A stretch of DNA of 64,000 nt from Marsupella aquatica (lineage: Eukaryota; Plantae; Marchantiophyta): the NCBI GenBank assembly GCA_973895155.1, contig OZ316892.1, positions 2,297,223-2,361,222 on the forward strand. The letters run 5' to 3'. Of this stretch, positions 1 to 64,000 are shown piece by piece (position 1 is the first letter of the stretch; each line of letters opens with the position of its first letter). The notes under the pieces are model-generated. The model worked only from the letters and a program-made list of their open reading frames with translations, had not been told where the DNA came from and ran no database searches. The position numbers were made by a program, and so were the translations under genes.

Positions 1-3000
1 TGCCACAAGTTCCCCTAAATAAACATTACTAGATCGCTTCATACCCACGATGGTTGTGCAGTGCGCCACGTTGCCTTGGCAAGGCATGAATCTCGTTTGG
101 GAGCAGTATTTGCATAACAAGATCTACAGTACTACTACAGAAGAAGATTGAGCTAACTTGGATCGATCTGGACATTGTTGGGGATCACCTCAAATTTGCT
201 TAGCAATCAAGATGTTCCGGTAAACGCTCCCACATGATCAATGATTTCATACTTGTCAGTGGGTCGTCTGTGAGCAAGCCAGGCTGCAGCAAGCAAATTA
301 CTTGATACAGTAATTCCATAACTGTGGCAGGCAAGAGATTTCGTGATTTTTCCCTGCAGGTTTTGTAGCCGTCCAGCTCTGGATTAAACCCTAAATACCC
401 ATTAGAAAGCCTCCATCAATTCATTCAAGACTCGAAAGACGGTTCAGTGTCTCAGTCACTTTCTGCTCCTGCCCTCCTGACATACTCAAACCATGCAATC
501 CGACAAACTCGTCAGCAAAGGAGAGTGAGGAAATCAGTCAAATAAACTTGTAGCCTGTTGTACTTGAATCGTACTGCAAAAGGATCAAATGCACCTGACG
601 GTCTCCCTTCTTTTCTGTCATCGTAAAGAAAATGAGAAAATGTGCAAGAGATCTAAACGTGGGAGCAGGAAGGGCAATTTGCTTCTCTGACTATCGTCGA
701 CCTGCTGTACGTTCGAGATGTGTGTGAAATTGCTGCATACGCATATGAGGCAGAGAGCAGGGCAGTATAAGACAGACTACTTGGAGCTGACACTTAGTAC
801 CGTCCTTTTGGTACTTTGGTTTGATTGTATGGAAATATGAGATCGATTGCACAGCTAACGCAAGCTCAGGTTGCACCTTCAGAGAATCTATGGAGCTAGA
901 ATGAATCTACTTGAGGTAGTTCTGCTAATGGTGACAATGGTCGGCGTCTGCTTTGCTGCTCAAGTACTGGCTAAGCTAGGAGCAAAGTACACTGAGTGTA
1001 CATAATAATAATGCATTTGAACCCGTACTGGAAGCAGGGTCCTCCAGTCATACTACAGTACTACAGTAGTATCACGTGACCTCTCCCTTGAAGCTCTACG
1101 GCACTGTCAAGGTTTTCTGCGTCATGATCTGGACTCTGGAGCGATTACGACAAGGTTTATGGCTCCATTCGTTGTATGGCCTTCTTGCAATGTCTCCTCT
1201 GTCCTCTCGGTTTAGGTCAACTAGTAGAAAACACTATGAGTAGAAGACGTCATTCTGTAACCACATCATCAGCCGAACATGCTGAATGGTTCACGAGACA
1301 AACAGTTTTCAGTGTTCATACGCCATCGGAAGCTACAGACTCAGAGAGTATTGCGAGACGTCTGAGTCAACGAAAACCCTCAACGGTGAACGATCAAGTC
1401 TTGCCTTCGCCCTCGCCTTGAGAACTGAATGGCATCCGAATGGTAGAGTAGAGTACTTATCTGTCTAATCCAGCTTCGTTTTCGAAGCCCTACATTCTCT
1501 GCAAAAATACATGATCGTGCCTAAGTATGAACTCGCTATGCAAGCAAGTCTTTCTAGTAAGGTACCTTAGTGTACACTCAAACTGCGGAGTTCGACGACG
1601 CAGTTCCACGAAAGACCTGATTGCCGAAGTCTGGATCAAAATGCGTGATTGAGCGCGAACATAGACTTTCTACTCTTGACGCCTTGACGGTGACACAGCA
1701 GCACGTCGGCATTGTGCCACAGATGTGGGGGCAAACCGTCTGCTGTACTATCTTTTTCCCTGCGACTGGATTGGGAAGGATTTCACGAGTGCCGGTCAAC
1801 ACGGACAGATGGCCATTTCTCCATTTCCTGTGCCACACGGACGACGAATGCCAATGACCTCTCCCTTCCCTTGTACTATCGGAGAAAAGCGAACTCTTAA
1901 CTGCATGTGGGGGAGGAATTCCGTCGAACTTGCTAACGGTAGTTTTGTGCCTTCCTTCGTCGAGCCTGCGATTGGAACGAGATGGCTACGAATTTACGGG
2001 ATTCTGAGATTGTAACCTGCAAATCGCTATATGAAAGTCTCTAGGCGAGACAGACAGTCAAGGGAGAACTCGAAACTTAAAGTCTCAGATTATACTCCAT
2101 CGCTCGCACTTGATCTGAGATTGGTCCTGGTACGACAAATTGCTTACTTCGATTAAATTGATCGTCGGAGGACGTGATGGCGAGGGAGACCGACAGGACG
2201 AGGGTAGACATAAAGCGAGGCACAACATCAGGTAAAGCACTAGGGTTTTGAGTTCTTTAACTGCTTAAGATGTTAGCGCTTGTCGAGTTTCAAGAAATTC
2301 TGGTGCACATGGCTAAATATCATGGATTTGGACCCCGATTCGAGGAAGTAGCGCCTCGAACTCCTGCCCTCATCCATAGTATAACATACCAGATGAAACA
2401 GATTTCAAGGTGAAAATTGTCAGAATTGACGACGCAATATGCGATGGAAAACTCCTCGATCCAACCTCGGGATGGCATTGTCCTCCTGTCTCTGCTGTGC
2501 TGTTTTAGTAATGTCATCCCTGGCCTACCTCGGGATGGCATAATTAGGTTGAATTGGCCAGTTTCTAGATCTAGGACTCCCGAGAGGATGATCAACTAGA
2601 CTCCCAGCCCGGCAGCGTGGCCGCCGTAACGTCGCTGGCGGCGTGGGCCTTTCAAGGCGAGGCCGCAGATACGTGGTGACAGAGCATAGGTTTGAAGCAT
2701 CCGAGGTGCAATAAATGGAGTGAGGTACTGGGGTCCTCTGAAAAATATATCTTGCTTTCTATAGAATCTTTAAAGTAGTTAGATTTGCTGCACATGAGGC
2801 CATGAGGGCAATACTCGGATGTCAGTTCTCAGAAAAAGACAAATGAGCTTTCTTGAGAATCTTGTGATCGGATAATGTGCAGAGGTGCGGGTGGAGATCG
2901 ATTTCAGTCTTTGAACTTTGTCCTATGCCTGTCGAAACCATTGAACCACAAAGAATATGCACGGAGGCATCGATGCTTCCTTGTACTGGGTAAAGGACTC

Positions 3001-6000
3001 TAGCATATCCAGAACCATGGTCAGTTCTATCTCTCAACGGTTACCAATGCATTTACATATGCCGACGTTGGTCCTTGGCTTCAGTGAGAGGATAAATGCG
3101 TAGAATGAAGGTGCGGCACCTCTGCTTCCGTCGGTCTAAGCCGGTACTTTGCTTTCGACACGATCCAACAATGAATTTTCCAATTTGTCCTTTGCGATTG
3201 CAGTTTTCTCTCTGTATCGTAGACATACTCAACTCTTCTGCACCAAGGACTTCCCATGCTGCATCCAACGGACCTAGCGTGCACGAGCCTTCTCAAGCAA
3301 AAGGCTACACACAGGTCATTGAGATCTTAAAGACAGTCATAGCAATGGAGAACGAGGATTGCGCAATTGCTTCCACTGATTGGAATCTACAGAACCTAAC
3401 AAAAGCTGACTGCAAATCTCGGCAACGTTGAAGACATTTTCGTGGTCAACTCAGCTTTCCTGTATTCCAAGTTGTATCCATACGTCCGACTCCCTTCAAC
3501 TAGAGTAGGCTCAATCGGACACCATTACATTGAATTGAAATGGCAACATGTAAAACCTACCCACACCAAAACCTCAGAACTTGTGAACGAAAAATGCAAT
3601 CGAAAGCCGGTGAGATGAATGATTCGGCCTTCACAAATCGTTTCGATCCCGAGTGACTTTGGTAGCTACAGCGAGTGAAATTGTCACTCACCATAGAACA
3701 GAAATAAGAATCAGCGGACCTTGGCCTTGAACGTGGAAGAAATGGCTGATAAGTACTCGGTTATCCTTCGTTTATCCTTCACAATGCTCAAATCTAGTCT
3801 GCCAACCGCGTCCAACCTGTGGCCTTTCAAGATATACACACGCAGTCCCACAATGAATTTACCAGGATGTATCCCTTGGCACCGCATACCTGCAAAGGCA
3901 AAGGCATAGGAGTCAACCACTGATATCTACCAAGAGTGTCATCACCTATTCCAAAACCTGACCGCCATGAACTTAGAGAAATGTGAGAGATTGAGTAGCT
4001 GGATGTCAGATGTGATGTCGACCTGGGGTCGACCTTGACAAACTGGCTACTGCTGGAGTACTGCAGGAGCCTAGGTGACATGGACTCTCGCTAAAGCTTA
4101 TAACGACAGTTTTCTTCTTTGGCTCTTGAACTCAAGCTGGATTGTCGCTCTGTTTACACTTTTTGAAAAAGATCATGAGAAATAGTCCCTTGCTAAGAGG
4201 TTTCTGTGTTCCTTTTCTTACCAACAATGGTTATCGTCATGCTTGAAATCCAACGGAACTGTATGAGTTTGCAATGAAAGACATTCCGGTATATGCGCCT
4301 GACTATCAACTTGTGCTGGTGAAGACGGTTTCTTTGTTAGATGTACAATGTTTCAACTAAGTATCCATTTGAAATTGCATAGGATTCAATCATTTGTTGC
4401 ATATGAACAATTTGACCGTGCAGATGACAGGAGCGATGTGAATTTGTGCAGGAATATATGATGCCTAACTATGATGTCCAAACCATCCTGGGACTACCAA
4501 ACTCACACGGCTGTCTTACCTTGTGTAAAGTTGGACGCTTTCGCTCTCATTTTTTACCGTTGATCAACAATCATGGTCACCATAGATCAACGTTTTGCCT
4601 TGGAAATCGTTGCCAAGCCAGCTTGTATCCATCCGAGTCCAAAGATATCACTTGTTTCCGACATCAGGTTTTTGATCATGATCTGTTTTCTGCTTGTTGA
4701 GTCACTGGCATTCCAGTAAGTTTCGATAGGAAGACTAACATTGAAATCTTAGCCAAGTACACCTACTCATGTCTCATTAGATGTGCAAACCACAAACTGG
4801 CCCTGTGGCCACCAATGACTCGCAAAATTGTAAGTTCCTTTCGGAACATAGGTACTGAAAAGGAGACAGGTTTCGTGTCAAAATTTCCCCCCGGTTTACC
4901 AGGTTAGACTGGCTAGAATTGAATCTGAAAGATTGTGCCTTTACTACAGACTCCATGCACGGCTGGCTCTAAACTTTGTTGATACAATCAACCCTGTGCA
5001 ATTCTATTTCTTGCAGTCACATTGACATTGATCTTACACTAGAGCAAACAAAAGCTATCAGGTCACTTGCCATGCATTCGTCCTCTCATGCATTAGTAAC
5101 AAGGTACACAAAAGGCTGTAAGAAGTTGTCTCTCACAACAATGGATTGTAAGTCTGTTGCTTTCAAACCCCATAGACGCTTGATCAATGATTCACATCAA
5201 GCCAGTCAACAGTAGTGAACACCCTTGATGAGCAGAATTCGTGACACCTGCAAACTCTTGTCTACAACTTAAATTCATTCTTCAAGCAGATGCAATCAAT
5301 GGGCTGAATGGATTGAACAGGGCAACAATCAGAGAAATAGTCCCTGTGAACCTCGGTTTCTTCCCTTCTCCGGCAACAAGTTCTGGAGTATGTCCAAAGA
5401 GAAATCCAACGTCAGTTCTCAACTCTCTTGATGAGCATGAGCCACATCAGCTGTTAGAGGTTTTGCCATCGAGACGCTGTTCTACTCAAGCAAAGATTGG
5501 TCCATGTACTGTACGAGCGCCGAAGTCTAGCTCTAACGGTCTGCAAGAAATTAAACGTGGTGAAAAGCTTGAACCAAGACCCTCGACCACTGTCAACCAG
5601 GTGAGCTGGCGTCCAAAGAATCAGGTACACACATCACAATTAATACATAACTGGGTTGTTGAAACGTTATCCCTCTACTGTAAGGTTTCAGCTCTCCATT
5701 CAACTAACACGACTCTTGCTTGGGAGTTAAGGAAGCCTCACGAGTGAAGGTCGACATTGAATTGTGGAAGTTTCACATTCTCATAAACAGGCACACAAAG
5801 AAACCGATTATGACTAATTTCCATTGCTGCTTTGGTCAAGTGTATCTCTTATGGAATCAGAACTCAAAATAGCTTCGACGTAGCATTTCCTTTTGATGAG
5901 ATATCACTCGGGCAGGGGCTAAATGAGTTTTAAAATGTTGTCATTTTGGTCAAGGTAGAGCAGTTGCCCGTTGAATCTTGCTCGGCAAAACGTGAAAAAC

Positions 6001-7462
6001 CGACCTTGCACGAAAATTTCATGCAGTTTTCATCAAAAGCAAAATTGAAGACCATCAAACAGGTACGGACCACATGACATCAGACCCTGCTAGCTAGGCT
6101 ACTTATTATTACTTTACTGTTAATCTGTATTTTGAGAAGACGTGTATCTAGACCATGGGTTGTTGAAATCGAGGGAGCAGCTACAGTGTTTGGATGTACT
6201 CGAGCCTCGTCTTTTTCACCAATTCAAATGCTTTACGGCATACTTCTTTCACCAGAGCTAGTGGGGAATCTGAAACCTTATTGTTTCCTTTGGTTTAGCT
6301 CGCACCCACTCAACACCATCCCTGTGATTGAGCTTGACCCTGATATCCACTGCTTGGCATGACCAACGCTTCTCACCGGCCATAATCATTGTTCGGTCCT
6401 CACCTTCCATTTGTATGTCTGCTACCAAAATGAACACTAGGGTCTGCGACTTGCTCCAATTAGCTACGTTGGAAGACTTTCGTTCCCACGCTAATTCGAT
6501 TCAACTACAATTGATTCGTTGCTATCCAAGCATTCTTCTCTTGTCAAAGCCCTCTTGAAATTCTCCTTTGTCACAAAACTAAAGTTTGAAGGCAAACATA
6601 AATTCCACTTGAAATTAAATGTAGGAACTGGAATCCTGGTCGAGCATGCACTCTACATACATTTGATGTCTTAGTCACCACGGCGGGCACCACGGTCCTC
6701 CTCAACTTTTATGTAGTAAAGAATAGCTCGAAGGACTGCGGCTTGTAATTCCCACACCTCGGTTCTCCTCAACTCTATAATTATGGTAAAAGAACAGCTT
6801 GAAGGACTGAGGTTGTTGATTCCCAACATGTAGCATCCAGAATCAAGTCAAGTCAATTAAGTAACTGACACAAGGCAGTGCATGATAAGGCCAGGGAAAG
6901 TAGAAAGTAGAAAGTAGAAAGCAGATGCAAAGTTCAGCCTCATTTATCTTAATGCTACAGGCTACCAATCATCATATTCCCCCTTGAAGGAAAGGTGAGG
7001 TTGAGACGTGCACCAAAGTATCACAAGCCACTTCTAAATAACTGGAGCAAAGTCCAGAGCGAGAGTCAAAATGTTTGAGCATCAAGTGAAATATCATACC
7101 CTGCAAACTGTCGTAATTAGATAAATGCCTTACGGCATTCATTGTAGTATTGATCTGTACAGCCTGTACTTCCAGCACAATGTCTGGGGTCCATCTTCTC
7201 TTAGAAGAGTTTCAAAATAAGGATGGTACCTCTCTCTTCTCCCTTGTGTACGTGCCGCATGCGTTTTATAACATCGCAGTGCACGTTGCCTTGAAACAGA
7301 CAAAACTGTTTTGCCTTAGATACCGTAACTATTTGACCCTATAGTTGTGGGTGGGAGCGTTTTAAAATTCATCGTTTTAAGTGATTTTTAATACTCTGCT
7401 GGTAGACAGATCTCCATTTCACCTAATTTTGAAAGCTTCTTGTGGACTGTTTATTGCTGCAG

Positions 7463-10400
7463 TTTCTTGAAGCATTTGAGTACAAGCAAACTCCTGGGAC
7501 ACATTTTAATACTCACAAATTGCGGCCCCTTGCACGCATCATGGACATTGCAAGAATGGTATTAATGGCTAACAATACAATGTTGAAGTAAATCTGTTTT
7601 AAATCTCTACTTGCTTCTAGTGACCGGGTGATGAAGTTGTCCAGCTTAGGGCTAAGACCTGACTGCGTGTACACTAGTTCAACTATAAGTACCTAATCCT
7701 CAGGGCCCTCACTCTAAGGGGGTTTCATATCATGTGCGGGGGTAATAAACACTCATTAAAACTAAGAAAAAAACAGAAGTTTCTACCCATTTTGTTTGGA
7801 ACAATCAAAATGTTAGTCTTGACTCTAATCTTTTCTTATAGCAATCAAAATTGATTGAGAAAACTTGTAATTTTCCTCCACAATAATTATAATCTTTCAC
7901 TGAACTAAATTAGAAAAATTGTAGTTTTGGCGCATGGGTCAAATGAAACAAGTGAGGACACCCAGGTAATCACAAGAGTTTTGTGAATCTTCCTAGGTTG
8001 AAATTGGGGTTTATTTTATTGTGCTTTTCAGGAGACTATGATCCTGACGTAACTAAAATAACTTCCATTTGTAAAGAAATAGAATAAATTTTGGTATTCT
8101 AAATGTTCATTGACCTACTATACGAGTACAAAATGTATACAATAAAGTGACATCGCTATTTTTGTGTTGTCTATATTTATTATTCTTGTGGTCAAAACAA
8201 TATTAAAAAAATGGCTTTTATCAACAACGTCACATTGTTGCGTGCAGATAATATATTCTCCACAACCTATGAAGTGTGTTGAGGCAGTCTTCCTTGCTCT
8301 TTATCTCACGGTAATCTACCGAAATGAAGGTTTCTTACAATTGACTAATATAGATCTCTTTCCATGTAAATTAGGGAAATGCATCACAAATAGAAATATG
8401 AATAAGAATTAATGCAACCATGACCTCTTAAGTTTTAAATATCTAACTTAGTTGAGTCATTATCTTATTTAAGTTTTTTCGGTTTTTCTAAGTGAAGAGT
8501 CAATCACAACATTTGAACCCAAGACCTATGAGTCAGTACTCAAGACAGTGAACTACCACACAGCCATGCCTCTTTGGGCAATTGAGTCAAGTCATTATCT
8601 TACTAGCATGAAATGGAGACTAGCCAATATTAGTTGGGAATCCTGTACATGACCCTCACAATAGGGAACTTTGCCTTTTGAAAGAGTTGAGAACCTTGCT
8701 AGAAACAACCCACCTGTGTAACTGGCAAGCGGGCTGGCAAGAATCTTTTAATTTTTGTAATTAGGCTTTTTGTAGACATAACTTTACTCAACCTTACAAG
8801 ACAAAAGTCGGGTTTGCTTGTTTTTCATTGTCCTCACAAATCTAAATCTTATTTTGTTCACTGCCCGGTTCACTGACCTATTTTTTATCTTGTGGACAAC
8901 TCAACCTTACAAGACAAGACCTAACTTTACTCAACCTTACAAGACAAAGAATTAGATAAAAATATCATTTTTAAATTCACCAACAAAAAATTAATTCTCA
9001 CTTTTTTTTCTTGATGACATATGCTGTTTTTCTATGGCATGAATTCATACAATGCAACCAGTTTTATTGTCCAGATAAGCTTGTGTAACTTATCCACACA
9101 AATCTTTTTCTGCTCGGAGTCAGCTTTTATCCCTGCATCCAAAATCTCATCATCATCTGCTACTGGTTAACTCTTAATTTAGTCCAAGCTTGAATCTATG
9201 AGGCAAAATACTGGTTAACTCTGAATTTAGTCCAAGCTTGAATCTGACTATAAGGCAAAATTTCTTAGATAACTACATTGTTCGCTCTCATTAGTGTGAC
9301 TAACACTACCTTGAGAGCGCCACTTTTTAGGGTCTACTTGTGAATTAGTGTTAGTCACACTAATTTTTTCATAACAATATTTTTGCACACATAAAATAGT
9401 GCTAGTGTGGTCTCATGGGTGGGAAAATAGAGGGAAAATAACTATTTTGAAAAATCCACAAGAAGTAGTGTTACTTTGGACTCAAGACCACTCAGCAATC
9501 TAAACAAAGTGAAAAAAGATAATTATGAAAACCAACAAAGTTGTAACTTGGACTCAATATCAATTTACTAAAATTAGTGTAAATAACTTGAATTTTATAC
9601 TTACTGTAATTCTTGCGTAACATTAATTATGATGATCAGTAATCCCTAAAAATTAAGATGCTGTTGATTTTGGGTCCTCCGGCGTTTTCGCTTTCTGCTT
9701 TCTCCCGTGTTTTCAAGGGTTTAACTAAAAACAATTAAAAACATATATAAGTAAACCCCTAAGATTGAAAGATAAACCCATTAATTATGATTGATGCTCT
9801 TATTGCAGGCCGGTGTAGTTGATTGTGATCGTATACCATTGAGCTTCAAAACTTCCTATGATGGACAGGTACATAACAAGTAAATAAAAATGTTTATGTC
9901 TAAGCTTAAAATTATTGCTGTTAAAACTTGTTAATCTTGAAGACCATACTTTACTTGTGTTGATTAATGCGTTTATATTATTAAGGTTGTTTGTAAGGTT
10001 GATACTTATAGAGTGACAATTAAGTCAAAGAATAATGATTTTAGTTCTCCAATTACTAAAGTCAACAAGTTTTCTATCAATCAATGTTTTGCAATAATCT
10101 ACCATCATTCTGTTAGAATTTTCAAAAATGCTCAATGCTTGTCATTGTGCAAGAATATAATGTGATTTGCAATTCAAGTCAAATGTTATCGTTTTCCTGT
10201 ATATGAAGTCAGAATGGCATTGGCAAGCCAAATGGCACAAAAGAGCATTGGCAAGCCAAATGGTTTTCATTGTGGGATCTTTCTTCCTCCTTTATTGTGG
10301 AAGTTGAGAGCTCAATGGAGTAGGCAGAACTCTAGTTTCTCCGTAGCAATCTCTCCTACAGAAAACTAGACTATGATGAACTTGATTTTTAACTGTATAT

Positions 10401-12963
10401 GATTCTACATCAATTGATGGAATAAGAAAATATGTTTCAAGCTTCAGGTTTATCAGCATATTGTTCTTTTGGTTCGCTATGGTGCTAAGTTTGGTGCATT
10501 TGGAATCAGTCGTCATCCTGGATTAATGACAAAGGACATCAAATTTAGCAGGTGAGAAGATGAGTCATTTAGCCTGGCAAAATTGAAGTTTTATTATAAT
10601 CCACTTGGGAACATGCCCCAAGGACATGCAAGTTTGCTATAAATAATCCAATTTGAAACCTGCCCCAAAAACATGTCAAGGTTGCTTGAACAGAGCCATT
10701 AAATCCACCAATTAATAAAACAAAACCCAGATAAGTGGAGGTTCAATGGTTTTTAACCTCTAAGTTTAGATGTTGAGCCTACAAGCTTCCAAGAACAGTG
10801 ATTTTATGCAACCGAGTAATTGTTTTGTGCACAATTGAGGTCAATAAAATAATGGCAAAAAGCTTTGAAGAAGCGCTTCATTCACTTGCAACGGCTAACT
10901 TACTGATAGTAAAATTGAAGGTCGTGGGTTTTCTGACGTTAATTCATTTTTTGTGAGAAAAACAAGTTATGTCTAAATATAGTATAAATAATAAATATGT
11001 TCATAAAACTCAAGAATTATATGTCTAGGAGCTCGAGTTGCAGTTTGACTTACTGAATAAGCATATCACTCTCTGAAGTTGTGTCAGTTTTGATAATCTT
11101 GCAAGAGTTGATATAATTGTACGTCTTCTTGGCAGTATATGCGATATTGTTGAGGACTATAAGAAGACTTACGAAGAAGCTGAACATACTCTTCTAAAAA
11201 TCAGAGTTGGCCTACTAGTAAGTGTACAAAACAAATACTGTTCCCATTCAAAGGCACTTGGAAAATCTTGAGGTGGCGTTTTTTGCTCCCTCTTTAATTT
11301 AATGAACTAATTGGACATTCACTTAAAACTACATTGTGATTTCCATGATTATTGTCTAAAAAAATATGCATAATGGAGTCCCTGAAAAGAGCACCAGTAG
11401 GAGGAAAAGAAGGCTTGTCTATTTTACAAACATTGCAATCATGATATTCTCTCATAGTATCCCAGAGATTCTAGCTAAGAAACCTAATGTCAGCTACTCC
11501 CAAAGAAGTTTTGAAGCCTCCTTTTAGCTTTAATTTCATCCCATTGGTTGTACATGATTGTAACATCATCTGCATTTTCCATCTAATACTTGTTTAGGTG
11601 GAGCACAAGATACATTCATGCAATTTTGTTTGTTGGAGGCATCTTTGTCTCAACCTTATGCTAGAATCTTGGGATAAGGTAATAGCATGTGATAAGTACC
11701 TCTCTAGATTTAGAATAACAGGATAGTCACAGAAACATTTAACAAGTCATTGTCATAATCTGTTTTAATATCACATTCCTCATTCTCAGTCTAGAATATT
11801 CTTGGATTTTGAAGATAACATTTTAAAATATCATAAGAAATTGTAAAAACATTTTGATGTATTAGATTTATCAAAATGAGTCAAAAGTAAATGCAGAACT
11901 TTTGAGTGTGAAGGGATGAATATTTATATAGCTAGCTGAGGGAGTGACAGCTTGTAATATGGAGAAATGACAGAGGCAGCTAAGAAATGTGGCATGCTTT
12001 TTTTGAGAGACATTGCATATATATTAGTTGAGAATTTGCCCAAACAATTACTAAAGCCACACTCCATGGCAAATTTGGTTCTTACAAATGCTTGCATATA
12101 CTGAACTTAGTTAATGGCTATGGATTGTGTTTGGGTAGTGTTGTGAAGCATTGGAAAACCACATAATGATGCAGAGAAAGCTTTGGAACAAGTAGGAATT
12201 CCAAAAACCTTTGCCTACTTCAGTTTGAACATGTTGACTCCTCATCGCTCTTGATTCTCACCGTGATTGCAAAAAATTTAAGCATGCTTTAATCTTGAAT
12301 TAGAGCTTTGATGTTTGGTCCTTGTTTAATGTAGACTCAGCTATGTCAATAGATTGAGTCCATGATGGGTTTTCTGTCTTGTAGTCTCTATATTTTGTTT
12401 GTATACCGTTTCTTGTTTATGAAGCCAATCAAACTGTGGATATTATGTGTAGGTGGTTGGTGGCAGGCAAAGGCACAGATCCAAGAAGGAAGTGTCTAGC
12501 AAGAAAGGCAGCTCTTGACAACAAAATAAGAAGTGTTGTTGATTTGAAAAGAAATAAGCAGGTGAAGGGCAAAGAGGTTTCGACAATTGTGAAAACTCAT
12601 TTGGCAGAAACAAGGCATGTAGGAGAGATGACTTGCAACAACAAAGTTCAAGAAACAGTGCTGGCAGATATGAGTGTGGCGTCATGGACAAGGAAGGAAA
12701 AGACACAAGATATCCATGCTAATATATCTAAGCCATTGATAAAAGGCCATGTATTGAAAAGTCAGGCATCCAGACTTGTAATGCACAATGCTCAATTTGT
12801 TAACCCTAAACTCTTTTCTCATAAGAGGTTTCTGAGGTCTGACCTAACTTCCTTCCAATGTAGAAGAAAGATAAAAGTCACGCTGAACTTAGATAATGCT
12901 AACAAACCCATCATAAGGCCACAAGCAAAACAAAGAAAATGTGCCATTCTTGTACATGCTTAA
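7463..12963 (+). CDS. Vasohibin-family protein (transglutaminase-like cysteine protease, putative tubulin carboxypeptidase/detyrosinase); multi-exon, 5' end not resolved
   Basis: Eight GT-AG exons join in frame with consistent phases: 7463-7558 FLEAFEYKQTPGTHFNTHKLRPLARIMDIARM; 8248-8310 IIYSPQPMKCVEAVFLALYLT; 9809-9868 AGVVDCDRIPLSFKTSYDGQ; 10448-10551 VYQHIVLLVRYGAKFGAFGISRHPGLMTKDIKFS; 11136-11217 ICDIVEDYKKTYEEAEHTLLKIRVGLL; 11598-11678 VEHKIHSCNFVCWRHLCLNLMLESWDK; 12139-12191 CCEALENHIMMQRKLWN; 12453-12963 basic tail to TAA. These are collinear with the recalled vasohibin motifs RPLxxLMDxA, PIKCLEAVILGIYLT, RFPISFKT, HIVL, GALGMSR. The last two exons are less certain than the first six. 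Confidence 0.9.
8468..8589 (-). mobile_element. tRNA-derived SINE in a vasohibin intron
   Basis: Minus strand has an A-box-like TGGCTGTGTGG, a B-box-like GGTTCAAAT and an A-rich tail. A 13-bp direct repeat AGTCATTATCTTA flanks it at 8455-8467 and 8590-8602. A related copy lies at about 55993-56072. Confidence 0.7.
8781..9260. repeat. Short intronic direct duplications
   Basis: ACTCAACCTTACAAGACAA occurs three times (about 8786, 8899, 8929). TACTGGTTAACTCT.AATTTAGTCCAAGCTTGAATCT occurs twice (about 9161, 9209). Confidence 0.8.
9290..9364. repeat. Perfect 19-bp inverted repeat (hairpin) in a vasohibin intron
   Basis: ATTAGTGTGACTAACACTA (9290-9308) and its exact reverse complement (9346-9364), separated by a 37-nt spacer. 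Confidence 0.85.
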
Positions 12964-15900
12964 AGGGCTAACCTTTGTTGGTAAATCCAAGATTACAGCT
13001 CTAATGCAATCAATCTACTTCACGTTCCAAGATTGACCACTCTCCTCCAACAGGGCCTTGGTACTCCTGATCGGTGACATTGTCTTCCCACTACATATGA
13101 CTCTAACTCCAAATTCTTTAGATATTGTAACATGTGGACAATTATTATGGAAACGTTTGATTTTGTTTTGCAATGAATCTGACTCCCTCAATATTACCCA
13201 CAGATAGTGAGTGAAGGTAAATTGCAAATGCAATCCACCTCTAGATGTGATCTCAGATGTGATAAGGCTGCACCTACAATCAGAAGCAGGGTTGCAGACA
13301 GCTGGAGAGCCAAGGTTAAGAGACAACCCAGAATGATGCTATAGTGAAAAGTTGCAAATGAAGTTCAGGTTGTCAGGCCTATGTACATGGCTATTGGTGC
13401 CTCCCTAGGGTCCATGGCATGCCCTGGAAAATACCTGGCATGCCTGCCAATCTTTGGGTACATCATGCATTTTGCAGCTCCCGGTTTCATTTGCCTAAGT
13501 TAGGGCCATCTTCAGTTATCATCCCTAGAGGTTGAGTTTATGTGTTCTTGACGCAAAACCCATTTGTTTGGGGCACCTTGAGCTTAGTTTGATCCCAAGT
13601 AGTTGAGTTGAGTTGAGTACTATTAGTTTTTCTTGAATTATTGTTGAGGCCGAGCAATTTGGCCATAGCTTGCCATAAATTCCTTAAAAAAAAGTTATAA
13701 AATATTTAGTAGATGCTCCTGGCCAATCTTGGCATCCCAATGGTTTACACTTGATTTCAGTACACTCAGAATGCCTTTTTCTTACGCAGATGCTCACACT
13801 TCCAATATGTACATACCAGTTCACTATGTACATTTTTTTTTCATTATTCCATTTTGTTTTGCATTGTGTGGACTTGATTGTTTCACCGCTTGTTTAGCAT
13901 AAGTTTATGCATGCTAGAAGTCACAACAAGGTGTAAGTCCTAGAGGGGTCCATGATTGGGGTAGGGCAATTAGTTGTGATCCAAAGTCTATTCAAAACTG
14001 GGGCCACAGGTGTTTCATATACTCTCAAAAAGATGACGATCCATTGATAGATCATGGGTGGATCTTCTTTAATTTTCAGGCCAAATATAAAACACAAAAG
14101 CCCAAAACCATGGACATAGACACTTAAAAAAAAACCAATGTTACGCAGTCAGTGATAATGAGAGAACCAAGAGAACTCGCCAAGCTTGTCATATGATAAA
14201 GGGAGGGTGCTAAACATTATGATGTACATTCAGTAAACGATCTGTTGACTTGCGTGCATGGGAATTGAGATGAGACTGATTCATTCGGTCAGGGTGTCAT
14301 CACCCCCCCATATAGTATCTGGAAGTGTATTACTTCATGAGTAGCATTGAAAGGTACAATTTTCTAATTTGACTTAATTCACGACCCAATACCGTGTGAC
14401 TCTTCAATTCCACCCTGACTAGAATGACCTTTGCATAAGTGCACCTCATGCAAGTACAATCCATCCCTTGTTTACAGCACCGGAGACCGGAGGAGCTTCT
14501 TCCCTAATATTTATTGTGGGAAGTGTAGTTTTCATTTGTACTTTTACAAGTACAATGAAACCTCACTAAAAGATTGATTTACAAGTGCGATTCCCGCTGC
14601 TTGTTGACTCCTTATCCAAGAGAGTACAGATTGCATTTTCCGATAATTGCTGTGGGAGTGTTGCCGTGGGAGTGTTTGGAAGAGTGGTTGCACTAATGCA
14701 AAATGTACTACATATGTCCTATGGTGCCTTATTACCCTAATTGTTGGGAGTTACCCTTAGCCTAATTATAGTTAACTGATTTAAAATTATGGTTAACTCA
14801 AAGTTGACTGGGTTAACTCTATTTTATTATAAACTCCAGCAAGTGTTTGTTTGTGTGAAGGAACTCATGTTTCATTGTTGCAAAGTCAATTGAGAAATAG
14901 GGATAACTTGTGCTATGGAAACTTGATGTTGTTAATGGGTTTAAAAAATAAAAAATAAAAAATATTGTTAATGGGTCTAAAATCAATAAAACTCTTGTGT
15001 GTTCCTGTGAACATACCTTATTGGACATGAACCTCCTAACTCTATATGTTTATTACTTGTTCTTTGGAGTGTCATGTGCATGCCATTGCAAGTTGCGTCT
15101 TGTTCAATACCAATCCTTCTGGGATACTCTTGCATGGACTCCATGAACAAGGAGTGGTGTAGGGTAATTCTAAACCTTAGAGGCGGTTGTGGGCTGTAAT
15201 TGCCAAGGACAATGAGCTGTACTAGGGGGTTGCAGTCATGGGCCAAAAACAGACCATGGGTTAGCAGTTGTAAGCCTTGACATTCTTTTTCCACATTAAA
15301 TAGCCAACTTTTGATACTACCGTAGGTGAGGCTGCCTGACAATTATAAGACATGGAACCCCAGGCCAGCATGAAGAGGGGGTTGGAGACTTGGAGGCCCT
15401 GACTTTTCCCTGATTTTCAGCAGCTAGGTGTCATAGTACCAGCTATAGTGGTGCTGCCACATATTGTCTTATTTAGATTTCACAGGTCAAGAATTGAAGG
15501 GCCTGAATTGGTTTGGCAGTATACATGCCTTCAGGGACAAGGAGATTCAAGCATACAATTCTCTGTGAATGTTGGAATGTCATCCTTTAGCTAAAGGTCA
15601 GAATATGAAGGTTTGCTCAAATGCAAGCAAGTTGGCTCTCAGGACGGGGAACCTCCCCTAAACTAGAAAGTAAAAACTACATGAAGGGTTTAGTCAAGAC
15701 ATTTATTTGATGGACCTCCAACCCCATGAGTGATCCAGCCAGTTTATAGACCCTAAACGCAAAACCTCAAGTCCTGGTTGGGAGAAAGCTTTGGCTTGGG
15801 GGTCCATCATGTAAACTGTATCCGGGTGTAGTGGCCTGACACTCCGACTACTGTACTCCACCAGTAATAAGAAATGAGAGATAGATTCACCAACGAATTC

Positions 15901-18875
15901 GTCCACAATAGTTGCACCTTTTTTTGTTTTGTGCCCCCAAGCATGGAGGTGAGTGTGTTAATACTACAATGTAAAGCCCTTGCCACTGCCTAGGGTAGCT
16001 TGCACTTATGAAGAGTTCACTGTCCTGTAAACAAGGTTCTTTCTGCGCCCAAGGCAAGGCGTTAGGTGCCCCACGACACAGAATTTTACTAACTTAATAT
16101 CTGGGAGTAAATGCACCTCGGAGCCCCATCAGCGATAGCATATTGCCATATTGGCATGAATGACCCAAATTAAGGAAGTCAATATCGACGGCTCAGAGAT
16201 CCCCTCGAACTCGGACGCACGCCCCCTCGACCCTAATCTCGCCGCTCTCTGGTGGCCACGACAACAATTTAGTAATTTATGGTGCTGAGTGCTGAGCCCT
16301 GACATGCCAGGGTTTAAGGAATGTTCCTTCTTTTAAAACTCTTAATTTAATTAATGACAGTTAACTCTCTAGAGATTAATGAACGCTGGAAGGACGCGCC
16401 GCCCTCATAAAAAGCTGCGGACATGCTCACCTGTACGGAATACCTATATACGGAAATCATGAAAATGAGTATATCAGTATATGTGCTTCCATTTTCCAGA
16501 GTTTTGTAGTCAATGGGAGCGATGATTGCTTTTTTTGTCGTTTTAGAAGGGGTGCTTTGCATAAAGCAACCCTCGGACTGACTGCCCTCGCATTCCTCGC
16601 AAGGTCCCCCCTCCTCGTTCCAGCTAGCCAGCCATCTCCAAAATTTGGGTACTTTTGGTTAAAAGAACTTTTAAATATTGAACCTATCCTTACACTGACG
16701 TTTACTTTCATGAGTCATTTGGTGCAACTTTGAACCAAAACTTTCAAAAAAATTCTGAATGTGTACTAGCCTTAAACGCGTGATGCCTTTGCATATGAGT
16801 TCAAACCTTTTGACCAAGTCTACACCATAGTTATGTAACACCATGTATGGTAACCATGTAATCAACATTAGAAGACACTTGTCCAAATGCTGTGCAGAGC
16901 ATCTAAAGTTCTAGAATCTTTTTCGTCCTCCCCGCCATTGAGAACAATTTCACAAGTTTGGCAATCCATAGATCCAATTCAGCTCGCCCTTTCCCCATAA
17001 TCCAATAATGTACAATCTAATCTACTTGCAAAAGAAATATACCTGATTAAATCAACATCCCCAGTCTTCTTGGGGCCCGTACTCTGCCCGTCACAAATCC
17101 CAAAGTTGCTACCCGCAAGCCAGCTTGACTGTCAATCGCCGTTCTGGCAAACTCTAAATGTATTAACCTCTGATCCATCAACGGACGGATAAGTTCCATT
17201 CTTTTTGAATTTGGTGCCCTTTAGGGCGCGGGACATTCCAGCCTTGAACATCCACGTCACACGAATGCAAACAACAAACATAGGTGCACAACTGCAATAA
17301 CCCTTATAGTTGGGCGATTTCAGGGTTACTAGAACAGTCACATGAACGCGACAACCCTTATATTTGCGCAAACGCAGGGCTGCCAGAACAGTCACACGAA
17401 TACAAGCAACAAACCACAATGACAAAAATTGAGAATTAACAAGGGACAAAAATAGAGGGATTTGAAAAATAGAGGGATTTTCGGCAGGATTTGACAAATG
17501 GACGAGATAGCCCCCGCAAACCCCAAGAATTTATGGCATCCCCAGACCCAGCTGAGCTCAAGAGGATGTATTCCTCACTGAAAGCTTTCCAACGCACCCA
17601 AGAAGTCCTCCAACGGACTTCCCGTTGAGAATTTATCGTTGTTTCCATTTGACATCCAAGAGAAATGTAATATACTAGTTTGGCTACCCATCCATTGAAC
17701 GTGAATAGAGATGAGGGTAAAAAAGTGTTGACCCTTTAGGGTTTAGGGTTTTAACCTAAAGAGAAGAAGGGCTGCCGTTTCACCATAGCCCTTGACCCTC
17801 AATGACATAACGGACAGCTTCACGAGGGGCCTCCCTAATCCATTGACTCTCTTCACATGCGGGCCCTACTCGACAAACTCTCTTCACAGGATATACTTAT
17901 TTCAAATGCGGTGCAATTTATTCCGGCACTACTCCACCCCCATTAATTCTCATTTTTCATCCCCACCCCTAATTTGATTATTGCCCCCTAAGTCATTGAA
18001 CATAAGTAGAGACCAAGATGATAAAGAATATTGTAAAAAACCAGTATGTGGGTCTAGTTGTGAATTGTTTAGTAACATCATTGAGCTTTAAATTTCCAAC
18101 CACTTTTCTCTCAATTGGACTCTACCAAAAGAAAAGTTGTTTGATGTGATAAGGGAAGGTGGGGGAGGGAGAATTAGGATGTAGGGTTCTTTTACAAGTG
18201 CATCATCCATAACAACATTGTTGAGAGTAGCAAGAGTTAACAACTTGTTGATACTTAACTCAAGCAAGTGGTTAAATAGGTTAACTCTCCTAACACAATG
18301 TACTATACCATGAATTAGTGCTGCTAAGGTTAGACTAGTGGGGAGGGCCTATACCTTGGAGGAACACTTCATTGTGCCCACACTAGATATCAATGGTGAA
18401 GAGTTGGAGAGTGGAGAGAGAGAAGAGTATAGTGTTATGGAGCTCAGCATGTGATTTGTCAAGCTATGGCCAATGTATGGTGTTAATATATTTAGTCAAT
18501 TTTTCCTTTTGGTCAAGGACGCACCCTAAACAGGGTGAATCAAACTTCTTTAAGTCAATAATGATAGATTATGCGTTGTACCCTGGTTCCTCAACACAAC
18601 TAGCAATAAGGATGTCCATTCATATGCGAAAAGACATTCATTTCACAACCCTTCACCTATCATGGAAAGAGTTATGAGGTTTAATTTATTTCTAGTTCTT
18701 CCATGCCACATTGATTTGTAGATTGATTGAATTTTTTCTTTTTTTTGGAATAAAGGGGGAAAGAGGGTGAGGACCCCTCAAACCCAAATAAACAAGAGAG
18801 CAAGCACTCCTATAATGAATACTGTTTTTCTTTAGGTCCTCCTAGGTCAGATCTGTTTGGGTCAAATCAGCTTAG

Positions 18876-19278
18876 TGTTGGGTATTTACTCTTACGTCTA
18901 GGTTAGGTATGACGTGGTTGGTACAACAACGTGGGTTGGTACAACTACGTGGTTAGGTACAACTACGTGATTAGGTACAACTATGTGGTTAGGTACAACT
19001 ACGTGATTAGGTACAACTAAGTTGCACACTATATCATAAGAGGCATGTGTGCTTGGAGAGGTAGAACCAAGGCTCATTGTTATGGAGCCACTTGAGAGAT
19101 AAGGAGAGCTTACACTGTGGAGACTCGGTATAGCCGACGGGCTTAGAGTTCAGTAAAGCTCTCTTGTGTGTTCCCGTGGATGTAGCCTCAAGGAGGTGAA
19201 CCACGTATCTCTTGTGTCGACTATTGTGCGTTGGATGGTTCATGGGCTTGCCGTTGCGATCGTCGTCTATGCTCAACA
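18876..19278 (+). repeat. 5' LTR (403 bp) with an internal 18-bp tandem array
   Basis: Nearly identical to 24770-25173 (about 4 substitutions and one 1-nt indel by eye). Unit GTACAACTACGTGGTTAG repeated about 5.5 times at about 18921-19020. Confidence 0.97.
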
Positions 19279-19280
19279 AT

Positions 19281-19292
19281 TGGTATCAGAGC
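19281..19292 (+). other. Primer binding site complementary to the 3' end of initiator tRNA-Met
   Basis: TGGTATCAGAGC lies two nt after the 5' LTR end; this is the canonical plant tRNA-iMet PBS. Confidence 0.95.
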
Positions 19293-20431
19293 ATGCTTGG
19301 GAGGTGATGTGTGTTCGTGACGGGATTTCATGACGGTTTTTCCAGCGTTGAGTGTTGGTGGATTTCCCATAGTTCCGTCGCATAGAACTTAGAGTTTATG
19401 GGCTCAACGGATAGATCAGGGCAAGAGCTTTCTAACGGTGTGAAGAAATCGTTGAACGGAGCTCGTGGTGCAGAGAGATCTAAGTTTTTATCGTTCTGGA
19501 TTTTGTGAAGAAAGTTGGCAATCGACTCGGAGGGAGAAGCGTCAAGTGTTTTGACTCAACGGAGAGATTGAGGCAAGACGATTGTTTTGAGTCCGGGATT
19601 GGCTCTTTGATGCAAAGAGGAAGGCTAAGCAAAATCAATTACCTTGTTGGACTTGGTGACGGCACCAAGTGCAATTGATCAACATTCGTTGTTGACAAGG
19701 TACCATTTTTTTCTCTTTGAAAAACTGATTCGAAATTGGCTATGGCAATTGAGAGAAATCTGTCATCTTTACTAATTTTTTTCTCCCTTGTTCTTTCCTC
19801 GTTTTGGGTGCTTCTTATATCGATCTTCACCGCCTCGGAGTCTAGTTTCCAAATCTGAAATCAGATCTTGATTTCATCAAAACCCGAGTGAGATATCTTG
19901 CGTTTGGTGTCGAGGGGTACATTTTGCCGTGTGTATTTTCTGCGCGCGCGACCAGATTTCGACGACGAAGGGTGGTAGGGGGTTTTGGGGGTTCGAGGAC
20001 ACGTGTCAGCCCCTCGATTGTTCTTCCAAAATTCCCACAGGGCCTGTACAAGGGTCATAGAATATTCCAAAAAACCAGAGAGCTATTTTTTGACCGTCCG
20101 ACAAAGATTTCATCCGTCGAACGGTAACTTTTTTGGTTATTTTTCGGCGAGGTCGTAGCCATTGAAGTTGGCAACGCGGCGCACCAATCACATCGCAATT
20201 CCGACAACGGATTGTACTTGGTATTTCGGTTATTCCCTGAGGTGGTCAAAACGGGGGAGTTTCCCAAGGTTTTACCCACCTCGACCAAAATTTGAATAAC
20301 TTTTCCGTCAATTTTTGATTTTGATTTCGGTTTTCAATATTGGACTCCTAGCTTTGTGGGCTACGCGGCGGTGTTGAGTTTCGAGTTTTTTGAGAAGTTG
20401 TGAAAAACAACATTTTTTGTGATTTTCTCAT

Positions 20432-23400
20432 ATGAGTGATTCGGAGGAGTTTTTCGAAGACGTGGAACTTGAAGCACGAGGATCACCACGGAGGTTTCAG
20501 GGGCAGAGAGAGGAGCAGGAGGAAGAGCACGTGACACCGATACCATCACCGGTGCGGCGTGTGGTGGAGGAAGCAGTACTACTACCGAAGCTCACGGTAG
20601 TGCCAAAGAAGAAGATGGGGACTTTCAAGCTTGGGGGACCCAAGTATGAAGTGACAAAGTATGATGGGCGCTCTGACTACTTGCTATGGGAGAAGCAGGT
20701 GAAGGGAGTGCTCTATGCGTCAGGGATGGGCCAACTGTTGAGCCCTCGTGAAGACGATGTTGATGAGAAACAATGGGACCGCATGCAGGAGCAGGGAGTG
20801 TGGTGTGTTACACTCTATCTCATGCCTCCCATCATCAAACACTTGGGTGCACATAAGGATTGCATGTCCTTGTTTGCAGAATTGCAGAGCAAGTATCACC
20901 ACAAGGAGTTGTCGAACCGGCTCTACACTTCCTACAAACTGATGAGTTTCAGGATGAAGGACTCCGGTACAAAGTTGCAAGACCATGTGGATGCTTTCAA
21001 CGACATGGTCATTGACTTGGAAAACCTTGGGGAGACTTTGAATGATGAGACGAAGGCTCTACAGCTTCTTAGTTCATTGCCTCCATCTTACCAGTCCCTA
21101 TCACGAGTGTTGTTGCATCGTGATAGGATACCATTTCATACAATGACGTGGTAAGTTCTCTGCTTAGTGATGATCTTCAGCAGAAGATGCACATCACGTC
21201 ACAGCCTTCATCATCTGGTGCTGCCCTCAATGTTAACTGTGGGAGGAGTATGCAGCGACCAACTGGGGACCGTAGAACCCAGTTTAGATCTAAATCCAGA
21301 TCTAAGTCCAAGGGTAAATCCCCTCAGAGGAGGCAGGTGACATGTTGGAAGTGCAACCAAGTTGGACACTTCAAGCGAGACTGTAAGGGAAAGGCAGCGG
21401 AAACTTCATCGGCAAATGTGGCTAGGGCTGATGGAGAAGCTGATTTACTCAATGATGAGTATGTTTTATGAAGCCAGGGGTATGCCCTGTGCACGTCATC
21501 TAGGAGAGCAGATGATGTGTGGATTCTTGATTGTGCTTGCTCTTTTCATATTTGTTACATTCGTGAGTTTTTCAATTCTTACTCTGTTTCAAACGGTTCA
21601 GTTCTGATGGAAAATGATCACTCCTGTCAAATTGAGGGAATTGGGTCTGTGAAAATTCAAATGTTTGATGGCGTTGTGCGCACAGTGTCCGAAGTCAGGT
21701 ATGTACCTGGCATGCGTAAGAATCTGATTTCACTCGGTGTGTTGGATTCAAATGGTCATCAATGGAGCGTTATTGATGATGAACTTCAAGTCAGGTCGGG
21801 AGAGTCAGTGATTTTGAAGGGGAGCAGACAAAATAATTTGTATGTGTTATAGGGCAATACTGTATGTGGAGAGGCCAATGTAACCAAGTCTCACGAGGAG
21901 ATGACTCAACTGTGGCATTCACGGCTAGGCCACATGAGTGAGAAGGGTTTGGCTATCTTACGGAAGAATGGACTCATTTTTGATTTGCAATAGTGTAAAT
22001 TAGAGTTCTGTGAGCATTGTATTCTTGGAAAGCAGCATCGTCGTGCTTTTGGTGTTGGAACTCATCGTTCCAAAGCGGTTCTTGAGTACATACATAGTGA
22101 CGTGTGGGGTCCATCCCCGACTCCCTCACACTGTGGAAAGTTATACTATGTATCATTTATTGATGATTACTCAAGATTTGTGTGAATTTATTTCATGACG
22201 CATAAGTCTGATGTCTTGTCCATTTTTAAGAAGTGGAAGGCCCAGGTGGAGAATAAGACTGGAAACACGATCAAGTGTTTGGATACAAGGGTGAAGAGTC
22301 TGAGGTCAGACAACGACGGGGAGTACACTTCAATGGAATTTGAAGAGTACTGTTCAGAATAGGGGATAACTCGTCATCTCACCATAGTTTATACTCCGCA
22401 ACAGAATGGTGTCGCTGAGAGGCTCAATCGGACACTGTTGGAGCGATCACGGAGTATGTTGAGCCAATCAGGTTTACCACAAGAATTTTGGGCAGAAGCT
22501 GTGAATACCGCAGCTTATTTGGTAAATCTTTCTCCTTCTAGTGCTATCAATTTCAAAACGCCGTTTGAGATGCGCTATAAGCGGCAAGCAGACTATCATG
22601 GCTTGGTAGTTTTTGGAAGTGATGCATATGCTCTCACACCGAAGCAAAATAGGACCAAGTTGGATCCTACCTCCAAGAAATGTGTTTTTCTTGGGTACCA
22701 GAGTGGTGTGAAAGCCTATAGGCTATGGGATCCTATTGCCTGTAAGCTCATTGTCAGTAGGGATGTTTCCTTCAATGAATCCAGATTATTGAAGGAGGGG
22801 GAGAATACTCAGGTCTCCCGTACTGACAAAGGAAAATTTCATATCCCGGATCTCGTTGAGGGGGAGATTGGTTATGAAGTGCATGACCGGAGAGAAGGAG
22901 TTGCTTCAATTATGGAGCTGGTTCCTGTGCCAGAGGAACCAAAGGAGTTTGTTGATGCTGGTGAGCAGCAAGTGGATGCTGTTGAGCTTCAAATTGTACC
23001 AGTAGACGCAATTCAACCGGAGTCATCGGCTAGAAGAACATCTGGTCGTACTGTACGCGCTCCTCCTAGGTATGGACAGTGGGTTGATTCATCTCAACTG
23101 CAAGAGGATGATTTTGTAGCTGATGATGAGGGTGATGCGTTAATTTTGGAAGAAGGGAATAATTCCACAGGAGGTGGATCAAAGGTCTACAAGGCTAGGT
23201 TGGTAGCAAAGGGATTCACACAAGAGAAAGGTGTGGATTACAATGAGGTCTTCTCACCAGTTGCTAAGTACTCTACAATACGACTATTGTGTGTACTTGT
23301 TGTAATGTTTGGTCTGCTGCTAGATCAGATGGATGTTGTCACAGCTTTCCTCTATGGCACATTGGAAGAGGTGATCTTCATGAGACAACCGCTAGGTTTT

Positions 23401-24579
23401 GTGAAGAGAGGACAGGAGGAATTGGTTTGCAGATTACTGAAATCCTTGTATGGGTTGAAGCAGTCACCAAGACAGTGGAACAAGCGGTTTGACGATTGGA
23501 TTCGGTCACAAGGTTTTCACAGAAGTGTATTTGACCCTTGTGTGTATTTGAAACCGGTGAAGAATGTTGTCTTTGGGTTCATTGTTTTAGTACTTTATGT
23601 GGATGACATACTAATTGCAGCCAAGGATAGGTCTGAGATTGTTAAGCTCAAGGCACTGCTTAGTGCAGAGTTTAAGATGAAGGACTTAGGGCCAGCTAAG
23701 AGGATTTTGGGTATGAAGATCACTAGGGACTTGGAGGCTGGCAAGCTATGGTTGACGCAGAGCAGTTATGCGAGGAAGGTAATTGCAAGGTTCAACATGG
23801 GGAATAGCAAGCCAGTAAGTACCCCGTTGGCTCCACACTTCAAGTTATCATCAGCGTTCTGTCCTACGGATGACACAGAGAAGGGGTTGATGTCAAAGGT
23901 TCCGTATGACAAGGCAGTGGGGAGTCTCATGTATTTGATGACTTGCACTAGACCTGATCTTGCCATGGCTATGGGCAAGGTGAGCAGGTACATGTCGAAT
24001 CGAGGAAAGGTACACTGGGAAGCAGTGAAGTGGATTATCAGGTACTTGAAGGGTACCGTGGATCATGGTCTTTTATTTGATGCGAATGCAAAGAATGCTA
24101 GATCATTGATTGGCTATGTAGATTCTGACTATGGACAAGATTTGGACCGAAGGAGATCAACAACAGGATACGTGTTCACACTTGGCGGTGGATGCATAAG
24201 TTGGAGGTCTACTTTGTAGAAGTGTATTGCTCAGTCTATTACAGAAGCGGAGTATGTTGCAGCTGCGAAAGCAGCAAAGGAAGCGATTTGGTTGGATAGA
24301 CTTATCACTGAAATGGGATTGCCACAGGGGAATGTGAAGCTCCATTGTGATAGTCAAAGTGCGCTCCACCTTGCTGTGAACCAGGTGATGGACAGCAGAG
24401 TGAAGCACATTGACGTCAGGCACCATTTTATCAGGCAGGCTGTGTCTGATAATTTGTTTGAGCTAGTCAAGATTGATGGTAAACTCAACCCGGCTGACGC
24501 ATTTACCAAAATGATTCCTTTGGAGAGTTTCTCTAGACACCGTGACGTATTGCAGGTTTTGCAATTGCATCACAAGTAG
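20432..24579 (+). pseudogene. Copia gag-pol polyprotein, disrupted
   Basis: Gag (KYEVTKYDG...LLSSLPPSY), zinc knuckle CWKCNQVGHFKRDC, protease WILDCACSFH, integrase (LWHSRLGH...CEHC, HSDVWGP, RSDN, PQQNGVAER), RT (YKARLVAKGF, QMDVVTAFL, LYVDDILI), RNase H (GYVDSDY, EAEY, KHIDVR). Frameshift at about 21128; in-frame stops at 21469, 21850, 21991, 22183, 22360 and 24217. Confidence 0.95.
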
Positions 24580-24769
24580 AGTTTTCTTAACATTCATTGT
24601 AATTACTGATATATGCTCTTCCTCATTCCTATGTATTAGGCTACGGCTTAGTTCTGGTTTGCTCTAGTTAGAGAGGGAAACCGGTTTGGTTTTTGTCCAG
24701 AACTTCCCGCTGAGGGATCATATACATTGGCAGTATTACTCTCCCCTAGACCAGAGTCAAGGGGAAGAT

Positions 24770-25173
24770 TGTTGGGTATTTACTCTTTACATCTAGGTTA
24801 GGTATGACGTGGTTGGTACAACAACGTGGGTTGGTACAACTACGTGGTTAGGTACAACTACGTGATTAGGTACAACTATGTGGTTAGGTACAACTACGTG
24901 ATTAGGTATAACTAAGTTGCACACTATATCATAAGAGGCATGTGTGCTTGGAGAGGTAGAACCAAGGCTCATTGTTATGGAGCCACTTGAGAGATAAGGA
25001 GAGCTTACACTATGGAGACTCGGTATAGCCGACGGGCTTAGAGTTCAGTAAAGCTCTCTTGTGTGTTCCCGTGGACGTAGCCTCAAGGAGGTGAACCACG
25101 TATCTCTTGTGTCGACTATTGTGCGTTGGATGGTTCATGGGCTTGCCGTTGCGATCGTCGTCTATGCTCAACA
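24770..25173 (+). repeat. 3' LTR (404 bp)
   Basis: Direct repeat of the 5' LTR, preceded by the PPT and followed by the TSD CTTAG. Confidence 0.97.
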
Positions 25174-26130
25174 CTTAGAAGACATTTAATTATGTCTTAT
25201 GTGGCATACTAATCAGACAAATGTGGGCTATCTTTGCCTATTTTTTATTCTTGACCCCATGCTCCATTGGTACTAAGATTTTGCCACAGTATATGGTCAC
25301 CATGTCTATTCTATGAGCTCTAAAACTTTCAACTTTTAAATCAAGTACAAATGAAAGTAAAAAATGCTGGACCCTGCTCTAAGTTTTGAATTCAGCATAT
25401 ATAACATCAGAAAATGTCAATTTGGCTTAGGCAAGGTCGGCTGGGGTTAGATCTGCTTAGGTCAGGTCAACTTAAGGTCACCTTAGATAAAGCAGCTCAA
25501 GTGAAATCATCTTAGGTAAATCACCCTAAGAAGAGAGTTGTGTATAGTGTGGCAAACTGATCATTGGCTATCTTTGTCTCCCGCTTTGTCTATTTTATAT
25601 ATCTTTGAATGTACATTTTGATGTCTCAACTTCAAGTTCCAATGGTGCTCAGCTTTTACCAGAGTATACGGCTATGTCTATACTATTAGATAGTAAACTC
25701 ACACCTTTTTTATCCAATAGAAATGAAATAAAAAATGCACAACGTTGGTAAGAATTTTGAAGTTAGCTTAGATAGATTAGGTTGGCAAAGGTCAACTTGG
25801 CTTAGACAAGGTTTTTTCTGGTCAGATTGGCTCAGTTGAGGTCAGCTCAGGTCTGATCTGCCTGTGTCAACTTGGCTTAAGGTCGGCTTAGGTAAATTTG
25901 CTTAGAAGGCATTTGTGTCACAATATGTGTGTTCAGTGGAAAACTAATCATTGACTAGCTTTGCGTTTGCCTTATTCTTAACTTTTACCTTCATTGGTAC
26001 ATACTAAGATTTTATTAAAATAGACCACCATGTCTATTCTGTAAGTGATAAACTTGGAGTTATTTCTATCCATTGCAATAGAAATGAATTTAAAAAACAC
26101 AAAAATGATCTAAATGATGAAGTTGGCTTA
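25174..26130. repeat. Degenerate tandem repeat of about 350-370 bp (about 3 units), interrupted by the Copia insertion
   Basis: Recurrent blocks (CTTAGAAG.CATTT, ACTAATCA..GGCTATCTTTG, CACCATGTCTATTCT, AGAAATGAA..AAAAAA, GGTCA.CTTAG runs) recur at about 25174, 25527 and 25901. The GGTCAG/CTTAG-rich block also lies left of the 5' LTR at 18835-18875. Confidence 0.6.
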
Positions 26131-26708
26131 GTCAGCTTCAGTGCACAAGCAAGTTTTGCTTGATTGGTGGGGAATCACACTCCTGCAATCCATTTAGAGT
26201 CTTCCTAAGAAAAGTTCTGAAGAGTTGCACACAAGGACATCCAACAAGTTGTAACTTAAAGCCAACTAACACATCATTTGAATTTTTTCATAGTTACCCT
26301 CATCCCTCAAGAAGCCCAAGAAGGAGCCTGTCCCAAACATGTAACACTACTACAAATACTGTAGATAAGTCCAACCTGATTTGAAGGTTCTCATGTGCCC
26401 TTGTTGTGTAGTGCATCCTTAGATCAACTACAGGCTTCAGGGGCACCAAAAAGAATGGAATTGGATACTTTGTCACTATTTTATGTTAAGTCATTATAAT
26501 CCCACTATTTGCACTCTTGATTAACCAAAGTAACTCTGGCTAGCTAGTTGGAATGATCCAATGGTGGAACCATTGAGTGTTGCAAGGACTTGAGGGTAAA
26601 ATATTAGTTGAGGTTTAGTTTTGGTAATGTTATATAATTCCTATCATCAACCATTAAGGGCTCTTCAGGACATATTTGAAGTTTTGGGTGATTGGTTGTA
26701 ATGCAAAA

Positions 26709-27666
26709 CTAGCTCAATACCTGTGCATTACACCAGAGATATTGTTATGCAAATTGAAGATGTTCTAGTGTAAAAGATGTCATTACCCAAAAGATGACAT
26801 TACATAAAAGATGACATTACATAAAAGATGATATTGCATAAAAGATGTCCTTGTGCAAAAGATGTACAAAATATATCATTGCAGAAAGTATGCTGTTATG
26901 CAAAGGATGTTACAGTGGAATAAAAGATATAGGTATGTAAAAGAATGTGTTGCATAAAAATTATCATTGCGTTCCCCTTTTCTCATCCATTGAGCTTTGA
27001 AGGCCGTGTCTTCCCATCCATGTGCCTCCCACTTTCTCCTTGATCATCGCCCCTCTTTTTTTCCAATCTCTTTGACCCCTTCCGTGTTTTGCCTCACAGT
27101 CTTTTGTTGGAATGAAAAAAGTCAAAATTTGGAAAACAACCATGATAGTGCAAAAGTCTCCTCATTTTGGTTGGGTTGTTAGTGTTGTAACATTGTTATC
27201 AGTTTGATCATTGTTGTTGTTGTCCGCGGTCCTCACTTATTTTCTTCCGACCCATAATGCATGAATAAGTAAAAGGTTTTTTTATTGGATTTTGTGAAAG
27301 ACTAATAAATTTATGTGGACGAACACTCGGGCTGTTTTAATCAATTTCTGAATAAGAAGATTCTGAAAAGTCAAAAGAATTAGTGGTTAACAAAAATGAG
27401 TGATTAAAATTTTTACTTGTGTTTAATGTGTTGTTGCCCCAAAATTTTGTGTGTGATATGAGACCCCCTGGGCGTAAGGCTCTCGAGATTATTGTTGTGA
27501 AAGTGTTGCTATTGGGGAGAGAAAAGGTTTGTGCATGGGCACGTGCGGCGGGTGTCCATGTATGGTCACGCAATATGAGGGAGTGTTTTTTTATTTAATT
27601 TAATTTATTTTATTTTATTTTATTTGTAGGTGACTGTTAATATGTATATTTAAATAATAGTCTAGA
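26709..27666 (-). mobile_element. Non-autonomous Helitron (about 960 bp) with an internal 17-bp tandem array
   Basis: Minus strand starts A|TCTAGACTATTATTTAAA (27666) and ends ...GGTGTAATGCACAGGTATTGAGCTAG|T (26709): TC start, decayed subterminal hairpin, CTAG end, A|T insertion site, no TSD. AAAAGATGACATTACAT units at about 26770-26960. Confidence 0.7.
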
Positions 27667-30549
27667 TATTCAGATTTTTCCAAAATTTCCAAAATTTATT
27701 TTAATTTTCGTTTTGGGCAGATGCGAGCAGGCATTGTGACAGACATTTGAGGTGTGAGGAGAGTCTAGGCAGATCTGATGGTACCTAAAAAATCCATTTT
27801 TGATAAAGGGCTAGGATTGACTTTTTTTTTCCTTATTTTGTACCCTCATTCCATTATGACATGGTTAAGAAAAATGAGGGACATGCATCTATTTTTTGGT
27901 ATGACATGATCTAATATTCTAATACAATCTGACACGGGTTCTCATTTTTGTCCCACATGATTCTCTGCATACAAGTGTCCCCTCATGCAAGGAATACACA
28001 AATGTTCCCACAAACAAGAAATCTAGATGCTCCAATTAGAAACATCCAATGGCTGAGAATCAAATATTCACTTTTGTCCCACATGAGTGTTCACACAAGT
28101 GCTCACACATGGAAAGAATCTAGATGGTTCAATTAGATGGATCCAATGATTTAGAATTTATGGGATGATGTGGATTTTTCACAGAATTTTCACAATTACA
28201 AGAATCTCTAACTAGACCCATAATGATTATATAGTAGTATAGTACTATTTCTTGTTTAATTTTGCCCATCTGTGTGTTTTGTCCACTTAACTTTTCTGTT
28301 TTATTAGTAATAGAGGTTTCACTTTACACATAAGACTTCAAAAATAGCTTTGCATTGCGTTTTATTAGTAAGATTTGTAAATATAATAAAAAAATTAACA
28401 GTAATAGTTAAATATTAATATATTTAATAGTTACATACATATGTAAAAACTATTAATAACTAGCTTGCCAAAGTTTTAGCTAGATTACAAGCTTCGAAAG
28501 CCTCTCAATTAGCCTTTTTATTTTATTGTGAAAGATTCCCAGTATCTTTCCCTTATACTAGGTGACCATTAGCTAGAGTAGTTTACTCATGTAGACAAAG
28601 ATCATTCTGCATACATTTGACAGTTATAGTGCGACGGTTCAAATTTAATTTAGGAATATGACAAAAGTAAATGTTCCTAACATCTTTTCTTTGTAAGGGT
28701 AACATTAGCTAGAGTAGTTCCGGTCAGATGTTAATTTAATATAAATAGAAAATATTCATAGCATCATTTCGTCATACTAGATGATAATTATTAGGTAGAG
28801 TGGCTACTTACCTAGCCAAAGACCATTTGCCTAAAATTTAATGTTATAATTAAATTAAGAAAAACAAGAACATTCTTAGCATGTTTTCTTCACAAGGTTA
28901 ATACCCATTATCTGTAGTAGTTTAGCCAATCAGCCATCATTCTGCCAGAATTTGACTTTACAATCTATCCATCATAAATGAAGAAAGGACTTAACAGGAC
29001 CCCTCCGGCATGTCGTGGACTTAACCAGACCCTTGTGAGCAAGATACCATCAAGACCTGGGCAAGATGGGCAGTCACAGGGGTTATGTTAAGTCTTCATG
29101 GCATCTTGCTGGACTGTCAAGTCCAGGAGATGCCGTTCCTACTAAGTCTTTTCTTGAATTAACTAGTAAAATTAGAATTTCTAGCAACTTTTCCACCCAA
29201 TGTGACATAGGTCACTGTGGCCCAAGAGAAAGAGCCTTTAAAAAATGCCCTCTCTTGTGTCTCATTATAAGACATGTGAGAATTTGCCCAATTCTCATTC
29301 ATTTGCGCTAACCTTGCATAAATTGAAGCCCTGATGGATTTCCATGGATTTCTCATTCATTTGCCTACACACTTGGATGTGCTTTAGCAACCTTGATGGA
29401 CAAAAGCAAAACTCCCTTTCCTGTTCACATGATACAGATTACATAGTAGAGTGAAATGTGAGGGAAAACATAACACTCATCCTTGAAAATGTGTACATAT
29501 ATGAATGCTTAATGAAGACTGACCGTACAGTTGGAAAAATCTTTCCAAGACACTTCTAATGAGCCCACAATAGCCTTTTATGTGGCATATCCAGGTACAA
29601 TTACATGTCTAGATTTGCTTATCAAAATCTTTCAAAAACATGTCGTGACATATAGTATCATAGACATAGTGTATCGAAAACATACAAATCACCGACAATG
29701 CACATGTGCAAGCCGCTAGCAACCAACATGCATAGAAAAAGTCTCATCATATTCACAAGTGCCAAGAAAAAGCAAATGAGGTGGTATCTACGTAGTGGAG
29801 GTGTAAACCTCTGTATATAAAAGGCGTAGGAGAAACAATTTACGTACTGAAATCAAATCAAAAACCGACAGGATGCCAAGATCGGCCGGGAGCATCTAAT
29901 GAATCATTGTGTGAATCCCGTGTAAGGAACCGACAAGCACTGTCTGAGCTCTGTCAACAGTGATTCAAGAAGAACTGAAAAATGGCAAAGAAGACATGCC
30001 CTAAGTAAGCCAAGTCTTGGCGTCACACTAACAAGCGCATTTGCTTCAAGAATGCCTTGAAGTTGCTATAAGAACATGTCACTAACTGAAGCAGTGGCCC
30101 TAACTATATACCTGGTGGGCATGCGAGGGACATGCCGATGTGCATAAGAGGCAATGTCCCTCGGCATGACAAACAATTGCAAGAGTGTATAACAAGTCCC
30201 AGAGTAATCTTTGAAAATTTAGAACTCTCTCAATTCTTCATGAAGGTTAGCTATATTAGAGTAGTGTGAAAGACCTTTCCAAGCCGCTTTAATGAACCTA
30301 AGAGTAGATTTTTTTGATGCATACAAAGGGAGAATGAAGGTTACAATTCAGAAAGAGTGCGAGCAGTGTGTCAGTGTAAAGGGTGTCACCGTCCATGGGA
30401 TTGTATGGTCCACAAGCTTGGTCCATCCGGCCCTTTTTTTTTTTACCTTGCATGACATTTCATTCAACTCTCCTAAAGTGCAGTATTTTTGAAATTTTGA
30501 GTGTGATCAAAGTCTTCTATAGATTATATATAGTAGGTTCAAATTGTGT

Positions 30550-30795
30550 TTTGCCGTAGCTTTATCTCTTCTACATGATGTTGGCAAGGGTACCCCTTTG
30601 TATGTCTTGAGCACTCACCTCCTGGCATGTGTCTTCTAACTAACCCTTTAATGTTGGTGGATTTTAGCTATTCTCTTATCTTGCATTTGAAAAATGAAGA
30701 AGGGAAACATGAGGCCAGGCAAACCCTCAGTTAATTTTGTCTCCGGCATTTGCTCTAGCTACCACTACAAAGGAAGAATTTAAAAATTCTGGTAT
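30550..30795 (+). repeat. Dispersed repeat, homologous to about 49470-49725
   Basis: Shared collinear blocks GGTACCCCTTT, GCAC.CACCTCCT, TGTTGGTG.ATTTTAGC, GGCAAACCCT, AGCTACCA..ACAAA.GAAGAAT.TA.AAATTCTGG. Confidence 0.75.
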
Positions 30796-30808
30796 TAATA
30801 TGGTCAAA

Positions 30809-31130
30809 CTAGCTCAATACATGTGTGTTGCACAAAAAAAATTATTCCACAAAACCATGTTGTGACATCAAAGATATTGCTGAGTAAAATGACGTTGTTG
30901 TGTCAAAGATTTCATTAAAGAAAAATATGTCGTTACGTCAAAGATATTGTTAAGTAAAAAGACATCATTAGTAAAAGATGTTGTGAAGTAAAAAATGTGG
31001 TTAAATACAAATATCTTTAGTGTAATGTCATTAATTCACATAATATCTGTTGTTAACCAAAAGATAGAGTCAGGTAAAAGACGTTGAGATGAAAGAAAAC
31101 ATTCAATAAATGATGTTGTTGAGCAAAACA
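30809..31130 (-). mobile_element. Helitron 3' end and 17-bp array (second copy; 5' end not found)
   Basis: Plus-strand ACTAGCTCAATACATGTGTGTTGCACAAAA reads on the minus strand as hairpin plus CTAG|T; degenerate AAAGAT(G/A)T.. units follow. Confidence 0.7.
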
Positions 31131-31305
31131 TGTAATTGGAATTGGAACCCAAATGAGGAGTTGAGCTAGGGCCTGAGATGGCTGACCTGATACTGCCCTT
31201 TTGGGTGCACTTGGACCTGAGCCCCAACGGTGGTCCCTCACTGGCTGTAGCAACTGCACTCCAAGAGTGAGGCACGAGGAGTTGAGTGAGTTGGGCAAGG
31301 GCAGG

Positions 31306-31759
31306 CTAGGTTTAACCTGACGGGCAAGTTGACGGTGTGCCAAGCATGTAAAACTGTCAAATGACAGCCAAAAAATGTGCAATTTGATGCATGTTCCGTC
31401 TGATTCCCCTGTACTCTCCTGGACTCCCCCGGACCCCAGCTTGACCCAGCCGGAACCCCAGCCCCATCCCACCCGAACCCGGCCCGGACTTCCCCGGACC
31501 CAACCCCGGCCCAACCAAACCCGACCAACTGAACCCAGCCCGGACTCCCCCGTACCCCAGCTGGACCCACCCCAACCTGGCGAGACCCCACCCGGCCAGG
31601 ACCTCACCCGAACCCCTCCCAAACCCGGCCCGAATACTTTTAACACTGGGCCTGAATCCGGCCCGACCCTGCCACCCGGACCCAACCCCGACTACGGGAG
31701 ACCGGGATGACGGTATGATGGCCTCCAACGCCCAATTTGACGGGCAAGGTCAAACCTGG
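31306..31759. mobile_element. Putative non-autonomous TIR element (hAT-like MITE) with a C-rich ACCCG/CCCGG core
   Basis: Imperfect terminal inverted repeats CTAGGTTTAACCT / AGGTCAAACCTGG enclose a low-complexity core at 31420-31705. The left end is homologous to about 51583-51670. No TSD was recognised. Confidence 0.45.
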
Positions 31760-33397
31760 AAAACAGGAGTAGGGGGGCCAAGTCACTCCGAGTGGTACTT
31801 TGGGCCATGACCACTCTGGTTAAGGCTGTCTGGTCTGGAGCCAGCAAACATTTACAGGAATAAAAAAAGCTTCTACTGCACCACTTTGTATAATTGTATC
31901 ACTTTGCCATACTTCACCAGTCACCACCAGAGGTATTTGTTTGATAGACTCCCAAAATGAAACTTGTTACTTGATAGACCCCTTAAGGTCTATCAATGGT
32001 CCAGATCTGAGATCAAAAGATCACTCAACAGTCCAAATTGAGGAAAAGTATGAAGGGGGTTGATTAAGCAATTGTTTTCCAGAAGGAGGTTTACTAAGCA
32101 TATCTATGATCTATCGTCACCACCATCATGAGGAAGCAGGTCAGCTGTCTCTAACCAATCCAATCTATCTCTTTCTTCAGACTTTATTGAGTAACATTTA
32201 TTGTAGTGGAGCAGTGGCACGTAGCGCCATTCCAATTTCCAAGGTGCTCCCAGCGAATGGATCACAAAAAGTTGGTGGTAGGGTGGATCACCATGCTTGA
32301 CTTATCAAATTTTGGGCTTTATGTTGTGCCTAAACACATACACAAATGAGCTTGTAAGAAAGTCCAACAATGTATGCTCCAATACATCACTGCAGCTATT
32401 TAACCCCTCTTAGCTGAGTAATCAAAAGCAGGAGAAACAAGTAGAAATTTTCTGGTAATCACTAACCAAACCTAAGTTTATCTTTATTCACATGGGGATT
32501 ATTTTCATTAATGAACAATGGTATCTCGTGAAGAACCTTTTCGACTCACCAATCACAAAAAGAATAAAAGTCATTTGAGTGACCAAAAGTGAATTTTTGT
32601 AACTCTGTGGAATCATATAAAGCCTGGAAAAGTGCTTCTACAGAGTTTTGTGACAGATGATAGTTCCAATTTTATGGGATCTACCCGGGGGACCAGTTTT
32701 TGACTGATGCTGGAAGGACTCATAATAAAAAGGGTAAGGTGGGTCCTTCCACCACCAAGCAGGTCCAGAACGTGTGTCCTAAGTAAGCTCGGTCCAGGTG
32801 TACTGTATCGTCGAACTCAATTTTCTACAAGACGCAGGTTCCCTGAAAGGATGGAAGGAAGCTTCCTGGGGATGGTTCCTCTGTCTCTTTACAAGCTCGA
32901 AAAAAGAAGAACCTTATTCAGGAAGCCACAAACGACGTTCCAAGAATCCAAGATGAGTGTTCGTCCGCAGAATGAATTAATGAGAAACACCTTGTTGGAA
33001 TTCTACTCATTACTCGAAGGGACCTTCGTCGGATCTTTCCGACACGATGAGCCGATGAGGATTCGACAAAAGGTCTCGAGGAGGTGGGCCTAGGCCAGCC
33101 CTCCAGTCAGTCGATCGATCCCCACCACGGGAAGAGAGGCTTACCGTAGATCCTCGTAGTTATGGTGGGTAGTGTAGAATTACCAGGAACGGTGGTGATG
33201 CGTATTTGTGGGGTGAGATGCTGGGCCGTACGAACCGTATACTTCGTAAGCTATGGTAGACTTCCTAGACTGTGAATAAATCCCAAAATTAAGCCGAGGA
33301 ATCATGACTTATGGTCAATGATCGAAACCAGCTGCTGCTCAGCTCCTGCTTGTGTGTGCAGCTTTAGCTCCTGTTTGTGTGTGCAACTGTCAGAGGA

Positions 33398-33403
33398 TAT
33401 AAA
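33398..33403 (+). promoter_or_regulatory. Candidate TATA box of ABCG paralogue 1
   Basis: TATAAA lies about 600 nt upstream of the ATG. The equivalent position in paralogue 2 has TATATAAA (57271) with the same downstream GGAATCCA...TTCCCCAACAAAAGC context. Confidence 0.55.
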
Positions 33404-33994
33404 GACAAGGAATCCAATTCTATTCCCCAACAAAAGCCTGCGACCATCAGCCAGTCCAGCCAATACCCACTCCCCATCCCAATCTGTGGCAGTCGTCTAA
33501 CACTTTTATCTGGAATCCTTCGCGGAAGGACAAGTTTTGGAAACCGGTGCTGCAGCATGAATGAGGACACTGCAACAAGGTTCAGTGGCAGCGGCGCCGA
33601 AGTTAGTTCGTGCGCCAGGGCAGTCACTCTCTCGTGATTCCTAGATCGCATTCCTGGTCACAAATGTGTCACGGCACAGTATATTCTGGGATGCATTCTC
33701 CCAGGGGACTGAGTTGAGAGCTTCATCCTTCTTTTCACAGGGGCTTGGAGTTTGTTCAATGCTAAATTGGTGAGTCGATCGAGCGAGTCCACCGATGACG
33801 AAGCGGAATTGGGTCGACCATACGTTGTTGTAGCTCACACTGCCACTGCCGTCGAGCTTGTCCGTGACTATCAGAACCCCGATCAGAGCTAACTCAGCTG
33901 TGGGGGGTCACCCCTGAAATTTAATCGCGTCTTGCGCCGGCCGAGGGCCGTGGCACCTAGATTGAGGTGGTGAGGTGGTTAAGGAGGTGAAGAG

Positions 33995-36900
33995 ATGGCG
34001 ACTCCAAACAAGGTCGCTGCATCCGAGGCCACAGATTCCTTCGATGACGGTCAGGGGGTGAAGGCCGCATTGGGGAGGACGGGTAGTAAGGGGAGCACGA
34101 GGAGCTTCAGCCTGAGGAGTGGGAGTATTGGCAGGCACAGCGGTGGCTGGGGGCTCGCCCCGGATAATGTTTTCTCGAAGTCGGGATCTCGGACCGATGG
34201 TGAGTTTGACGACGAGGAGGCCCTGAAGTGGGCAGCATTGGAGAGGCTGCCCACCTATGATCGGCTCCGAACTACGATCCTGGAGGATCTGAATAAAGGT
34301 AGCAAGGAGCCGGTGGATCTCCGAAACTTGAGTCAAACCAGAATGCGGAGTGAACTCCTCCAAAAACTGTTCGAAGACACTGACGCGGACAATGGCAATG
34401 CCACTTTCCTGCTCAAGCTCCGTGAGCGAATCGACAGGTAAGCTGATATATTTAATTTTGCCTATGTTTGAGCAAGCTACTTGAGATTCTGTCATGTGAG
34501 TCGGAACTTGGTGGTCACGTAGGCAGCAATAAGTCACTTCGTTGAGTATTCCCAACCAATTTTAGCTAGGCAGGGACATTGTCATCATCACGAGGATAGA
34601 GCGCATCTGACTGTAGTCTATCTTGATAATCCACCCCCATAGCTGGGGGATCAATTTTTCAAATATTTTCCGCATAGATCCATGGTCCTAACGTTGACTT
34701 GTTATTGTGATAGACTGAACTACAAGAGCATAGGTTTTTGCTAACCTTTTGATAGTCGCTCCGTGAATCTGGTCCAGGAGTATGTATCTCCGTAACTAAG
34801 CTCCAAAAATCCGATGGAGACATTGTGACAGTTTAAAGAAAGTTATTTAGAAATCCGTTTGAGAAATTGTGACGCCATCTTTGCAATACTTTTCAAAATC
34901 TGCTGGAGGAGCACTCTTGCCGTCGTAGTAACATTTAATCTTCCGGAGTTCATGTTTAGCTCAAAGATTTGAGTGTACCAGTATTCAGCCCCGTTGGAAG
35001 ATTTAGACACTCGTCCTGTGGCAGATGCACAATTTTGCACAAATCCAGATCATGGGCTGCCCACTTGGGATAGTTTGCTAGAAAGATGATGCTATCCGTC
35101 ACCACATCAAAGCTTTGGGGAGGAGCTACTTCTTTGTTTCGTAACCACTCGATGAAGTGGAAGCCATGAGCGAAGAAGAGTGATTCATTTGAGGTTCAGT
35201 CGTGAACGGGGTTGATTTGTTCAAGGACTAAAACTGTGTATTGTACATACGTTCAGGGCCAGCGTAACTCTCCCCACTGTGGAGGTTCGCTATGAGAACT
35301 TGAGTATCGAGGCTAAGGTGCAAGTAGGCGGACGGGCTCTTCCCACACTCACCAACGCTTTACTGAACGCCTTTGAGGTAGATTTTCCTAGTGTTCTCCA
35401 CTGACAGTTGTCCGTTGTGTTCTCGTTTTTCCTGGTTCTCTTCGCCCTTTGTGTCATCGAGGCACTGGTAGTGCCCTCCCGAACTAGCAGCCTGCTTGAT
35501 TTCCTTTTATTCACGCTTGTCTTGAAAGCAGAGTGGTTTCCTACTCAGGGACGTCTTGCAGCTTGAGAAGATCGATTCAGTGCAGCTTCAAAAGGGGATT
35601 CTGAAGAGCATACATAAAGTGTTGTTCTGGTGGCTTTGCTACTGCAGGGTTTTTTCTCCTCAATCGGACTTAACTGGGCGAAGAAGACGGACCTGACGAT
35701 CCTACATCACGTCAGTGGTATTATCAAACCCGGCAGGTTAGTTAACTGGCCAAGAATTCTGGTTCTTGCACACTCCGATGTCCTTTGCAGGAAGTAATTT
35801 GGTCGTGTTTCCATTTCAGGACGATGGTGGCAAATTCTTCTACCGAAACTTTGCTTTTGGAAGTGCGCATTAGTGCTTCATCTCGCCTGGTTAATTGTCG
35901 TGGGACTTTAGTTCTAGGATCATCCTACAATGACAAACTCGATGATGATGCGCAGGATGACTCTATTGCTGGGACCGCCGAGTTCGGGAAAGACCAGTCT
36001 TCTTCTCGCGCTGGCCGGAAAGCTTGAGAAATCATTGAAAGTGAGTGTTTTCACGCTTGGGTCCGACAAGTGCTCGTCAATACATTCACCTTCCCCTCCG
36101 GAGCCTCGTTTAGAACCGGTGATTTGGTGAGAATTTCAATTCTTCTTTTCACCTGTTGATTTGGTGGATACTCGATCTGAGTTCGCAGGTGAAAGGAGAA
36201 GTCACGTACAATGGATACAAGTTGAATGAGTTTGTACCACAGAAGACGTCTGCCTATGTGAACCAGAATGATCTGCACATAGCACAGATGACGGTCCGAG
36301 AAACTTTGGAGTACTCGGCCAAATCGCAGGATGTCGGCCCCAGCCGATACGGTGAGTTCATCATCATCCCAGTCGTGCCAAAAAGTATTGTCAGAAAGCA
36401 TGGTCACTCCTGGAATTGGATTTGTGGACAAGAGAGACCCGGATCAAGTGTAAGAATTGCAAGTCAGTGTTCAAAGCACAAGTTTGACTCGTCTAGCCCC
36501 TCTGCCTCAACGGACTCCGCCTGACGTCGTGGGGTCGATGTGCTAATGTGCAGATCTTTTGACGGAGCTACATAGAAAAGAAAAAGAGCTCGGTATTCAT
36601 CCTGAAGCAGATGTAGATTACTACATGAAGGTGTGTTAGGTTGCACTTGACAGACAGTTCCCTTCGCTGTTTCTTCTAATTGCCAGAATTTGTTCATTTG
36701 AATCGAGCTGGATGATCGCAAGCTGATTTCTGGCCCTGTTCTCTTATCAACGCAGGCATCCGCGATGAAGGAAACTTCCAGCAGCGTTATCACCGACTAC
36801 GTCATGAAGGTGAGTTGATAGGCAGTAGCAGGCAATTGGACCGGACCGAATTATGCATCGCAATGTTCACCTTGGATCAATCGATCGTGTCGTCATGTTG

Positions 36901-39900
36901 GCTTTATGGAATAAACGTTTCTGCGTCTTTCGTTGCAGATTTTGGGCTTGGATATTTGCGCAGACACTATAGTGGGAGATGAGATGGTCAGAGGAATCTC
37001 AGGTGGACAGAAGAAGAGAGTGACAACTGGTAGGTGCTCAACTCTCCATCTACTACCTAGCTATCTATTACGAGCTCTACATTTCAAGATAAGATTTTTA
37101 TTGGAGATCTCAAGTTTAAAATTGCATTTGAGCTTGGCCATCAAACATGTTTATGTGCCCTGTGCACCTTTGCGAAAATCGGCTTCCTGTGTTGGAAGCG
37201 GCAATGGATGACTTTTTAAGTAGCGCCTTTTATTCATTGCAGTCATCGAATTCATCTGCACTGTCAAAAAACAGATAGCCAAAGAAACTTTGAAATGGAT
37301 TGTTGTTCAGTTTAGCTCGGTTGCATTCTGGACATGACCCTTACGCGGTTTTTGCCACTCGCTCTTTCGCTTTACAGGAGAGATGATCGTGGGTCCAATG
37401 AAGACTCTTTTCATGGACGAGATCTCAACTGGTTTGGACAGTTCAACGACATTCCAGATTGTTCGATATCTCAGGGATATCACACATTTGTTGGAGCACA
37501 CGATGCTCGTCTCGCTGCTGCAGCCAGCTCCTGAAACGTACGATCTGTTCGACGATGTCGTCCTATTGTCTGAGGGACAGATTGCGTACCATGGACCGAT
37601 AAGTGACATTCTTGGATTCTTTGAGAGCTGTGGATTCAAATGCCCTGAAAGGAAGGGTGTTGCGGACTTTTTGCAAGAGGTGACGTCTCGGAAAGATCAA
37701 GAGCAATACTGGGTGGACAAATCCAGGCCGTATGAGTTCGTCCCAGTTAAAGAATTTGCCGAGGCCTTTGTACGGTCTCCGAATGGCGTCAAGATGGGAG
37801 AGGAGCTGAAGGTTCCTTTTCAAAAAGAGAAAGGCCATCGTGACGCGCTGGCATTCAAGCGATTGACGTTGTCGACGGCGGAGCTGGTTAAGATCAACTT
37901 CGATAAGGAATGGCTTCTGATAAAAAGGAACGCCTTCATTTATGTTTTCAAATCTTGTCAGGTGGGCGCACCAAACTCATCTGAAGCCCTCCCTCAAAGT
38001 TTGAGAATCCCTGCCACTGATTCCCAGAATTGGAAGTCAGTGTTTGAAAGTAAATTCAAAGCAACCTGAGAGGACTAAATGAGAACAGTGAAGTCGTCAG
38101 TGAAAAGCACATTTCAGAACTTTGTTTTTGCCCTGCCCAACTAGACATTCCAAAATTCCGAGTCCATATTGCTCACGACATAACGAAAAATTATATTTGC
38201 CTTGCGCTTGTGCAGATTGGCCTTATGGCTGTTATTGCTATGCTGACCTTTTTCCGGACTACGTTGCACCGTAATTCCTTGGATCAAGCACAACTCTATG
38301 CCGGAGCCATATTTTTTGGGGTCTCCAATATCATGTTCAATGGATATGCGGAGCTTTCCTTGATGATTGTCAGACTTCCAGTATTCTACAGGCAGCGAGA
38401 CATGCTCTTCTTCCCACCTTGGTGCTTCACTCTGGCAACGTGGATCCTCAGCATACCCATATCAATCATAGAGACTTCGACGTGGTGTATTATCACCTAC
38501 TACACCATTGGCTTTGCCCCTAATGCCAGCAGGTGATCTTTTGTTTGGGTTGCCTTCTGATTTGACATCTTTGATCGAATCCCTAGCTTTTCAATCAGTA
38601 TTGATACTGTCGAGTGAAAACGATACATTTATTCTCTGATTTGCTTTCGTCCAAGTGTTGTTTAAATCCAATCAATAGTTTTTTAACCGATGTAGATATT
38701 GACTGTCCAGAGCGTGGCATTTGTGTGGGGCGCGTTCTAAAGTGCAATCACCGACTGGTTGAATCGGTGTAGATACTGACCATTTGACATGGTTCACATG
38801 AGTTCAGGTTCTTCAAGCAGCTCTTCATCTTCTTTTGGTTTCACCAGCTGTCGGCATCTCTCTTCCGTATAATTGCTGGAATCGCTCGTAGCATGGTGTT
38901 GTCCAACACAGGAGGCACGTTCGCTCTACTTGGTGTCTTTGCTCTTGGTGGCTTTCTCATCGAGAGGCCTGCCATCAAGCCATGGTGGATCTGGGGCTAT
39001 TGGCTTTCGCCTCTCACGTATGCCCAGAATGGTGCTATGGTGAATGAGTTTCTCGCACCGCAATGGAATATTCATGTAAGTACTGGGCACTGGAGAATCG
39101 ACTGGGTGTGAAGGAGTGTTGTAGTCCAGGAATCCTGAGGATTTTTGTTACAATCCTACTTTATAAATAATCGGGAGGAATGTGACAGCGAAAATGCTAC
39201 GTGACTTCAATTTATATCAGTCATACTTAAAATTTCTTGGGTGCTTCCGTCGGATGGTTTGAATGCAGACATCTGGGTCGACCGAACCGTTGGGTTACCG
39301 GTATTTGAAGTCTGCCGGTGTTTTCGCGCATAATTACTGGTACTGGATTGGAGTCGCAGCTCTGGTTGGATTCGTTCTCCTCTTCAACTTTGTCTTCACG
39401 CTAACTCTCACATACCTCAACCGTATGTGTCTCTTGCCTTTCAATTGCGTTCAACATTTATGCATCAATATATGGTAAATGTAGATACGGCTGTCTTCGG
39501 TTTGCGTTAAATGATCATGTCATCAGAGGGATCTAATCCATTGTGTATGGCAATCCTCCATTGATAGGCCTTGTTGTGTTCTGCTTAAAATTATTGCATT
39601 GACATCGTTTCTCTGCGGTGCTTCGATTTTTTAGCACTTGGGAGAGTTCAAGCTGTTATCTCTGAAGAACAAAGAGCTGAAGCACATGCCAATCTCACCG
39701 GCGAAGTAGTTGAAGCTACTATTCCATCCAAGAGAAGTAATATCGCCGCCAGCATGCCTCGATCTCTGTCTCAGAGTGGTATGTAGATTTCCACTCACGA
39801 TGCATTTTGCAGTGAAGTCGGGCTTGAGATTTTCTCAATCCTTTCTAACATATCATGAAACTCTTGGGTTCATTCCCAGTATACTACTCCGCACTGATTT

Positions 39901-42900
39901 TATGATGTGTGTTGATTGTCTTCTTGGAGGGAAGGCAGAGCCTTAAGGTTCAAATTCATGGTACTAAATTGAATTGCCTGTAATCTTGTGACCTCCAATC
40001 TAGACGATACTTCTATTCGAATGTTAGAAAGGATCAAGTAACTATGTGCTAATGAAGAAACCTTACCTGGTTGCTGAGTGGCTTGTGTGCTTTAACTAGT
40101 GTCACATTTTTGACAAATGGTGGGGAAGCAGTTCAATGACACCTAATCATGAATTCCTCTTGTCCAATTTGCAGGATCTGTGGCACGAAAAAGCGGTTTT
40201 TCATTCGCAAGGAAGAGTGATGTTCAGATGGCGAGAAAGAGTACTACTGGTGCTGCCGATGATAATGACATTGACTCGGAAATTCAGGATGCGAAGGCTA
40301 GAGCGAGCAATACTTTTTCGGTAGCCTCCAGGAACTCAATGAATTCGGAAGATGCAAACGGTGTGGCCGCTAAGCGAGGCATGATATTGCCCTTCCAGCC
40401 ATTGTCCATCAGCTTTGACGATGTCCACTACTACGTTGATATGCCAGCAGTAAGTCTTTCTCTCCTTTCTCATCTGTTCAATTTCAATAGTCAAGACAAA
40501 GGATATTTGCCCTGTCTTGATTTCGTTGTGAATTGTGGACATAGTTTGATTCGAGCTCTTCAATTCTGAGAATGATGGGAACTGTTGGGCGTGCAGCAAA
40601 TGAAGGCACAGGGAGCTACCGAAGATAGGCTACACTTGTTGAGAGGAATCACAGGAGCTTTCAGGCCGGGACTTCTCACGGCTCTGGTCGGTGTGAGTGG
40701 AGCTGGGTAAGCACTGGTACAACTAATCTTGTCTAGTTTCGTGACTGAAGCGAAATTCATAGAACGACTGAGTTGATCCTATGGCGACAGAGGATTCGAA
40801 CATTTGTTACCAAGGATTAACAATTGAACTCGTCATAACCAAGCACATTGGTTATGACGAGCAGTTGAATCAACAATACCCAATGGGGTCTAAACATGCG
40901 GTGACGAAAATCCTAGCCTTCAGAGGACTGACGTCCAGTACCTCCAATATTGTGTTGCAGGAAGACAACCCTTATGGACGTTTTGGCAGGGAGGAAAACT
41001 GGAGGTTACATTGAGGGTGACATTCGAATTGCCGGTTTCCCCAAAGTTCAGGAGACCTTTGCCAGGATATCCGGGTATTGTGAGCAGACCGACATTCATT
41101 CTCCACAAGTCACAGTTCACGAATCCCTCACCTACAGCGCCTGGCTCCGGCTGGATGGATCGATTGATAATGACACCAAAACGGTATGTTTCTTCCACTT
41201 TCACACTTATTATAGATAGGATTTTTGCAACATCCTTTTGTGTACGACCGGCCACGTGGGGCTACTTCGAACCTAACATGAAATTCTATCATGGGTTTGA
41301 AACATTGATTCAAGCTGAGAGCGGGATTTACGTGGGCAATCCTGATCAATGTTTAACTGTTTACGTGTGTATATATTTCAGCAATTTGTGGATGAGGTGA
41401 TGGATTTGGTGGAGTTGACATCTCTCAAGGACGCACTGGTTGGGCTGCCCGGAGTCAGTGGTCTCTCCACAGAGCAGAGAAAACGTCTCACCGTTGCAGT
41501 GGAACTTGTCGCCAACCCATCCATTATTTTCATGGATGAGCCCACGTCTGGTCTGGACGCTCGTGCCGCTGCCATTGTGATGAGAACCGTGAGAAACACT
41601 GTGGACACTGGGCGAACTGTGGTGTGCACCATTCATCAACCAAGCATAGACATATTTGAAGCCTTCGACGAGTTGCTCCTCATGAAGCGTGGTGGGCAAG
41701 TAATCTACGCAGGTCCTCTTGGAAGACATTCCCATAGACTCGTGGAGTACTTTGAGGCTCTGCCTGGTGTCCCTAAAATCAAAGATGGGTACAATCCTGC
41801 CACTTGGATGCTGGAAGTTTCTTCTCCAGCAGTAGAGCATCGTCTGGCTGTGGATTTCGCTGACATCTATACAAGATCCTCACTCTTCAAGAGGAACAAG
41901 GGGTTGGTCGAGAGTCTCAAAACGCCTCCTGAGGGTGCGAAGGACTTGTGGTTCCCAAGCCAATACTCTCAGCCTTTCTACAAGCAAATGACTTCTTGCT
42001 TGTGGAAGCAGAAGCTGACTTACTGGCGTAGCCCTGATTACAATAATGTGCGGTTTATTTTTTCCTTGCTGGCTTCTGTGCTTTTCGGGACCCTGTTCTG
42101 GCAAATTGGCAAGAAAAGGTTGGTTACTATGTCACCTCTTTGTTATACCGCAAAGCAGTACACTATGAAACTGTATCTACCCACATTTCATTTTGTCATA
42201 ATGGGAGCCGCAGCAACTAGCAACAAAACTTGATACTATCCACTGTGCACTTAGTTGTGTTGCCACCATAGTAATAGGGAAGCCCTTGAGCACCTCTCAG
42301 CTCGAAGTTTTCCTTTCGAACTTAAAGATTTTGAAGTCTATTTGTTCGTGAGCGCTCTTGGAAAGTTGAGCTGGACAGTACCCACACGAAAGTTGAAGCT
42401 AAAGATAGAATTTGCTGCTTCGAATGGTACTAGCTGGCTTTTCTGATCACTACAATACTCGTGGGTGCTTGTGCAGGGGCACCCAATCTAGTATAACAGC
42501 AACTGGAGGAGCCTTAGTGGCCGCAGTGCTGTTCACTGGTATCAACAATGCGGCGACGGTCCAGCCCGTTGTGGCAACAGAGCGGACTGTGTTCTATAGA
42601 GAACGAGCTGCTGGGATGTATTCGGCTGCTCCGTACGCCATTGCTCAGGTACTGAAACTCCCTTCCTTGTTATAGCGTTGGAGTTAGTCTGAAGCTTCTG
42701 GATTACGAAAGTCCTACTCCTGCAGATCACTCTGAACTATGGGCCATGAAATACAGATAAAATCATGCTTCCTGTCATGGTGTTCTCTGTCCAAAAATTT
42801 GGCAAGAAGGCAAATCATTGTAGTATTTGGCCTTGGTGGGGCTCCCCTCACAACTTGGAGTTCAACTAGCTAGAGAGATGTCAGTCATCTTGGACAGGGC

Positions 42901-43691
42901 TCGGAAGATGCTTTTAACACATAAACCGTGGCAACTCAGGTGTTGATCGAATTTCCCTATCTCTTGATCATGGCCACCATGTTTTCGACGATCACGTATG
43001 CTATGATGGGTTTGCAATGGACAGCTGCCAAGTTTTTCTGGTACTTCTACTTTCTGTTTTTCTCCTACGCCTACTTCACCTTCTACGGTATGATGGCCGT
43101 CGGACTTACCCCGAATCACCAAATTTCAGCCGTTGTGGCCTCTTTCTTCTACCAAATTTGGAATATCTTCTCCGGCTACTTGATCCCACGGAAGGTGAGC
43201 TAATTTCTCCTTACCTGATCTCAAGACTCCAGAAACCCAATCTTCCGTTATTTCTGTAATTGCTCATGTCTGAAGTCAAGTTGTATACAAATTGTGTATT
43301 GACTCCGGAATGTCCAAGTGCGACAGTGGTATATGTTGGTTTCTAGAAGATCCCGTCTAAATCTGAACCCCTCACGAAATTGTCGATCGTAATTTGGAGT
43401 TTTTATTGTGTGCAGATAGCACCGCCCTGGGTAAGATGGTACTACTGGATCTCCCCCACTGCCTGGACTTTGTATGGTCTATTTGTCACGCAGTTCGGAG
43501 ACCTCCATACCCCACTGATATTCACGGACCCGAATCATGTAAAACAAACTGTGTCACAGTATATGGAAGATTATTATGGCTTTGAGACCCGTCTCCTCCC
43601 TCTTGCGGCCATCATGTCTTTGGTGTTCACCTTCCTCTTTGCTTTCGTTTTCATGCTATCCATTAAGTTCCTCAACTTCCAGACGAGATAA
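33995..43691 (+). CDS. Full-size ABCG (pleiotropic drug resistance, PDR) transporter, paralogue 1; 20 coding exons
   Basis: Exons: 33995-34437, 35257-35377, 35648-35736, 35956-36040, 36189-36351, 36554-36630, 36756-36809, 36939-37029, 37378-37961, 38216-38532, 38808-39075, 39269-39422, 39635-39778, 40175-40449, 40597-40706, 40961-41183, 41382-42118, 42477-42648, 42940-43194, 43416-43691, all GT-AG. Motifs: [88 protein letters not shown]-terminal LNFQTR. Confidence 0.97.
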
Positions 43692-44929
43692 AGAGTTAGG
43701 TGCGAGCTAGCAATCCGGCTTAGTGCCAGTGGTTTAGACTAGTTGATTATTGCCTACATTGCAATTTTTATGCTTAAGACAGCAGTGTAAAATTTTGATC
43801 ATCATGTAAATTAGTTGAACTTCCTCTTGTCAGATCCATTGAGAGGATTTGACCGGCCAGCTCGAGAAAGCTGTGTAAGAGTACCTTGAAACAGAGGTGG
43901 CTTGGCAAAACCGATTCTATTTGCCATAATCTACTATTGGTGAAGTCTAAGTAGGGTTTCTAAGCTCCAATACGGAGTTGCGGATGTTCCTCGGAACTGT
44001 GCTCGATGCAACCCACCGTAGAGGAACTATTGTTGAAATAGTATTGACTGTGGGGCTGGCCGCCCGATATGGCCCTGCTGCATCCCGAACTGGGGGCGGA
44101 TTTGTATTCGTGTGAAACCCAGCAAATGCTGACTACATAAAGTAATCCGCGTTCATGTTCATGGATGAAATTGTGAGACCGACAAACAGCCGAAAACAGT
44201 TAAGGTTTCTTACAGAGTCTGCATGCATTCAGTTCTGTTCAGGGGGCTTTCAATACAGAGTTGATATTTGCTCGAAGGTCCTTGTCCAGGAGTCGTGTGC
44301 CTTGGATTGAGCAATGTACACTTCGAGCCATTTAGAGTCGTTTGTTGGACTCTTAGACCTGAATCACTGCGTGAAGATGATGCAAAGCTCCAATAGGGGG
44401 CTATTGCCAGTTGCTCATGTGTCCCTCTCCAACTGACACTTGCATTACTTGCAGCGCATTTTTACACCTTAACCTTGCAGTAGGTTGGCTCGTGAGATTC
44501 ATGAGATGTTATGAGAGAATGGAGTGTGCCTGCAGATGTGGGTGCTCATGAGACAACATCCATCGTTTCAAATAAAACACGGAGTTAATGGTCACTTACG
44601 ATAGAAAATATATATGCTTCAATCGGGCGTTCTAAGACATCTCTGCTTTCTTGAAGTAGAAAACTTCTGGTTGGAGAGAAAGAGGAGCTGTGACGAGCTT
44701 GATGTGGTTGTATTTCAGCTCTGCCCACTGAAGAAGCCAAAACCCTAGCAGCTGCAAACTGGTTCCCTGATTATCTTTGTTTGAGTTCGTCGGTAGTGTA
44801 TGTGAGGAGCTATGGAAAATTCACTTAAGTGGCGTTTGTCTGTATCAGGTATTGTTTTGTAAGTGGTGAGAGTCTAAATAGGTAAAGAATTGTCTGCCAC
44901 TTTCATGGATGTTCCACTCTGTTTGTAGC

Positions 44930-45105
44930 GGACACATCTTGTGACTACCCACTTAAGGAAGGCACATCTTGTGACTACCTTCTTAAACCACAACTGCCCT
45001 TCAAAAGCTACCCACTTAAGGAAACAAGGCATCAGAATCTGTTTGTCGCCGGCACATCTTGTGACTACCTTCTTAAACCACAACTGCCCTTCAAAAGCTA
45101 CCGGA
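44930..45105. repeat. Local direct repeats with 90-bp period
   Basis: GGCACATCTTGTGACTACCTTCTTAACCACAACTGCCCTTCAAAAGCTACC at 44961 and 45051, with a partial copy at about 44933. Confidence 0.85.
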
Positions 45106-45580
45106 TATCTGTGGTTACCATTAAAAGTAGATTTTTCCTGAAATTGTGGAGCAAACTGGCACGCTAGAGGAGAAGAGTGATTGAAATGTGGAAAAAGGGG
45201 GAAGTCTTGGACACTTCCCCTTATATAGGGCAAGTTGTGGTTTAAGGAAACAAGGCATCAGAAATTACCATCTCGGGAAGCCAACTTAAAGGTAAGACCC
45301 CATTTTCTAGAGATGAGCATCCTTTTGAAGCTATCTTAAGGTTATAAGGCACATCCCCAACAGAAGTAGGGACTCATGTTATGACACTTTGAAGTAATTA
45401 AGAGACACTTGAGGCAATGCACCCTGACCAAGCAGTGGCACCATGTTGGGAGTTGGTCATGCTCTGTGCCTGGCCAAGTAGGACGGCACAGGCCTTGTTA
45501 TACCACTAAGCCCAAGTACTCGAGAGGGCATAATCTTCAGCCCCAAACTTTGTTGGCTACCGTTAAAGCGTTGCAGTCAA

Positions 45581-45840
45581 CATTCCAATGGATACCTTTG
45601 AGGGTAGGCCCAACTGACATGTTAAGCTCTTCAGTTGGGAGCCAACTCATAAGATACCAAAGCTGATTGGGGGTGGCGAGTCCCTTGAAACATTCCAATG
45701 GATACCTTGAGGGAAGGCCTAATTGACATGTTAAGCTCTTCAGTTGGGAGCCAACTCATAAGAGACCAAAGCTGATTGGGGGTGGCAGGTCCCTTGAAAC
45801 ATGGCAGGCTCCTTGAAACATGGCAGGTCCCTTCAACATA
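45581..45840. repeat. Tandem duplication of about 110 bp plus short TGGCAGG..CCTTGAAACA repeats
   Basis: CATTCCAATGGATACCTT...GATTGGGGGTGGC at 45581 and 45691. The motif CCAAAGCTG.T.GGGGGTGGCAGGTCC also occurs at about 53341. Confidence 0.85.
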
Positions 45841-46252
45841 TATGAGAAACATATATGAGTGAAGTACCCCTGGTGAAGCAAACATGCAATATATGAGGAA
45901 AGTACCCCTCACTTGGCTTTCCTTGTAACTGGGAAGCAAACATGGCTGCAATGAAAATAAAGTAGTGTGGACTTGCCAATCTAAGACAACAGTCTTTTAG
46001 ACCATAGTTGCACTCCCTTAGATCATATTGCACTGGAGGAGAGAATTCAGTGCAGGTTAGAGGGGATAGATTGACATAGCATGGTGAATGTCAATCCAGA
46101 CAGGATCGCATGATTGGCTCAATGCACCCTCTCTGCATGAACTTGAGCGAAGTTGAGGATCTTTGAGAGTATCCTTTTGTGCACTAAATGATTTATTGAG
46201 GGCAAGAGATAGGGAGACTAGAGCTCGCTAGAAGTTACTCGCTAGAATTTAC

Positions 46253-48167
46253 ATTAACAAGCAACAAAGGTTTGTAGTCACCAACAGAGTGTTGGATTAG
46301 AAGATGAACAGGCCCTTTCCCAGGGAAGTAACCGAGCCATTCCCAATATTGATAATTGGTAGGGGATCATCATCTTCGTCAGCAAAGAGACTTAGGTTGT
46401 TGCAGAAATGATGACTAGCACCCGAGTCGGCAATCCATAAATTTGCAGAGGACTTGTTTTGCAGATGATTGGTTGCATCATGACCAAACTGAGCATAATA
46501 GCTTGCAAAAATGTCACAGTTAGTCTCCTCTATGGATGTCAAGGCTGGCGCCTGTACATGATTGAGATGTCAAGCAGGAGTACAGCTTCGATTTTGTATT
46601 CTCTGCAAGACTGCATGATTTGGCTGCCAGTGGTCAGGACATAAATTGACGTGCGCGTAGAAGCAGCAGTCTGCACCATGACTAGGAAGTTGACAAGTGG
46701 TGCAAACATCTGGCCTGCCTGGCTTGAGTCACTTGTTCATAGGAGTCGTCACAGCAGGAACTCAATTGGTGAGGACTTGACGTGCAACACGTTCACTTTG
46801 CCTGCGGATTCATCAACCACTTCGTTAATGAGAGCACTGAGAGTGGGAAGATTCTTGGGATCATGTCTTATCTGGTCCCGTTTATTTGTTGTCCAGTGTT
46901 CAAAGTGAGTGTCACAAATGATGACGAAGTGAAGAACTTGAATCTTTTCTTGAGTGACCATCCCAACAGCAATGCATTTATCAACGGCAGCACAAAATTT
47001 GGCACAAAACTTTTCAATCTCTTTGCCTTCATACTTGCAGTGGACAAAATTAGCCCAGATATCCTGCAAATGAATCAATCCATCAACCTAGTAAGTAGCG
47101 AGTAGCTTTTCCTAGCAATCCTTGGCTAGGGAAATGTCAACAAGTGTTTGCTGAATGTGAGGGTATGCAGGATGAAAGAATAATATTGCGAGCTTGTGCG
47201 GTTTGGGAGTGAAAAACTTCTAAATGCTCAGCAAATTGATACTCCTTTTCAGTAGGATCTCTAGTCGGTTCAGTCGTAGTCACATCGACAAACTTCCAGG
47301 CACTGGAGGCCTTGAGTGTGGAAGTACCATGCGGGAAAATTGAGACTACATTCCAGCTTAGGTATGAGATGGCTGTAAGTTGTAGCCTACGGAGGTACAT
47401 ACTCATCCAGAAGTTGGAAAATTATGTCAACAACGAAACGAAAATACGAGAGAAGTCAATATATCTATACAAGTAAAGCAAATGTGAGAATACTATGATA
47501 GAGGGTGATGAGTACACATTTTTGGCCCATAACTAATGACTAAAGCATAGTTACGCGCTCAAACATAGGAAAAATACAAACCCGCACAATGCATTGAATG
47601 GCATGAGAGGAGACCCTCAAGTAGAGGCGCTCCATCTAAGAAATACAAAGGTGCAGGAGCAGCCCAAGGGATCAGCACACACAGGTGACTAGCACAAACA
47701 GGTGGCGTGGCTGCCCAGTACACAAAGGGCTGGCCGCATCCCGCTTGTCACAGTCAAGACTTAGGAGTTGGAAGGTAGATTTAATTCAAATCCTTGCTCT
47801 TTGATGCTGATTGAATTTAAATCTGACTACTTATGACTAGTCTGAGGCTAATATTCTATCTGACATGTAAAGCTAGTCCTAATATTAATATCTTACTGTC
47901 ACTAGTCAGAAGGCTAATATTCTATCTGACATGTAAAGCTAATCCTAATATTAAGATCATACTGATGCTGATTGAATTTAAATTTGACTACTTATGACTA
48001 GTCTGAGGCTAATACCCTATCTGACATGTAAAGCTAGTCCTAATATTAAGATCTTACTGTCACTAGTCAGAAGGCTAATACCCTATCTGACATGTAAAGC
48101 TAGTCCTAATATTAAGATCATAATTAGTGTCACTAGTCAGAATGTAGGGAATCAGTCTGAGTAGTCA
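46253..48167 (-). mobile_element. Truncated Copia-type retrotransposon: 5' LTR, PBS, decayed gag and protease
   Basis: LTR candidate 47537-48167 is bounded by inverted termini TGACTA...TAGTCA. On the minus strand it is followed by tt-AGTTATGGGCC (47524-47534). Gag-like fragments lie at 46749-47406 and the protease motif LWIADSGASHHFC...INIGNGS at about 46320-46445. No INT or RT follows. Confidence 0.8.
47802..48140. repeat. Nested tandem repeat inside the LTR: 161-bp unit x2, each containing two related subunits
   Basis: TGATGCTGATTGAATTTAAAT at 47802 and 47963. AGGCTAATA..CTATCTGACATGTAAAGCTA.TCCTAATATTAA occurs four times. Confidence 0.9.
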
Positions 48168-50603
48168 TTCACAGTGAGAAGACTAGAGCTCGCTAGAATT
48201 TACTCGTGCCTGAATTCAACTCTTTCGATCGAAGTGGTGCTGAGCTGAGTCCGATTGAGGAAGAATCAGGAGTCACAAATAAGAGTCGAATTGTAAGAAG
48301 AAATACTTCTCCCTTGAATGAGACAGATCAGGCAATCATCGTCAGGCAATCATCGTTTTCCAAGTTGATCGAAGTAGTGTTGCAAGGAATAACCGGATAG
48401 CTTATATACATAATCGCAAGAAATAACAGATAGCATGTATAGATAATCCGAGCCGAGCATGAAGCGATATGTACGTTGACCATGCCTGGGAGCTTGGAAC
48501 CCGTAAGAGCGGGCAGGATTAATGTCATCCAAGTTTGACAGATTGATGACCATTCGACAAACACATAATGAGAACACCCGAGGCAGTTACGGTTGATTGG
48601 CAATGGAGCTATCATATGAGGTAACTTTTGGTATGAAGGATAAATTTGTTCTGAACGAGTCGCTCGGAGTTCAGAGGGCAAGCAGTCCATTCCAGCCTTG
48701 CAGAAGTGGAGTCGTTCATTTCCATCCATCTGACTAAGTTATTTGATTGGTTCGACGGATCGACCTTCGACTGCTTCGTGGATCACTTCGATTGTGCCTG
48801 CAGACGAATACCTGCGCCGATCCACTGCTCTGAATTGATCTATAACTCAGCTCAAACGTATACAAGCCTACATTTACAAAGATTAGCCAGCTGGCTTAGG
48901 AGGAGAAAGTTAACAAAAATTGGATGCCTCAAGGACTCTCGTTGTAGGGAGAAACAGTTGACAGGAAGGTTCAGAACATGACGGCTAACGCGAAACGAAG
49001 AAACAGACAGTGACGGTATCCTTCTCCGACTGGGAGGGAAAAAGCTTAGGGACCATGCATGCTCTGTGCAATGATTCTGCTACTAATTACCGTCATCCTG
49101 AACTTGGATTTTCAGGTCGAGCGCACAATTGCCATCATCCTGGTAGCTCGGTATTCTCTAAAGCTGCGCTTCTTCAGCTCCATGAGTGCGAGTGCTCCAC
49201 ACAAAGGCTGGCACAACTTGATGTTGGAGGAACCAATAATTTCGTCACAAGCACTCTAATAAGTCTCTTACTAACCCAAGAACAGACCACTGCGCTGTTT
49301 GGCCGGAGGAATATAAGGTCAAAATGATTGTTTGATCATTCACGTGCTCCATCCATCCTGGTTTTCAATTTTGGGCTTTGATGACATTTGATTTCCTGAG
49401 GTCCAGTATTTTGGGAATCTGGAGTACTAATCCAAGTCTTATGTAGGTGTCTTCTCATGTCGTGGTCTGGGTAGCTTTATCCGTTTTCAAGGGTGTTGGA
49501 ACAGGTACCCCTTTTGGTATCTTGGGCACCCACCTCCTTGACTGCAGGCTTCTAGCGGTTTTAGTGTTGGTGAATTTTAGCCAAAATCTTACCATTCACT
49601 CATTGAATTTGTTTTTAGAAACCTAAACCCATGCAAACTGGCTTGAACGGCAAACCCTTCTTTTTAATCCTTATCTCTCATATGCTCGAGCTACCATGAC
49701 AAAAGAAGAATGTAGAAATTCTGGCAGAAAATCAAGGATGAGAGGGCGACTTGCTAGATGAAATAGTTCAGATTAAATCAAGGAAAACTGACAGGTTAAC
49801 AAGAATCTGTATGTAGCTGACAAAAATACCTCTCCTGCAATGCGAGAAGTTAGTGGTGGAAATGCCCCTTCCCCAAAACTATTATAAATAATAGACTGAC
49901 TGCTACATTCAAACGAGACGAGCAATTTATGAGCATAGTTATTATGACACTTGCCATCTTGGGAGTTTTGTCCATTTTTTGCATCTCGTTCTTCAGTGTC
50001 AGGATATGAAGCTACTTGGGCTTTGGGCTCCGCCTCTTTTTCAACAATAAAAATAAAATGACATGAGCTACATCTTTATTTGAAATGTTTCTTTTGGAGT
50101 AGATTCTTCAATTTATGAAACATCTATTAAAACATTCTGTAGATCCAAGATTACATGGATTTAGTGTACAAAGACTTTGGTTTCATACAAGGAGGATTTG
50201 GGGATTCTAGCGGAGCCCATAAGTTTGGATAAAGACCCCATCTGAGCTTACGACTACCGTCTTGCGACTCCCAACGAGTTACGGCACCCATCGAAGTTAA
50301 TATCCTAGCAAAGGAAAGAAAACGAGAAAACATTCTCACACTGGACCACGAATAGTACGTTTAAGGGCTGTCTAAAATTAAGTCGGATGCGTTGGTCCCA
50401 TGATTGGAAACAAATCGCTAGAAACGGGAGTATTAACAGACGAACATGCTTCCCAAATCCCAATCAATAACGTTCTCAAACGTACTCTCTCTCAGTCTGA
50501 GCTAGAATGATGTTCTACCGATTTAACTTGATGATGCCGAAATGAATCACAGTCCGTAAAGTCACTCCACGATGGAGGTATTCTATGTTGCGAGCAAACA
50601 GGA

Positions 50604-50695
50604 GATTTTGATAGCGAGCAGATTTTGATAGCGAGACAATAATGGTTCCAAATTTCAGATTTTGATAGCGAGACAATAATGGTTCCAAATTTCAG
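50604..50695. repeat. Short tandem duplication
   Basis: AGATTTTGATAGCGAG occurs three times; two copies extend with ACAATAATGGTTCCAAATTTCAG. Confidence 0.85.
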
Positions 50696-51951
50696 TTGCT
50701 TTTCGGTGCCCTTTACATTTTTTGTGTTTTTTTAAGGATTCCAGATTGCTAGCGAGCTCGCTAGCAAAAAGGGAGTCCCCAAAAGGGATGTTACCAACCA
50801 GGTAGTTGATAGCCAGACACTTGCATGTAGAAAAATAAGGGTCATGCAGGATTATTTTTTGCTCGTGCGAGTAAAATTTTTACTGTTTGCTCGCACGTTA
50901 CAATTACCCCATCGTTGTACTCAATTAACTACATGATGCCGAATGGATACGATTCTAGCTAGCTGTAAACTCTCCACACTTTTCCGCTTGGGTTCGGTTC
51001 GGTTCCCATGGCTACAGTAGCTGGAGAGCCGTGAGGTCATGGCCACCTCACGGAGCTTGTTGACGACTCGGCAGTGATTAAATATAGCTCATGTGTCCAG
51101 TCGGTCAAGCGCTCAAGCACAAGCGACAATCTCTCCAGCTGCTCGAGGTTGGGTCAGATGAGATGAACCACAAATTGTGGGTTCCTCATTATTTGCTTTT
51201 ATGAATGTGGTATGGACTCAAGAGTCCACCGTGAGGTCTTCATGTATCCAGCCCTGACATCACTCGACCTCTATGGTGAGGTCAACAAGGGCGAGACTGA
51301 TGACAGAAGCCAAGAGCAGCCACTATACGTCATTCGTGAAGCACTTTACATCATGGGCTGTTGTTTGATTATCCGATCATGATATTATATGATTGACGAT
51401 ATAGCGCAGCCTCTTCGGAATAGTACAGTCAGCTCCCGTTAAGTGCACACGCCCTTGACGAAGCATCTTGTTTGCACTTAACTAGGGTTGCACTAATTTA
51501 CAAAGTTCAAAAACTTGGAATTTGTTCTTTATACATAGAACTGCCAAAGGAACAAAAAGGCCTAATGGGGGAGACATCATACCCAGGTTTGACCTGATGG
51601 GCAACTTGATGCCTTGCCCGACACATACAATTGTCAAATGATGGTCTAAAAATGGTCCATTTGACACATAATCTGAGTTATTCCCAAACTTTCCTGAACT
51701 CCATCCTGGGGTTGAGGCCTAGGTTGGGGTTGGGGCCGGCCGGGTGGGTGGGGGACCGGGTGACAGCATGACGGGATGATGGGGTAGAGACCCCCAATAT
51801 GCCCGTCATGGCCAAATCGGGCATCATACTAAATGGGCAAAACCCCAATGAAGGAGGAAAACAAAGGAAAAAACCTGAAAAACCCAAAAGCCAAAAAGTC
51901 AAGGACCTTGAAATTAATAAGAGTGTATGCTTTAGATTTCTTTATTGTACA

Positions 51952-52300
51952 CTAGCTCAATACTTGTGAGTTGCACAAAAGATGTAGTGTCGGCCAAGAT
52001 GTTGTTGAGAGAAAAGATATCCTATTGGCCAAAACGTCATTGAGAACGAAAAATGTCGTGTCGGCCCAAGATGTCAATAAGAAAATAGAGGTCGTGTCCG
52101 GGGTCATGTTGCCAATGATGTTGTTATGTAAAAGATGTCATTACAAACAGAAGTTGTGTCGCCAAAGAAGTCATTATGTAAACAATATCATCAAGTAAAA
52201 AGATGTCATTAAAACAAAGAAGTTGCCGGTCACCAAAGAAGTTGTTAATATGTGAAAGATGTTGTTAAAAAGATATCAAGTAAAGAGATGTTATTAAAAA
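51952..52300 (-). mobile_element. Helitron 3' end and 17-bp array (third copy; 5' end not found)
   Basis: Minus strand TTGTGCAACTCACAAGTATTGAGCTAG|T (TTGTG/CACAA stem); about 20 degenerate AAAGATGT(T/C).. units follow. Confidence 0.72.
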
Positions 52301-52831
52301 GAGTCGGGCAGGGGAGAAGGGAAGAGGGAGGGAATGGGGCGAGGCAAGGCCGGCCCGGGTCAGTGGGGCCGGGAAGGGGGGTGGTGGGAGGTTGACCGCA
52401 AGAGTGTGCAACAGTCTACAGTTGGTGCGCGGGGCAACTGAAGGCAGTAGGGTGGTCGCCCTACTCGTAGTAGAGGCTGGCCGCACAACATTTACTTGCC
52501 TTGGCTCGGTGATTTTACTTGATCGCGATCAGACGGCAGTTGACCTCAGGAGCTGGTGTGAGGGCCATTTTTGGTCACTATTGCTTTGGTTTTTTTCCAT
52601 ATTGAATTTCTTTCACCCAAAATGGCCCTGTAAATTCAAACGTAAATTAGTCGCAAATACAACTTTCACCTACTCGTAATTTCTCCAACGTTGCCTAACT
52701 CCAGCGTTGAGCCCCTCTTAGATTTGCTACCATCATGGCCAGTAGGGATGCGACTAACAAAGAGGAGGCTAGTAAGAGCAAGGACAAAAGTTTCGGCAAT
52801 CACGCTCCAATTTAGCTCTATTGGACTCGTT

Positions 52832-53125
52832 GCCGATCGTGAAAAAATAATTTATTTTTCCAATGGATCACCATAGGGGCCCAAGAAACCCCACATGAGC
52901 CCAATTATGGGGCCACATAATTCTTGACCAACGGACCTTAGAGGGGCCAAAAGTTATGGCCGATTCAAGTTGCATGCTTATAGTTTGGGCCCGTGGCCGA
53001 TCATGGAAAAATAAAATATTTCCAACGGACCACCATAGGGGCTCAAGAAACCCCACATGAGCCCAATCATGGGGCCATGTATTTCTCAGCCAACGGACCC
53101 AGTGGCCAAAAGTTATGACCGATTT
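52832..53125. repeat. Tandem duplication of about 165 bp
   Basis: GCCGATC.TG.AAAAATAA...CACCATAGGGG..CAAGAAACCCCACATGAGCCCAAT.ATGGGGCCA...CAACGGACC...GGCCAAAAGTTATG.CCGATT at about 52832 and 52996. Confidence 0.85.
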
Positions 53126-55594
53126 ATACTCGACGTACTTGAGTCGCCCCGCATTGAGGGACACGCCTGGACCAAGGGGGGTTGCCTGGAGCAGGGGGTT
53201 GCGTGGATCAGAGAGTGTTTTTAGGCCGTAACTTCTAGCCCCCTATGCCATAATTTGTGCTCGAGGCCAAGTTGCGGAGGGTTTTCACTTATCTTTGTTT
53301 CAAGCTAAGTGGCGGGGCCCATGAACCCTTTGGTAGGGGGCCAAAGCTGGTCTGGGGGTGGCAGGTCCCCAAAAGCATATATGAGGAGAGTGATTCTCTC
53401 AAGTTTGAGCTCGACCTGATCTCGATCGACAAAGATACGTCGTTTCAAGCTTTTGAGCGAAAACAAGCATAACTCGATGACTGGATCATCGTTGGGGGAA
53501 GTGCTTGGGCTCTTTGGAAAGCTAATGAAGAAAGTTACCTCATGGTGCTCTATAATAGTGCATTGGATTGTTTTGGTTTTGAGGCTTGCAATGGGGAGAA
53601 TTCCTCTTGCCGATCCAAAGTCGAATAGTGACCAAACGCATTTGGTTCCCACGGGGGCCTGATGTTGGGGAGGTAGAACCAAGTTGACTCTGGGGGCTGC
53701 CATTGAGATCTGGTCCCGATGCATGGTGAGAAATTGAGCGAAACTCGGTTCCGTTGGGAGGTGGCTAAGAACTAGAAATTGAATGATTCCGACGTGTTAC
53801 TACTAGCTTGTGACAAACTGAGTTTGGGCCATGGGCATGTCCTAGAGGCAGGGCAGTCAACCATTGACGGGGAGAAAGTGGGAAAGCTTGGGCGGCATCC
53901 AGTAGATAGACTACTTCAGACGAACAATGATCTCAACCTTAGCTTCAGCTTATGGCAAGGCCATGCGGGCTTGGGAGGCTCTACCTGCTGACCTACTTAC
54001 TAACAATTGTTGGGCTTGATGCGAGACAATGGTTTTGGGAGTTTTGAGATCAAGACGTGTTACTTACTGGTTGGTTGGTTGCTTGTGTAGATAGTAAAGA
54101 CCGTTGAGCGATGGTCGTGCTGACGAGGGCAAGTGCGACTTTGCATGGGAGTGGTCGCTAACGACACAGAGTATCGTCAAAGAGAATTTGCCCCAACATT
54201 TTGTGTTGGTGCAAGGTTCAACTTGTTTCAAGGCTGAGAAACGAGTTTGGACGGGCATGTGGTGGGAGGTCCACCACTAAATTCAAATGATGACCACAGC
54301 AAAAAAAGGCACAACACCTTATTAGAGTTTGTGATGTTGTCAAATGTGGTTGTCCCTTTGTATATGTATCCCTTAACCCTGTCACCCCAGCCAAGAGCTA
54401 GTGGTTTGGCCCCCAACCCCTTGTTATCTCATCCCAATATATATTGAATTTTGCCAAGTATATTTGTTTTTATAGAATGATTTCATTCATATATATATAT
54501 GAGTACCAAGGGGACTGGGTGTATACACTCTCCTTGCATTGCATGCACATGAGGTGTAAGTTGGGGCAGGGTCAATACAAATAAGACAATGGCCAGGGAG
54601 GGATTAGATAAGGAGTGTATTTGCAAGTACAATGATGACATTGCAAGTACAATGATGACATCAAAAGGAAGTACAATACTTTGTACTTGCTAAAGTGATG
54701 AGGAATATCAAGAGGGATTCTGCTTTCTTCATATTTGCCGTGGTTTTATTTTTATTTGTTCTCTTAGCTTAGCTTTGCTTTGCATATTTGATTTCTTTCA
54801 CTTGGCACTAAAACTGAAAATTTTGAATGATGACCACTTCAAAAAGTGGCACAACTGTGTATTATAGGAGTTAATAAGTTGCAATTATCATAGAATTGCT
54901 AGGGGGATATTGTTACTATGCGTTGGTGATGGCAGATTGAGCTCCAGGAAGTGATTCAAGAACAACACGGACTCAAATATATCACATGTACATAGTAAAC
55001 GCTGTACAGTTGACCACAACTCAAGAGTCACTTGCCTTGACAAGGAAAGGGCCCTTTGTCAGTGATTCTCATGATTTTCTTCCTAAATTGGACATCCCTA
55101 CACTAAACTAAAGGTGTTCTCCTACCTCATAAGTGAAACTTTTACTCTACATAAAACTGACATGCTCTTATCAATAAGTCTGAGCTGAACAAATTGTGTG
55201 CTTTTCCCATAAGTGTTCATGAATCCATATCAAGTGTTTGCACTTACATGCATCTTTTAGTGCAGCCCTGTATACACTTACAAAAAGTGCAGAATGGTCA
55301 AAAAAGAGGGAAGCTAGGATGGCATGCCTTGTAATTAGCCCAGGTTTGCACTTATAGAGTGTGTACTTAGTAAGCGCTGACTGTACTGTATGTTCCTTTG
55401 AAAAGGTGGGTAGGAAATAGTACCAAAGCAGGAAAATCATCCCAAGTAACCGTTCATAATCACCCCCAATTTTGATCTTTCAGAAAATTTCCCTTTCTTT
55501 TTGCCCCTTGGAAGCCAGTTTTGAAGTCCTCAAGGATACCCTTTGCAATGCCTTCACGCTGGATACTTTTTGCTTTCATTTAATTGATTTCCAT

Positions 55595-55674
55595 ATTTTT
55601 TTTAATTTTTTTTAATGGGAAGGGGGACAAAGCCCGAAACTTTTTTTAATGGGAAAGGGGACAAAGCCCGAAAC
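55595..55674 (-). mobile_element. 80-bp retroposed insert: two tandem poly(A)-tailed 3' fragments within one TSD
   Basis: TSD AATTGATTTCCAT at 55582-55594 and 55675-55687. The insert is (T-run + AATGGGAA.GGGGACAAAGCCCGAAAC) twice. Confidence 0.75.
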
Positions 55675-55992
55675 AATTGATTTCCATTTGAACATCCACA
55701 CTTACCAAGCTACTCTAACTTGAGCTTCTGGAGAGTTTCTTCAATTGATTTCCCAATGTCTCACAACGGACCTAACTATTCTAGGAGGTAATATAGTAAC
55801 CTTGCTTTCTCTTGAAATTGCATCCTTATAGGATATTCATGTCCCACTCAATTAGACACTACATACGTACCATTAGCTCATCACTCTTGCACTGGTACTT
55901 TTGTATATCTTGTTTTTTCGTCTTTTTGGTTTAAAGGTTAGTTTTTAAAAATGTTTTTAAGGGAAATAGGTCAAACCTCACAGATTAGGAAT

Positions 55993-56072
55993 AGTCAGTC
56001 ACAACAATTGAACTCTAGATCTATGACTCTCAACTCAAGTGAGCTACCACAAAGCCATGCCTCTCCTGGGCA
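55993..56072 (-). mobile_element. tRNA-derived SINE head, same family as 8468-8589
   Basis: AGTCA.TCACAACA.TTGAAC...ACTCAAG...CTACCACA.AGCCATGCCTCT..GGGCA aligns with 8498-8580. Confidence 0.65.
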
Positions 56073-57270
56073 TTTCTCCTCTCCTTTTGAGTTTGGTGTT
56101 TGTACTATCTGGACCACTTTTTAGGTTACTCCATTATTGATCCATTTCCCTTTCTATCCTGTCTCTTCAATATAGCATATAACATCCTAGAACATGCTTA
56201 ATATTTTGTCTTGTAGTGATATGTAAGTGGATAAAATAATATAAATAAAGCATATGCAAAAAAAAACTCATAAAATAAATGACCCATGAAAAGTTCAGTT
56301 AAGTTCTATGACACTAGTAGTGACCAGTGAAAAGTACAATCAAGTCAAGTGCTGTGACACTCCAAGCCAGGGTGCTACAATGTGTTCACTTATTAAGTCA
56401 ATGTGCTTTATTAATGACACTCAATTCAAAAAAAAACCATAAACTTAGGAAAGAAAGTCATGAGTGTAACTTAATACACTATGTGTTCCCTTTATTCAGA
56501 ATCATTTCTCTCTCATATGAGAAGTGGTAGAAATTAAAGTCATTGGATAATCTAAAAGACAACAAATATTAAAATTAAGAGGTCCCAAAATGAGTTCAAA
56601 ATTATCTAATATACCAAAAATTAATAAGAAAAACTATATGATACAAGTATGAATAAAAATACATGACGCACAAAATATGAATAAGATAAAATCTGAATGG
56701 CCATATAGCAGCTTCAAAATTTAAATATCTGTTTCCAAAGTTTTAGTATGGTCTTTCACACCATTTTGGCACTGAAAGGGTGCATGGACGTCCCCACAGG
56801 AAGCTTCCTCAGGATGGTTCATCTGCTCTATTTCTCTACGAAGGAAATCCAAACCCCCAAAAATCGTTTGAGCCAAAAATGATGTTCCCAGATGAAGATG
56901 AGGTATCGAAGCGACCTTCTTGGGATCCTTCCGACAGGATGGCCATTCTGGTTCCGCAGGTGGGCCTGCTCCCTCCAGTCCAATCCTCCTCTCGATCGAT
57001 CGACCCACCGATCCCCACCACGGGAGGAGAGGTCTACTGTGTCTGAGGTACAGAACAGCAACGCCCTCGTAGCTATGGCGGGGTACAGAATCTCGGGACA
57101 AAGGGACTGATGCGTGAATGTGCCGTGAGATATCAGGACGTCCGCAGACACTTAGCTTCCGTCAGGTAAGGTACAGTAGACTGCTACACTATTAATAAAT
57201 ACCAAAATGAAGACGATGAGACAATGATCAAGAGCAGCTTGTTGTTTGTGGGACTGTGGGTCAGTCAGTG

Positions 57271-57278
57271 TATATAAA
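57271..57278 (+). promoter_or_regulatory. Candidate TATA box of ABCG paralogue 2
   Basis: TATATAAA, positionally conserved with the TATAAA at 33398. Confidence 0.55.
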
Positions 57279-57841
57279 GTGGGAATCCAGCTCAATTCCC
57301 CAACAAAAGCTTGTGACGATCATCGACTCCCCATCCTTTTGTGTATACTTCGCAAGAGGACAAGTGTTGAAAATCTGTGCTGGTGCTGCATCGTATGTGA
57401 TGAAATCTGTGCCGCTGCATGAATGGGAGATGACTGTAACAAGCAGCTCGTGTTGCAGTGGACCCGACGGATTTTCGAAAGCCAGATTTTCTCGTGAGTC
57501 CTTGATCTCAATTTTGGACACAAATGTGTTACAGCACAGCACATTCTGTGATGTATTGTCGGAGGGACTGAATTGAAAGCCTCGCGCGCTCTTCTTTTTA
57601 TAGGAGCTGGAGTTCGTTCAATGAGAAATTGGAGAGACGATCGAGCAAGTCCAACGATGACGAGGCCGACTGGGCGACCATCTGGTGTAGCTCACACTGC
57701 CACTGGCGACTAGCGCGCTGGTCCGTGAGAATCGGAGCTAACTCAGCTGTGGGGGACTCCAGTGAAAAATATCACTTCTTGCACTGGCCAAGGGACGTCG
57801 CACATAGACTGAGGTGGTAAGCTGGTTAGGGAGGTGAAGAG

Positions 57842-60800
57842 ATGGCGACTACAAGCAACGTCCCTGAATCGGAGGCCATAGATACCTTCGATGACGGTAA
57901 TGAAGTGAGGGCCGCATTGGAGAGGATAGAGAGCAAGGGGAGCCGGAGGAGCTTCAGCCTGAGGAGTCGGAGTATTGGAGGTAGCTGGGGACTTGCCCCG
58001 GAGAATGTTTTCTCGAAGTCAGGATCTAGGACCGAGAGTGAGTTTGACGACGAGGAGGCCCTGAAGTGGGCAGCATTGGAGAGGCTGCCCACCTATGATC
58101 GGCTCCGAACTACGATCCTGGACGATCTGAGTAAAGGTAGCAAGCGGGGTAGCATGAAACAAATCGATCTCCGAAACTTGAGCCAAAACACCCTGCGGAG
58201 TGGAGTCCTTCAAAAACTGTTCGATGATACCGGCGCCGACAATAGCAACGCTGCTTTCCTGCTCAAGCTCCGTGAGCGAATCGACAAGTAAGTTGGTATT
58301 ATTTTGTTTGCATTATTTTGAGCGAGCTAGATGAGATTCCCTCATGTCAGTCGGAAGTGCGGTAGTCAGCGTAGGCAGCCATAAGTTATGTCGTTAAGTA
58401 TTCCCAACCAAGTTTACGCCCAGGCAGGGTGAGGAACGATCAAGACATCGTTATGATCACAGCCGTGGACGGGGAAGATGTAAATTCAAGGACTGAAAGT
58501 TTGCATTGTGCACACCTTCAGGGCCGGCGTAACTCTGCCCACAGTGGAGGTTCGGTATGAGAACTTGAACATCGAGGCGAAGGTGCAAGTAGGGGGACGG
58601 GCTCTTCCCACACTCGCCAACGCTGCACTGAACGCCTTTGAGGTAGCTTTTGCTAATATTCTCGCACCTGTAGTTCTCTGTTGTGTTTGTGTTTCTCATG
58701 TTTGCCATCGAGCTAGTGCTAGTGCACTCTCGGACTAACAGCCTGCTTTATCTCCTCATATTCACGCTTGTCTTGAAAGCTGAGTAGTGTGCTACACAGG
58801 GAAGCCTTGCAGCTTGAGAATATTCAGTGCAGCTTCGAAAGGGGATTTTGCATTTGTTAAGTGTTGTTCTGGTCGATTATTTTTGCTACTGCAGGGTTTC
58901 TTTACCACATTAGGACTTAACTGGGCGAAGAAGACGGACCTGACGATCCTACATCATGTCAGTGGTATTATCAAACCCGGCAGGTTCGTTCAACTGGCCA
59001 AAACTTCTGCTCTCTGCACCCTCCGACGCCCTTAGCAGGAAGGAATCTGGTTATGTTCCATTTGAAGACCATGGTGGCAAATTCTGCTACCGAAACTTTC
59101 CATCTGCAAATGCGCATTAATTACTGCTTCGTATCAATTGCCTGGTACTTACTGCCGTGGGTCTCTAGTTCTATATATGCTGTTCCTACAATGATTAACT
59201 TAATGACTACGCGCAGGATGACTCTATTGCTTGGACCACCGAGTTCAGGAAAGACCAGTCTTCTCCTCGCGCTGGCCGGAAAGCTTGAGAAATCGTTGAA
59301 AGTGAGTTTTATCACGCCTGGGTTCGAGAATTTCCTAAGACCCTCGACTCCGGAGCCTATTTTAGAACCGTTGATTTGATGAGAAATTGAATTCTTTGCA
59401 CCTGTTAATTTGGTGGATACTCGATCTGAGTTCGCAGGTGAAAGGAGAAGTCACGTACAATGGATACAAGTTGAATGAATTTGTACCACAAAAGACGTCG
59501 GCCTATGTCAACCAAAATGATTTGCACATAGCACAGATGACTGTCCGAGAAACTTTGGAGTACTCGGCAAAGTCGCAGGATGTCGGCCCCAGTCGATATG
59601 GTGAGTTCTCTAAGACGGCAATCATCCTACAAATTATTGTCACAAAGCATTGTCTCTCCTTGAATCTGGTTTTTGGACGAGAGATAGAGATACGTACAGG
59701 TATGAAGTGTTTGGGGAGAGAATTCGCAAGTCAGTCTTCAAAGTAAATTTTTGTCTTTTCCGGCTACTCTGCCTCCTTAACGGAATTCACCTGATGTCGT
59801 GGGGTCGATGTGCTAATGTGCAGATCTTTTGACGGAGCTGCATAGAAAAGAAAAAGAGCTTGGTATTCATCCTGAGGCTGATGTAGATTACTACATGAAG
59901 GTGAGTTGGGTTGCTCGTGACCGACAGCTCTAAATTTCATTTCGCTCTTTGTCCTTTAAGTCGCCAGAATTTGTTCATTTCAGTCGACATGGATGATCGC
60001 AAGCTGATGTTCGGCCCCTGTTCTTATCAACGCAGGCATCCGCGATGAAGGAAACTTCCAGCAGCGTTATCACCGACTACGTCATGAAGGTGAGCTGATA
60101 GACAGTGGCAGGCAATTGGACCGCACCGTAGTAGGCATCGCAAGGTTCACTCTGGAGCAATCGATTGTAACACCATTTTTGGCTTCATTCAAATAACGTT
60201 TCTGCGTCTTTTGTTGCAGATTTTGGGCTTGGATATTTGCGCAGACACAATGGTGGGAGATGAGATGGTCAGAGGAATCTCAGGTGGACAGAAGAAGAGA
60301 GTGACTACTGGTTAGTACTTAGCTATCCACCTACAATTTAACTACCTTCTCCGAGCTATCTGTTTTAAGTTGCAGGCATCGGTCTGCTCCATGCACGCAC
60401 AAGAGATAAGACTTTCAAAATTTTATGTGGCCCCGTAGACCTGTGTCGAAAAGTGGCAATGAATGACTGATTCATTGTAGTCACTGGATTTATCTGCACT
60501 GTCAAAAAAATAGATAGCCAAAGAAATTTGAGGAGGACTTTCTGTTTACATTTAGCTTGGTTGCATTCTGGACCTGACCTTGCGCGGTATGTGCCCCTTG
60601 CTCGTTCGATTTGCAGGGGAGATGATCGTGGGTCCCATGAAGACTCTTTTCATGGACGAGATCTCGACTGGTTTGGACAGTTCAACGACATTCCAGATTG
60701 TTCGATATCTCAGGGATATCACACATTTGTTGGAACACACGATGCTCGTCTCGTTGCTGCAGCCAGCTCCTGAAACGTACGATCTGTTCGACGATGTCGT

Positions 60801-63800
60801 CCTGTTGTCTGAGGGACAGATTGCGTACCATGGACCGATAAGTGACATTCTCGGATTCTTTGAGAGCTGTGGATTCAAATGTCCTGAAAGGAAGGGTGTT
60901 GCGGACTTTTTGCAAGAGGTGACATCTCGGAAAGATCAAGAGCAATACTGGGTGGACAAATCTAGCCCGTATGAGTTCGTCCCAGTGAAGGACTTCGCCG
61001 ACGCTTTTTTGAGGTCGGCGACTGGCGTCAAGATAGCCAAGGAGCTGACGGTTCCTTTTGACAAAGAGAAAGGTCATCCGGAAGCGCTGGCACGGAAGCG
61101 ATTCACGTTGTCGACGGCGGAGCTGGTCAAGATCAACTTTGATAAGGAGTGGCTTCTGATTAAAAGAAATGGCTTCATTTACGTGTTCAAATCTTGTCAG
61201 GTATGCACACAAACTCATCTGAAGCACTCTTTCGAGAATCCCTGCCATTGATTCCCGTAAGTGGCAGTCAGTATTGAGAGTAAAAGGTACATGCGCACAA
61301 AACTCATCTGAAGCCCTCCTTCGAATCCCTGGAGTTGATTCCCATAAGTGGAAGTCAGTCATTGGGAAGTAAAATGAAAGCAACATGATAGGGACTGACT
61401 CAGAACATAGACGTTGCCAGTGAAGAGCACATGCAGAATCAAAATTTCTACCTCTCAACTCGACTAAGGAGTTTGCTGCCTTGCGCGTGTGCAGATTGCT
61501 CTGATGGCTATAATTGCCATGCTCACCTTTTTCCGTACCAGAATGCACCGCGATAACTTCGATCAAGGAAACCTGTATGCGGGAGCCATATTTTTTGGAG
61601 TCTCCAACGTCATGTTCAACGGATATGCGGAGCTTTCGTTGATGATTGTCAGACTGCCAGTATTCTACAGGCAGCGAGACATGCTGTTCTTCCCGCCTTG
61701 GTGCTTCACTTTGGCAACTTGGATCCTCAGCATTCCCGTATCAATCATAGAGACCGTGGCGTGGTGTGGTATCACCTACTACACCATTGGCTTCGCCCCT
61801 AGTGCCAGCAGGTGATACTTTGTTTGGCTTGCCTTCTGATACTTCTTTGACATTTTTCATGGAATCCCTTACTGTTCAGGAAGTATGGAGACCGTCGATT
61901 AAAACCTTTGCATTTATATTCTTACTTGCTTTCCTCCAAGTCACGTTTAATCCAATCATTACTAGCTTCTTCAATTGATCTAGATATCGACTGTCCAGAG
62001 GGTTGCATATGTGTGTGGACGAGTTCTAAACTGCAATCACTGACTTGTTGAATTGCTGTATATACTGACTGTTTGAGATGGTTTTCATAAATGCAGGTTC
62101 TTCAAGCAGCTTTTCATATTCTTCTGGTTTCACCAGCTGGCGGCATCACTCTTCCGTATAATTGCTGGAATCGCTCGTAGCATGGTGTTGTCCAACACAG
62201 GAGGCACATTTGCTCTACTTGGCGTCTTCGCTCTTGGTGGCTTTCTCATCGAGAGGCCGGCCATCAAGGGATGGTGGATTTGGGGCTATTGGGTTTCGCC
62301 TCTCACGTATGCCCAGAATGGTGCTATGGTGAATGAGTTTCTCGCACCGCAATGGAATATTCATGTAAGTAGCCTGTAGGCACTGAATCATCTGGTTCTG
62401 AAGTGACTGTTGCTGTCAAGTAATCCTGAGGCTTTTTGTTACATTCCTACTATTTAAATATCTGGAGGAAATGTGACAGCGAAAATGCAATATTACTTGC
62501 ACTTAAATTTGTATCAGTCATACTTATGATTTCTTGGGTGCTTTCTTTGGATGGTTTCTTGGATGCAGACACCTGGCTCGACCGAACCGTTGGGGTACCA
62601 ATATTTGAAGAACATAGGTGTCTTCGCGCATGCTTACTGGTACTGGATTGGAGTCGGAGCTCTGATTGCATACGTTTTTCTCTTCAACTTCCTCTTCACG
62701 CTAACTCTCACATACCTCAACCGTATGTGTCTCATGCCTTTCACCTGCGTTCAACAGTTATGCACCGATATATTTTCCATTGAAATGTCGCTGTCGTGCT
62801 TCCATTTGAGTGGACTCATGAATGATGCCAGCAGTAGGGATCAAGCCCAAGGTGTATGGCAATCCGTCTATACAATGACATGCCTTGTTATGTTGTGCTT
62901 CAAAATTCTTGCATTGATTTCTGTTCCTGTTGTGCTTGAATTTTCCAGCTCTCGGGAGAGTTCAAGCCGTTATGTCTGAGGAGCAAAGAGCTGAAGCACA
63001 TGCCAATCTCACCGGCGAAGTAGTTGAAGCTACTATTCCATCCAGGAGAAGTAGTATTACCGCCACCATGCCTCGATCTCTGTCCCAGAATGGTTAGTAG
63101 ATTTCCACTCACAATTCACTTCGCAGTGAAGACGAGCTTGAGATTCCCTCAATCCTTTGTATCATATCGTGAAACACTTGGGTTCATTCTCAGTACACTA
63201 CTACAGTATTGCGGTGATTTTATAATCTGTGTTGAATGTCTTGTTGGAGGTTAAGGCAGAGCCCTAAGGCTCGAATTTAGACTTTGAAATCGATTTTTTG
63301 TTGTTTACCTCCAATGTGGACGATACTTGTATACGAATGTTACCCTTGGTGGAAAGAACAGGTGAACTATAGGCTAATGACGGACTCTTACGTGCTTGCT
63401 GAGTGCCTCACAATTGTGGCAGTGTATGCTTGAAGTACTGGTATGGTGCGGAAGCAGTTCAATGACACCTAATCATGAATTGCCCCTCCAATTTGCAGAG
63501 TCTGTGGCACGAAAGAGTGGTTTTTCCTTTGCAAGGAAGAGTGATGTTCAGATGGCCAGAAAGAGTACTACTGCTCCTGCCGATGATAATGACAATGACT
63601 CTGAAATTCATGATGTGAGGGCTAGAGCTAGCAATACTCTCTCAATAGCCTCCAGGAACTCAATGAATACGGAAGATGCAAACGGTGTGGCTGCTAAGCG
63701 AGGCATGATATTACCCTTCCAGCCATTGTCCATCAGCTTTGACGATGTCCACTACTACGTTGATATGCCAGCAGTAAGTCTTTCTCTCTTTTCTCATCTG

Positions 63801-64000
63801 TTCACTTTCAATAGACAAGACAACGGATGCTTGCCGTATCTTGATCTTGATTCGAGCTCGTCTATTCTAAGAATATTGGGAACTTTTGGGCGTACAGCAA
63901 ATGAAGGCACAGGGCGCTACGGAAGATAGGCTGCACTTGCTGAGAGGAATCACAGGAGCTTTCAGGCCGGGACTTCTCACGGCTTTGGTCGGTGTGAGTG
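57842..64000 (+). CDS. Full-size ABCG/PDR transporter, paralogue 2 (continues beyond the window end, in exon 15)
   Basis: Same exon structure as paralogue 1, e.g. 57842-58287, 58522-58642, 58895-58983, 59217-59301, 60617-61200 and 63499-63773. NBD1 motifs and TMD1 are intact. The window ends in the NBD2 Walker A (ALVGVS). No disabling mutation was seen. Confidence 0.95.

What the first reader, a model, noticed from the sequence alone, without database searches (positions are those of the whole stretch)
7463..12963. Hidden multi-exon vasohibin (tubulin detyrosinase-like) gene in a land-plant genome
Seen: eight small exons splice in frame and retain the residues matching the vasohibin catalytic Cys (PMKCVEA, about 8275), His (YQHIVL, about 10457) and the GISR serine/arginine motif. 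Only one conserved exon surfaces in the ORF track. Established: animal VASH1/2 with SVBP remove the C-terminal Tyr of alpha-tubulin, and detyrosination marks stable and axonemal microtubules. Inference: plant detyrosinating enzymes are poorly characterised and I recall no vasohibin in Arabidopsis, so this is a candidate for a little-studied plant tubulin-code enzyme, perhaps tied to flagellated sperm.
Basis: partly seen in the sequence, partly recalled or inferred. Interest (0 to 1): 0.85.

Follow-up and report, generated by a model that had tools for sequence, protein, structure and literature searches.

The report
Liverwort vasohibin, a tubulin-trimming enzyme gene
This is a multi-exon gene, likely from a liverwort, for a vasohibin-family protein that is predicted to clip the last tyrosine off tubulin; the same gene is already annotated in Marchantia, mosses, a lycophyte and ferns, so it is ordinary as a gene, though we found no experimental study of it in a land plant.

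Summary
Eight exons (7463-12963) join in frame over seven GT-AG introns. Four exons hit Pfam Vasohibin separately and in order. Cys (8275), His (10457) and Ser-Arg (10508-10513) sit where stated.

The nine-exon product is 54% identical over 366 aa to Marchantia MARPO_0029s0039, which NCBI already names tubulinyl-Tyr carboxypeptidase, and groups with liverworts. All 7 internal exons have the same lengths and ends in 3 of 3 full Sphagnum-like loci. Named relatives come from bryophytes, Selaginella, ferns and green algae, none from seed plants.

A 2016 paper already reported moss vasohibin, yet plant papers of 2024 and 2026 still say plants have none. Verdict: new member of a known family, likely an active detyrosinase. 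The sperm link is plausible but untested; SVBP independence is an inference. The scan met vasohibins before in Naegleria and bacteria; no plant case was listed.

The parts
5964..6062 (+).
   Evidence: tblastn 47-59% identity to Marchantia and Riccia proteins; orthologous exon ends at the same codon in Sphagnum-like loci and is spliced to the next exon in transcript contigs L005 and L006
7463..7558 (+). Exon, 96 nt; Tyr134, Lys146 and Arg148 equivalents (tubulin-tail binding in VASH1)
8248..8310 (+). Exon, 63 nt; Lys168 and catalytic Cys169 equivalents (Cys codon 8275-8277)
9809..9868 (+). Exon, 60 nt
   Evidence: no Pfam hit alone
10448..10551 (+). Exon, 104 nt; His204 (10457), Ser221 (10508), Arg222 (10511) and Leu226 (10523) equivalents
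11136..11217 (+). Exon, 82 nt
11598..11678 (+). Exon, 81 nt
   Evidence: no Pfam hit alone
12139..12191 (+). Exon, 53 nt; end of the catalytic core
12453..12963 (+). Last coding exon with stop; basic tail (35 Lys+Arg against 12 Asp+Glu in the last 163 aa), predicted disordered in the orthologue
5290..5600 (+). Candidate upstream exon (open frame, AG and GT ends, no ATG); unconfirmed
   Evidence: 10 of 311 sites differ in the second copy of organism B against 22 of 338 in the next intron (p 0.07), but 8 of the 10 changes alter the residue; no similarity to relatives' N-termini
2177..2231 (+). Candidate first coding exon (ATG, phase-1 donor, telo-box-like motif at 2241); one of many possible, unconfirmed
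   Evidence: with the candidate exon above it gives an open 504-aa model (Marchantia 489 aa)

Best explanation
[quoted passage not shown] Inferred mechanism, by homology to VASH1: Lys146 and Arg148 equivalents hold the acidic tubulin tail; Tyr134, Lys168, Ser221 and Arg222 equivalents shape the active site; His204, oriented by the Leu226 carbonyl, activates Cys169, which cuts the Glu-Tyr bond. The basic disordered tail would help it stay on the microtubule lattice. The most likely main site of action is the flagellar axoneme and other stable microtubules of swimming sperm, with a role in vegetative cells not excluded. Shown: exon structure, family, residues, orthology. Inferred: expression in this species, activity, substrate, cofactor independence, tissue.
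For: In-frame GT-AG splicing. Ordered Pfam hits. 54% identity over 366 aa to Marchantia P0042, named tubulinyl-Tyr carboxypeptidase. Groups with Marchantia and two Riccia proteins, SH-aLRT 98, in a quick 32-row tree where mosses, liverworts and vascular seed-free plants form separate groups. 7 of 7 internal exons identical in length and flanked by AG and GT in L002, L003 and L004; orthologous 5' junctions spliced in L005 and L006. P0042 matches 19 solved VASH1/VASH2 sequences at E 4e-39 to 5e-36; its model aligns to them at Z about 30, rmsd 1.5 over 199 residues for 6j9h. Residues whose mutation harms VASH1: Cys169, His204, Leu226, Lys168, Ser221, Arg222, Lys146 and Arg148 kept; Tyr134 also kept. 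Trypanosomatid vasohibins work without SVBP (passages, PMC11761321). A Chlamydomonas VashL mutant loses detyrosination and shows IFT stoppages (passages, PMC11770126).
Against: The start exon is not fixed and splicing in this species is not shown. Lys145 and Arg223, both in harmful VASH1 mutants, are His here; Marchantia also lacks both. Two positions are unusual: Met for an Ile invariant in all 120 aligned relatives, next to the catalytic Lys-Cys, and Leu for a nearly invariant Pro. The core is 2-8 points less identical to five other plant or algal proteins than Marchantia's is, a hint of faster evolution. The fold was computed for the Marchantia orthologue, not for this product. No land-plant vasohibin assay was found. 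Flowering plants show detyrosinated tubulin without a vasohibin (passages), so plants have another route.
Confidence: 0.78

Rival explanations
1. It is an active tubulin detyrosinase but a general one for vegetative microtubule arrays; the match between its range and flagellated sperm is incidental.
For: Spliced Sphagnum-like transcript contigs were assembled in the environmental collection (L005, L006), and Psilotum and Pteridium entries come from transcript-style records; tissues unknown. Mosses keep several paralogues. Leishmania VASH shapes the cell-body cytoskeleton (passages).
Against: No named seed-plant hit among 120 listed of 149 or 30 of 30, which fits loss with flagella. The algal mutant has a flagellar phenotype.
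Confidence: 0.3
2. The gene is decaying or already silent in this lineage (young pseudogene or relaxed selection).
For: No start exon fixed; two substitutions at near-invariant positions; longer branch than Marchantia (0.66 against 0.34 plus 0.14); both differences in exon 5964-6062 of the second copy in organism B change the residue.
Against: 382 codons open over eight canonical introns; all catalytic residues kept; none of the 12 insertions or deletions listed for the four runs over 1-16000 lies in an exon (67 more not shown), nor any of the 3 listed over 5150-6150.
Confidence: 0.08
3. It is an active vasohibin-fold peptidase whose main plant substrate is not the tubulin tail, or which needs an unknown plant cofactor in place of SVBP.
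For: The SVBP-clamping helices are unmatched in 12 of 13 streptophyte proteins scanned, and SVBP is needed for human VASH1 stability and full activity. Lys145 and Arg223 are not kept. Bacterial relatives of the same fold (CPR-C4, Z 12) have no tubulin.
Against: The tail-binding and active-site residues are otherwise kept, and SVBP-free trypanosomatid enzymes are proven detyrosinases.
Confidence: 0.12

Closest known systems
Marchantia polymorpha MARPO_0029s0039 (PTQ42496.1, BBM96985.1; NCBI name tubulinyl-Tyr carboxypeptidase; UniRef Vasohibin-2)
   Same: 54% identity over 366 aa including the tail, 68% in the core; same clade.
   Different: Different lineage of likely liverwort; N-terminus here unresolved; Met for Ile and Leu for Pro at two conserved positions. 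The name is an annotation; we found no assay.
Vasohibins of Sphagnum, Physcomitrium, Ceratodon, Selaginella, Psilotum, Adiantum, Pteridium and Klebsormidium
   Same: PF14822; 52-62% core identity for the five measured; identical internal exon lengths in Sphagnum-like loci.
   Different: Tails and N-termini diverge; mosses have several paralogues, one Ceratodon copy with Ser for the catalytic Cys.
Human VASH1 and VASH2 with SVBP (PDB 6K81, 6J8F, 6J9H, 6QBY)
   Same: Fold and catalytic set; about 35% identity for the Marchantia orthologue over VASH1 103-304.
   Different: Helices alpha1 and alpha2 (Trp74, Trp78, Val81, Val91, Ile95, Leu101), which clamp SVBP, have no confident match; long basic tail unrelated.
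Trypanosoma and Leishmania autonomous VASH; Chlamydomonas VashL
   Same: Non-animal vasohibins tied to detyrosination; the trypanosomatid enzymes need no SVBP.
   Different: Their sequences were not compared here; trypanosomatid enzymes also act on beta-tubulin.

Membership tests
Vasohibin (PF14822) | Match to the Pfam profile above the curated cut-off | tested here: met
   One exon frame alone scores 32.7 bits against a cut-off of 24; three more hit in order below it. The joined product scores 328 bits on a profile of 120 PF14822 proteins.
Vasohibin (PF14822) | Cys169 and His204 with Ser221 (or Leu226 carbonyl) as third member | tested here: met
   All four kept (definitions from PMC4866520 and PMC6937246).
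Vasohibin (PF14822) | Transglutaminase-like vasohibin fold | tested here: met
   Shown on the Marchantia orthologue as stand-in: core pLDDT above 90, Z about 30 to VASH1 and VASH2, next family Z 12.
Tubulin tyrosine carboxypeptidase (works like VASH1/2) | Basic and polar substrate-site residues Tyr134, Lys145, Lys146, Arg148, Lys168, Arg222, Arg223 | tested here: inconclusive
   5 of 7 kept; Lys145 and Arg223 are His. The VASH1 mutants were partly combined, so the single losses cannot be judged.
Tubulin tyrosine carboxypeptidase (works like VASH1/2) | Removes the C-terminal Tyr of alpha-tubulin | not testable with these tools
   Needs an enzyme assay or knockout.
SVBP-dependent animal VASH1/VASH2 | N-terminal alpha1/alpha2 helices that clamp SVBP | tested here: inconclusive
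   The window's N-terminus is unresolved. In orthologues the Pfam match starts at profile position 42-50 in 12 of 13 streptophyte proteins (25 in one), the Marchantia model is disordered there, and Klebsormidium and Psilotum have only 23-24 residues before the conserved loop. Several protist hits also start late, so this is not plant-specific.
SVBP-dependent animal VASH1/VASH2 | An SVBP gene in the same genome | not tested
   No whole genome is held and no SVBP sequence was on hand from a tool.
Expressed gene (not pseudogene) | Spliced transcript with a start codon | tested here: inconclusive
   Orthologous junctions spliced in Sphagnum-like contigs; for this species the start exon is open.

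The most novel reading that the evidence does not exclude
Seed-free land plants keep an SVBP-independent vasohibin that is their sperm-flagellum tubulin detyrosinase and was lost in seed plants along with flagella. A Marchantia knockout would give the first genetically defined land-plant detyrosinase, against recent statements that plants have no vasohibin, and would show that flowering plants detyrosinate tubulin by an unrelated enzyme.
Probability: 0.4. Interest if true: 0.55.

Novelty: new member of a known kind. Interest (0 to 1): 0.33.

Why it matters
The gene itself is an expected orthologue. Its value is that it points to a gap. Plant microtubule papers from 2024 and 2026 state that plants have no vasohibin, and a 2026 survey of moss tubulin-modifying enzymes does not use the word in its main text. 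A 2016 paper reported homologues up to bryophytes but not in vascular plants, whereas database records here show them in Selaginella, Psilotum, Adiantum and Pteridium. The identity of the plant tubulin detyrosinase is an open question, and it can be tested directly in Marchantia or Physcomitrium; this window is not needed for that test.

Tried and rejected
Whole-genome search: no genome is held, so copy number and SVBP could not be checked. A word-based protein search with the best single exon found nothing; the exhaustive search with the same exon found 18 proteins. RNA evidence for this species: no RNA holder listed; the four runs laid showed no joint at an exon boundary among those listed, which says nothing on expression. 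Single-sequence folding of the orthologue failed (pLDDT 38); the alignment-based model was used. The careful tree did not finish; the quick tree without bootstrap is quoted. A separate upstream gene: 0 of 62 frames of 45 aa or more in 1-5400 hit Pfam at E 0.01. Candidate exon 5290-5600: no similarity to five relatives' N-termini above shuffles and no excess of silent changes (2 of 10); left unresolved. Contamination or horizontal transfer rejected: exon structure matches moss loci and the tree follows plant groups. Absence in seed plants is not proven: only about 8000 candidates were scored per search, many hits are unnamed, and no human VASH or Ceratopteris record appeared among the rows listed; no cycad or Ginkgo record was seen either way. 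Two papers on VASH evolution and structure were not held. A preprint that screened Marchantia for sperm-lineage genes does not mention this gene in its main text; its supplements were closed and may bear on expression.
Full report
Observation. With boundaries 7463-7558, 8248-8310, 9809-9868, 10448-10551, 11136-11217, 11598-11678, 12139-12191 and 12453-12963, 7 of 7 introns are GT-AG and the joined frame runs 349 codons to a stop. Scanned one by one, 4 of 7 exon-bearing frames hit Pfam Vasohibin PF14822 in gene order; the other three gave no vasohibin hit. On a profile of 120 relatives the eight-exon product scores 305 bits and the nine-exon product 328, against at most 6 for 200 shuffles. The Cys, His and Ser-Arg codons are at 8275, 10457 and 10508-10513.

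Extent of the gene. tblastn with seven plant relatives showed a further exon ending at 6062, before a GT donor, with four possible acceptors between 5955 and 5964. It carries the loop and helix that precede the Tyr134 equivalent. The start codon lies further up. One open model adds 2177-2231 and 5290-5600 and gives 504 aa, close to Marchantia's 489, but 26 ATG-to-donor candidates were listed between 2000 and 5900. The 5290-5600 frame resembles no relative's N-terminus. In a second, diverged copy held by runs X3 and X4 it differs at 10 sites against 22 in the following intron of similar length (p 0.07), yet 8 of the 10 change the residue. The 5' end is therefore open.

What it is. An exhaustive search with the His exon gave 18 proteins; those with names are vasohibins or unnamed genes of Marchantia, Sphagnum, Physcomitrium, Selaginella and Psilotum. 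Profile searches added Riccia, Ceratodon, Adiantum, Pteridium, Klebsormidium and green algae. The nine-exon product is 54% identical over 366 aa to Marchantia P0042 (MARPO_0029s0039), tail included; NCBI names that record tubulinyl-Tyr carboxypeptidase. In a quick tree of 32 rows (31 picked from the proteins fetched, plus the window) it joins Marchantia and two Riccia proteins with SH-aLRT 98, outside them. The source is thus likely a liverwort. Three unnamed land-plant-like rows fall inside the fern group.

Independent support for the splice model. A scan with the Sphagnum protein gave 7 loci. Transferring the window's junctions onto it, 7 of 7 internal exons have the same lengths (96, 63, 60, 104, 82, 81, 53 nt) and AG and GT flanks in L002, L003 and L004; L007 ends early and shows the first 4. 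L005 and L006 are spliced relative to those loci and join the exon orthologous to 5964-6062 to the next. Database gene models that skip or stop at exons also break close to the window's junctions.

Mechanism. P0042 matches 19 solved VASH1 and VASH2 sequences and nothing else at E 0.001. Its alignment-based model has a confident core that superposes on VASH1 103-304 at Z about 30 and rmsd 1.5-1.8; the next family, bacterial CPR-C4, scores 12. Mapping through, the window keeps Tyr134, Lys146, Arg148, Lys168, Cys169, Glu171, His204, Ser221, Arg222 and Leu226. PMC6937246 (whole text read) shows that mutating these positions (Tyr134 and Glu171 apart) harms VASH1 and revises the triad to Cys-His-Leu carbonyl. 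Against: Lys145 and Arg223 are His; Ile167, invariant in 120 relatives, is Met; a nearly invariant Pro is Leu; and the core is 2-8 points less like five other plant or algal proteins than Marchantia's is. I judge it an active detyrosinase with probability near 0.8; this is inference.

Cofactor. In VASH1, helices alpha1 and alpha2 clamp SVBP. The Pfam match begins at profile position 42-50 in 12 of 13 streptophyte proteins scanned, the Marchantia model is disordered upstream of residue 100, and some plant proteins are too short at the N-terminus to hold the helices. About half of the structural alignments extend into this region, but with rmsd above 3. Trypanosoma and Leishmania vasohibins act without SVBP (passages of PMC11761321). 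SVBP independence is a fair guess, not shown; SVBP itself could not be searched.

Sperm link. No seed-plant name appears among the 120 listed of 149 hits or the 30 of 30. The named land plants belong to groups with swimming sperm (abstract of bioRxiv 2021.07.25.453666 in the search listing). A Chlamydomonas VashL mutant lacks detyrosination and has IFT stoppages (passages of PMC11770126; that paper describes the locus both as an SVBP and as a Vash2-SVBP homologue). But the searches are incomplete, cycads and Ginkgo were not seen, tissue expression is unknown, and spliced moss transcripts turn up in environmental assemblies. The link stays a hypothesis.

What is known. PMC4866520 (parts 1 and 2 of 3 read) reports vasohibins from green algae to Physcomitrella and not in vascular plants; the Selaginella and fern records here extend that. 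PMC11720312 and PMC13688044 (passages) say plants have no vasohibin homologues. PMC13317287 (passages) surveys moss tubulin-modifying enzymes with no occurrence of the word vasohibin in its main text; its supplements were not read. Searches for vasohibin with Physcomitr (2 papers), land plants (1), Marchantia (0), flagellated sperm (1), for detyrosination with Marchantia (2), for tubulin carboxypeptidase with moss, fern or sperm (15 of 5196 listed) and for the Marchantia gene id (0) listed no experimental study of a land-plant vasohibin. The library lacks most subscription papers; van der Laan 2019 was not held and may cover the family's range. PMC10318531 (passages) added nothing on plants.

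Verdict. A real, well-supported vasohibin gene; a new member of a known family, with an annotated orthologue in a model liverwort. Interest is modest (0.33): the gene is ordinary, but it flags an untested and easily testable candidate for the land-plant tubulin detyrosinase that part of the plant literature says does not exist.

Noticed in passing
window 1-16000, runs X3 and X4: Both runs of organism B hold contigs identical to the window and a second version about 2-7% diverged, as a hybrid or allopolyploid (or a mixed sample) would; runs of organism A show the window's version only.
   Followed up: partly
window 8490-9490 (intron after the Cys exon): Short segments of very high depth with direct and inverted repeats, MITE-like; organism B has a version that skips 801 nt (8544 to 9346).
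   Followed up: partly
window 18892-25086: Copia-type LTR retrotransposon with two 300-nt repeats 99% identical and gag, zinc knuckle, Pol beta-barrel, integrase and reverse transcriptase matches spread over several frames.
   Followed up: partly
window about 33980-42230 and 57830-64000: Two tandem ABCG (PDR-like) transporter genes, 78-82% identical in DNA over aligned parts; the second runs off the window.
   Followed up: partly
window 31056-31807: Repetitive stretch giving proline- and glycine-rich open frames on both strands with no Pfam match for the frames scanned.
   Followed up: no
proteins P0048 and P0051: A Ceratodon vasohibin paralogue has Ser for the catalytic Cys and Pro for the Arg222 equivalent, so it is likely inactive; a Physcomitrium model carries a retrotransposon gag domain behind the vasohibin domain.
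   Followed up: no
L002:1165-3130: The Sphagnum-like gene has a long spliced 5' leader and only about eight codons in its first coding exon, a layout that could explain why the window's start exon is hard to find.
   Followed up: partly
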